A stretch of 64,000 nt of DNA from Ylistrum balloti (Eukaryota), in contig NW_026782466.1 in NCBI RefSeq assembly GCF_031769215.1, positions 558,001 through 622,000 on the forward strand. The letters run 5' to 3'. The notes under the pieces were generated by a model. That model had not been told where the DNA came from. It was given only the letters and a program-made list of their open reading frames with translations, and did not search any database. This document shows positions 1 through 64,000 of this stretch, one piece after another (positions within the stretch are counted from its first letter, which is position 1; each line of letters opens with the position of its first letter). A program made the translations under genes and the position numbers.

Positions 1-708
1 GTCCAACATAGAATATCAGACATTGATCAATACTTGCATATTAAGCTTAGGCGGTGAATCGCTTTACCACAACACCGTCATTTAGAATTTAATGTCATAT
101 TTGGAAATGTATACATCTGTAATAAGTTATGAAAGGTTTATATCATACAGTACAGCTATCTAGTGTTCTTGAATATTGCTTTGGTTAGTATAGTCGGATA
201 GCAAATTTAGCAGTGAGGTAGTGTAAAGTTACCCTCTTCAGAACCAGTGGTGTATCCTGTACTAAGGCATAGAAGTAACAAATTCCAGTCAGGAAGATGA
301 CAGAGAAAACATTATATGAGAGAAAGAATTGAAGTCCCCATCTAAATCCACCTATTAAAACAAATTCAAGACATGAAGGGTTTACAACTCACTTTTAAAG
401 ATATATCAAATTGATATAAGCTTATACAATACTACAGCATTGCTGATTTTATAAAATACAAAACTGTTGGTCCTTGGCAAAAGGAGACAATAACAGCCAT
501 TCAGAGAAAACATGTTTTGCATGAATGTGGGGGAGGGCGTTTGTGTGTGGGGATGCTCGATTGTGAACTGGAATGTGTGCCAACTGAAAGTTTGTGATAA
601 CTACCAGTTAATAGTAAAATAAATAAATAAAACATCTCAGGATTTATAACATTGTACTTTGTTTTTTTTTATAAACTGTTACTGTATATGTACCAGTCTT
701 ATTTCACT

Positions 709-878
709 TCATAAATCTACACTGTTTTTATTTTCTTGTTTTACTTTGAAAAATATTTCATTGGTCAGATCAACATTCTCAACACAGATTTTTGTAAAAT
801 CCTGAAGTTGTTTGGGGGTAGCTCTACTTCTGCTTTCTGTAAACTTCAAATCTTCTTGCAGCAATAATTCCACTGGAC
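709..878 (-). CDS. Likely terminal DDE exon PVELLLQEDLKFTESRSRATPKQLQDFTKICVENVDLTNEIFFK(VKQENKNSVDL*)
   Basis: gctataacag acceptor in phase 1, with 55 open codons to TGA at 709-711 (an alternative donor at 744 is possible). PVEL aligns with the NPIEL motif that carries the catalytic Glu. Confidence 0.62.
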
Positions 879-3800
879 CTGTTATAGCAGTACTGGCAGT
901 GAACTATTAGTGCATATGTCTTGATTGTTTTCAACAAGTTTCCATCAAAAACAATGTAAAAATTTAATTTTTAAACAAATTTTCATTTCAATGACATCAT
1001 TAAAACTAAAGAAATTTGAAATGTCTCTCAATTCAGATGGCAGGAATCTTGGATTTTGCCGCGACCAAAAAAAAACATCTGTTGGGGACCATCTTAGAAA
1101 AAATTTAAACTAAATCCTACAAGTGTAACTTCAAAGGATGTTAAAAGCTTACACACAGTAGACGACAACACATGAAACAAGATGACTCCAAACACATGTT
1201 CTAAAATCTCAGTGATAACAAACAGAAGTAAGAGTCTTCTTTTAATTTGTATTTAATATGACTGTATAACAGTTAACACGTACAGTAATAACAGATATGT
1301 AAACATATACAATGTATTTTAACATTCACATGCCTTAGAGTTCATGTAAAAAGCCTATCCATGTAAAACAAATACAAATACTGTTTAAATTTTCATTGAT
1401 CTAAAGAAAAACTTGATTAAAATTAAAGATGGACAGCCTACCGTATATTTTCCCAAGTGACCAAAAAAATTAACGAGTAGTGCCTATGGTACAATAGCCT
1501 GTCTCATATTGTTCTTTGCTTAAACTAAAACTAGCATTAGGGTGGGGTTTCACCAACTGGAATCTATATCCCAATATACTGATATTTAAACAGGAAATAT
1601 GGTCTTCAAAAATTTGGTTCAAAAATGTTTGAAGAAAAAACAAATCTGACTTTTTTCTTAAAATTCATTTATAACTTCAGATTTTACATAAAAAAAGTCA
1701 GAAGTCCAAAATGTAATAATATAAAAACTATAAAAAAAAAAACCCAAAAAAACCATCTAGACTTTTTTCTGAAAAATTATTTATTCTGACTCCTATAAAT
1801 AATAGAAGCCACATAGCTACCCCCAAACTAAATGAGTTTATAAAGAAATTTAATGATGCCTTTCACCACTTAACATTTAGAAACCAACACTGAAGCTGGC
1901 ACTAATGTGACAAAATAAGCTCCCCACTCCTTTTGAGAGGCAAGTTAAAAATGAAGTAAACTCCATGTCTGGTACAGCACAAAATACATCCAACATGACA
2001 AAAAACCATTATAGGCTTCTTACAGTCCAAGACTTAAGTCAGTATGCTACCTTACAGTCCCAGACTTAAGTCAGTATGCTACCTTTCAGTCTCAGACTTA
2101 AGTCGAAATGCTACCTTATAGTCTCAGACTTAAGTCGGCATGCTACCTTAAAGTCAGTATGCTACCTTACAGTCTCAGACTTAAGTTGGTATGCTACCTT
2201 ACAGTCTCAAACTTAAGTCAGCATGCTACCTTACAGTCTCAGGCTTAAGTCGGTAATCTACCTTACAGTCTCTGACTTAAGTCGGTATGCTACCTTACAG
2301 TCTCAGACTTCAGGCAGCATGCTTCCTTTTAATCTTACTTAAATTGTGTTGTATGTACTATCATTTCTACAATTTACACTAATTGACTTTTATTACAAGA
2401 ATTGTAAAAGGTGAAACTATTCATTTGTGGCAACATGCACAATTCAGTTGATAATTTGACTTATGACCTTGACTTTGATCAAATGATCATGACCACAAAT
2501 CGTACAACTTGTTACACCACTGTTCAAAGGTAAACATAACAGAAAAACAAAGAGCAAAATAGAAGTTTTGTTAAACAAATGAACAATATGAACAGAACAT
2601 TTAATATAACTACATCATGTAAATACACTTGCACTGACTGTTGACAAGTGTGCCTCTGTCATGTGAATGCTGAGAGAGACACCCTCACCCTAACATACAC
2701 TTGGCATGAACACTTCAGTAGCATAAACAATGTAAATGGTCCCTGCCTGCACTGGACTTCACAAATATCTCACATGATTTCAAAGCAAAAGCATACCCAT
2801 AGGAAATACATTCTCACATTTCATGAGAAAATTTAAGAGCAATTGAAATAGGGAAGAATAAATCCTTATGGCATAAAAACAGAACGGTACTGAACACATC
2901 AAACATGTTTAAAAATTAAGTTTGGCTTTATCTTTTCTGGATTCTTTCAAAATATCCTTGTATACTCTAGTCTGTACAAACATTACATACATTCATCCTC
3001 AGTGTGGTCAATAACTCTCTACACATGCATATCATACTGAGGCTCAGAACACATTGTGAAATACAGAGACCTGTAAATAGGCCTGACTAAACAAATTAAG
3101 TGGAGACATTAAACAAATTTAAGTTGATTCAATGTTAATGACAACTCCAAACCCTTTTTATGCAATCATATAAAATCCAGTATACTGGGATATAAACTCT
3201 CAACTTTGTTAATTTGTGTAAATATTTGTAAATAGGAAGAGTAACGAGAGAGATAATGTCTGCCCTTGCTGTTGTAAATATAGGAAAATCAGCAATCTGG
3301 CCAATTGTTGACTCTAAAAATCATACAGTTATTGTTTCTCTGTACCAAGTGTTCAACGCCAAACTTAAAAATTCAGTGTTGGTCAACATTTGTCTTCATG
3401 CTGTATTTAATACATATTTGTTTGCCAACATGGTTTTTCAAGTGTCTGAGGTTCAAAACAACAGAATGAAGTTTTAAAGAATTTTAACAAGTAATGATAA
3501 AAATGTCTAAGGTAGAATTCATATAAACAAGAGGCCAATAGGGTCTGTGATGCTCACCTGGATATTCAAGCAATTTAGTTATACTACAAAGAATTTCCAA
3601 AAAGAACTTTTCAAGATTTACTTCCAGACCCTCTATCAGGTTCCGGCCTTCAATCCAAAGTGGACAGCCCTTCATTTATACAAAATGGAATTCCCTTGAT
3701 GTAAGGATGTAATATTTAGATAAAACACTTTTATCCCAATGATGAAGGACTAAAGATTTACCTATAATTTCCTAGGGTACATAGACTCAACATTTATACA

Positions 3801-6800
3801 AAATCAATTTTCCGCACAAGGATGCCTCGGACCAAAACTCATCCAGTTATCACAAACTCAAAGTGATCTAAAGATAAGCAGAAGAAAAGTTGCACTCAAT
3901 GGAATAAGGGCATCTCCAAATGTTCCTGTAGATGGAGTTAATTCCATAAGACTCTCTTCATACACCCACAGCTGTATGCAAGTATGTTTACATTTCAGCA
4001 TCTCCATCAAATTGACTTCAAGACACATATCTACACTTGAGTATCTTTACATTTCAGCATCTCCACCAAATTTACTTCAAGACACATGTCTTCACTTGAG
4101 TATGTTTACATTTCAGCACATCCCTAAGACACACTTCATATCACACATCTAGATGTGTGTACATTATAATGTTATAGAACCTCCACAAGACTTACTGCAT
4201 ACAACACATGTCTAGATGTGAATACTGTCACATTTCAGCATCTCTACTTAATTTACTTCATATCACAAGACACTTCATAACACACTTCTAGATGTGTGAA
4301 TGTAATAATGTTATAGCACCTTGACACGACTCACTGCATACAATTCATGTCCAGATGTGAATACAGTTACATTTCAGCAACTCCACAAGACTTTCTTCTT
4401 CATGTCTACGATATGAGTACTTCGACATTACTCAAAATTTGTATACACAACTCTCCCACTAATAGGTCAATTCATCTCCATTATGTTTATTGCACACATC
4501 TCCCACTCTGAGTACGAATTTTTCAAAATTACCAGTCACTGTCTGAAAAAGTTTCATCATTCTCAAGATTCTTAGTATACTAAATGTATAACTGTTTATT
4601 GTAATGGAGTTAAGAAGATTATTCACATGATCCTAATTAGAATGTAAATCAAGGTTCATCAAGGTGTACACAGTCAGGTATTTGAGGTGCTCATGTGTTT
4701 CTCACCAATTTGATAACTTCAGGTTTTTTATGCACTACCTGAAACAGAAACATAATACATACTAAAATTTAAAAGAACGTACTTGTTATGTTTTTATCAC
4801 TGACAGGGGCCGACCTTTTGTAACAAAATGTTATTTAATTTGAGGCTTTGTCTTAAAGAGATGTTACAGATTGTCAACCTGTTAATAATATTTTCTTAAA
4901 AATTCACATATTCAGTTCCGATTAGTTTTATTAAACTCATTAATTTTCTTTCTGTCAGGGCTCGACATAACTGTTTGGATTACGAACCTAGCAGGTGACA
5001 AACAAAACCTGTCTTGCTGAATGATCATGTCGCTTACCAAATACATTGCCATCAACATTACACAATTTCTATTTCTACCTTTTTGTTATCACTGGATATC
5101 TCGTAAACAAAGGAAAGCTCTTTGTTTAACTAACAGCAAAATTTACAATAATCAGAAGAGGAGATCTATTGGTGAAAAGTGGATAGCTCCAGGTCTTGAG
5201 AGTCTGTATGGTTCACAACATCTTATCAGACTTTTCACTAAATGATATTCATGGATAATTGTGTTTCCACTAGAGGAGGATTTCTAATACCGCTGTGTTT
5301 GTGCCTTCCTCTTATACTCACACAGAACCAGGAGCCCTGTGGTTATAATACATTCAAACTTATTCGACACAAGAAATTAAGAAATAGATTGATTGTATAT
5401 ACATTGTAAATTTTAATGAATACTTACTACAGATTTTTTCTCAAGTTCCAAATCAAATATGTGTGTATTTCTTGTTCTGAAAGAGTCAATAAACAAAAAT
5501 AAAGAAAACGTGTTTAACCATCATCAAAATCAATAATTCCTAGCTACCAAAAAAAATCAGTATACATCTCTCCAATGCCTTCCTTCAGCTGTTAAGTGAT
5601 GTATAAAGTTTGTTTCAAGACATGGGGGCTTGGCCCAACGATCAAGAAACAGTTTTTAAATATAACATCTAGGTACAAGCTGTAATACTTCTGTTTAAAA
5701 CAAGATCAGTTTTTGAGAAAGTAAAATAAGCAGTTTATAAGAGGACCGTTCCAATGAATGCAACATTTTATGACCAACAGGTTGGATAAGTTTGAGTGAA
5801 TTAGTTACCCAGCTATCACTGACAGTATTCAGATAAGATGCATGTGTCAAGAACATGATGTGTTGCTAACATGCTTCAAACTTACTGATATCCAAGTTTT
5901 CGAAGAGTTCGTCCAAGCACAACCTGTGATATGCTTAGTGCTGGATATTTCATTCTAAGAGCAGACCTTACATTCACTGTAGTAAAATTCACTTTCTTTT
6001 TCTCCAAATCCTCTAGAACATCTATAATGGCATCTTCTGTCGAGTTGCCTGATTCTGCCTGTGTTTTTTTTACTTCACCTCCGACACAACCTGATATTTT
6101 AATTACACAAAATCTATTAAAGGAAAACACTGAAGATAATCAATGTACAAGAAGGGTTTCTTGGTGGTATGAAAAATTTGAACAAAATTGTGAACAATGT
6201 GAGCAAAAGAATGGCTGATTAGTGGTACAGAAAAAATTGCAGACAACCTGTGTACAAGAAAGGCTGCATAGTTGTATGGGATAAAATTATGGACACCATG
6301 CGTACAAGAAAGGCTGATAAGTGGTATAGGAAAAAAATTGAGGACAACCTGTGTACAAGAACAGTTGATTAGCGACAAGGAAAAAATCGTAGAAAACCTG
6401 TGTACAAGAAAGGCCGATATGTGGTATGGAAAAAAAATTGTGGACAACTTGATGTTATACACTGTGGAGAAATTCTTATTTAAGTTAGTTATTCAGTTCA
6501 TAAATATCTCATGCACAATTTAAGGATGGACACAATGACAAAGTGATCACCATACCCAATATACAAAGTCAGGTTCATAATCAACAAAGAATGTGTTTGT
6601 ATGGAATTAATTACAGAGTGCTACACTACTACACCCTACCAAAAGGAACTTCAATCCAAAATCTGGAATTGTGACAAGTTTTTCTATCTTACTCTTTCAT
6701 CTCAAGAGATCTTCTGTTATTGGTAAGTGTAGTTGATACAGTATATTAGAAATGATCGATATTCGTTCATATGTAATCTATTCAAACATATCTGAAATTC

Positions 6801-9800
6801 CCTATTATAGAAAAATACAAGTTTAATTTTAGAGTAATAGATTTGAAGTTATTCTTCAAAGTTCAATGAAAAACGAACAGATTATTCATTATCATATCAG
6901 CCCAATACATTTTGTGTGGGGCGAGGCAAGATTTTTTTTAATCTTAATACATTTTACCAGAAAAATAACTCACGTTTAATAGCTATTTCTTTTTCGTTCA
7001 CAAGACCTAATTTCTTCCTCAATGTTCGAGTTGGCATACCTAAAACAGATAAAATGTATCAGTTTAATTTTATCAAGAGATATTTCAAGAATTCAGAAAT
7101 ATTATGGAAAGTATACTTAGAATTTGAAGTTAATAATACTTTTGTCTAATTTGTAATTTACCAGATGCTTCACTTAATCTCTTCATGGGGTTATTCAAGT
7201 TACTGACAGCGCCTGCTCTCTCCTCATTTTGAAAATACTGGAATACATTTTGCAACAGGGACTCCACCTGTACAACATGAAAAACACATCAAAGTTTTCA
7301 AAAGACACTACAAAATATGATTACAACCTTATTAAATGTGTTATATCTAGAAAGAAACACATTTTGATATTATACATAATGTCTATACATGTAGTTGTCG
7401 TTAAATTTGGATATTTTAAAATTAAGTAATGTCTTGTTTCCCTTCTTCCCTGGTCTTATTGAAAAATGAAACCAGTATTTCCTACAAAACACACCATTAA
7501 CAATATACAAACTATTCATCATTTTAAAGGAGTTGCTTGACTGAATATTCTGTGATCTATTAACTAAGTTGAGTTTTCTTTGCTTGATTCTTGCATAATG
7601 ACTGCCCCACACCCAGGTCAAATCTACCATATTTTAACCAAAAAAAGCTACAATCATATTCAGCTCATTCACGATATGTATTTAAATCATGAATGTCAAT
7701 TTAAGACGGCCACTGGGCCTGCATCGCTCACCTGTTTGTTAATTGACATGAAGTTGTGTAACATTAAAAGGTGACTGAACAAGTTACAACAACCTGTTAA
7801 GAATTTAAAACAGTTTACCTTCTGATGTTGAAAGTTTAACAAGGTTGTACAGTTGAACAAATTTGGAAACCATCATATCTTTAAGGTTTTCTGGTTACTT
7901 AGAATAAGTTGTTATAAATATTTTCAACCTATTTGACCAATGCTGGTTGACAAGGGCATACATTGGAATTAGTAATACTGTAGTGATTTAGTGAAATGAC
8001 ACCATCAGCAAAGCATGAAGATAGGGTTCCCTGTGTGGATAGCAAATCTGAAAGCATGATCATTGACTTCACTTAATAGTACAGTATAAAGGTTTCAATA
8101 GTAATGTTATGGTCCTGGAATTATTTGAAGATTTCAGAGGGAAGACTGGATGGAGTACAAGGCCAATCCTCACTATAAACCAATATATACAATGCATCTG
8201 TTTATCATAAGGTGGAGAATGGGGTAAATTGAGAAAATCACATTGAAAGTGGGTCAAGGTCATTCATTTGAACACACTTGGTAGTCCTTTTTCCCAGTAT
8301 GCTAAAGGCCCAATATCATTACCAATGGCATTTACTTTACCAAGAAGTTGTTTGAAGCTTTTTTAAACGTGTTTGACCCCTGTGACATTGAAAGAGGGTC
8401 AAGGTCATTCATTTAAACAAACTTGGTAGCCCTTCATCCCAGTATGCTGCAGGCCTAATATCAATACCCTTAGCCTATCTGTTACTGAATAGAAGTTGTT
8501 TGAAGATTTTCATACATTTGACCTCTGTGACCTTGAAAGTTGGGTCATGGTCATTAATTTAATCAACTAGATAGCCATTCAGCCCAGCATGTTACAGGCC
8601 CAATATCAGTACCCTGGGCCTTTTCATTATTGAGAAATTGTTTTAAGTGAAAAGTTAACAGACGGACGACACACCTTGACATAATCTCACTTGGCTCTTT
8701 GGGTCAGGTGAACTAGAAATGCAAAATTTCACCCTACTCCATTGGATTGCAGCCATGGAATTTATACAAGTAATTTTAGAGGGAAAAAACTTACAGTAAT
8801 TTCCGCTTTTTCTTTCATCTTCTCTCTGATACGGTTGGCTGTCCGCACAAGGTTTGAATGGATAGATCGACTGCACTCTGTTTCGTCTCCCTCAGCATTG
8901 TCCAGCAACACAGAATTGACTAGGGCTGGACCAGTATCCAAGATGTTTTGTTGGGCCAGCAACTTTACCTGTGTGACAACATTCATGAATGAATTAAAGT
9001 TCTACAAACTTGCCTCAATGAAGTTCATTGAACTATAACATTAGATCTATTTACAACTCTATAACCAGGCTCAATAAACTAATAGTCTTATAACCTGGAA
9101 CTTGAGCCCTTAGTCTGCTGTTAAGACCTATTACCTGATTCCATAAACTTCCAATACTTTTATGGGCACATGTGACTTTTATTCCTATTACATTTATCTT
9201 CAGCTTCAGTTCTTTAACCCTGTTTGCTGACTTTCAGTCTCTAACCTAGTTTGAGGACTATTTAGACTCATTACCTGGTTTGATGACCTTAAGACTTATT
9301 ACCTAGTTTGATGACCTATAGACATATTACCTGGTTTGATGACCTTAAGACTTATTACCTGGTTTGATGACCTTTAGACTTATTACCTAGTTTGATGACC
9401 TATAGACATATTACCTGGTTTGATGCCCTTTTGTCTTATTACCTGCTTGATGACCTTGAGACTTATTACCTGCTTGATGACCTTAAGACTTATTACCTGG
9501 TTTGATGACCTTAAGACTTATTAACAAGTTTGAGGACTATTTAGACTTATTACCTGGTCTGATGACCTTGAGACTTATTACCTGCTTGATGACCTTGAGA
9601 CTTATTACCTGCTTGATGACCTTAAGACTTATTACCTGGTTTGATGCCCTTTTGTCTTATTACCTAGTTTGATGACCTTAAGACTTATTATCTGGTTTGA
9701 TGACCTTAAGACTTATCACCTGGTTTGATGACCTTGAGACTTATTACCTGCTTGATGACCTTAAGACTTATTACCTAGTTTGATGCCCTTTTTTCTTATT

Positions 9801-12738
9801 ACCTAGTTTGATGACCTTAAGACTTATTATCTGGTTTGATGACCTAGACTTATTACCTGGTTTGATGACCTTAAACTTATTACCTGGTCTGATGACCTTA
9901 AGACTTATTACCTGGTTTGATGACCTTAAACTTATTACCTGGTCTGATGACCTTAAGACTTATTACCTGGTTTGATGACCTTAAACTTATTACCTGGTCT
10001 GATGACCTTAAGACTTATTACCTGGTTTGATGACCTTAAACTTATTACCTGGTCTGATGACCTTAAGACTTATTACCTGGTCTGATGACCTTAAGACTTA
10101 TTACCTGGTTTGATGACCTTAAGACTTATTATCTGGTTTTATAACCTTTACTCTAATTACCTGATGAATGCCTGATGGCAATTATGGACCAAAGAGAACC
10201 TACATAATATGAAATCTGGAAAAAAAAAACGTCAAGTATTTTCCAAGAAGCAGCAATAACAAACTTTCATTGTTAAAATCCAAGATGGCCACCTGTGAGC
10301 CATTTTTTTCTTGATTACTTCCAAAATCAAAACAGCACAACTAGTAATCAGGAGACCTGTATATAAAATTTTACAGTATTTTTCAAAAAATAGTGCTAAC
10401 AAGATGGATGACAGACCAAAGACATAGGACAATTTGAATAGCCTATCATCTGATGAAGGTGAGCCAAAAAACAATGAATAAGGAAAATTACCTGTTTCCT
10501 GATCTTGACCTGCTGGACACCATCTGGTTTTGGCAAGTGTCCATGTTGCTGGTCGTTACGAATAAAAACATCATCACCCTCCTGAATCACACCAGCCCCA
10601 CAGCTGTATTGTTTCCCTCTCACAGCACAACGCCAGTACATTCTTTTCAAGTTGGCCTTTTTCCCCTGTAATTGATTTTTAGAAGAAAACTCTAGATCTA
10701 ATCCTGCGACCTATTAGAATCACAACTTTATTTTTAGGAATGATACTTTCCTTGAAAACAATTGGTATTTATTATTCAAATCTGCAGTAGAACACTCACC
10801 TTGTATCTCCCTCTTGACTTCACATTTGAAGTGCGTCGTAGTGTGTAGCCATATCCAAAGCTATCCATCAGCTTAGGAAGGCCCCGCTGTGATGCAGACT
10901 CAATCACTTCAAATGTCAAAGGTTTAGTGTATGATGCTGCTCTACAAGGGAGGAAAGTACAACTTTAAGACTGCAAAGTAAAGACTGAGAATCAATTAGT
11001 ATTACATGAAAATAGTATGTTCATCAGCAGAGGCTCAAACACTGAAGAATTTATGCATTTTTTTTTCATTAGATTTACATTTTTGTGGTTTCAGGAGAAG
11101 TGGAGAACTTAAGAGGCTAGTGTATGTGTTTAAACAGCCTTATAATGATGTACATTTCAGCATAAAATGGCACTTTAGTGCAATTAATAAGCATTTTTTT
11201 TACAAGAACAAACAACATAAAAATGAACTCTGTAAACAATGCAAGTATTGTATAATGACATAAGCATGTCAGAAGAACCTTACAAACTTTCTAGATGGGT
11301 GATATCATCCAATCACAAAAGCTGATAACTTACTGTATTGCCATAATTGACGATGCTGCTTCCATTTCTTCACCACCACCACCATTTTCACTAGAAATAC
11401 TGCAGTCCATGGGTTGGGCAGTGCTTTCATCTTCTTCTCTTTGTGGCTCTACTTTGGTGACGTTGAATTCTTGGTTGCCTACTTTAATTCGAGTAACACG
11501 GTGAGCATCTGTAGCTGTTGTATCTATCACAATACTGGAAGAAAACAAACCATACATATACATATATAGTTCTCATGGTCACAGAAGTCCTACACTCAGA
11601 TGTCAACTACATTAGTTATTACCATTTGAAAGTCTGTATAGCTTCTAATATAGAGAAATTGAAGTCAGTAATAAATATTCAAAGAAAGATTTATGAACTT
11701 AATTCAAAGCCACCTCTCTTATTTCACAATCACCATGAAGATTATGCAGCCACGACCTTGACCTACAATGTACATGAATGAAGCTGACCTTCAACTATTT
11801 CAAAAGAACAAAAGCAGTAATATTTGCATGAAGTTTCATGGAACATAGGGACATGCCAAATATTCTACTTCGAATATCATCATGAAAAGATTTTGCAATA
11901 TATATTAGCTGTGACCTTGACCTAAAATCATGATCACAGATAACTGATAATGACCTTTCACTGAGACTGAATACATAAAAAAGTTTGTTCAATTTACAAA
12001 TGGATAAAATAAATTTCATCAGAAAATGATAATCACTCTTTCTTTTGCTATGCCAGCTACAGTTAGTATAGGAGTGTCCCAAAGAAAATATGAAGATTGA
12101 AGACAGTCATGATACTGTAGTCATGTACCATAAATGTACTAGACCTAGCTTGATGTTAAAATACAATATCATGACATACATTTCTCTTCGGTATAACAAT
12201 ATATAGATATACACTTACACTTCTTCATTGACATGTTCCGGTGGTATTACTAGGTACTGCTCTTCTGTGCTGCACTCTGCTGGAGTGTTAGAATTACTGC
12301 CACTTGCCTCAAATGCCTTGGCAATCAGAGATTGGACCTTTATATATTACATAAATATGCACATTTACAAAGGCTGCCATAAAATGTTTTTCATCAATAT
12401 TGTCATACAAAGAACAGGTTAACAGTTTATAAAATTTATGTTTCAGGCTAGTAAAGCTAAAACTTTGTAGCTGATTGTAGTTTAATAGTGCATCGGCTTT
12501 ACATATAAGGTACCATATACTCAAATGACTTGTCATTGTGTAAAGAAGAAATTTAAGTCTGCAAAATAAATTCACAGTAGCTTTTGCCATATGTACCACA
12601 GTTTGTTAGAAGTGGCCATATTAGATCAACATATGTCAGCTGTCAATTACAACTTAAGCTATTGGAGAATCTCTCCAAATGCCCGATACAAAATAGAGGC
12701 AATACGATACTTACCTCTGTTGAAGCTTCAGCCTCCAT
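709..12738 (-). CDS. Multi-exon gene: FLYWCH zinc finger fused to IS630/Tc1-mariner (Sailor-like) transposase-derived HTH domains and a putative degenerate DDE domain (domesticated chimeric transposase)
   Basis: Eight phase-consistent GT-AG exons (12715-12738, 12219-12337, 11334-11534, 10800-10941, 10492-10665, 8795-8968, 7162-7267, 5882/5886-6090) give an uninterrupted 382-aa ORF if read to the TAA at 5882. A further putative micro-exon chain runs down to 709. The 5' eight exons are well supported; the 3' extent is less certain. Confidence 0.8.
1153..3313 (-). CDS. Putative micro-exon chain for a degenerate DDE core: 3246-3313, 3038-3070, 2797-2864, 2699-2751, 1867-1901, 1554-1578, 1442-1483, 1382-1400, 1153-1200
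   Basis: All are AG/GT-bounded and phase-consistent (0-2, 2-2, 2-1, 1-0, 0-2, 2-0, 0-0, 0-1, 1-1). The peptide includes ARLLIF..G, ENVFPMVQAGTIYIV, QLQCWF and KYTINENLNKHVFGVIL, in the order of the Sailor-type motifs RLII..G, EKLIPNLPPNSVLVID, MQ.WL and KY.ID.I...HGH.VL. Some donors are weak, one intron is only 45 nt, and manual overfitting is possible. Confidence 0.45.
2020..2328. repeat. Minisatellite, 32-bp unit (TTACAGTCTCAGACTTAAGTCRGTATGCTACC), about 9-10 copies
   Basis: TACAG recurs at 2021 and 2053; each unit contains the palindrome GACTTAAGTC. Confidence 0.95.
3526..3872 (-). mobile_element. Decayed HINE (Helentron non-autonomous element)
   Basis: Left end AACAAGAGGCCAATAGGGTCTGTGATGCTCACCTG is Box2-like; degenerate right end ACTCAAAGTGATCTAAA; satellite-like interior. 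Confidence 0.6.
3858..3971 (-). CDS. Candidate exon for the first catalytic strand (LWVYEESLMELTPSTGTFGDALIPLS), donor unresolved
   Basis: catacag acceptor and 37 open codons. LWVYEES resembles IVY.DET and TFGD resembles SWSD. No good donor was found before the stop, and the segment abuts a HINE. Confidence 0.35.
   Translation of the reverse strand: MWVYEESLMELTPSTGTFGDALIPLSATFLLLIFRSL
3975..4410. repeat. Degenerate ~60-bp tandem repeat (core TACATTTCAGCATCTCC...ACTTCA...CACATGTCTA)
   Basis: TACATTTCAGCA recurs at about 58-60-bp spacing, then at about double spacing. Confidence 0.8.
4706..5336 (-). CDS. Three putative micro-exons: 5322-5336 (15 nt), 5079-5091 (13 nt), 4706-4738 (33 nt), encoding QAPGSVDNKKVVHKKPEVIKL
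   Basis: Sites are accacag|...|gtgagt, atccag|...|gtagaa and ctgtttcag|...|gtgaga, with consistent phases (2-2, 2-0, 0-0). The peptide resembles the remembered linker GF.Y.K..NRK.L.E..DI that follows the winged HTH in this family. Confidence 0.5.
5882..6090 (-). CDS. Coding exon, second (winged) HTH (EDAIIDVLEDL...FTTVNVRSAL...ISQVVLGRTLRKLGY); ends at TAA 5882-5884 or splices at 5886
   Basis: aaaatatcag acceptor in phase 1. T...L..L.....S...L.R.L.K.G[FY] winged-HTH pattern. The terminal sequence CAGTAAGT is both a stop codon and a consensus donor. Confidence 0.85.
6200..6450. repeat. Degenerate ~50-bp tandem repeat (AAAAAATTG..GACAACCTGTGTACAAGAAAGGC), about 5 copies
   Basis: TGTACAAGAA recurs at about 50-bp intervals; this explains ORFs 6103-6462 and 6272-6523. 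Confidence 0.85.
7162..7267 (-). CDS. Coding exon, first HTH of an IS630/Tc1-like (Sailor-type) transposase (SLLQNVFQYFQNEERAGAVSNLNNPMKRLSEAS)
   Basis: ttgtacag acceptor, G|gtaaat donor, phase 0 to 1, bridging the flanking exons. Matches the remembered pattern I..NVY.F...E..G....L.....R.AEATGVS. Confidence 0.83.
7703..8716 (-). mobile_element. HINE (Helentron non-autonomous element) with internal 145-bp satellite-like repeats
   Basis: Box2-like AAGACGGCCACTGGGCCTGCATCGCTCACCTG at left. Box1-like ...GACGGACGAC...CTCACTTGGCTCTTTGGGTCAGGTGAACTAG at right, with sub-terminal inverted CTCACCTG/CAGGTGAA. Three units start at 8245, 8390 and 8535. Confidence 0.85.
8795..8968 (-). CDS. Coding exon, MULE-type post-FLYWCH helical region (VKLLAQQN...SNLVRTANRIREKM)
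   Basis: cacacag acceptor, ACT|gtaagt donor, 174 nt, phase 0 to 0. NL.R.ANR.R resembles the segment that follows FLYWCH in MULE transposases. Confidence 0.88.
9244..10148. repeat. Minisatellite, 27-28-bp unit (GACTTATTACCTGGTTTGATGACCTTAA), about 32 copies
   Basis: Directly visible tandem array in the intron between the FLYWCH and post-FLYWCH exons. Confidence 0.97.
10492..10665 (-). CDS. Coding exon, C-terminal half of FLYWCH domain (MYWRCAVRGKQYSCGAGV...FIRNDQQHGH)
   Basis: ttacag acceptor, CAG|gtaatt donor, 174 nt, phase 0 to 0. Contains YWRC-x8-C...H-x-H zinc ligands. Confidence 0.92.
10800..10941 (-). CDS. Coding exon, N-terminal half of FLYWCH domain (LTFEVIESASQRGLPKLMDSFGYGYTLRR...)
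   Basis: cccttgtag acceptor, AAG|gtgagt donor, phase 2 to 0. The S.RG..KL.D..GY.Y pattern is typical of FLYWCH domains in animal MULE transposases. Confidence 0.9.
11334..11534 (-). CDS. Coding exon, acidic/disordered linker (IVIDTTATDAHRVTRIKVG...EEMEAASSIMAI)
   Basis: tttcttccag acceptor, CA|gtaagt donor, 201 nt, phase 2 to 2; lies inside ORF 11330-11563. Confidence 0.88.
11750..11945. repeat. Remnant of a GACCTTGACC-type bivalve satellite/HINE interior
   Basis: Two GACCTTGACC motifs and TGCATGAAGTTTCATG, typical of HINE-borne satellite monomers. Confidence 0.45.
12219..12337 (-). CDS. Coding exon VQSLIAKAFEASGSNSNTPAECSTEEQYLVIPPEHVNEE
   Basis: aag|GTC acceptor, GT|gtaagt donor, 119 nt, phase 0 to 2, open frame. 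Confidence 0.85.
12715..12738 (-). CDS. First coding segment MEAEASTE (exon about 12715-12770)
   Basis: Acceptor tgttttacag, ATG in AAAATGG context, donor GAG|gtaagt, phase 0 matching the next exon. Confidence 0.75.
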
Positions 12739-14278
12739 TTTCTATCAATAACTATAGCCTGTTTTAGTTTCTGTAAAACACAACACAAAAAGTATATAGC
12801 AAACAATTAAATCTCATCTAGTTTGTTTTACTCAAATTAATTTGGGGTACTGTATTTAGTCAAATGACTGTGTATAGGTGAATTAAAATTTTCGGTAATT
12901 GCCATGATTATGATTATTAGAATTTAACTCCTCCAATTATATATACATGATTCACCAAATTATTCTTGATCGATATTTCATAAATCATATAAATTTCTAT
13001 TTAGATGCCGATGGAATCATTGTCAACCAAATTAAAACCAAATGAAGCCTCAATTCAAGTTGTCTATACACAGATTTGTTAGCTTGTAATCACTGGGTTT
13101 TTATGCAATGAATAACCAGGGTGAACAACTGAGCTGGGTCTCAGACTCTCCTGTTAGTAACAAATGGCCATTTATTACTGAACAACAACAGTAGTAGGAT
13201 TGAAACATCCTCCCATTGGATACACAAAACAGCTCCGAAAGTATGGTCCCATTTGGATACATTAAAGTGTTTTGCCCAATCATGACAGCACTGAATGATC
13301 CATAATTTCTCAAGACATAAACAAAGCGCAAATTACCAAGGATCAAACCAAACACCTTGGAATTCATCACACAAGTTTTCAAAAGCTGATTAGCTGTATA
13401 ATTTTTTTGAGTAGCAGGTGAAATTGATCTTTACTGCAAAAGGTTGCAAGTTTGAGCACTATTAAGGGATATGTCATTTTGTATCGCCTATTCCTTCATA
13501 TTACACACTTGACTAGTAACATTAACAAATGGGAATTATCTCCTATTTTGAAAACAGAAGTATATTAGTATAATATGTAATACAGTGGGTACTGCAACAC
13601 ACTATATTTGTCACACGAGACACAGATTTCTGGTTATAACTTAATCAAGGGAGGTCATTAAATTATCCTGCATCAAGGAATATCTACAATACCGCCGAGC
13701 GAAGGGCAACTCATGTAAAAATGATTACTTCTAAACAAGGAGTGTTCCCACTTCCACAACAATTAGTTTAGAAAGCAAGACTTGTTTTATATACACGAAC
13801 AATGAGCGATTCTGTGTATAATAAAGAGATATTTACCATATCGGATGGAGAAAAAAAACAATTCAAGTCTACAGTATACTAACCTAGCTATGATTGTTAT
13901 TATTGATTAACCAGCTTTGTCATCTGTATATATCTGCCTACGCTTATCATTTTTTATGGCAAGTTACTTGATGGATCAATTCAAACTTCTGATATCCAGT
14001 AACATCCCTTTAAAGTATTGTCAACATTGCAATAACGTCCAAAAAGATTTATTTCGCGAGACAAATTCAACATAACACTCATAAAAACATAAACATGCCC
14101 GATTTGACTGTCAATCGCGGAAAGTCAACTCGTGTAACGGCAAGGTCCATTCGCCAAGTACGACATATAGCACTTATAGCGACAAAATTTCACCAGCATA
14201 TAATTTCTTCCATATAATCGAATACGTTGTTACAGATAATAGTTTCTGTGAGTTGCATTTCTCTTAATGATAACTTAC

Positions 14279-14395
14279 CGTCACAATATCAGAAGAAACA
14301 AATGTGCGAAATGTCTTCGAACGAATTGACTAATGGATGCGCGCCTCGTTTCGGAGATTAAAAGCGTCTCAGGGACTGCGATTTTGGCGGGATTG
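14279..14395 (-). promoter_or_regulatory. Putative non-coding first exon (donor at 14278) and CpG-rich promoter with E2F-like site TTTTGGCGGGA (14382-14392)
   Basis: Donor ACG|gtaagt on the minus strand, local CpG enrichment, GCGCGC and E2F-type motifs just upstream. Confidence 0.55.
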
Positions 14396-14888
14396 CACGG
14401 TGTTTTAGGAAAATGTATACTTTATCGAATAGACCCAGTGCGAATTGATTCATTTCATTCAATAATCTTTGTTTAAAAATGAAGCGTAAAACAGAGACGT
14501 ATTTGTGTTATATATACCCGTCGATGTCTCTGGTAAAGGAAGTAGATTAATTTGTATTTAGTGTTAATGCGACCTGATACATTATTATATGAACTAAAAT
14601 CTTCTTCAGTAAGATACAAAAATGTAGTGCAAAATGATATGTATTTAACCCAGTTGAGTTTAATGATTTTTGTCGTCCACTTTTGTTTCAACAACTTATA
14701 GAATAGTAGAAATAAATTCTTTGTGGACAACTCGCTCTTTCTTCTATGTGTAAAAAACATTATAAAAGAATATCCCCTACTCTGAAAATGCATTAATGAT
14801 ACATTCACGGACTTTGATATACCCAAGTCCGTGGTCAAATAACCTACGAATAGAAATTTCCCTAAAAACGACGAAAATTTTATAATGT

Positions 14889-14930
14889 CAGGGGCGTAGC
14901 TTCCATAGGAAGAAAAAGCTCGGGCTTACA
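14889..14930 (+). mobile_element. Solo MITE terminus (CAGGGGCGTAGC...)
   Basis: Resembles a common invertebrate MITE terminal repeat; no matching right end seen. Confidence 0.35.
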
Positions 14931-15651
14931 CGTATAAATATCCGTGCATATAGTATGTCGGACAAAATTACAAAACTAAGATTGAAAATAAATATCTAAT
15001 ATTTTTGATAAATAAAAAAAATATAAATATAAAATTGTTGAATAACTAGGCCTAGTGCATTGCTTTCCGGAACTTTATACACGTCATCCTATTCTACTTC
15101 TTACTATCATTTCAGTGTTTCCGATTATAATGTTATTAAAGCGCAAATTTTCAAACAAGTGTCTGGATTACAGTATAGTACAAAATCAATCATACATTTA
15201 TCTTAGAAATCATGGTGTATGGATACACATTTCGTGTGACTTTATAAAGGTACCGAAGTTTTACAAAAGGAAAACACAGTGATAAGTCTCTTGTAATGTA
15301 ATGTATCATATTTAGATTTAGCGCAAGGTGCCCGCAAAGTCGTCTCATTAAATATCTGTTGCATTCATTTTGAAGCTTGGTCTTTTTCAGTGTATCGTAC
15401 ACATTTTCACCATGATTAACATGATGATAACACGGGCTTTGATATATGTACATTTAATTCCGTGATAATTTCGATTTGAAAATTACCCATGGTGTAAAAT
15501 TTTTCATGCAGTTACTTGTAGTTATAACTTTCAAAATCGCTCTTTGTCTTATTCAAAACACCATATTGTACACATGTAAATACGGAAGCCTGCTAGTGCC
15601 ACTGGTGGAAACTATATTATGTGGCAGCCATCTTTTTTTTTTAAATTATGT

Positions 15652-15770
15652 AAATGAATTATGAATATGTAGAAATGAATTATGGATATATAGAAATGAA
15701 TTATGGATATATAGAAATGAATTATGAATATCTCGAAATGAATTATGAATATCCAGAAATGAAGTATATA
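15652..15770. repeat. 21-bp tandem repeat (ATGAATTATGGATATATAGAA), about 6 copies
   Basis: GAAATG recurs at 15672, 15693 and 15714. Confidence 0.9.
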
Positions 15771-16584
15771 AATATTTGAAAGGAAATTATGGATATCAAT
15801 AAATCGATTTATATTAGTGCCTTTCAGATGGGATACTCAACAAAGTACCTGCGAGACAAAGCTGGATGCTTTAGAACAATATTTTTTCTGCAAGGGCCAA
15901 TCAGGTTCATACCAGGCCAATCACTTAGTCAATTGAATAAATACTTGATAGTATTTTGCATAAAGGATCCTTATTTCTGTAATATACTTAATAAAGTAAG
16001 CATTTTATCATAAAACAAGTGACGTAATAGAATGTAACATGATACGTTCCTGGTCTGACAAATAAATTGCTGACATGGTTAGAAAACTATTTATTTCAAA
16101 TTTATTGTCTGTCTGTGGTTTTATAAAAGCTGAATTTACCGGCTTCCGTCTTTGGTCCACCTGTAATTGTTTATTTATAACGGACGACACAGTTCTTCAT
16201 TTATGAATACATTCAATTTTGTTTAGATGCAAATTATCGTAAATAAATACAGCAACTTCAAGAAACCGAAAAATCATGGGCATCCTGTTTTAATCCCAGT
16301 AATTCAGAATTTATTTTCATCACAAATGTAACCAGATTTCAATGTGTTTCTGAAATAGAAGAATCGTAACTTGTTTTTAAAATCTGTGATTGTCATACTT
16401 TAGACATTTAGGCGTTGCTTTTAATACTGAAGGTATATGATCAGATAACTTTAATCCTATCCTCAAGCTTAAATTTTCACTTACATCGAAAAACCTTAAA
16501 AGTTAAATGAACCAACTGTTCAGAGTTCATGCTTTCCATCTGGAATTTAGAATCAAAATATGGATGATTTTTTTATCAGGGTTT

Positions 16585-16650
16585 ATATCACAGTTAGTAA
16601 AACGTTAGTTGTGTTATCCTAGGTTGCATGTTCGACCCCTCCGGCACAAG
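16585..16650 (+). mobile_element. Decayed tRNA-derived SINE head
   Basis: A-box-like CAGTTAGTAAAACG followed at tRNA-like spacing by a B-box GTTCGACCC; no intact cloverleaf. Confidence 0.45.
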
Positions 16651-17647
16651 TTGTCGTAAACTTTAAGCTAAGATCTGTAATTTCATTTTCGATGAATTAT
16701 GTGGAACCTTGGGGTGACAGGTGCACAAACGCCATATCATCAATTTAAAGTATAAGTGTTTGCTATCCGCAGCTTATCAGACGGATATTAAAACATCACA
16801 GGTGGATTGTCATACATGTTTAACACAAGAAAATAAAGCCACTTTGCTTAAGCAACAAAACGTTGTTTACAACGACTTACCTCCCTTCCTACCTTACCTC
16901 GTTCATTTACGAGCGATTGGTAGGATCATTGAATGTGTGCCTTCCAAAGTCAGTGTGGCGTTGGTGTAAATAACGGGGAATAAATTAAGGTAACTTGAAA
17001 ACACAGGGAACGTAATTTTTTAGATTCTATCTATTTCAAAAGTGATTTCATAAAATAACAAGCGCACACACATGGAGTGAAAATTAAGATATTTAACGAT
17101 TACAGACTCGCTTCTAAACGTAAGATGGGAGAATATTTAGAATAATGAAAGAGCAAATTCTGTTGGATACGAGCTCGGATGATCAATCAAAACTAACAGA
17201 AAATTCATTCACATGTTTGTACGTAAACTCTTTTAAATATGCTTACCTGCTTGTAATCTTTAAAAATGTCACCAATTAGGTAATTTCTTTAATATTTATT
17301 TCATATATGGCAATGTACTTGGAACTCTCTAGTGATGGATATACATGTTTTAGTAAGGAACATGCATCCTTAAACACCTGTCATTGACCAGAATCATTCA
17401 TCGTAGATTACTACTGCCTTCAAAGTCTATTGAATTCCTGAAATCTAGTCACACGAAAATCACATTTGTTCACACAAATCTCAAATCTTTACCGGTGCCG
17501 TTGTAAGCTATACACATTTAAGTACATTTCTATTTACCAGACAAAACAAGGAAAGAAAATCAATTTCAAACAGCGATGAGTCCATTCAGGGTTTAACTAA
17601 CACAAACATTTATTTTCAATGAAATGTTTGGTCAAATTCACTGTCAA

Positions 17648-17704
17648 TATATAAAAGAACATCGCGAGTTTGGGATTAAATCTCATCAGAATGCTACTAT
17701 AAAG
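17648..17704 (+). promoter_or_regulatory. Candidate TATA boxes (TATATAAAAG 17648-17657; TATAAAG 17698-17704) upstream of the FAM89/LURAP-like gene
   Basis: Motif match and position about 0.7 kb upstream of the first coding exon; weak evidence in AT-rich DNA. Confidence 0.3.
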
Positions 17705-18420
17705 GGTGATGGATTTAAACGTGAATACTGCTCTTGAAGAACTAAATGACGGGTGCGAAATGGCTATCCCCAAGTGGAGCGTTAAACAACTTAACATCCA
17801 CACGTTGAGGGGATGTCTGTAGATGTTTATTTACATAGGAACTTCTATAATGTATTCTGGTCAGGACAAAATAGAGTTCATAAGTATTTTAATTGGTCCT
17901 CGGGATGGCCCCTCGGGACGCATGCAGTACGCCATGATGTATTGCTGAGAGCGTTAAGCCATTCTGTGATTTTACATGGGAGAATTTCATTATTAGCATG
18001 CGACATTAATGTAAACTGCCATGTTCTGTATTTTTATAAATGTAAATAATGACAAGTGGGATTTAAGTGGATAAATAGTATATACTTGCTTTCTCCTGTA
18101 AGGGTATAATATATTGGTGTCTGACACGCAGCTGTCATTAATTTCGGGTGAAAGAGCCATTGACAAAAGCCTTCGAGACTTGGAACTATTCATGTTACAT
18201 AACAACAATACATGTACCCTAACGGACCCGCCGCTACACGCTGTATACATGCAGATGTTTGATGGATCAACTTGATTACAGGTTGGAGAAGTGAAACACC
18301 TTCGAAAAACAAGTTCATTTGGATGGGACCCTGTTGTTAAGGACTAAAAAGTATTGTGTCTCCTTCTGACCCCTCACGGGTGCCGAGCCTGAACTGTCTG
18401 TTGCCCCATGGGATTCCTAG

Positions 18421-18468
18421 ATGAGTACAATTATGGATATTCTGCTACATCAACTGAGAGACGAAGTG
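18421..18468 (+). CDS. FAM89-like: First coding exon of the FAM89/LURAP-family gene: MSTIMDILLHQLRDEV
   Basis: Strong donor GTG|gtaagt in phase 0. Joined to 43889 it gives LLHQLRDEV|VDLRTQSSELTRQMWLLYVTFEDF, matching FAM89 [32 protein letters not shown]. As I recall, vertebrate FAM89 has an intron at the same position. The start is ATG 18421 (in-frame TAG just before it) or ATG 18433 (better Kozak). Confidence 0.8.
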
Positions 18469-18488
18469 GTAAGTTTAGACAATGCCAC

Positions 18489-18542
18489 CGTCGGAAACCC
18501 ACGAGACTCTCTTCTGCCGTTAAGTCTCGTCGGTTTCCGACG
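18489..18542 (+). other. Near-perfect hairpin (19 Watson-Crick pairs, one C-C mismatch, 14-nt loop) 20 nt downstream of the exon-1 donor
   Basis: CGTCGGAAACC-C-ACGAGACT pairs with AGTCTCGT-C-GGTTTCCGACG. Confidence 0.85.
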
Positions 18543-19753
18543 ATGAAATAATGCTTGCAAACTGGGTTCTGCAGAGGAAACGTCTGGTCTCGCAATGGAT
18601 TCATTGCTTTACTCTGGCATGTCCTGTTGACGAAAGCTTTGGTGATATGCTTTACTAACATCCGAAAATTATATATAAAAGATATATACACATATATATA
18701 TATTGATAATAAATGGTACAATATGTACGTATGTGACAAGTGAACTAAATGTATGCCTATTTATTACTGTGATTTCATTTCGCACAGTTGCCCATCCTGC
18801 CATGGGGTACGTGGCTCCAACCGTATCTAAATCTTCTCATTCAGAAAATCTAAATCACCATTCTCGATAACGTGTCTTCCTATGAACAATATTCATTGTA
18901 AACATTAATAAAATTATTAAAATAATTTCCCTCATTTGTCATCCCAAAACGATCTTATTGCGGTTATATGACAACTAGTTTAAAAATTTCGAGTTTTCTG
19001 CTTTGTACAGATTGGGGTAAAAAGCAAATGTTTAACCTATAAAAAATGCACGTATATTTTAACAAAACAGTCTACCTGAAGATCTTCAGATGAGATATGT
19101 GATGAACCCCCCGTCTCAGGTGCCGAAATCATCTCTCAGATATGAATATTTCTGCGTGGTCGCTCCTGCTGCTTTGATCTTTGTGTTCAAGGAACCGTGA
19201 AATGCTTGTCTATGTAGCGTTTTAATAAGGTTTTTGTGATAAGTATGTTCGTTTCAAGCTATATCATCTTCATGTTGTGTGAGGGGAATAATTTTGAGCG
19301 CTATTAAAATTACGAAAAAGGGAGAAAATCTGGGTTATGATAGTAATCTTATCTTCGTGTCTATTCAGTGAATGTAGAAAGATAATTTACCAATCCATCA
19401 CCAAGTCTTTACATCCGATCGAGACAGATAGTTCATATAAACACGACTCATCTCTGCACAACATCTGGTTTTCTCTTTATTGTTGTGAAATCAGAGAATT
19501 TTCAACTCTAAGGGTCGTACCTGTGTATAAATCTTTGCACTTACAAAACTTAGCTATGCATATCCTATACATCAATGACAATTGATTACAACTTTTTCAC
19601 GGGAAGATCCGTGTGACTTAAGGGTGTATGCTATGTGTACAACAAACTATTGAACACATGTTTACACCTGTCACCACTGTAGTTAGACTATATTAACGCA
19701 AATCCGTCATTTTGAAAGCTTAGTGTATATTGTATACATTAAAACTGAAAATA

Positions 19754-20040
19754 ACAAGATGTGTTTATGAAACACTATGCCCTCGGTTGCAACAACATTC
19801 AAAATTGAAACATTAAATTGTACTGTGTACGGCATGTGCTAATTGCATTCACAATTTTCAAATGTAGGTCAAAGGTTATGGTCAAGGTCACATTGTAAAA
19901 AAGGAACAAGGAACACATACGCCAAAACGTAAAGCCTTATCTTTTATGGTGCAATAGTTATGGGCAATATTAAAGTTGACAACATACAAACAAAATCAAA
20001 CAGACTGAGACAAACAAATAGACAGCACAAAAATCCTTAA
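19754..20040 (-). mobile_element. Decayed HINE of a second family
   Basis: End AACAAGATGTGTTTATGAAACACTATGCCC, internal GGTCAAGGTCAC, and a degenerate (GACA)n microsatellite near the other end. Confidence 0.6.
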
Positions 20041-23000
20041 AAAATTCAATCAGTGTTAAAATATTTAAATTCAAAAGGAACAACTATCTTCGTTATACGA
20101 AAGTTATTCCGCTTGAGCGTCCGAGGTCGAATATCTTTCTTCAATTTGTCGATAGTTCTGACTACAAGTAGGTTGCCTAGCTACTGACTTTTAACATCCC
20201 GAGTTTAATTTAACATGACTTACTTATCATTGGCTATCGTGTTAGATATTGGATGTTTCAATGTCCATTTCGAGACGATGGCGTTAGGTTATCGAGTTTA
20301 TTGAGATACTTGCGAGGCAATTATGTTCGGATGCTTAAAGTCATGACACAACTTGGTTTAGATTGATTTGTCGTGGAACTGGAAAAATTTGAAGTTGTGA
20401 TATTCAAGAAATTACACCTCAATGCATACTTGGATACATTACAATTTTTGTATACATTAAGACGGCATACTGAAGAAAGTACATGCGAGACAATTGTATC
20501 AAGCTGGATGCTTTAGACAAATTAAGATTGAATTCTTGATAAGTTACGCCTACATATTTCAGATAATTATGATTAGCTGTTTGAGACAAGAATGTTCGGA
20601 CAACTGTACAAGGTTACGCGCAAAAATTATGTTTTGATGTTCGAGATAATTATGTAGGATATCTGGTTGGATAAATTGTATTTTAAAGACAGTTTATAAG
20701 ATAGATATCCTTGATAAAATGAGTGTCTATTTCGAAGCCGGAAAGTGTGACATTCCTGGATTAACAAAATCTCCAGGGAGCCTTCTAACATTCCCGGACG
20801 ACCATCATCTCCCAGGGTGCCCCATACAGTTCTGAGCGACATGGCTCTATCTTCCATTCAACGACTTCATCTTGAAATTTAATTGACTTTTTCGCTGGTA
20901 CGTGCGAAAAGACTGTCCTATCGTCTTCAAGTGTCATACAAATACAGAAGTAGAAAGTGTTATCGCCAATAAATCTCTTTCTAAAATCCCAGGAAGTGGA
21001 CAGGAATCTCAAACAAGGAGCTCGTGGGGTGTTTCAGATAACGACTGTTCTGATTGGGTACGTGCTGTTCTATAAAGCCATTCAAAAAGGTGATAACAAT
21101 GTGTGGTTTCGGTAGGGATATTATAGATAAAACACGTTATGATTGGTCGTACATTGTAATGATTAACCATTCAACGAGCTGATACCATGTATGTCAGACG
21201 TGTGCTTTAAGTTCGAGCTAATATTGACTGTATGTGACTCTTAGCCAGTCACGGAGTCTGGTGTTGTTGACTTTGTGTTGACGATAAAAGGTACCCTGGG
21301 TGGACAAATACCCCCTGCCAGGGCTGGGTACGTAAAATTAGACTTACAATTTTTCATGTTTACCTGGGGTTAGACTGAGGACGAAATGGTATTGCCTCCT
21401 TAGAAATGATACCATTGTCTGACCTTGACCGAATAGTGTTCCCTTGTTGGTCGTGCACTAGGTGGCACCAAATCTTCTTTTAACCCAACAGACATGCTAT
21501 TGCACAATGGAATGTTGTAAAGAAATGTTATTTCCAGTGATGTTGTTAATTGTTAAAATCTTGGCAATTACAAGAGGTAAATTTCAAGGTCTAACAATAA
21601 AAATTATAACATACACATCTAATTTTTTTTATGAAATTTCTCAGAGGCAAAATTCTGATGGTGTCTTTCTTTGCCATGTCTAATACCAATGCATCGTTAT
21701 TCTGACTTTTTTTTTAATTCCTTCCTATCAATGTGCCACCCAAACATTACCGCGTGTCAAACCCTGGCGCCGGCTACAATGTCCGAACTCCAGGTATCGG
21801 TTAGATACATCCATCTACCTGTTTTATTAGTGCTAATTGCAAAGGCCTACCTTGTCCCAGGTGTATCTATTTCCTGTCCCATTGCGACAGGTAACAATTT
21901 AACAGGGATACATCACGCGCGAAAACAAGAGAATTGATCAGGAAACTTATACGACCTATTTTCTTATCCTAATTAGGGATGTTATCCATGATAACAAAGC
22001 CCCTCGCTCCATGTGCCCCCTTTCTCACAACCCGTACAATGGAGATCGCCCAATTTTCCCCGTGCTCATTATGACGCGATGTATTAATACCATAGACGTA
22101 ACCAACTGGTGCTTTTTCGCATTAAATGTTTTGTTGGCCCAAACAATAGGCAGCATCCAATGTTTTCAATACTGTTACCAACAAATTGTCCACAATTTAA
22201 TGATGCTAACAAAAGAGATCACCTGCTGGTTCACTCATCTGATGTTATCAGTGTGACTATCCTGGTTCATTTTACACCTCTCTCGAAAGCCGACTTACTG
22301 CGACTTTTCTTGACAATTTCTCATCGGTATCGTATTTTCAATGGACTGCGAGGAGATACGATTGTTGGGTTGAATACTCGGGAAGGAAACCCTAGCGATA
22401 GTCCTCAATTTCCTCCTATATTGTGTACGCGGATGGTCGCGAGTTCTATTACCGTCAGTTAAGATATGTTTTGTTAGCGATACGTTGCTACAGCCAGTTT
22501 ACAATGGGACAGCCGATGTTTTCTATCAGATCATAGATAAACACATTTCCCACGATTAATGGTAACAGTATAAACACGGACGTGAAGGAGAAGCTTTAGA
22601 ATAACAAGTACACAATATATTTCTCACCCTGTATAAGTACCGGCAAACAATCTATGGTTAGTTTTTAATCTAAATGGTAAACACTGTATTGAAGATAAAC
22701 ACTGAAAAGAGGCAGACGTAGATAGATTCAATTTTGGAATTTTCTTTTTTTTTTCAATCCAGTAAATGAAACAAACATGGAATGGACAGTAAGAATATTG
22801 TGATATCACAATACAACGGAGCAAGTTGCTTTTATGGTTCCGTAATTACACGGGTTTTGGGTACCACTGATAATATAGAAGCTTGGTACACCGAATCTGC
22901 ATAGTTACTAAATCAGATGTTCTAATTTCATATCTTGAATGACCCGACTTGTTAATAAGAACTGCATACCATTTCATTCCGGTACTACCTTCCAAACTCG

Positions 23001-26000
23001 TGTCCATCTAAATTATCACTCGAACTGACCTCGCTAAAAGGGCACAGCCTTGCTTGTACTCGTTTTGACCATAATTCTTTTATAAATACAAAGTATCATC
23101 AACTATCGTCTGGACCAGATGTCAGTAAAATCTCGCGTTATTAGTTCTATAATTGTTATAAAAAACTTTTACTGAAAACTCGACTAACACAGAATTCCAG
23201 CAATTTATATAGTAACTATAGTCAAGTTTATGTTATATGAAAATATGTTTCCAGACCGAGTCATCTGAAAAAAAAGAGTAAAATAAATATATGCATTTCG
23301 CACGTGCATATATGTATGTAAATGAGATGGTCCCAGGTACTTCCCCTTTTAATATTCCCTGGAAGTAAAACTCTGCTCGTGTGCAGACAGAAATACTGTA
23401 TACTCTTAAAATATACCTGCAGCTGTGGTGATGTCACGCCCTGGTGACAGTGCTGTGCTTACTCAAACGATGGACCGTCCGCCTACGCACAATATATAGA
23501 GTATACCGATAATTCGAGGAATGTCATATAAATTTTAGAAAGGAATGAAGCTGTTTAGATATTGTGTGCAGGTTGTCTTACTATAATGTACACCGTGTGG
23601 GATTGCATGTACAGCCTGTACTTAGTCCCTTCACCTGCTAAGTTTGAATACAACAGGTGTGCAGTCATTTTCACGCATAGTCTGTAGCTACTCTGTCTAT
23701 AGGTAATTTTCTGGAGTTCGAATTTCTGTGAAATGAAAAAGATTTTTATTCAAAATCCAAGAAATCCACTATGATTTTGTTTTTTTATAAATTCTCGGGG
23801 CATTTTTAGAACTAAGCGTCATTTAAAACACTACTTTGGGAGACTACTCTTTCAGGACAAATTAGTCACACACAAACCTTCGTTACGCAACGTTATCGTG
23901 GTTCCTTAGTAACTGTCAACTTGCGCATCCTATATCTGGAAATTCCAACTGGTAACTGTGCTAAAATATCATGGAAGATCTAATCAGATCAAAGCATTCC
24001 AAAGACAATGACATCAGCGACAATTGTGCGTTTGTCACAGATCAATATTCAACGCCTTTGAAATATAACCACATGGGACTCACTTCAAATTAGAATTGTA
24101 TAGATTTCTTTAATAAGTACGTGCACGTGAGTATTAAGTGCCTCTAAAATATATATGTGTATCAAGTCTAGATGTCGAACTATCCTCCAGGGACTACATT
24201 AACGCTAATTGGGTCGTCTACTTTCTGACACGTGACGAAAGTGTACCGTGCTCACTCAGGTGTGTCCAGCCTCTGCAGCTCATTTACACGGGTTTCCAAT
24301 TTTGTTCGTGGTGCATAGAATATTTATAGATAAAAGAAAAAATTATCTGTTGCTCATTTTTAGTTAAGATATTAACAATTTTGAACATGTTCTATATGCA
24401 TTTCCTGGTAAATTTTAGTATTTATGAAAATATTTTGGTATATAAATTAAGTTTTCTGTAAGCTGAGTTGGCATTTGAACACCAGAACTAAACTCACAAC
24501 CAGGTAATGACACACAGACAGAACTGCACGTTGTAGTAATATCCTGGACGTGTAGATGTCACGAGACCATACCTATTGAGAAAACTGGCTTCCGATGGCC
24601 AGGTTTTCTGGTCTTGCGGGTGACTCGAGAAATTGTATTGATATAAAACTATGTTAAAACGATATATGTTTTAACTAAATTTTAAAGCACTTTGAGAACT
24701 GTTCGTTTTTATTCCGTTGGTAGTGTCGTTCTTTCAGTCATCGTCACAATTGTTATACTGTTATACTGTCGTGTTGACAGAACGAAATGCCATACTGTCT
24801 TCAGAATAAAAAAAATATCAAAGATATATCTTTGTATTCGAACAAGGTAACAAACATGATATATACCTTCTAAATAATTTCGACTTTCTGTTTGGAGTCT
24901 TAGTGAGGCATTTAACTTTAGTAAAGCTACACTTTTGGCGCTTAAACCTTTTGGTTTGTGTGTCTTTTGATACTTTTTTTAAAAGGTCGTGTTGACCGCA
25001 GACAATTCTCTAGCGTTGACTGTCCAAGTGTTAAGTCAACTCCGCCCCTTAATAACTAGGTATGATAGTACCTCGATTGAAGCCCCTCCCCGGGGCTAGC
25101 AAGACACGACGAGCTCTAACAATAAGTATTTGATGGAAAGGATTACACATTGAATCTCTGGGTCATTTCTTTGCCGTTAATAAGAGATAAATCAGTTTTA
25201 CAGACAATCTACCGTGAAGTTTGGAAAGTTTAAGCTCAATAGCCAATTGTCCCAATTCTACACCAGTTACACAAGTTTAAATATTGCTCTTAGTGTAGAG
25301 ATCCAATGCACTCATGCATTATTCATGTACATGTATCTGGTTCAGTGAAATTTCATTGTCGGTCCACGCGAGTTGTAAATTTTGAACTTAAAGTTTGAAA
25401 AAGGTTTTTTTTTCGTATAAAATAAGGTCAAAATGTCGCCATTCTTAGCTTTCAAAATAAGCATCTGCCTTAGTACTAAATTCCGTTTGCTGAATTTGAT
25501 TGGGTAATAGGTCGGAAGACACACAATTTATAATATCATTAATCATTTTTGTCGTTATTTTTTGCGATGTAGTGTTTAAATAAACCATTTATCTATATCA
25601 TTTATTGGTGTGATATTGATTATTCATGTATATAAGTGATTGTTGGAAATAGTGGATAAAATTAGAGGAAGTGTTTAATATGACACCTATCTATATAACG
25701 TCAGACAAGCCACACACAATGTCGAGACACCAGAAGTGCCAGGAGTGTCTATAGACATCACTAATTGACACAAATGGTCAAACATGGATATATATTTCCC
25801 CTGAATGAATACACCTATTGGCCGAAATTGGTCGGAGAAGTGCCCAATGGCCACTGGAAACATTAAACCCTCGGGTAGATACATATTTATGAATGAACAG
25901 ATGACCACACTAGCAGTTTACGTCACTTGTCCAGACCATCAAAACGAGCACTAAATCAATTCTTGACCGGTCCGTAACTGCACCAGGTGACATTTTAATA

Positions 26001-26096
26001 TGTACTTAATCACTGTCACACAAATAGATATCTTCTTCATTAGTCAGTCATCGTGTATCGCCAACGTCTGGTATCATTGGTCAGTAGTAGGACCAC

Positions 26097-28548
26097 TGTA
26101 TCAATTAGTGACCAGTAGTGAGGTCTCTGTATCAATTAGTGACCAGTAGTGAGGTCTAGTGCATCAATTAGTGACCAGTAGTGAGGTCTAGTGCATCAAT
26201 TAGTGACCAGTAGTGAGGCCTAGTGTATCAATTAGTGACCAGCAGTGAGGTCTAGTGTATCAATTAGTGACCAGTAGTGAGGTCTAGTGTATCAATTAGT
26301 GACCAGTAGTGAGATCTAGTGTATCAATTAGTGACCAGCAGTGAGGTCTAGTGTATCAATTAGTGACCAGTAGTGAGATCTAGTGTATCAATTAGTGACC
26401 AGTAGTGAGGTCTAGTGTATCAATTAGTGACCAGCAATGAGGTCTAGTGTATCAATTAGTGACCAGCAATGAGGTCTAGTGTATCAATTAGTGACCAGTA
26501 GTGAGATCTAGTGTATCAATTAGTGACCAGTTGTGAGATCTAGTGTATCAATTAGTGACCAGTAGTGAGATCTAGTGTATCAATTAGTGACCAGTAGTGA
26601 GGTCTAGTGTATCAATTAGTGACCAGTAGTGAGGTCTAGTGTATCAATTAGTGACCAGTAGTGAGGTCTAGTGTATCAATTAGTGACCAGTAGTGAGATC
26701 TAGTGTATCAATTAGTGACCAGTAGTGAGGTCTAGTGTATCAATTAGTGACCAGTAGTGAGGTCTAGTGTATCAATTAGTGACCAGTAGTGAGATCTAGT
26801 GTATATCATTTAGTGTATCAATTAGTGACCAGTAGTGAGGTCTAGTGTATCAATTAGTGACCAGTAGTGAGGTCTAGTGTATCAATTAGTGACCAGTAGT
26901 GAGGTCTAGTGTATCAATTAGTGACCAGTAGTGAGGTCTAGTGTATCAATTAGTGACCAGTAGTGAGGTCTAGTGTATCAATTAGTGACCAGTAGTGAGA
27001 TCTAGTGTATCAATTAGTGACCAGTAGTGAGATCTAGTGTATCAATTAGTGACCAGTAGTGAGATCTAGTGTATCAATTAGTGACCAGTAGTGAGGTCTA
27101 GTGTATCAATTAGTGACCAGTGGTGAGGTCTAGTGTATCAATTAGTGACCAGTAGTGGTGTGTTGTGTATCAATTAGTGACCCGTAGTGAGATCTAATGT
27201 ATCAATTAGTGACCAGTAGTGAGATCTAGTGTATCAATTAGTGACCAGTAGTGTGGTCTCTGTATCAATTAGTGACCACTAGTGAGGTCTAGTGTATCAA
27301 TTAGTGACCAGTAGTGAGATCTAATGTATCAATTAGTGACCAGTAGTGAGGTCTAGTATATCAGTTAGTGACCACTAGTGTGGTCTCTGTATCAATTAGT
27401 GGCCAGTAGTGAGGTCTAGAATATCAATTAGTGACCAGTAGTGAGGTCTAGTGTATCAATTAGTGACCAGTAGTGAGATCTAGTGTATCAATTAGTGACC
27501 AGTAGTGAGATCTAGTGTATCAATTAGTGACCAGTAGTGAGGTCTAATGTATCAATTAGTGACCAGTAGTGAGGTCTAATGACCAGTAGTGAGATCTAGT
27601 GTATCAATTAGTGACCAGTAGTGAGGTCTAGTGTATCAGTGTATCAATTAGTGACCAGTTCTAGTGTGTGAGGTCTAGTGTATCAATTAGTGACCAGTAG
27701 TGAGATCTAGTGTATCAATTAGTGACCAGTAGTGAGATCTAGTGTATCAATTAGTGACCAGTAGTGAGGTCTAGTGTATCAATTAGTGACCAGTAGTGAG
27801 GTCTAGTGTATCAATTAGTGACAATGGTGAGTTCTAGTGTATCAATTAGTGACCAGTAGTATCAATTAGTGTAGTGAGATCTAGTGTATCAATTAGTGAC
27901 CAGTAGTGAGGTCTAGTGTATCAATTAGTGACCAGTAGTGAGATCTAGTGTATCAATTAGTGAATTAGTGAACAGTAGTGAGATCTAGTGTATCAATTAG
28001 TGACCAGTAGTGAGGTCTAGTGAGGTGTATCAATTAGTGACCAGTAGTGAGGTCTAGTGTATCAATTAGTGACCAGTAGTGAGGTCTAGTGTATCAATTA
28101 GTGACCAGTAGTGAGATCTAGTGTATCAATTAGTGACCAGTAGTGAGGTCTAGTGTATCAATTAGTGACCAGTAGTGAGGTCTAGTGTATCAATTAGTGA
28201 CCAGTAGTGAGGTCTAGTGTATCAATTAGTGACCAGTAGTGAGGTCTAGTGTATCAATTAGTGACCAGTAGTGAGGTCTAGTGTATCAATTAGTGACCAG
28301 TAGTGAGGTCTAGTGTATCAATTAGTGACCAGTAGTGAGGTCTAGTGTATCAATTAGTGACCAGTAGTGAGGTCTAGTGTATCAATTAGTGACCAGTAGT
28401 GAGGTCTAGTGTATCAATTAGTGACCAGTAGTGAGGTCTAGTGTATCAATTAGTGACCAGTAGTGAGGTCTAGTGTATCAATTAGTGACCAGTAGTGAGA
28501 TCTAGTGTATCAATTAGTGACCAGCCGTGAGGTCTATTATATCAATTT
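26097..28548. repeat. Minisatellite, 32-bp unit (TAGTGTATCAATTAGTGACCAGTAGTGAGRTC), about 76 copies, intronic
   Basis: ATCAATTAG recurs at 26881 and 26913; no unique spacers, so it is not a CRISPR array. Confidence 0.99.
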
Positions 28549-30229
28549 ATTGCTAAAATGACAAGGTTTTATTTGATATCTGACGCCTAACGTTTTACGT
28601 GTACAACACCGATAGAAAGTCGTTCTATTTATAAATTGATTAGTTTAATTAATATCTCTATAAATTAAGTTAACTCACTAAACAAATCAATATTATATGT
28701 CGTGGACATTCCTTTCATTTTCAAATAAGTTAGGTTTTCGTAATCATTTCGTTTGAAGGTTTATCATAAAACTAAAATAGATCAGTTTTTTCAGTGATTA
28801 ATTTGATTGATCTAAATATATGTCTTGTTGATGTCTTCCCGTATACAATGGAGTGAAAACGCAGAATATGTTTGCTGTATTAATCATTGCCGTACTCAAT
28901 ATAGTCCTATTTCTTCGTGGTTCTTTATCCAGCTTAAAGCACGCAATCAGCCGTCCAGTTTAGTTACACCCTCTTTTAAGGATGGTCACGGACCAAATAC
29001 ATTTTGTTAAACATGCGGACAACTTATTGAATTTTATGGATAATCGATAATTTTTAACGTCATTATGATATTGTATGATGTGAAATTATTCCTTTCATCT
29101 TTCAAATAAGGAAAATGTGGTTTATAAATAAGTGTGTTAATTACTGACGGTGTTATGATTTTATGAATGAGTTAATGTGCTTATATGGACCAGATAACGC
29201 CATACAGTCATATCAATACACTAATTATTGTATAACTGATGTGTTTTTGTAAAATTGGTGACGACAAATTGGAAATTAAATCATTAGGGAAAAAACATAA
29301 AATCTGGTAAGATGGATATGCATTTGTCTGACGTGATTTTGATAATTAATCATAAAAATAAATGTTGATAATTGAATTGTAATAGCTTCGTTATAAATAT
29401 CCTAAACATGATTGCCACAAATAATTTTAAGCTTGCGAAGATAAGTGGATAAAAAGTTTGCTATGAGTACTGTTCAATTTGTTGATACCAAAGCTTGCGA
29501 TCATTTTTATATTTCCCTTGCAACCTTGTTACTCCTCTGGGACCTCGTTCAGAGCAGGAGTGGCCCTAACCCAAAATCTATGCGAGTTATTAAAACCGTC
29601 TATAATGCAGAACTTTGACCCTTCATTGTCCCTTAGATCAGTGGAACACCTCTAGCCGTCCTGTGAGGTGATGAGGGACATGTTCCGTTAGTTCTCTTAC
29701 ACTGTGGGCGTACAGGCGCAAACACAAAGGTCCGCCAGTTGGTGACACCGTATTGAATAGCAGTACCAATTACACCCCAAATATTGGAGCACCGATATTG
29801 AAAACAAACTCGTGAGTTGAAGAGGCTGGTCACTCTTGGTCAGTAAGGAGGTCCGTTGCTTCTCCAGAGGTGCCAATTGTCCAGGGAAGTACGACAGATG
29901 TGCGCTCTCTACGCGCCAGTGTATTGTCGCGTGCTCACGGAAGACAGATGCCCGACTTAAAGAGCTCAAAAAAAGGCCACGAAGGGTAAGTGTCCGGGTG
30001 AGGAGAGCCAATATCAGTCCGGAGGAGCTTGACCTGTAACTAACACCGTCCAACAATACAGTTCATTTCCCGTTACACTGCCCTAACCTGTAATTCAATT
30101 TCCTCAACAATATTATGGCTTAGTGAAGGTCTTCAGGTTTGGGTCAGTTCTGTGCAGCATGGCCACCCTCACTGTTGTGATACTGACGAAAGTAGCATAA
30201 TGATACGATAGCTTAATCATATACCTTGA

Positions 30230-30436
30230 CCGGACAGAAGGACAACCGGACAGTAGGACATCCGGACAGTAGGACAACAGGACAGTAGGACAACCAGAGA
30301 GAAGGACAACCGGAGAGTAGGGCAACCAGAGAGTAGGATATCCGGACAGTATGACAACCGGGCAGTAGGACATTCGGACAGAAGGAAATCCTGATAGTAG
30401 GACATCAGGACAGTAGGACAACCGGACAGTAGGACC
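30230..30436. repeat. 16-bp tandem repeat (GGACAGTAGGACAACC), about 13 copies
   Basis: Directly visible; produces spurious ORFs 30113-30421 and 30217-30405. Confidence 0.93.
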
Positions 30437-33400
30437 TAAGATATTGTGTTGGGTGAAGGAACCAGTCTCGACTGTACGAACAAATCAGGTACACGTCTTA
30501 TACTAATTGGCCATCATACGATATATCCTAATGGCATTTGCCGCCAAAAGGTTTTTGCATTCTTTTATCGACTCTGAAGCCTACACTGTACTTAAAGTAT
30601 ACCTTTAAATGATATTCACACTCTTCAGTATACTGTGATTCTAGATATCTGCATTTCGGTGTATTGCACTTCTTGATATTGTCATTTGACAATTTTCCTT
30701 CAGTTTTTCATGGTTTGACATAGAGAGGTAATTCCTCATGTACTGAGATCGTCTTTTTTCTTGCCTTATATGGTCATTCCAGTTTCTCTCAAATCTTTCA
30801 CATGGACAAGATGCCACAACCAAATATATGTCGATTCACAGTGAGAAATCTATTTTCGTCCACAAAAGCCTGCTTACTTTACGCTCGTAATTTATTTTTC
30901 TTGTACAAGTCAAGAAACTTCAAATTTCATTTTCAACAAAGTCATTTGTATGAGATCGATTACACCTGCTGGGTTTGCTCGAGTGTGTCTCGATAGATGG
31001 GCAGCCATTGTCGACACATTCTCCTGGGATACCCGATCTACCCACGGTATTAACTTACATCCTGTAAGTGCCGGCATGTTTGGCTAAGATACGTTAACTT
31101 AACATCGGTGCATTCCAATTTATTTTTCATGACGCTTCTTCGAAATCCTAAACTTAAGAAGAGTTTAAGACTGGCAAAATAGGTTAAATCTAAGAATTTG
31201 ACCATATTTTCAATGTTTTCACAAAAGACTTCATCATTTTCTTTAAAATAAATAAATGAATAAACACACAAGAGAGGTAAACAACGCTTTCCGGTTTGAC
31301 TAGGTCGGCGATGATCGTCCATTGTCTCGCGAGGTCAATAGCCAAATTCAGATATACGTTTTGCGGGGTAATAAGTTTGACTTGTAAACTCGAACCCTCT
31401 CCTGATCTAATTATATACATGGTCGGTCATTGTTGGGTATTTTATCGTATTCCAATGTCAAGTGTTTACTCTCCATCTCGTCGATGTGGGGGAGAACAGT
31501 TCGGGTAGTTTAATTGATATCAGGACCGCAGTCGTGCCTGTACAGAGATGTCCACCAATTGTTAGAGTTTTATTGTATCCAAACGTTGGTAGAATCATCT
31601 AATAGTATATTGTATCGGTTTGTATAAAGTATATGATTATATGTAGGGTGGCCTATAGAACGATCACATGTAACAACAATCACAGCGTTGTTTAAACTTC
31701 AAATGACAAAAACCTGAAACTATTTGCTTTAGTCGCAAGCAAGAGGAAGGCTTTGGAAGTCTGGAATTTATTTGAGTTCTGGTCGCAGAGATGAACGATG
31801 AAAGATTTAATCATTTGTGGTGAGTTTAGCGGATAAAACCTCCACGAATATTCCGCCATTATTTATCATATTCTTTTCAGTTATCGATGTGTTTGTGTCC
31901 AATAAGTCAAACAGTTTAATTTGACCTAAATGTACTGAGTTACCGCTGGTTTTACAAGCTCTTATTGTTGTCTCTTAAACTGATCGTACAAAAGGCCATA
32001 TTTGTACACATGAAATAGCAGCATTCTAGGTTTGGAAGGGTCGGATGGGCGTACGTGGGATTACGTGGATTGGGTTCCTGCAGACGTTCGAAATTGTCCA
32101 TGCACGTGGTCTTGTTTATTCGTTTCATTGTACAAACATGTGAATGTACTCTTTATGTTGGTAAACCTTGGACAAATGAACGTGAACATGACGGTCAAAC
32201 TGGGTATATTTATCAAACTGGGTACCTCTCAAACTGGATATACCTCCCAAAGAGGATCTCTTAAACTGGGTATACCTTTTAAATTTATCACAGCGAATTC
32301 TGACCTAACGTGGCTGAACTTAGAGTTACGAATGCGAACCTGTCGCATATTGTAAGTTGGCCTAGATAAACTAATCGGATGTTGTAGAGATCGAACAGAT
32401 GCTGGTATAATCATCACTTAAAGACTACACTGGAGGGCATGCCTTTGTGTCTGTATGTCAAGGGTACGAAGTGCGACCGGCAGGCAGTTTCCTGCACTGA
32501 GTAGCTGCATGGGAGCTGTATGAGTTCCCTATACCCCGACCTCCCGGAGAGGGATATACGCTACAATGTTACCTGTAATTAACAGGTAATTACAGGTAGT
32601 TTTACCTCTACCTGTCATATAACATGCCAATTAGCATCTATCAAGGGACATAATAACCCGGAATACTGCCCCAGTGCTGTTTTGCAGTTTAGATGATGGG
32701 TTTAATTATACACTAAAGCATAATGCGGAATATTAGTCCGCTGTTTGGTTTTGCATCTTAGATGATGCATTTAATTATATGTTTGAAGCGTGTGACGCGG
32801 AGAGTTTGAAGGCTTTATCATGCATCATTGGACACGTTTAGATAAGCAGGAAAACTAATGGGCCAGCAAAATTTGGCACAAAACACTTCATACCTGGTAC
32901 CTTTCGTTTATCCTACAACCATCTACTAAAAAATACCGAAACCCATAAAAAGTATTATTATAAATCGGCTATTCTCTACAGTACTTGCTTTATAAAACAA
33001 CCCACTCAAAATGATTGCCAGTGTACAATAAATTTAAGTATTTATTTCGACACGCCTCATTCCACACAAACTGATTTCAGCCGTGAAGATATTCCGACAT
33101 CCCCAGCGGATACAACCGTACCATAAGATTCGCTTCACATCATACGCTTTCATTGACTTATGTATTGCTTCGATGAAAAGAGAAATAATGTTTGTGTATT
33201 TCATTTGATGGTTGCTTGAAATCGTGCGATTTTATGTTATTTTATTACACTGATACTGATGTACTGTCTGTAGCTCTTTTAAACTATATGTCGGGTTTAA
33301 AAAACGTCCCTAAGACCTTTCTTTTGCTCTCTAAGCCCGGCCTGTTGCACGAGGAAGGAACTTTCATTCGGTTTAAAAAAAGTAACTTGAAATCAGTTAT

Positions 33401-33499
33401 TATGTATTTAAAATGACTTGTTCGTTATTATCTACATTTAAAAAGTACATATATGGTGTATATATAAAATTTTGCAAATCAAACTGTTTCTGTTCAACA

Positions 33500-33660
33500 T
33501 GTAAAGGATTTCTGTTCGTTCTTATAAATTGTGGCATACACTCCATGATGGCGCACGTGTAGTCTGTTGTTACATGCATTCCGAGCTGTCACAGTCGGAT
33601 CAACAACCTGAAACTCAGGAGTATGTAACAATAATTTTCGAAAAACCAATATAATGTGTC
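33500..33660 (-). mobile_element. Decayed Penelope-like RT C-terminal fragment
   Basis: Translation RKLLLHTPEFQVV...RHHGVY resembles the remembered mollusc Penelope tail RKLL.Q.F..VKL.SSL.KFYGRHH.LV..Y. Confidence 0.38.
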
Positions 33661-36139
33661 CTAACTTGTAATCAATCACCACAAACAAGCGTGTGTTAAA
33701 TTTATCTTTTAAAAATTATTGTTCCGCGTTCATGTGTCTTTTACGTAATGCACGCGCAAGTTGTAGAATGTCCCCGTTTCCTTTTTTCTTAAGTTATGCT
33801 CGTTGTCGTCATGTTTTTCACACCGAGAAACATAACTCTGTCTCCAGTGTGTTATAAACGAGAGTCACCAAGATTATCTTCTTAGCGGCTTTAAGTTACG
33901 GAATTCTTGTGGTAAAGTTTCCTGGATGCATAATAATGCCCGAAACTTATCAGTTGTAAGGCTGGTTTTCTTTTATCCCTATCAGATGGGCCTTTAAAGG
34001 CACTCAAAATACCTCAAGTGATACCAGGATGACAGGGGTTTTCTCAGCTACGACACCTTTCATCTTGTCTTTTTAATCCCCGGGTCGGAAGGCAAATGAT
34101 CCATGAATATTGTGGGACTAGATTGAAGTAATTAAATATATATCAGAATGTTTGTAAACGTAAAGCGTCTATGTAACCTAAATGTTCCGTGATTCTTAAA
34201 CAAACACGCTTATGTTGGCCGTCAGTCTGTCTAGGTACGTACTGTGAATCTCGTGATGGATTGACCAGACGCTGTCAATCGTTGACCACTACGTGATGTC
34301 AATATGGTCACGTAACCGTGAAATTTTAAAAATCGTCATGACGTCATATTACAACATTTGTCCGTAACATTACGTTGTCTGTCAGCGATAGACCAATCTA
34401 CCCCGAGCTAATTAGAAGGGTGATGTGAAAACATTAAAATTGTTTATCTTCCGGATTACTGGTTCGAGATAGGTTTACAGATTTAGAAGTACGCCTTATT
34501 TTTACCTGTCAGTGTACAGGTGAGGTGTTTGTATTAGAGATTTGTTGGATCTTAATCATGGACCAGGGGCTAGTACCGCATGGGACAGGGCAAACACGGG
34601 GCTTACTGCGCTCTGTCCCGGGGCCTTAAAACACAAACGGCATTAAAGTTCAATATGTAAAATGTATCTTAAAGATAATATCTGTTAGTACATGTCATTC
34701 CCCAATATATTGAAAAGGGTGGAGCTTGTGCTAAAACTGTAGCCTCCAGGACAACCTCGTCTTTATTTTCACGAAAAGAACTAGAAATCATCACCTATAG
34801 TTTAAGTCAACACTAATTTTTATCAAAGCTTTTGATGAGATTTGCAGTTTTCAAAATCCAAAAACGCAAAAACGGTAGAAATATTCTTATTGAAAGTTTA
34901 AGTATCCATTTGCATGCCTTAGTTTTATATAAAAAAAAATATCCTTATTTACCCGGAAGGAGTAGGATCATCTTTCCCGGGCGTTATAGTATACACATTT
35001 AGCGGGATTCTGCAGCTGTAAACTTTGACCTTGTTACAAAAATCGGCATTGGTCAATACATGGTTTTTAACTATAACATTGGACTTCATCTGAGGATAAT
35101 AATTTAACAAAGGTTGACAAAATCATGTATCGACTTCTTTGAAATTGTGTAACTGCGTAAACATATCAATAGATATTGTTATACTCGGGGCCCTTAGTTC
35201 GAACCATATTAGGTCCTCTCACTCTCAGCGGTATGTACTGTTTGATTTTGTAATACATTTACAAAGAAAGCCTACATTTATACAATCAGCACACAGACTT
35301 CCATATTATTGACCTTTCCTATTAATGGTAGGTATTTATTTGTCGCATTTGCCTACTTTTCTTAACATGATCTACTCAATAGATCAGGACATCTCATTTC
35401 AAAAATAAATATTGAGATTAATTCGACTGGCAGTTAAAAACACCGCTAAAGGACATTTTAATATCATATAAGATAAAAGATATTTTTTAAAACAGCAACA
35501 GTTATTTCGGGTTGTCAAATGATAAATTGTTTAGGGTGATTGACTTAAGGTATTAGTCCGTCGGGCCTAAAATCAATGTAAACTTACACAGGTTGTGGCG
35601 ATAGCCTTAAGTAAACATCACCTGTACCCCAAAGTTAATATCCAAACATCTCAGGACGTGGACAATGGAACGCACAAGACCGATACTTACAGCATTCCTA
35701 GGGTGATTCAAACAGTGTTTAAGGACCGTGGGCGAGGGAGGAGGGGGGGGGGGGTGTTCTTACACGTGCAACTCACTCGATATCGACGTAAACACGAACT
35801 ACACATGCTTAAGTAATAAATATGATTGGAAGACCATGTCTGTTTTCAATACGTTTTATCCGTGTCTCAAAGTCTCTATGTGAATCCGTTTGGAAATTCA
35901 ACTGCATGTTTTTTTTAAGATTTGTCAAAGAACTAGCGTCTTTACCGCGAAACAAATTGCCCTCCCTACCCTCGACTTTTTATACATTTCCTATACGTTT
36001 CAATGTAACAAAGCTTCTTCTTTGTGTCTTTATGAGGAAATCTACTCTTTATTAGTATTTTTACATATGTAGTGTGTATGATATGAAGTTGGACGTGTTA
36101 AATACCCGTTAGTTTGCCTTGTTGGTGCCGTTGTTGTAT

Positions 36140-36310
36140 ATACATCGCTGGTGTCTTCCAAGAAGCAGAAAACGCTTGCCCTTTCAGGAATACCTGGTCT
36201 TATTGTTCTTGTACTTTTTTTTAGGAATCTCCATGTAAATCGTTTATTTTATTCATATTTTGCCCTAGTTTGATCGAATTCGAGTTTGGATTATGATTTT
36301 TTTTGACATG
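36140..36310 (+). repeat. Diverged copy of an interspersed SINE-like repeat (sister copy at 54060-54220)
   Basis: Shares TTCATATTTTGCCCTAGTTT...GA.TT.GAGTTTG.ATTATGATT with 54150-54200, plus an upstream AAGCAG..AC.CTT.C motif. Confidence 0.55.
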
Positions 36311-37761
36311 TTGATATTCTCTATAGCTTTTGATCAGATACCCATTTATCGTATCCCTGAAATTGTCAAAGGATATCGGTATCCAAGTGTCACATTACTA
36401 CTAAAGTTCCTAGATTGTTCTTGCGCTCTTTGAAGTGAGTTTAAGAGTTTACCAATAATTGAATTTGCCTTGTATTTGATATGAAGCATTGGTTTGTAGA
36501 ACTTCCGACATGTGAATGAGAAGTCCATTGAAACAGTGTACATCGCGACCAATCAAAACGCGCAACTGCAACTCACTAATACTCAGAAGGTATCTCAGTT
36601 GGATTCGTATTCCAAAGGAAGAATCTCTTGGCAAGATCTCAAGACAGCGTTGTAAATGGTTATAAAACATGACCATTGCGAATCCATGACTATGTATCAG
36701 ATATACGTTATAAGTTACAGTAAAGCGTGGAAATGGCCGTTTGGTCAACATCCATTCTACATACCTACGAGATAAATAATTCAGACATAAAGGTGTTGCT
36801 TGTCTCATATGATTCTTTTTGTTGAAATCGATATACAATCGTATTGAAATTCTAGATAGCATATTCACGTGAGAACGTATATACTAACAATTAGTTGATT
36901 GGTCGCTTGCTTAAACAAATGTTATAGATATTCACGCGACTGGGAGCTATGTATATTGTAAGCAGTTCAATTTATCTTCTTTGTTATGAATTGTTGTTTG
37001 GGTGTTTTTGAAAACCTTTCGTTGGATGAGTGGATGCCTTTGTATCCCTCATATACTTGCCTGGTCGCAGGTGAGCTGACTGGGGTAGACCTTCATTACT
37101 GACCCTCCCTCCCCTCGTATCGCCGTGTCGACTGTCATATTTGACACACTGTAACCCGTATCCAGTGTCGGTCGTGGGTTGGGGTTACTCAGCCTTAGCG
37201 CATACTCACAAGGCGCGTTGGTGTTACGCTAAGCTGGTCTTATATTGGCGACTAGGCGTACAGGTATCAGTGTATCTACCTGTAGCACAACGCTCGGATG
37301 TACTTACCTGTCTTTTTACCTGGCTATCCAAGACATCTAGTTACTCACCTGGATACAACATTTGTTGTTTTTTAACCTGGATTTAGTTAGATTGTGTCGA
37401 TATAAAAGTTTGGTCAGCCCGTGAAGTCAGCTGGCTGCGATATTTTTACCTGGATTTAACAGATAGAGTGATTACCATGAGTGATTGTACAATGATAGTG
37501 TTGAGAACACCATAAGAAGGGCCAGCCTTAAGTCAGGTAAGATGGACTGTCAGATTGTCCAATGTTTATATCAGTCGATGACAGCCCTAAGATATAAAGA
37601 CAATAGATATTCTTTCAAAAGCTGATTAAATTATCGACAAGATTTCAAGTGATTTATCTGACCGGCCTTCGTTAAACAAAGTGATAGATATTTCTATCTT
37701 ATTTTTAACGAAGATCTGTAGAAAATCAAAATAGGCTGTGTTGCTCATTAACTCTTTTCGT

Positions 37762-37904
37762 NNNNNNNNNNNNNNNNNNNNNNNNNNNNNNNNNNNNNNN
37801 NNNNNNNNNNNNNNNNNNNNNNNNNNNNNNNNNNNNNNNNNNNNNNNNNNNNNNNNNNNNNNNNNNNNNNNNNNNNNNNNNNNNNNNNNNNNNNNNNNNN
37901 NNNN
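37762..37904. other. Assembly gap (143 N)
   Basis: Run of N. Confidence 1.
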
Positions 37905-40900
37905 ACAATATGTATTTCGGCTTTCCACCATACATCAGTTTGATATTTGTCCTTTACAATATGATGACAAGTTATATATTTTTAATTTTCTCTTGAAATT
38001 TCTAGAATTGTTTACATCATATATTTAAACAATAAATAAAATAATAATAATAATTAAAAAAACCTTTAAAGTCAGTTATCTATTATTTAAATTTTGTTGA
38101 CTATGAACTAAATTGAGCTCGACAATAATTTTACTACTCAGTTCAAGTCTCTGGTACACCTCGTGTAATGAGGGAGAGAGCGAGAAAGAGACAAAAAGTT
38201 AGATTCGTTGGATTATAACACAGTGAATATGACACGAATAAAACTGAAATTGACTCAATCCAATTGATAACAAATTGTGTTTTCAAAAAATCATATAGCA
38301 ATATTTCTTTTGGGAGATATCGGCGTCCAAGCTATATATCAAGCCCTCCTTTGGCAAAACGCTTTCTCATGGAAACCAGGTCCCCGTGTAATAAATCCAG
38401 CTTCCCTCTGGTACCTCATACTGACACCGGGTGCGTGTGAAATCTCTCCATCCTTTCATGCATTGATACCAGTTTTAGTCGGTCTAATGGTTAATGCTCA
38501 TCTTTATTATCTGTCTGCTGGTTTCAAACTTAAACGACAATCTCACGCCATCTATACACTGAGGTATAAAATAGCAAAATTAGGTAGTGTTAGAAGATTT
38601 TAAAGTAAATATAACGACTTCACGCGTGACAGACCATAACACTGAAAAAAATATTATCACTTAAGCTATTAATGATTTTAGTAGTAATATAGGACATTAA
38701 TTATTTAATGACTCGAGAAAATTTAAATGAAAAAAGACAACTTTTCTTATCTTGTCAGTTTATTTATTTACTCAAACAATATACAATAGACATTCAACTA
38801 ATAAACTACAATTTTGTGGGATTTCAAATATTAGTTGTATTTAAAGGAAATAACACAAATTTTATAAGAATGTTCTTCAAAATAGTAAGCTACAGGGAAG
38901 TCTCTTTCTGTATATACTCGTCTTTATTGCTGGTATGTCTGGTACATTCTGTAGTGCAGCGACCTATAAGACCTGCACTGCGAGGAGAGTAAGCGGCCAA
39001 GAAATTCCCCTTGGACCCGCATTGCCTCTTCGCATGCAATGTTGAGAGAGCAGAGCGACATAAGTGGATTCAGCTGTAAAACGTCACCGTGACAGACGAA
39101 TTATCGATATTATTAATCAATTATTGATACGTTTTATAGAACACACATATCGTGTGCCAATTTCCAATTTCTACATTTGTAGAATTTGTAGTACAAAATC
39201 ATGTATAAATTAACACTTTCTTCCTCTGAAGTCTACACATGAAATGTACTAACGCGCGCTCGACCGCGATGACACCACTTGCACGTGTATATGTTCTTGT
39301 ATTCCTGGGGGAATAACTCCATTACTTATCAATTATTTGTTCCGAAACTTGTATTTTTGCCTTTTTTGTGTAATGTGAGTGAAGGTGTAGAAATATGTAC
39401 AGTTATTATAAAGCTATTTCACTGATAGTGACATGGTTTAACATCTCTTTGCCGATTTGATCAAAACGATCGATCGAAATGCCGAGCTTAAACCTATCAA
39501 TTTTGTTCATGAGACATCACAGCTTCTATTGTAATACAGTTGTGAACCTGACGCAGACGTGTTACATTTGTCAGAGTCCATCAGTCGGAAAGCATGTTTG
39601 TTTACTGTTTATCGTACCTGTATGAAAGTCTCAGGTGAAATGTACAAGCTGTTAATCACAGGTGTTGTATACAAATTCTTGCTGGTTTAATGTGGGCGTC
39701 ACACAAAGTGTGCCCCGAGAGTGTACCAAAAGTTTGACCCCTAATTATAAAAAAAGAAAACCCAAAGAACATAAGATAACAATTCAAGTTCTGTTTATTC
39801 AAGAATGAATTCCAGATTTTTGTGTAGTAGCTAATGTAAAATATCTTGTTCGCGAGGAGAATATTACGTTACTTGATCTGATAACAACGGACAGCACAGT
39901 AACATGAATATATACAACGCCTGTAGACTAATTAGGTCAACTTAACCACCGGTTTAATTATAGTAACGTGTGTGATAGAATACGATGAATAATTCACGTG
40001 GAGCCACTGACCAATGTCTGTAACCACACAACTGACCGTCTACATTTGTCTATCAATTATTAATATACAACCCATTGTCGGTTGAATTAGCACTATTTTA
40101 CACTACCTCTTGAATACCTGATTATCGGCTACATCAACAAAGACCCGCCCTCATTATGTTACCACAGTGTTAATTAAGTTATGTTCTCACCTGACAAGTG
40201 TAGGTAGACAAGTATTATGTACTTTAGAAAACATATTCAATTCAATCAACTACGCAGTCTGAAAAATGATAACATGTATTAGAAATGTTTACGCCAATTA
40301 TTTCCTTATTATTTCAGCAAGCAACATTGTTGAGAATTATTAGAATTTATAACAAAGAGTCTGTGTAGATGACCCTGTGATAATAGGCACTCGAGACAAC
40401 TGGTTTGAGGGGTAATCATAGCAACATTTCTATCATTATAAAAACTTGGTATCGGTGAGGAATTGTGGGTGGGGCAGTGCAAAGGGTACTTCCTCGCAAT
40501 ATACCACGCTGAGAAGGAAATCAGTGGGCAATTTTAACTTATTTGTCAGAGAGGTAATATGATAATACAGTGACACCACCATGCCACGGCTAAGCCACAA
40601 GAAAGGGGGTGTGGGGAGGCTTAGATCCATGGATCAAAGATCTGTGAACAAACGAGCCGACCATAAGGAAATAAGGGTTCCATTATCCCTACAGGGGGAG
40701 AGGAGGGTGGACATCCAATTAGGCCAGGGATTACTCCGCCTCTGAACAGTTTAGACGAAGTGACGATACCCATGGTCAAATCTTCTGAGATGACCAGAAC
40801 CCTGACCACCAATACACTGTAGAAACTAAATACGACAGGTTTACGGTCTTAATGACATAAATCGTTTCCGTATTTTGTCAAGGGATATGTGTCACCGTAC

Positions 40901-43888
40901 AAAGCTGCTAATCCGAAACATTGTGTCTATGTGTGGACATCTCGGGGCATCGTGTTTGAATTTGATATTTAAAACAAACACACATTCTTGTGTTCGAAGA
41001 TTTTTTTAGTTCACGACCTTTTTAAAAAAAAAAAATAAAAAACGACCTGTAACTTTCATTATCACAAAGGTATGCGTCTTTTTCCTGGCATTATTTCATG
41101 GTTTGATATCAAAGGGAGAGATGTTTACATCTAATTCTTTTTCTCGATTTTAAGATGTAAACAATCTACTTAATGTGCTGATGAGTACAAGCAGGCTATT
41201 GTTCTTTATATCAATATATATTGTTAGCTGGTGAGTGACAGGGCCGATAGAGGTGTATGGACATCATAGATCTATACAGCCTAACCTGTCATACAAATTG
41301 TCTAAATGATTCACGGACGATAACTCTGTCGTGTTAAAGCCTTGTCTGACGGGACGAAATCCTGCTAGGACGGGCGATTATGTGAAGGAGACGAACACTG
41401 ACGATTCTAATCCGCTTTAAGATGACATGTTGATCAATTGAAGGGACCGGGGCCAACACGATAGCCCTTAAATAAGGATTACAGATCACGAACTAACCTC
41501 AGGAATCACACGTTACCCATTCCGCAATTTCACCTGCATGGTTTATCCAGCCCATATAACCTAACAACGCAATATCTCTTACTTCTGCAATCACGAATTT
41601 CACATGATAGTGTGACACGTGCTTTCTATGTGAAACGCGCGTACGTGAAAAATGAAAATCTGACACACGCACCGTAGACTATTTTATGAAAATGTATTGT
41701 GAAATGGTTTCATTAGGATGCTTCATTTGAAAATATAATAACTATTGGGGAAATATATTTCATTAATATCTATCACACAGATTTTTTTTATCAATATAGA
41801 ATGCATTTAGAATAACCGCTTAATGGGACGACATTTATCACAAGATTTAATCATATGCGTTCACACCTGAATAGTATAATTATGTGTATCAGCCTTATTT
41901 CACCTGAAGCAAACTACTAACCTCACCTAGGTCACTTGGTATGACAGGTAACACATTGTGTTAGGATTCTGACCATAATCTACCTGTAAAACTCCTACCT
42001 GTAAACATTTATCTGTGATTAATGACTCCGTGACATTATCACTTCCTATCTGTCGCTAAAAGCCAAAATATGCAAATAAGCCCAGGTGAGATCATATTTC
42101 AGGTATAATATCAAACATATCCAAATATATGTGAATATCTCAAGTTTACGTCACCACCAAATGTGCTACCAATAAATTCCACGACCAGCGAACACACAAT
42201 CATCATCGGAAGTGGTTAGAATACGGTGTACGTCAAGAAATAAAGTGGTTTTGATAGAAAGTTTGTATTAAATTTGTGTAGCCCGATATCTTATCCCATG
42301 TCAAACCGCGCCATCAAGTCACCAAAATTGGTTTTCTGAACAAAGTCAATTTAATCTCATTCTAAAGCTTTGCACGTTGCCTTGTTATTCTTTGCTTTTT
42401 TTTACGAAATAGTAATTATTTACAATCAATAACTGAAAAAATGGCAGCGTTTAATTAGGTGCTCGGTAATTTTGTTTCAATGACTACCATTACATTTAGA
42501 AATTATTTTTGCCACGCCCTTTGTAAAATGACAGAAAAGATTTTTCCGATACACTCCGAAGCAAACCTTTTCTTTTATTTCCGATGTCAGGAGGTATCTT
42601 CAAAAATATCAAGCTGACACGTTTGTTATGTTGCGATAATTTTAGAGTATTCGTTCCACCCCTCCTTCTTTACTAAAGTAAATCATCGATGCTTGTTTTA
42701 TAATACAAATACGGATTTCAAATGACACTTTTTGTCATGAAACGACACATAAAGTTTTCAATGCCTTTTACGATTCGTAATGTTCCACGCTAGCTTTACC
42801 CCAGCACGATAGGATCTAGACGACAACACGTATATTTCCTAAGGGCCTAAACAGTTGTGTGTCCTATCTAATTATTGGCGTAAAATCTACGTTACAGTCT
42901 GCCATCATTAGCACAGTTTAGACAGATGTATGCTGGTTTGTTAGTTTTTGTAACGTTTTTCGTTGACTTGCTGAGCATTGTTATCTCATTTCGTACAACA
43001 TCGTGCAGCTTTATTCAGCTATGACATTCCTAATTTCAAGTATTTCTGATTGTGGTTTTCTTTAAAGATGTATTACAGAAATTAAGCATTTTTGCTATCA
43101 GTAGGCCATATCATGCTCATACGATATTGCCCGTAGCGAATAGACAGGGACACCTGAAGCTGGGTTTTAAACAGTTCAACGCTTCATGATAAGTTTTATT
43201 AAAAATACTCTGTCATGCACCATCAAATCTCTTGTTCGAGAAAATATAAATAAATTCCCCAGACAGCGTTTTATAATTATATCGCTGTTTGGATCTTCCA
43301 CATGATCTTCCCGAACGAGCAGAGCATTCTTTGTGTCCTATGTACAGGTATACAAGTTATAGGAATGGCCAGGGACGTACTCTCTGTAACCTATGTACAA
43401 ACAGATGTATTAGATTAACGCTAGGTTCAGAATAGTCAGCGAGGCTGAACACTCCGTTTATTTTGAAAAAAAAGAACATTAAAATTCTATTGAACTTTAT
43501 ACTTATAACAAATTGTTCGACCAAATTATTTTTTTATCAAACATTGTTATGTCACAATTAAGTGAATAGATAAATCAACGTTCATAAAACGTTTGTTTGC
43601 TATTTAATATTCAACATACATGATGAATACCCGCAAGGTCTTCATGGTCACTAGGCATGCTTTGTCTTCATTGTCGTTTTTCGGCAATTGGTTGCCTTGG
43701 CGACCAGTCTCGCCGGAACTTTTCCAGGACATAAGTGACCTGTTGTTGACAGTGTTACGGCACAATAATTTAATTTCTAGTTATATATATCATTGTCTTA
43801 TGACCTATGACTTTTACACCAGTAACTATGTTAATTCATACAACGTTGGAGCACCTCGTCTAACTTTTACGTCTAATTGTTGTTGCAG

Positions 43889-46800
43889 GTTGACCTCCGA
43901 ACTCAGAGCTCGGAATTGACGCGGCAGATGTGGCTCCTCTATGTTACATTTGAAGATTTTGTCTGCCTGAAGTATCCTAACAAGTCCAAGGAAATTCTGA
44001 CTACCAGGATAAATATTGATACCTACATCTCCTCTCCTGGCAGCAGTCCTGTGAGAAGACCACGATCACCATCGGTCATCGCCACATCTCAGAAAGAAAT
44101 CATTCAATCAAAACGCGTTTTGTGTGAGGATTTTAAAAACCAAGTTGGATTTAAACCTATTCAAACTGAATCGCGGTGTCCCACTATAAGAGATAAAGAA
44201 TTTGAATACAAAAGAAGGTACAGTACTACTGTTTCATATCAGATAGCTAAAATACAGCGGATTGTGAAGACTGAAAGGGCCAAAAAAACTCGTAACAATC
44301 GACAGAAATTCGATCTGGATGGTTCTGCAGGCGTGAGTTCAATGGAGATTGGCCGGGCCGATCAGTGGAATCGCAACCGAGATAGAATGCATGATTTGAG
44401 TGAAGGGCGCCTCGGCAGTGTTGGGAGCACGAACCAGGGTGTATGTAGATCATCAAGATGTGTGAATTCTCAGGGAACAGCTGATAAGACTGTTAATTCG
44501 CGGGTCATTGTTTCGGGAGCAGTGACAGAATCACACGGGGTATTGTTACGTGGAAGTGTTCCGCGTCAGAGTCAAAACAGTGCCACATTAGGGCCAAACA
44601 ATGGCCAAGTTCGGCGTTACAATCCTCAGGTCGGATTGGAAAATAGGTGTCTCAGTCACACGGATCGTCTTAATCAGTCCGCAGATCAGATACATTCTGT
44701 TGGTCGGTGTGTAAGAAACCCTGCACGGGTCGAAACAACTCATTGTGGCCCGAGAATCGTGAACGTGCGGGCGCTCCAAGCCATCACAGACAACGCTTTG
44801 CGGGAAGATCCTTGTATCACTAACAAACTCAGTGTCCAAAGTAAGTGCTGGAACTCACTTCGTCTACAGGGCATCCTGCCACTGGACAACTGTCGATTTG
44901 ACTGGGACAGTGGGTCCATGAACGATCGAATCATGACTGATCCTTTACGTGTGTCCGTCAGACATGATATCTCTTTTCATTCACAAGATGGTGGATATTT
45001 ACATCCACGACCGGACAGCGTCGTGCCGCGACACAAACCTCCACAGACACTTTCCCTTGACCGAGTCAATTTGGCCGGACGATCGGACAACAAAATAACA
45101 TCTACTCCGGATGATTCTGCTCATGATGTCAGTGCTGATATTTTTCATTCTAACGAGTCATCACCTGTTACGATTTCAAGTGGATATGAAAGTGATTCCC
45201 TGCATACATGTGAGGCAGATATTGACAATATATTTTTTAAGAGAAATAAAGCCAACAATGTGAGTACCAAAACAGCGGAAGGAGATAACGATCCATTGAC
45301 GGACTATTTCTCGATGTCGGACTCCAATCTTAACGCGGAAGTGACCGCGCCTGTTGATGGAGACGTCACGCCAACCTCATCTCCACAAGTCATTCTTAAT
45401 AGGATGCCCGACAATCAAGGAAAAGACAATTCTGTGCCAAATGATTTAAAATCAAATTCCAAATCTCGGAAACCTAAACAAGACAGAGTGCTAACACCAC
45501 AACAGGGAAATAGTGCCGTGTTTTCCCCTAAAGAGAGAAATAGTTATCAATTAACAAAGGTTGCAAGGTCAATGTTTGAGATCATTCATGACCTTCAAAC
45601 CGAAGAAAACTCTGCTGAAGGTAAAAAGAAAGGGAGGAAACCTCGTAGGAATACCCCTCCTCTAAAACCAGAAAGATTGATTGGGGACAACCCCAACCTT
45701 CCATCATCGTCATCTTCGAGCGAAACGACGCCAACGAACACGTGCACAAAAACTGGTTTAGGCCAAGATCAATTTAAAGCTATTAAACCACTTCAAACTC
45801 AATGTGATAATGTACTTACAAATGTAAATCAGGTTCCACAACCAAAACATTTCGACAGAGTTGTTGGTAATCCACCAAAAGTGTCTGTGAGGTGTTTAAG
45901 ACGCCCTCTTGGAGCTGATCCCACTGACTTTGATCGCAATGCAGCACTGCCACATTCAGACAGTGCACGTGCTTCAACGAACGAAAATCCCTCCAAGAGT
46001 GCGAGTCAGCCGTGCTATCTGGAGGAGGACACCAGTGTTGCAGCAAATGACAATTCCACTGTGCACTGGGAGGGGAGCGGAAATGACGTGCATCCGTTTC
46101 ATCCCCAAGTACCAGATAACATGACCACTCCCAGACCGGCCATGATAAATCAAAACTGGACCACCAATATCAATGACTGTATGCCCTACGCTACGACGCG
46201 GCTTCCCGGGTGTCAAACACCTAAGAGGGATCCTAGGGACGATCACGTGTATGAAACAATCCCCGGGGATGAGATGCTGTCGTACGAGGAACACATGCGC
46301 CTTCGAATGAATGGTATTCCAGTAAAATTACAGCGTTTACACCCTGATTGCCCTTTCGTGCCATATGAGCCTCCTGCTCTTCCCGCCAGGAACGACCACA
46401 GGATGCCAAAATCAAGTGGTTTTATGAACTCTAGTTTCATCATGCATACACAACCCTTCATACCTCAGAACCTCATACAGTGTCCAAGGAATCGTGTTTC
46501 ACATCCGCAATCGTTAATGCCGCAGTTTTCGTCATTTCCTGGGAACCAGCGAGGTAATGTAAACCATGGGATACTGTTTAACGCTGCACAACAACAGCAC
46601 ATTAATAGAGTAAAAAGTGAAACCAGTGATTCAACTGTGATTAAAAACTCCAAAAAACAACCAAAACAACGTCCATCATCACAAGAACTTCCGGTCAAAC
46701 CGCAACCATTATTGCCGACTGGTTATAAACAAAAGCGTCCTGTATCAGAACAGTTATCTCAGGCACATAAAGCTCCAGCTCAGCGGCGCTTACAACTGTT

Positions 46801-47389
46801 ACAGAAACAACAGCTTATTAGGCAGCAACAACAGCTTCAACTTCTCCAACAGAAGCAGGAGTTGGAAAAACAACAGAAAATACTACAATATAAACAACAA
46901 CAGCAGGAGAAACAAGAACAACAAAAACAACAATATTTATTGATGCGGGACATTAACTCCAACATTCCAGAAAGGGCAAGTTTCAGTGCTATTTCAACAC
47001 ATCATCACGTCAATAAGTCAAGGTCAAGGGCAAACTCATGGGACGGTTACGGCAGTATGGATCTCAGAAAGGTTAACGAAAATGCGCCTTTAAGTAAAGG
47101 AGCATCTAAACTTTCGACCTCTGACCTTTTGGACTATATTGATGACATCAAACAACCCCCGCCGAAACGACGAGAAAACTTTTACCTTCTTCTGTCTAAC
47201 AGGCAGAACCGTGCTGATTTCTCGGAATCATTAGAAATTGAATCGAAACTCAAAGACCTTGGAATCAGCGTGAATCAGGTGAAATGTGGCGAGTTTCTTG
47301 ACGAGGATGGTTACACGACTATGGACAGCCCGCCATTAGATTTTGGTATTGAGACTGGACCCCAGTTTCTTCAATCAACATATGTGTGA
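43889..47389 (+). CDS. FAM89-like: Large terminal exon (1166 aa) of the FAM89/LURAP-family adaptor: rest of the LURAP helix, long disordered region, Q-rich stretch, C-terminal PDZ ligand STYV
   Basis: 3.5-kb open frame, acceptor tgttgcag|GTT. Motifs include DHVYETI, PPALPAR, poly-Q and terminal S-T-Y-V. Confidence 0.92.
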   Translation, partial: VDLRTQSSELTRQMWLLYVTFEDFVCLKYPNKSKEILTTRINIDTYISSPGSSPVRRPRSPSVIATSQKEIIQSKRVLCEDFKNQVGFKPIQTESRCPTIRDKEFEYKRRYSTTVSYQIAKIQRIVKTERAKKTRNNRQKFDLDGSAGVSSMEIGRADQWNRNRDRMHDLSEGRLGSVGSTNQGVCRSSRCVNSQGTADKTVNSRVIVSGAVTESHGVLLRGSVPRQSQNSATLGPNNGQVRRYNPQVGLENRCLSHTDRLNQSADQIHSVGRCVRNPARVETTHCGPRIVNVRALQAITDNALREDPCITNKLSVQSKCWNSLRLQGILPLDNCRFDWDSGSMNDRIMTDPLRVSVRHDISFHSQDGGYLHPRPDSVVPRHKPPQTLSLDRVNLAGRSDNKITSTPDDSAHDVSADIFHSNESSPVTISSGYESDSLHTCEADIDNIFFKRNKANNVSTKTAEGDNDPLTDYFSMSDSNLNAEVTAPVDGDVTPTSSPQVILNRMPDNQGKDNSVPNDLKSNSKSRKPKQDRVLTPQQGNSAVFSPKERNSYQLTKVARSMFEIIHDLQTEENSAEGKKKGRKPRRNTPPLKPERLIGDNPNLPSSSSSSETTPTNTCTKTGLGQDQFKAIKPLQTQCDNVLTNVNQVPQPKHFDRVVGNPPKVSVRCLRRPLGADPTDFDRNAALPHSDSARASTNENPSKSASQPCYLEEDTSVAANDNSTVHWEGSGNDVHPFHPQVPDNMTTPRPAMINQNWTTNINDCMPYATTRLPGCQTPKRDPRDDHVYETIPGDEMLSYEEHMRLRMNGIPVKLQRLHPDCPFVPYEPPALPARNDHRMPKSSGFMNSSFIMHTQPFIPQNLIQCPRNRVSHPQSLMPQFSSFPGNQRGNVNHGILFNAAQQQHINRVKSETSDSTVIKNSKKQPKQRPSSQELPVKPQPLLPTGYKQKRPVSEQLSQAHKAPAQRRLQLLQKQQLIRQQQQLQLLQQKQELEKQQKILQYKQQQQEKQEQQKQQYLLMRDINSNIPERASFSAISTHHHVNKSRSRANSWDGYGSMDLRKVNENAPLSKGASKLSTSDLLDYIDDIKQPPPKRRENFYLLLSNRQNRADFSESLEIESKLKDLGISVNQVKCGEFLDEDGYTTMDSPPLDFGIETGPQFLQSTYV

Positions 47390-50300
47390 TAAACGTCATC
47401 ATTTGTTGTGTAGGTTTCTATCACCTTTCTGTCGAACTATTCACATAGATTAAACGTGCAATTTTTGCCAATAAGTAATGCGTGCAATGACGTCAAAAAC
47501 TCTGACAAATGGAGGATATGAATATTATTTACCGACAAACAATTAACGGATTTACAAAGCTAAGTGCAAAACAATACTTGTTATTATTGATCTCAGTAAT
47601 TACACTGCCTTTCGTATGAATTTTGCATGTAATGGATTATTTTAAGTGGCTGTTGAGAATATGCAAATGAATGTGATGACTTTGGAGTTTTTCATGGCAG
47701 TGCTAAATAACATTTACAAGCATTACTTTATGTGACCTCTCTATACTTTAACGTGTAGTATTTCGCTCTACAGCTGACTACAAGGCTAGTGACTAGTGAC
47801 ATAAAGGTGGAAAAGTGCTGAGTTTCATTCACCTAATGTAAGCTGTACCTGGGGTTCTAATTAATCTGTTCTAAGTCTGGCCGAAAGAACATCAATGGAA
47901 ACAGACTCAAAGATTTAAGTAATATCAATATCGAAAAGGATAATTTTAAAACTGGTGCTCAGAGTATACTAATATATCAGTTCTGACTGTGAACAGTAGA
48001 GCCGAAGGGAAAGCTTACATTTACTTACAGAACTCGCCTGTTTATTCATTTGTTAAGAGAATGATTAAAAATGTAGCAGGTAATTAAAGTCAAACGGTTT
48101 AAGGTGAGAAACACGCTCGATTTAATCTGGATAGGCCGTCTGTGTAGTAGACGACATGTTAAAACATGTGATTTGTTGGGATTAGCTCTGATGGTGTGGT
48201 GTAAGAGAGGAAAAATTACTATTTATGAAAGAGAGTGGATATTTGGAAATTTGTTTAAAATGATTTTCCAATATGACTTATTTATACATTTTCACAGATG
48301 TATAAACTGATTAAAACGTTAATTATATAATTTTTTCGTATGTGTCATCATTTTTATATTTAGTAACACGTTGAATAGCAATCATCTTTCTCAGTCACGT
48401 GGTAATCATGTGTGATGCTGCAGTAAACTGTTTGTATACAGACTGTTTATAATCTCTAATTTACTTTCATCTATATGTAACAATTATCAATTCATTAAGT
48501 GTTATATGAGACGTAGTTATACATATCTTATTATTTTAGAAAACAATATCTTCAGCTTCAAAATGGAAAAAAGGAAATACTGAAATGTTCTGTCAAAGTG
48601 CAAAACAGATAATGCTAGATCATGACGTCATTCTTTCGTCGACACACTATATGTCCACTTATAATAACAAAGGGTACGTCGACAATACATTTATTTGTCA
48701 AATCATGTAATCCATGATAACGAGATCCCCACGATCATACAAAAATCTTGTTTTAACGTGTTGAAAAGTGGAGTAGCTCGAAATTACGATCGAAAAGGAG
48801 CGTCAAGAAAAGGTTAAGTTCATAATTTGTACTAAATATTTGAAGAAAAGTACAATTTCGAACCAAATCCTTTTTCTGTTGAATTTCGATAAAGATTGAA
48901 AGTTATACCACGATTGCATTTTGGGAACATATGCTCTTCAATATTTAAAACTCAAAGTCCAAGTAAACCCCCTTAGTTCGCAGCAACAGAGATTAGAAGA
49001 ACATCAGGATTGCACCTTTCCGCAAAACCACGCAAATGACTCTGACTAACAACAATTTCACGGGTGTACTTTTATTATTACTAACACTATGTATTACAGG
49101 TCCACAAACAATTAAAATTGTTAACTGTAATTAAACAGGTTGTAGACATGACTCACCTATATATGAAAGTATTTCTAATGCATTTATCATCCCATGAACA
49201 AAAGTTCGAACGTCCTTTTCTATAAATTGGAAGCTATTTGACAACAATCGAGTGATATGTGTGATCGATGTTGGATTCTTTAAACAGAAGGATCTGAGAC
49301 ACACATCATACATTACATTTCAATTGTTCCTGGACATGTGAGAACTTTTATGTCCCACCCGTGCAAGTCATGTTAGCTTGATAAATTATCAATTAAACAT
49401 TCGGGTTATTCTGAAAATGCTTTAAAATCAGAAATACCTTCTTTATAAAAATGATTTTGGATTTTCTGCCAATAGATGAGAATAGCCTTTATCAAGTGTT
49501 AAAAACATAATTTCAATTTTCAATACAAAAATTAGATTCAGTTTTGTAACTTTCTTGTTAAGCTTATCACACTATAAACTGCTTTGGTGATTTAAACACA
49601 TTTCTGTGTTAAACGACGAAATTTTCGCCTGACAACTTTAACAATAATTAATCGTGATGCTTTACAGTAAATTAGGGAGCGTGTTAAAGTCAATGACACC
49701 ACAATTAAAACAAGCTGTTATGTCCTTGGTTACTATTTTAGATATTTAAAGTTTAACACAGAAGTATTTGGTTTTACACAAAAAGAGGGGTTTTAACAGT
49801 TTAAAATACAAAAGCTGTGGAAAGGTCGCAATTATACTGATAAGAAAGACAATCTCCTATCATGAAATCTGTAGCCATTAGCTGCGGGATCGTTAGGTGA
49901 AATAAATGTTTTTACCTCATATCACAAAACCGAATATTTCTATTCATTAGGCACAATAATGTGTGAATTTCATCATCAAAATAACACCAGACAATTATTT
50001 GAAATCTTACACTACTACTTATGTTAGAAAAAGATAAAATAAAAATGAACTAAATATAGCATAAAGGGAGAGAAAAACAATGATTAATGTTTCTTTAAGA
50101 AAGTTAAATATCTAAATTCTTAAGTTAACGCAGTGATACACTGTATATAGAAGACATAATATTTCAACTGGACGAAATCCGTGAATTACAATTGGCATAG
50201 TTTAACAAAAAAATTATCATATCATCACGATCATATTTACTGAACTATTGTATTGACTAGACACAGTGTTCTCAAGGACTAAAATCGCCGAAACAAATCT

Positions 50301-52092
50301 AGCCTACCAAACATATACATGTCTAAGTAAACACGAAACCCGATCTCAATAAGGAATTAGTCATCGAAGTCTTTATAAATCATACTGTTACAAAGACAAA
50401 GGATTAGGATAATTAGTTATATATATGTATTATAATGTAAATTTATAGGTTGTAGATCCGTAAGTCGTGCCTTGTGAGTCATCATGGGCCAGACGCAAAC
50501 GACAACAAAGCCATGATCAGTTAATTCGAAGACAAAAATGGAATCATGATATTCAGAAAATATAAATATGTTTGTCAATTGTTTGATTTTAAACAACATC
50601 AAAGAAGGTATCATCAGCACGATAAATACTAAATAGTCAAATTGGTACGAAGGATTTCGTGTTTAAGAAATCCAAACATTTGTCACGGAAGAAACGTACT
50701 ATCAAATATCGGGAGTCTACAAGATATTAACATATATTAAATGTTGTTTATAATGTAAGATACGGGTGTAGGGATATCCTTTCGACCACAAGGCTTCTTG
50801 GCACGCTCTGTCACCTAACTATGTATTGTGGTAATTCTGGACCTGGCGACAACCTGTCTATTCTTTAAAGGTTTTATACTCTGTAGGAAAACCACAGGAA
50901 CACGTGTCGTCACCATTGTCCATTAAGTTACTTTTATGTCTAACCTCTACCTAATATATAGCAAGGTTACTGTATCAAACTGATTACATTATCTGGTTTC
51001 AGATAAAATAAACGGAGACAGTTATACTCAGTGAATTTCACATAAACTTGTTAAGATTCAAAATGTTTCCCTAAAATCAATCAGTTTTTTCTAACAGCGA
51101 CAAGGATGTAAAAACTGTATGCTATTTCTGAACGAAAAGGGATTTTTTCTAACATTTCGGTTGTCCATTTACTCATTGCAAAATCGCGGTTTTATTCGAC
51201 AATGCGCGGAGAGTATAATCCTCTTTAAGACATTGCCCGAAGCCTGTTCCTAACCTTGTCTCGTTCAATGTTTACTCAGATGGACGCTTGTAATTCTCAC
51301 GATACTGAAGAAGTCACTTTCTCAGGAACAGTTCCAAAACCTCTCGCATTCCGTTGCTGCCTGCCAAATCCCTGACTGACGGCGCGTTAAGTTTAGGTAA
51401 ACACGAGTAACGAATCATCAGCGATTAGGACATTTAAGGAAAGGCATTAACCAGCTGACGGTATCCAACATGTTTGAAACAGTAAGATCGGTGGGAAAAT
51501 ATACATAATCCGATTTATCCAAATCTTCAGCGATTAGGATCAGGGTATACTGGTAAACTTGTAGTAATATTGAAGATATGTCGTCAGACTTGTGAGCTTA
51601 AAATGAAAATGAACACGTTTCAAAGATAGGGGTTTGTAGCATATTCTTTAATAATTTCATCATGATACATCAAATTTGACCTAGCTTGTAGGATAAAGAA
51701 CATCAACACAAACAAAGAGGGTGCACATTTGCATCATGGACAACCAAGAGGCGACGGAGAGTCGACTAACAAGGCTTTGTCTAGTATTTGCCATTATTTT
51801 CCTGATGGACTGGGAAATGTATATCCTTACCCTGTCCACACCCACACACCTCAATCCAAGGAAGTGCTAGTGAAGGTGAAGTGACGCATGCCTTACATGG
51901 AGAACGAGAATAAGTAACACTTTGTCACGGAATTATGACAGGAAACACTGAGATGAGCTAAGAATCTAAAATGTAACACATTCTCATGTACCCTGATATG
52001 TTCCTGTTGTAAAGTGGAAGGTCACCTTCATAATCATCCAGCATTGTCATTTATGATTGGTATCTGAAGTATGGTGCATTTTAATTCTCTGT

Positions 52093-52212
52093 ATGAAAAT
52101 GATATTTGTCATTCTTTTGTTGCATAATGCACAATCTAAGACACTTGAATCAACACGACATGACGAGACACAGTCTGTATCAAGTTCAAGTCACTTTAAT
52201 GCAGTTGCTGAC
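52093..52212 (+). CDS. Candidate first exon of a secreted protein (MKMIFVILLLHNAQS-KTLESTRHDETQSVSSSSHFNAVAD)
   Basis: ATG, short hydrophobic signal-like stretch, polar tail, donor GAC|gtaagg in phase 0. Downstream exons were not established. Confidence 0.35.
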
Positions 52213-52389
52213 GTAAGGACACTAATATCTAAGATAAAATCTTTATAATATATTTTATTCAAGTAATTCTAAAATTTCTGCAGCTAAAGATATCAGATTT
52301 ATATGGATCAAATATAATAATATTTTCATATTGTTATAAGGCTCTTACAAAGGTTATTCTTTTGTTGATCATGTTACTGTTTCCACATG

Positions 52390-52562
52390 AACCTGATGAC
52401 TAAAGTCTGGTTTTATGAGGACCTATTGCAAGCTCTTCCTCTACAGTGACTTACTTGCCAAACTCTGGTTTTACCGTGAGCCACTGATCAGAGTACGAAT
52501 CTACAGGGCTTTACTGACCAAAGATTGGTTCTGTAGGGAGCTACTGACTAAAGTCTGGTTCA
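52390..52562. repeat. Degenerate ~30-bp tandem repeat (ACTGAC.AAAG..TGGTT.T...G.GAGCT)
   Basis: About 5 diverged copies visible. Confidence 0.6.
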
Positions 52563-53766
52563 GTTCTTGTTTGTCGCATTAGACCAGACCCAGTTCTTTC
52601 CAAAATTGTACTGTCCTATGTCATTTTTAACCAATGTAAGATTCAGTTCAGAGTCAACTTAAACGCACTGTAAATCCAAGTATGTGGAGTCATATTGTCC
52701 GAGGGCCAGTTCCATTAAACTATGCTGTCTTGTACCATTGTAGAAACATTTCGGCTAAGTCATATTATCCAGACAAAGTTCAATATGTTCTTTAAGTTTC
52801 GCCTTGGAGTAAAGATTGCAAATATACATCAAACTCAAATATAGATATCCAAACTTTAAAATCGGGTATAAAACAAATTACTTGTAAAGAGATACATGAA
52901 CTAAAATGCATACAAATATAGATGGGAGAGGTGTATGTTAGTGAGTTAACTTAATAACCTGTCGACCCCGAAATCCTTGTCGCTATGGATACTGGGGCAC
53001 TTCCATTTTCCACAGATGATATGCAATACAAGACACTTAAGACTGGCCTCAAGGTAGCCAAATACTATTACAATTTTCTAAACATTTTTGTTTCAACATC
53101 AAATTTACTGGGTGAAGCAAGATAATTACACACGCAGACCAGGATAATGTAAATGTTTCCTGGTAGGCGTGACACCGAAAATCAAGGTTGGTGACGGAAA
53201 AACGCGGTTTCAAATACTTGCATCTCTTCAATTTTAAGACGAGTTGTATAATATACATGTACATAGTGTCACTTTCAGACTTTTGTACATCTATAATGTT
53301 ATCATGACGGTTCCATGCTTGTATCAAAATAAGTAAACATTCACACAAAAATAGGTAGTTCAGGTAACACTGGAATTTATTTCGCACCTATACTAAAACA
53401 ATAGGATATGATGATATTAAAACCTACTTTATGCTCGTATTGAAAGAATGATAAAGTATGATATTCAAACCTGTTTCATACTAAAATGAGTGTCTGTGAT
53501 ATTAAAAATTATATCATGTTTGTACCATATATATGATTATTAAAAACTACGTTCATGCTAAATTGTACAGATATATGTATAACACTAAACCAGCAGACTT
53601 CTATGACATTTTTTTCTTTGAGCGAGGAATTTCAATAGGATTTAATCACACATATCATGACGGTGTTTGATAAAACGACGTTGAATCCAACTTAAAATTT
53701 CAATACTATACAAAAATATAGAAAATAAAAAATCTAAACAGATATGTAAATTTGCTTAGATATATT

Positions 53767-53768
<2 letters not shown>

Positions 53769-53821
<53 letters not shown>

Positions 53822-53840
53822 ATATATACATATATATATA
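53769..53840. repeat. (AT)n microsatellite
   Basis: Long AT dinucleotide run. Confidence 0.98.
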
Positions 53841-54059
53841 TACTCACAATACAAAGGTTGTATACACAAGGGTTTAAAACATAAAGGTAGATGAAAATTA
53901 TGGGAAAGTTCTATGGTCGCCAGAGTGATCCCATTGAGAAATATTTCTTTGTGCGACGTGAATCTTGTGTATTTGATGATCATTAGTTTGCTTGTTGGTT
54001 CCATTGTTGTATACCTTGTTCTTATTTGAGAACGTTACATTACTTTATTGGATTGATCA

Positions 54060-54220
54060 CGGTTTACATGGCGGGTGTAATCGACGAAGCAGAAGAGACT
54101 TACTATTCCGGAACTATTTAGATGTCTCACTGTAAATATTTCTTTTGTTCATATTTTGCCCTAGTTTTATGGAATTTGAGTTTGAATTATGATTATGTGG
54201 TCATTTACTTGATGTGTTTG
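54060..54220 (+). repeat. Diverged copy of an interspersed SINE-like repeat (sister copy at 36140-36310)
   Basis: ATGGCGGGTGT...AAGCAG.AGA..CTTACT head plus the TTCATATTTTGCCCTAGTTT tail shared with 36250. Confidence 0.55.
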
Positions 54221-55279
54221 TCGTCTTCTTGCTTTTCCATTGCTTCAAATCAACATTAAATCAAAATTATTTTTTATACCAGTAGCCATATCAAGGAAGG
54301 TTTCAGGTTAGAAATCCAGCATATTTTCATTTTCTGCAATGTTGCGTTATGTGAACAGGAAAGAAAAAGAAAGATTTGACAATATGAAATAAAAAAAATG
54401 AAAATGGATAAAATAATAGAAATAAATAAAATTTTAAAAGGAAAACAAGGATAATGAGAATAAATAAATAACTAAATGACAATAGATCAATAGGTACTTA
54501 AATAAAATGAAAAAAAAAAATCAATGAACAATTCATTCAGTCTAATTGAGTTTCGTGACGTGCCAAAGTAAGACGTAATACGGCCACACACTTATGAACG
54601 AGACAAGGTCAATGTTGTGGGAAGGGGAACACTGTGGAGTAGAACAAATGTCCAGATTGCGACATTCCTCTTTCGCAATCTTTCATGTTACATAGAATTA
54701 CATCACGGATACATATTTCTATGTATTTAAGGGACCACTAAAGTCAACTACGTAATACAGAAATAGTTTTGAGGCTTATATTGGTGACGTGGGCGTTCAT
54801 TATGTACTCGTCAGATAAGATATTGTTAGTGTTGAATACGAGTTGGCTTGGCACGGCCACCTGTAGCATGGCTAGGCTATCACCGTTATTGTTAAGTCCT
54901 GATTGGGATATATCAGCACAATATTACACAGACCTACAATGGATTAAAGGTGTCCATCATAACTAGGATCTAAGCCCCCGATTTGATTATAGCCATTCAT
55001 AATTGATAATAACACGACAAAAGCGTTGTATCAATACGTAGTATACAAACCTATGTAGGGCAGTTGTGAGTCATGCTAAAGGACGGTCCATAGCATATCA
55101 GTTCTTTTGGTATTGGTCAATCACGGTACCATACCGATTATCAAGGAAACAATTACACGGACATGTTACTACTTTTTTCTCTCTAAGATTATCGGTTTTG
55201 AACAATTTCAAAAGACAAAAATCAAAGCCATTGTACCAGAAACAGGAATCCATGTAGTCAGTATCCTGGTCAAAGATAT

Positions 55280-55650
55280 TTCCACATAAGAATTTTTTCT
55301 ATAAATTCCCAGGATAGGTACATATTCCCGTTAATTGATTTTTTTAGGATTTTCCTCATATCTCTCAGCATTTATCTATGTGACGATCTTGATTGTTCTA
55401 ATTTCCTTGATGAGTTTCCACATTTTGGCCACTAGAATCATTGAAGATTCCAAGAAAGACTGAAAACTCCTTTAAATTGACAATGAAGCAAGCTATTTGA
55501 ATATGTGTCTTTTGGATGACTCCTCCAATGACGTGTTCTTACGTTCATATGCTGATCGGATGCAACCTGAACTTTGGCAGACTCTATTCTGACTCAGATT
55601 TCAGCCCTTTTTTATTTCGAATGAATGTTGCGTATCTTTGGTTTAAAAAA
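55280..55650 (-). mobile_element. Possible heavily decayed Tx1/L1-type LINE RT fragment
   Basis: Scattered motifs in the expected order across frameshifts: FIRNKKGL, IFNDSSGQNV (like F...SGL.IN) and LSW....KIL. Confidence 0.28.
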
Positions 55651-55794
55651 GGTTCGTTCGCATACGGGGATAATAAAACCTTTTTATCAAGCCAGGGATA
55701 TTTAGTCCCTTTTAAATTTCTCGAAATTATCTGAAAGCATTCTAAATCCATATAAAGATTGTACAAAAGACACACAATTGAGAAGCATCTTTTC

Positions 55795-57095
55795 ATAATT
55801 TAGAGTTAGATACAGTAGAGCCAAACAATGAATTAAACTGCATCATACAGCTGTTTTGTCTTCTAGGGCTCGTCAGTGATCATGAAATGATGGCTGCATG
55901 TTAAAGTTTCTAATCAAAGGTATTCATGTTAGATTTTTTTTATCTAGAAAACGATTTATTAGTGTCTCTCTGAAATGCCGCTATACAATCTACAGTAAAA
56001 ATCCTTCACATGGAGAGAGAAATCCAAGCATATGTGACAAGGTTTGACCAGAATGGCTGTATGTGACCATTTTCCTCTCTTTTATTAATCCAACTTTTGA
56101 TAACTTGACATTTACAAAGCTTCTAAGTAAATACAGTTCTCTCATATACGCATATGTAAACAAATGTTTATTTTTCTGCTTTGTTTAAAAATTCTGAACA
56201 TGATTTAATTTAAGAAAAACAAATGCTTATAAATTAAGCCAATGCAATGAATTTAATAAATGACGAAGACAATGACGAATATAAGTTTAATGGACAAAGG
56301 TGATACGTCATCTGACAACATGTTGATATGTAGAAAGAAATTGTCCATGCTATGGATTGTAATAAAGACATATAAGTGAATAGCACTTTTCAATACAAGA
56401 AACAAGAAAATACCAACAGGATAATCATAATCCAAACTCAATCAAACTAGGACAATATATGAACAAAAGAAAGATTTAAACGAAGACTTCTGAAAAAGGA
56501 AAATAAGACAAGGTATCATACAGAGTCAGATAATAAATAAAATTTATCATATATCTGTTTCGTCCTTCTAGGATTAGTAAATGATGCCAAGGTAATGAAT
56601 CTTAAAAAATGAAGGCGACCGAAACCATTCTGGCTGTAGATTAATACTACCCGATAAAAATGAATTGTACAAAAGACACGCAAGTGGATAACACCTAGCA
56701 AATTTGAAGTATAAGCTGCATCATACAGCTGTTTTGTCCTTCTAGGACTTGTCAGTGATGTTAAGGTCAAACTAAATGGCACATGTAAAATGTAATGAAA
56801 ACGCTTAATATAACACAACTATATGTGAGACGAAAAGAGGAGTTAGAATAATATGAAATCACAATACACAATTAAAAATTCTTGTGAACAAAACATCACA
56901 TATATCACAGTAGAAGTTTTATCATGCTGCCGATAAAGTATGATTTCACTCGTCTTTAATTCCTGTAGGGTTTCACAAAATTCCACACAATACTGGATAA
57001 TTCTTTCCACATAAAGTTAGAATTAGATAAACAGCCAAATAATTAAGGAATGCATCCTACAGCTCTTTTGTCTTTCTAAGCCTTATCGATGAATC
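55795..57095 (+). repeat. Four dispersed direct copies of a 60-100-bp cassette (TGCATCATACAGCTGTTTTGTCCTTCTAGG...) at about 55840, 56555, 56717 and 57051
   Basis: Direct sequence similarity; copies 1 and 4 also share about 50 bp upstream. Confidence 0.85.
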
Positions 57096-60000
57096 TCAGG
57101 ACTTCAATTAGGAGAGGTCTTAGAAATTACAGAACACAAATATAGCAAATAAGAAAAATTAATTAACTACAATACACTATGGTACTGTATGTTAGTATAA
57201 CTTGGTGACAAATCTTCTTCCCCAAATGACAGCTACAGACCTGTGTTTACATAAATCGCTTAAAAGGACATTATGGCTTTAACATCTTACTGAATTTCAA
57301 TCAAGTACATCACATTATATATAACCGGGGTGTCTAATGTGTATTACCAGATCTGGTGACCGATAGAACTTAGCGAGTAAATTTATACATGGTTACTTAC
57401 TGACCACACTTATGGTCAAGTTTCTACATGAAGGTGACCTCTAGCTGTAAGGTGAACACCAAATAAATAACAAAATATTTGTGGTTGATATGAAGGACAA
57501 TTTTTCTTGACATGCCTGGTAGTTTGTCATAGTCACATGTGAATGTATCTTTACATATCGTCTTCATGTCGCCGGGTCTTACTCATGCAGGAGAATCTAC
57601 CTATGGATACACTGACAACCAACATTAACAGTCAAATCATAAATTAGAATTCACAAAAATGGAGGATACACAGAAAAATATTCATTAAATTAATCCTCGC
57701 AAAGATCAATATATATTTTATAACAAATTGTACCAAACGCTTAACGCATTAGACTAGCTGCACCACGTGAGTTGAGCATCCTTCCAAGACGACTGCCACT
57801 AGTCTATACAAACATCTAAGTTGTGTTTATTTGAATTCGGATAATCCACTTTCAACATGTTTCTACTCATTTAATTTAAATTATCAGAGTTGTTTCTTCG
57901 TTTTTCATGATTACTAAAACAACATCAAAATTAATTCGAAATGTTTAAAAATGTTCACTTTTAATGATTAAAATAAAGAAAAAGGGATTCCGAAGTATTT
58001 TAACAGAATTGATAAACATAATACTATTTTCTTTATTGAATTTTTGATTTTTAATTATTTTTTTCCAGTATTTATCTTTTTATACCGACCACGAAAATAA
58101 ATAAAAACCTTACTAATTTTGCCGATATTGCCGTCAGGGCAAGTCCATCCATTAGACAGAACTCGGCAGTCTTTGAGAGTTACTCTATGTTAATTTTCAA
58201 GGATCCAGTATCACAAGCACTTGATACCGTTAGAGTTTTACATTAAAGATTATATCCATTAATTTGAATTTAAGTGATGGGTATGTAAATTAGGACACCC
58301 TAAGGTCTCTTCCAAGTGAATTGAGCACGGGCTGGTATACATATACTTTCATATCAGTATCAATATATCTAACTTTGTATCGATGTCATTTGGTAAGCAG
58401 GCATACATTACCAGATCAACTAACTCACGATCACAGCATTAAATGGAAGCCATTTTCAATAGCAATAGAAATCGTTGTATTTCTATCCCAAATTTTTAAT
58501 CGAATTACAATTTTAATAGTGATTTTGCCGTAAAATCGATTCCACACCGTTTGATCACACATAGACGGAATTTAAATTATGTCTCGTGTTTGCCCTTTGA
58601 CACAAAGGGGCAAGACCATAAACTCGACAAATAAATTAGTTGTATACGGAAAATTGGCATCATTCAAATGAAGAGAATACATATAATTTCAATTTATACA
58701 CCCACGGGACTTAAACGTTTTACCTGTAACAAAAAGATAAACCTACGGTTTATAACCTACCTAATTAACAGATAGATTCTCTGTTTACAGTTGTATAACA
58801 GCCATGTACAACCTATAAATTAAACCACATTCCGACAATAAAAGGCCAAAGCTATTCCACCAAAGCCTTGTCGAACCAACCCCCTTCTTTTTAAAAACTG
58901 TCTGCTAACGAATGTCCAGAAAGTCTCGAGTCATTCAGAAAAAAATATTTCAATTAAAAATTGTCCATCAAATAAGAGATTTTAATGGCGAATAGAAGTT
59001 GAGTTCATTAACGAGGGAACTATTTCAATTAACTGTAGCAAATGAAGGCAAAAGAAGTAATAAAAACACAGTGACAATGTTAAATGTTCGCCCACCACGG
59101 AGACATCAGAAATATAACAGAAAGTAGGGATAGTACTGAGTGGTGGATGTAGACAGGGCTAGAACATAAATCACCGTTATTGTCGATCTCTAGAACCAAT
59201 CGTGCTCTATTATCTGGAATAGAACATTTAAATAAAATTAGAGGTTTGTAAATAGGACAACCTTTAATGTAGAACACGATATAACTCCAAACAATTTCAA
59301 TTGGATTAAGTTATCATGGTAACGGATTTTTCATCAGTTTTAGTATCATTGTTACGTTTATGTATTTGTTCGAGTTCCGTGTGGCTTTCAACACCTTACC
59401 TAACACATCCAATGCCCTGCAGATAACCACGAGGTTAAATCAACACGCTTCTTGGGAGGTTTACCACATATTTATTCCCCAACATTTTATTCAAGGAACA
59501 AATTCTCACATATTGAGAGAAACGATGAACATAGTGGTTATTACAAAGCCTCGAGGTAAATAAACTAGGTTTCTAGATTATCTTGACAGCCAAGATGGAA
59601 TTGAAACGCTATCTTAGAATCAGTATTCAATGGTAGAACACAGTGTTGGTTTAACCCCGAGTCGTCTGGGTGCATCCGGGGCCCGGATCAATGTAATCAG
59701 TACACCTATGTTTCCAAATGGGAACTAGATATCATTAGTCCGTATCAGTGGATCAGCCCCTTGTGATGAATGACAACACCTATAGATAGTCTAGAGCTTG
59801 TTGACAAGGAGCTAGAAATACCACATTGACATCATTGAGGAAACAAAGTCTTATTCATGGTTCGATGAACAATTATCCGCTTGAATGAGATGTCGGGAAG
59901 CAAGGAGTTGCTACAATTTATATATCGTTACTTGTACAGGTATGGGAAATTGAATTATTACATTATATAACTGACACATCGCTGGCGAAACAAAACAAAA

Positions 60001-60549
60001 ATCTTCCACCTTGACAACCAATTTTCCAGATGAACAAGATGTCACAGGGAGAGAAAAATGAGTTTCATTAACGCGCAGGCAACCTAGAACCCATCAAATC
60101 CATGTGTCATAGCACAAATAAATGGTTATATTCTTGTAACTGACCAAACATTTAACATTACTCTGGGAAAATTAGAAGAAAAAAAATGAAATTAAGTATT
60201 ACAATATCGTATCTACTGACGGTTATGTCAAACTAGTTATAAAACTTGTGATTCGAAATATGTCAGTTGCGATACACCTGTGTTGTCAAATATCTTCCAT
60301 AATAATATCACCTGCTATGATTAAGATACGTGTATAATAGTAAAATATTATGACCATGAAGTGTCAACTAGTTAAAATATGAGTTTCGTATATATTGCTT
60401 CTGGTGTCTGCTTTTGTTTCACCGTTTTCAAATCTGTATTATGTCAAGTGAAATATCGATACTCAATGGACACGTCACAAGATACGACTGAATTTGTCAC
60501 CTTCTAAATCATAGGTGACGGGGTGGAGAAGAAGAACTATTTTAATAAC

Positions 60550-63500
60550 CTCTGGATGGTAATGACAAGTTCGACGGTTATCAAAGTCATGTTCCAGCAA
60601 TCCGGAAGATTCACAATCCGGACAAATACTGCTGGGGACCAATGTGTCCGGATTATCGAGAGTCGACTGTATGTCGGTTTTCTTCCACATTTCTTTTTCC
60701 ACGAATTGCATGCATTGTACTGCTTGGTCGTCTGACATTTTGTTCAAGATGCAGAAGATACGAATGTGGTACATCGTCAGCAAACTTACTGGAAAGTCAC
60801 GAGACAAATCCTGGTCTCGGGATGCATGTATTTGTCCCTGACCCAATCTGACTGGTTGGGTTAAAAAAAACGGTTACGCTGGTCTGAATTATTCTGACGT
60901 TCATCGACGCAAGACCTTTTTTAAAAGTCCATAGAACATCAGAATAACTAGTGTGCAGTTTTGGTAAAAAAAAAAAAAAAAAACCAACAAAAAACAAAAA
61001 AGGCAACACGCATAACTTGTGTATACAATATGAAAGTCTCTAACAACAAAGTGTGCACGGTATAAAAATTACGTCTTTGCTCACAAACCATTTTGGAAGT
61101 TATCTTCATTTTATTGATCAGACTCGCTGTGGTGTAATTTTCTATTTTTTAAAGATTAAATTATATTTTCTAATTCTACTACATGTATATCCTGAACTTA
61201 TACCAAAGAGCTACTAATCTCTGACGTCCTTGCTGAAGGCAATGCTTGAACCTTCAGTGATCAAATGATTTATTGATTTATTTTACCATCCAGTTCTATC
61301 TCTGAATATTTAAACTTAATTTTTCATGTTTCTAACTGTTGGTATCTGATACAATATCTTTTGATGTCGATATTTAAAGTCGGTACCGTGTGCCTCGGTA
61401 ATGTTTTAAACGTAATGTGTTGAACACGCGCTGGAAACAGTGCCGATGAAACAATATCGAGGTTGGCATTAAGTTGCTTTACTGATTTGGAACTGTCATA
61501 AACAGGAATACAGTGAAACCTCACCTAACGACCACCTCAAAATTACGACCACCCCGCTATTCCGTATTACGACCACTTCTTACAATCCCAACGACCACTA
61601 ATTAACGATAAGTGATTTACAGGTCTTTGAATCTGCGTGTTAGCCTTGCATGACTCGAAAATAAATATTGGGTAGATTAATTCTACACAAATACAAGAAA
61701 GTTAATCATATAACACACTGAGAATATTAAACAATGATGATATGATTTGTAACTATGGATGATATTGGATGTTCTTTATTCAATACTTAATTTAGATCTA
61801 AGGTTTTTTATTTTAAGGTATCGTATGTAGCATAATATATATTTCTTCAAAATTAAAAAAAATAAGGTCTTCAATTATTTCTGTTACAGATAAGATACCT
61901 CTTAACAGAGACCAGGCAGCCAGGAACTGCATTCGCTCTTAGCTGTTTTGACCTACGTGCAAATTCAAATCTCCAGGAGAAAACAAATACTTGAACTTTG
62001 ACCTTTGACCTTTGATACAATAGTTGCCTCGAATAAAATAAGTTTCTTTAAGTTGTAATTGCCATGCATGGCTGCTGTACATCAAAGCTAAGTCTTCTGT
62101 TTAATTTAAAACAATGCATTTGATTCATTCTTGATTTCCATGATATGGCTAGCTTAAAAAAATGTGTTGCTCTGCTGATTGATGATGTCAACACGAAATT
62201 TAACCACATATCTGTAACAATGCATGGTACCACTTCAATTTTGCTTGGGGGACAAATACAATGTTGAATTCCTTGTCTGTTACTTTCTGACACATCAAAG
62301 TGTTGGAATATTTTAGGAAAGTGATGTAGTTTCTGTGTACTGGTACAGCCGTGATTCATTCGTCAATCTATGATCATACCTGTTAACATGGTTTGCATGA
62401 ACTCCCTCCAGCCAGTAGTCACCGACACACCGTGACCAATTGTTTTTATCCAAAACCCAATCATTTTATTTCTGTCATTCAATGTTACAATACGTACACT
62501 ACAGTGTATGGTAGATAGTGAGGCGTACGCGAACCAACCTGTCAAACGCAAAATATCTGATCAATTTCCAAATAGATTTACTGCTTTTTTAACGATTTGA
62601 AATGTCCATGGGCAAGATTTCAAATGTTAATTCAGCCTTATCAAAACAGAGAGGATCATGCCCAACTAAAAAAAAAAAAAAAAATGCAATTTATCTGTAT
62701 GGTTTGTTTTGTCTATTGTTAGTGATAGTATGAACAATGGGGAATTATTGCAGACATTGTTGTGTTATTTCAATGACGATGTGGCTGTTGTAAGACAATG
62801 CAAAATAAAATGTGTTTATCACAATGGTTCCAACTAAATATGGCAAGCCTGGAGCAATACATGAACAAAAATTTATATGAGGTTATCAGACGATGTAAAT
62901 AAGACTATGTTATATATAGAACTTCTGCTTCATCGACAACATCCAAAACATAAATCTAGGTCAATACATATAATGTCGTGTCCTCAAAGAGGGAAACCAG
63001 GAAATTTTAACTAAAGAAGAAAGTTGAAATAGCATCCCTTATTAACACATGGTAACAGAATATTCTATTGATATTTTCAACATTCAGATCAGGAAGTAAA
63101 TATATATATATACGACTCATATTATCAAAAATCATTTCCCAATTTGTTTGTCTGTCTTGGTAGTCATGAATTATGGCTGAGATACCTGTCCCGAATACGA
63201 TAAATCTTGTCAATTTTTAAGGTTGAATATGTCACTGTTTAATCAAAGTTTGCAGCAAAAAGGATATATTTTTAGCAGAAATGATAAACAGACCATAATT
63301 TTCTATACATAATCTTTTTCCATGTATCTTATTTCTGCGAATTTGCTCTTTTCTCAAACATACAAATAATAAAACCTTTGATAAGAACAGTCTTTGTATT
63401 AACACTGCAAAAAAATTCTATTTTTAGAATCTGTTCTGCTGTTAACAAAAGATATACAAAAAAATAGCACACAGCCATATACTTGTACCACTGTGTGACT

Positions 63501-63592
63501 TTCTTACATAGGCAATGAACGGTACGATTCTTTGTCCTTTGGGGTATCCACTATACTCCCTGTGTTTCGCTCTTTTTTTGCTATCTGCACCC
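60550..63592 (-). CDS. Unassigned candidate exons of a minus-strand gene: 63508-63592, 63117-63185, 62380-62538, 60550-60732 (or from ATG 60738)
   Basis: 62380-62538 has a strong acceptor and donor (tttgacag / CAG|gtatga) and one open frame. The 60550 segment encodes CPDC...FDNRRTCHYHP. The phases of the last three segments are compatible (1-1, 1-1, 1-0). No family was recognised. Confidence 0.35.
61509..61610 (+). mobile_element. Left end of a pogo/Tc1-type MITE (TA|CAGTGAAACCT...ACGACCACC repeats)
   Basis: TA target, CAGT.AAACCT terminal repeat and repeated ACGACCAC sub-terminal motifs; right end not found. Confidence 0.5.
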
Positions 63593-64000
63593 CTGGAACA
63601 TTTCATAGTAGAGTTGAAGGCACAAGTGAAGTATTTTGATTGGTCTAGAGAGAGTTTCAGGAGAAAAAACCTGCCCAATCACAAAATGATACACCCCATT
63701 GAAGATTACAAAGGAGCGACACCCAACTTCAAAGCCATTACAACATACCATTATGCGACCTCAAGATTTTTTTGATGTCTATCAAAAGTCAAACTAGACT
63801 TCACATCTTATCCACAAGGTATGCTCATGGAACCTTCAATTTTTCACAAATGTTCTAAGATGCAGAGAGTGATGATGAAGTATACAGGATACATTTGGAG
63901 GGGTTCTTTAAATTTCACTAACAATTCTGCCTTTGGAGCATTACTGATGATAAAGAATACAGAAGATAGACATTATTTAAGAAAATGACTTTGGAGATCA

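What the first reader, a model, noticed from the sequence alone, without database searches (positions are those of the whole stretch)
709..12738. Host gene built from two unrelated DNA-transposon superfamilies: MULE-type FLYWCH plus IS630/Tc1 (Sailor-like) transposase
Seen in sequence: eight phase-consistent exons encode an acidic leader, a complete FLYWCH finger, a NL.R.ANR.R helix and two HTH-like modules. Established knowledge: FLYWCH with that helix is the DNA-binding N-terminus of animal MULE transposases, and the NVY.F..E / AEATGVS / L.R.L.K.GF series is the DNA-binding region of Sailor (DD82E) transposases. Inference: exon-level fusion made a single domesticated factor with two specificities. 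It has a non-coding first exon, an E2F-type promoter and no terminal inverted repeats. I do not know of a described gene with this architecture.
Basis: partly seen in the sequence, partly recalled or inferred. Interest (0 to 1): 0.85.

Follow-up and report, generated by a model that had tools for sequence, protein, structure and literature searches.

The report
Scallop FLYWCH plus winged-helix host gene
This is a real, intron-rich, single-copy scallop gene (already predicted in RefSeq, function unknown) for a DNA-binding protein with a FLYWCH zinc finger followed by a helix-turn-helix and a winged helix. The claim that its second half comes from a Sailor/IS630/Tc1 transposon is not borne out by the tests that could be run.

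Summary
The model is incomplete. The window encodes, letter for letter, RefSeq XP_060079187.1 (Ylistrum balloti LOC132558612, "uncharacterized protein", 428 aa) from 11 coding exons spanning 12738-4691 on the minus strand.

- A 66-nt micro-exon (7039-6974) that carries the recognition helix of the first HTH.
- The last two coding exons.
- Positions 709-4690 are not coding.
- The non-coding first exon and a conserved E2F-like site do exist, but at 14279-14392, outside the stated span.

**Evidence for a host gene**
- Orthologues with the same exon structure and the same upstream neighbour occur in Pecten and Mizuhopecten.
- An Argopecten orthologue clusters with one set of transcript-like contigs, and a fifth, unidentified taxon has its own.
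- Synonymous sites are saturated while pN is 0.16-0.43.
- There are no terminal inverted repeats, no DDE domain and no dispersed copies.

**Domains**
- FLYWCH is supported: all five orthologues hit Pfam, though under its cut-off; the signature residues are invariant; Atlas features score 0.92.
- The C-terminus folds as a three-helix HTH, a KRCVGGE linker and a generic winged helix.
- Its transposase link is only sub-threshold: HTH_Tnp_Tc3_2 in one of five orthologues, and hhalign probability 0.4% against IS630.
- "Sailor" is unsupported.

Modest interest.

The parts
14383..14392 (.). E2F-like site TTTGGCGGGA (written on the + strand). It sits about 45 nt upstream of where an orthologous 5'UTR starts to align, and is invariant in three scallops.
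   Evidence: It is unique in the window (0.03 expected). It has one mismatch to the strict TTTSSCGC consensus. Function is inferred only.
14279..14340 (-). Non-coding first exon. The 5' end is approximate. The conserved donor is CG|GTAAGT, with 14279 as the last exon base.
   Evidence: The block is conserved in Pecten and Mizuhopecten (A3). The 5'UTR of transcript-like contig L003 aligns to 14338-14294. An acceptor, ttttacag, lies at 12771 ahead of the ATG exon.
12715..12770 (-). Coding exon c1. The ATG is at 12738 (MEAEASTE); 12770-12739 is 5'UTR.
12219..12337 (-). Coding exon c2. Isoform X2 uses the acceptor at 12316; isoform X1 starts 21 nt earlier (about 12337) and adds VQSLIAK.
11334..11534 (-). 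Coding exon c3: conserved IVIDT motif and the acidic, disordered leader.
   Evidence: pLDDT is under 50.
10800..10941 (-). Coding exon c4: first half of FLYWCH (LTFEVIESASQRGLPKLMDSFGYGYTLRR).
   Evidence: F118, L132, Y138 and Y140 are invariant.
10492..10665 (-). Coding exon c5: second half of FLYWCH (YWRCAVRGKQYSC...HGH), following a phase-0 intron.
   Evidence: Pfam FLYWCH E 6e-4 for this exon alone. W166, C168, C177, H196 and H198 are invariant.
8795..8968 (-). Coding exon c6: helical region with the invariant NLVRTANRIREK stretch.
   Evidence: Helices 204-267 in the model.
7162..7267 (-). Coding exon c7: helices 1 and 2 of the first HTH (NVFQYF..., NPMKRLSEASG).
6974..7039 (-). It holds the recognition helix of HTH1 (MPTRTLRKKL) and the start of the linker (EIAIKR).
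   Evidence: It is present in all orthologues and in the same place in L005 and L006.
5886..6090 (-). Coding exon c9: invariant CVGGE linker and the three helices of the winged helix (...SQVVLGRTLRKLGYQ).
5428..5476 (-). Coding exon c10: the beta-hairpin 'wing' (TRNTHIFDLELEKKSVV).
4691..4738 (-). Coding exon c11: basic tail VHKKPEVIKLVRNT and the stop codon.
   Evidence: The equivalent end is seen in all five orthologues.

Best explanation
This is an ordinary nuclear host gene of scallops (Pectinidae): RefSeq LOC132558612 of Ylistrum balloti, with one non-coding and eleven coding exons over about 9.7 kb on the minus strand. It encodes a 428/435-aa multi-domain DNA-binding protein.

Shown:
- The domain order is an acidic disordered N-terminus, one FLYWCH zinc finger (CCHH ligands invariant), a conserved helical segment, a three-helix HTH, an invariant KRCVGGE linker, a winged helix and a short basic tail.
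- The gene is single-copy, syntenic, keeps all intron positions in three genomes, and evolves under purifying selection.

Inferred:
- It acts as a lineage-restricted sequence-specific transcription or chromatin factor that contacts DNA through the FLYWCH finger and the HTH/winged-helix pair.
- The acidic leader would serve as an effector or interaction region.
- A TATA-less promoter with a conserved E2F-like site hints at proliferation- or germline-linked expression.
- The FLYWCH finger probably goes back to a MULE-type transposase, as is generally accepted for this domain.
- The origin of the C-terminal module is open.
For: - The CDS built from the window equals P0003 / XP_060079187.1 exactly, with all introns GT-AG.
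- Orthologues occur in Mizuhopecten, Pecten and Argopecten, plus one unidentified taxon. These five clusters are the only hits in 5.8 billion proteins, and exon c9 finds only them in 1.84 billion representatives.
- There are eleven coding exons at the same positions in Pecten (L005). Mizuhopecten (L006) has the same eleven, plus an extra 15-nt micro-exon in isoform X1.
- The upstream neighbour is collinear in all three genomes.
- Uninterrupted 1.3-kb ORFs with UTRs sit on 1.4-1.8-kb contigs in four public runs, which reads as spliced mRNAs.
- pS is 0.70-0.81 (saturated) against pN 0.16-0.43. dN/dS is about 0.16 overall and 0.06-0.11 in the FLYWCH and helical parts.
- The four listed exon differences in a second individual are all synonymous.
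- FLYWCH: Pfam hits in 5 of 5 orthologues (best whole-protein E 0.0014), Atlas feature score 0.92 to FLYWCH clusters, and the UniProt name.
- C-terminus: the AF2 model (pLDDT 67) shows HTH plus winged helix. Winged-helix matches reach Z 7.9-8.1 over 64-74 residues.
- No TIRs were found.
Against: - There are no RNA data for Ylistrum itself (run X1 is DNA).
- FLYWCH scores (17.7-20.4 bits) are below Pfam's cut-off of 23.6, and the finger is poorly modelled (pLDDT under 50).
- The alignment behind the models has only five sequences.
- DNA binding, nuclear location and E2F control are all inferred.
- The winged-helix Z-scores are in the range the tool calls 'a common arrangement'.
Confidence: 0.75

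Rival explanations
1. One reading: an exon-level chimera of two domesticated DNA-binding modules. The FLYWCH finger would come from a MULE transposase, and a paired-like bipartite HTH domain from an IS630/Tc1/mariner (ITm) transposase, specifically Sailor (DD82E).
For: - FLYWCH is the N-terminal DNA-binding domain of many animal MULE transposases (PMC5225508; PMC10027918).
- ITm transposases carry two HTH motifs with a linker motif between them (PMC8533490). This protein has HTH, linker and a second HTH-type module in that order.
- P0006 hits HTH_Tnp_Tc3_2 at E 4.6e-4.
- NCBIfam gives IS481 at E 0.008 and IS630 at E 0.075, in one member each.
- Atlas features for exon c9 point to transposase HTH_33/HTH_32/IS630 clusters at 0.81-0.90.
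- The top Atlas fold hit is an arthropod DDE_3 transposase, TM 0.37.
- CENP-B(1-129) appears at Foldseek rank 8 over 126 columns.
- A FLYWCH-MULE element was noted elsewhere in this genome (s1-234454, unchecked).
Against: - Every transposase signal is below threshold and appears in one orthologue only.
- Three of five orthologues hit the Stork_head winged helix at E values (0.005-0.04) in the same weak, sub-threshold range.
- hhalign of the family profile against IS630 N-termini gives 0.4-1.7% probability.
- The second module is a true winged helix resembling Fur, PadR, cullin WHB and LOTUS. No Tc1, mariner or Pax domain appears among the top 50.
- The linker is KRCVGGE, not GRPR.
- No relative was found in bacterial genomes or metagenomes, although Sailor occurs in bacteria.
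- No TE-like paralogue was found in any protein search.
- Nothing ties it to Sailor rather than any other HTH family.
Confidence: 0.2
2. That would make it an intron-bearing transposase gene.
For: Only that two tiny coding exons (5476-5428 and 4738-4691) do exist in that stretch, and that two short conserved blocks lie at 1296-1239 and 669-562.
Against: - All five orthologues stop at the equivalent ...VIKLVR.. tail.
- The transcript-like contigs have a stop followed by 266-434 nt of UTR.
- No DDE or transposase family is hit by any orthologue.
- Downstream conservation is limited to two short non-coding blocks, one of which holds AATAAA.
Confidence: 0.02
3. It is an active or recently decayed composite transposon rather than a host gene.
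For: None beyond the presence of a TE-associated domain.
Against: - No TIRs.
- One copy per genome at a syntenic site.
- Ten conserved introns within the coding region.
- Purifying selection with saturated synonymous sites.
Confidence: 0.01

Closest known systems
FLYWCH-type zinc-finger proteins (Pfam PF04500; C. elegans PEB-1/FLH, Drosophila Mod(mdg4), human FLYWCH1; lineage-specific TE-derived FLYWCH factors surveyed in PMC10027918)
   Same: It has one FLYWCH finger with the F-L-Y-W-C-H signature and CCHH ligands. It is a lineage-restricted host gene with no orthologue found outside the scallop group, which is the pattern that paper reports for FLYWCH factors.
   Different: The finger scores under Pfam's cut-off and has a basic insertion between its halves. 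It is combined with a C-terminal HTH plus winged helix, not with BTB, further FLYWCH repeats or a MULE catalytic domain.
IS630/Tc1/mariner (ITm) transposase paired-like DNA-binding domain, including Sailor DD82E (PMC8533490) and Pfam HTH_Tnp_Tc3_2
   Same: The order is the same: a three-helix HTH, a short conserved linker, then a second HTH-type module ending in ...L.R.LRKLGY. One orthologue gives a weak HTH_Tnp_Tc3_2 hit.
   Different: The second module is predicted as a winged helix with a beta hairpin. There is no GRPR motif, no DDE/D domain, no TIRs and no significant sequence or profile match. Nothing is specific to Sailor.
Generic winged-helix DNA- or protein-binding domains (Fur/PerR, PadR/LmrR, cullin WHB, Oskar LOTUS, ORC/Cdc6 WH; Pfam Stork_head)
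   Same: Residues 340-414 superpose on these at Z 7-8 and rmsd 2.3-3 A over 64-74 residues. Three orthologues give weak Stork_head hits.
   Different: Sequence identity is only 7-19%, and the Z values are within the range the tool says a common arrangement gives. No family membership can be claimed.
Animal MULE transposases with an N-terminal FLYWCH (Aedes Muta families, PMC5225508)
   Same: They share a FLYWCH DNA-binding finger near the N-terminus.
   Different: There is no MULE DDE domain, no TIRs, and the gene is single-copy and syntenic.

Membership tests
FLYWCH zinc finger (PF04500) | Signature residues F, L, Y, W, C, H in order over about 60 aa, with C..C...H.H zinc ligands | tested here: met
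   F118, L132, Y138/Y140, W166, C168, C177, H196 and H198 are invariant in five orthologues.
FLYWCH zinc finger (PF04500) | Score at or above Pfam's gathering cut-off (23.6 bits) | tested here: not met
   Scores are 17.7-20.4 bits (E 6e-4 to 4e-3). All five orthologues hit, but only profile positions 17-62 align, because of an insertion between the halves. Independent support comes from Atlas features at 0.92 with 197 shared and the UniProt name.
FLYWCH zinc finger (PF04500) | WRKY-GCM1-type beta-sheet fold | tested here: inconclusive
   The model shows four or five strands over residues 119-180, but pLDDT is under 50. There is no PDB sequence hit.
IS630/Tc1/mariner transposase DNA-binding domain | Significant match to an ITm HTH family (HTH_Tnp_Tc3_2, HTH_Tnp_IS630, HTH_33, etc.) | tested here: not met
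   Ylistrum has no hit. Only P0006 hits HTH_Tnp_Tc3_2, at 20.9 bits against a cut-off of 31.5. NCBIfam IS630 gives E 0.075 in one member. hhalign against IS630 gives 0.4-1.7% probability.
IS630/Tc1/mariner transposase DNA-binding domain | Paired-like domain: two three-helix HTH motifs with a GRPR-type motif between them (PMC8533490) | tested here: inconclusive
   Two HTH-type modules are predicted in that order. However, the second is a winged helix and the linker is KRCVGGE, not GRPR.
IS630/Tc1/mariner / Sailor (DD82E) transposon | DDE/D catalytic domain (DD82E for Sailor) | tested here: not met
   The protein ends 31 aa after the winged-helix helices in all orthologues. No DDE family is hit.
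IS630/Tc1/mariner / Sailor (DD82E) transposon | Terminal inverted repeats and TA/TATA target duplication; multiple copies | tested here: not met
   No flanking inverted repeat. One syntenic copy per genome.
   No Sailor sequence could be obtained. Indirectly negative: no relative in bacterial genomes or metagenomes, where Sailor occurs, and none in the protein libraries.
MULE transposase | MULE DDE domain (PF10551), TIRs | tested here: not met
   No such Pfam hit. No TIRs.
Domesticated (host) gene | Single copy, conserved synteny and introns, purifying selection | tested here: met

The most novel reading that the evidence does not exclude
The C-terminal HTH-linker-winged-helix module could be a very diverged, domesticated ITm- or pogo-type paired-like DNA-binding domain. 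The scallop gene would then be a chimera of DNA-binding domains from two different DNA-transposon superfamilies (MULE FLYWCH plus ITm HTH), fixed before the pectinid radiation.
Probability: 0.2. Interest if true: 0.6.

Novelty: new variant of a known kind. Interest (0 to 1): 0.3.

Why it matters
If it is only what the evidence shows, it adds one more lineage-restricted FLYWCH-type DNA-binding gene in molluscs, here with an unreported partner module (HTH plus winged helix). It also gives a clean, curated exon model, including a 66-nt micro-exon that encodes a recognition helix. That is useful for annotation and for studies of transposon-derived transcription factors in Lophotrochozoa, but it is not surprising.

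If the C-terminus were shown to be ITm-derived, it would be a rare documented case of one host factor assembled from the DNA-binding domains of two transposon superfamilies.

Tried and rejected
- **Exon-by-exon Pfam:** only a half-FLYWCH hit, and no HTH family.
- **PDB sequence searches** with exon c9, the full-family profile and the FLYWCH profile: only chance hits (mS31, L10, I-CreI).
- **Exhaustive phmmer of exon c9** against 1.84 billion representatives: one orthologue and one spurious repeat protein (P0002).
- **Three word-indexed searches** (whole P0001, C-terminal region of P0003, profile A1): orthologues only.
- **tblastn of the P0006 C-terminus against plasmids**: nothing.
- **Back-translated pattern scans** of bacterial genomes and metagenomes with A2: nothing.
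- **IS630 comparison:** fetched IS630 from a plasmid record and 80 close relatives to build a comparator. hhalign gave 0.4-1.7%. That comparator is shallow (66-95% identical) and bacterial, so this is a weak negative. A first plasmid stretch held no IS630.
- **RNA evidence for this species:** none. The only run holding the stretch (X1) proved to be DNA of another individual.
- **The frame the ORF list suggested for a last exon at 873-709:** rejected, because no orthologue contains it and the phase does not fit.
- **SRA run numbers of the transcript-like contigs:** not found in papers, so the taxon of P0006 stays unknown.

Full report
**1. What is in the sequence**

They are 11410-11334, 10941-10800, 10665-10492, 8968-8795, 7267-7162 and 6090-5886.

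An exhaustive phmmer search with the 67-aa exon 6090-5886 against 1.84 billion representatives found one true relative, P0001 of Mizuhopecten yessoensis, 440 aa. These were an upstream coding exon and a micro-exon at about 7040-6972 encoding GMPTRTLRKKLGLVNEKEIAIKR.

A search with P0001 returned four more clusters. One of them, P0003, is RefSeq XP_060079187.1, [quoted passage not shown]. It maps to the window at 100% identity, so the window is Ylistrum balloti (Ballot's saucer scallop).

A boundary search requiring GT-AG gave one model whose translation equals P0003 plus a stop. The coding exons are:
- c1: 12738-12715
- c2: 12316-12219
- c3: 11534-11334
- c4: 10941-10800
- c5: 10665-10492
- c6: 8968-8795
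- c7: 7267-7162
- c8: 7039-6974
- c9: 6090-5886
- c10: 5476-5428
- c11: 4738-4691

Isoform X1 (P0009, 435 aa) uses an acceptor 21 nt upstream in c2.

Their model ran from exon 6090-5886 into the TAA that overlaps its donor. Skipping c8 keeps the frame, which is why the error was invisible to them. Positions 709-4690 carry no coding exon of this gene.

**2. Promoter and first exon**

The ATG exon is preceded by an acceptor (ttttacag at 12771), so a non-coding exon must lie upstream.

A block at about 14400-14270 is conserved in Pecten and Mizuhopecten at the matching distance from their start codons. It ends in an invariant donor, CG|GTAAGT, with 14279 as the last exon base. The 5'UTR of the transcript-like contig L003 aligns to 14338-14294.

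About 45 nt upstream lies TTTGGCGGGA (14383-14392). It is invariant in the three genomes and unique in the window. It departs by one base from the strict TTTSSCGC consensus, which has no match near the gene.

Any E2F function is inference only.

**3. Host gene or mobile element**

- No inverted repeats flank the locus.
- Each genome has one copy.
- Pecten maximus (L005) has the same eleven coding exons at the same positions. Mizuhopecten (L006) has them too, plus an extra 15-nt micro-exon in isoform X1. Both keep the phase-0 intron inside the FLYWCH finger and the 66-nt micro-exon.
- The upstream neighbour is collinear in all three genomes.
- P0005 clusters with Argopecten irradians XP_069141546.1. 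P0005 and P0006 are encoded as uninterrupted ORFs with UTRs on 1.4-1.8-kb contigs in two runs each. I read these as spliced mRNAs. They join the FLYWCH exons to the HTH exons, include the micro-exon and stop at the same tail.
- Between the Ylistrum CDS and those two contigs, synonymous sites are saturated (pS 0.70-0.81) while pN is 0.16-0.43. dN/dS is about 0.16 overall and 0.06-0.11 in the FLYWCH and helical segments. The winged helix is the least constrained, with pN/pS of 0.54-0.68.
- The one public run holding this DNA (X1) is genomic DNA of another individual. The four exon differences it lists are all synonymous third-position changes. A further 27 differences were not shown.

There is no RNA run for this species, so splicing in Ylistrum itself rests on the RefSeq model and the orthologues.

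**4. The domains**

*FLYWCH.* All five orthologues hit PF04500 at 17.7-20.4 bits, under the cut-off of 23.6. Only profile positions 17-62 align, because a basic insertion separates the halves. The signature residues and the C168/C177/H196/H198 ligands are invariant. Atlas features for residues 109-271 give 39 FLYWCH clusters at up to 0.92 with 197 shared features, and one FLYWCH+MULE cluster at 0.81. UniProt names the Mizuhopecten protein "FLYWCH-type domain-containing protein". I accept the FLYWCH assignment.

*Helical segment.* Residues 204-271 hold the most conserved stretch outside the finger, NLVRTANRIREK. It has no family hit.

*C-terminus.* AF2 on the five-sequence alignment gives a moderate model (pLDDT 67 for residues 262-428). 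It has helices at 272-285, 298-306 and 310-316 (HTH1), a poorly modelled linker around the invariant IKRCVGGE, and helices at 340-359, 366-376 and 384-393 followed by two strands, which together make a winged helix.

Structure searches return only generic winged helices:
- The all-against-all VIA search gives a best Z of 7.9 (APC2 WHB, ORC/Cdc6, Stn1, FurB).
- Foldseek against the PDB has nothing at E of 0.001 or lower. The best hit is Fur at 0.04. CENP-B(1-129) is at rank 8 (E 0.44) and IstA is at rank 41.
- The VIA second look gives FurB at Z 8.1, then LmrR, cullin WHB and Oskar LOTUS.
- In the ESM Atlas, the first row is an arthropod DDE_3 transposase cluster, but at TM 0.37.

**5. Is the C-terminus transposon-derived?**

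Signals for:
- P0006 alone hits HTH_Tnp_Tc3_2 (E 4.6e-4, 20.9 bits, cut-off 31.5).
- NCBIfam gives IS481 at E 0.008 and IS630 at E 0.075, in one member each.
- Atlas features of exon c9 point to HTH_33/HTH_32/IS630 clusters at 0.81-0.90 with few shared features.
- The module order matches the ITm paired domain described in PMC8533490.

Signals against:
- The Ylistrum, Mizuhopecten, Pecten and Argopecten-type sequences have no such hit. Three of the five orthologues hit the Stork_head winged helix at similarly weak, sub-threshold E values of 0.005-0.04.
- hhalign of the family profile against IS630, both as a single sequence and as a 10-sequence N-terminal alignment, gives 1.7% and 0.4%. That comparator is shallow and bacterial.
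- No relative was found in bacterial genomes or metagenomes or on plasmids.
- No TE-like paralogue appeared in any protein library.
- The linker is not GRPR.

Nothing addresses Sailor specifically, and no Sailor sequence was available. I put ITm or pogo ancestry of this module at about 0.2 and Sailor at a few percent.

It is contradicted by the shared stop in five orthologues and by the UTRs of the transcript-like contigs.

**6. How it most likely works**

Shown: a conserved, constrained protein with a zinc finger of a DNA-binding class, plus an HTH and a winged helix.

Inferred: it is a nuclear, sequence-specific DNA-binding factor. The FLYWCH finger and the HTH/winged-helix pair give two DNA-contacting (or one DNA- and one protein-contacting) surfaces, and the acidic leader acts as an effector region. 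Alternative splicing near the linker may tune the spacing of the two C-terminal modules; examples are the 66-nt exon and a 15-nt VPSLG exon in Mizuhopecten X1. The E2F-like promoter element suggests proliferation-linked expression.

**7. Novelty**

The gene is already predicted in RefSeq for four scallop species but is uncharacterised. I found no paper on it. PMC10027918 describes lineage-specific FLYWCH factors in other animals. The FLYWCH plus HTH-winged-helix combination, restricted to five clusters in 5.8 billion proteins, is a new variant of a known kind. Interest is modest, at 0.3. It would rise to about 0.6 if the two-transposon chimera were proven.

Noticed in passing
window 8240-8615 and 10200-10400: An intronic 145-bp tandem repeat (2.6 copies) and a second intronic stretch are very high-copy in the genome. 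Summed word depth in DNA run X1 is about 17,000-32,000 and about 1,160, against about 10 for the flanks. This suggests a satellite or SINE-like family.
   Followed up: partly
window 9244-10163: A 28-bp minisatellite of 33 copies at 87% match, inside the 1.5-kb intron between coding exons c5 and c6. It produces the run of small 'MMTLRLI...' ORFs on the + strand.
   Followed up: no
window 6207-6448 and 2019-2328: A 49-bp tandem repeat in the intron before exon c9 creates a spurious 119-aa ORF (6103-6462). A 32-bp tandem repeat lies downstream of the gene.
   Followed up: no
window 43877-47389 (+): An uninterrupted 1170-codon ORF, rich in S, P and Q with a poly-Q/coiled stretch near the end, and no Pfam hit. 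It is probably a giant exon of the upstream neighbour gene, since the Pecten neighbour product is 1180 aa.
   Followed up: partly
window 17355-19366: Exons of the upstream neighbour (on the + strand, divergent from this gene) are conserved at 55-85% translated identity with the matching flanks in Pecten and Mizuhopecten. This shows conserved synteny.
   Followed up: partly
window 1296-1239 and 669-562: Two non-coding blocks 3.4 and 4.0 kb downstream of the stop are conserved in all three scallop genomes (72-93% identity). The first holds AATAAA at 1257 and 1246. They may be a distal poly(A) site of a long 3'UTR or a regulatory element.
   Followed up: partly
L006:19989-20003 (Mizuhopecten): Isoform X1 of the Mizuhopecten orthologue has an extra 15-nt micro-exon (VPSLG) between the 66-nt micro-exon and the winged-helix exon. 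Alternative splicing therefore targets the linker between the two C-terminal modules.
   Followed up: no
window 37762-37904: A run of 143 N (assembly gap or masked).
   Followed up: no
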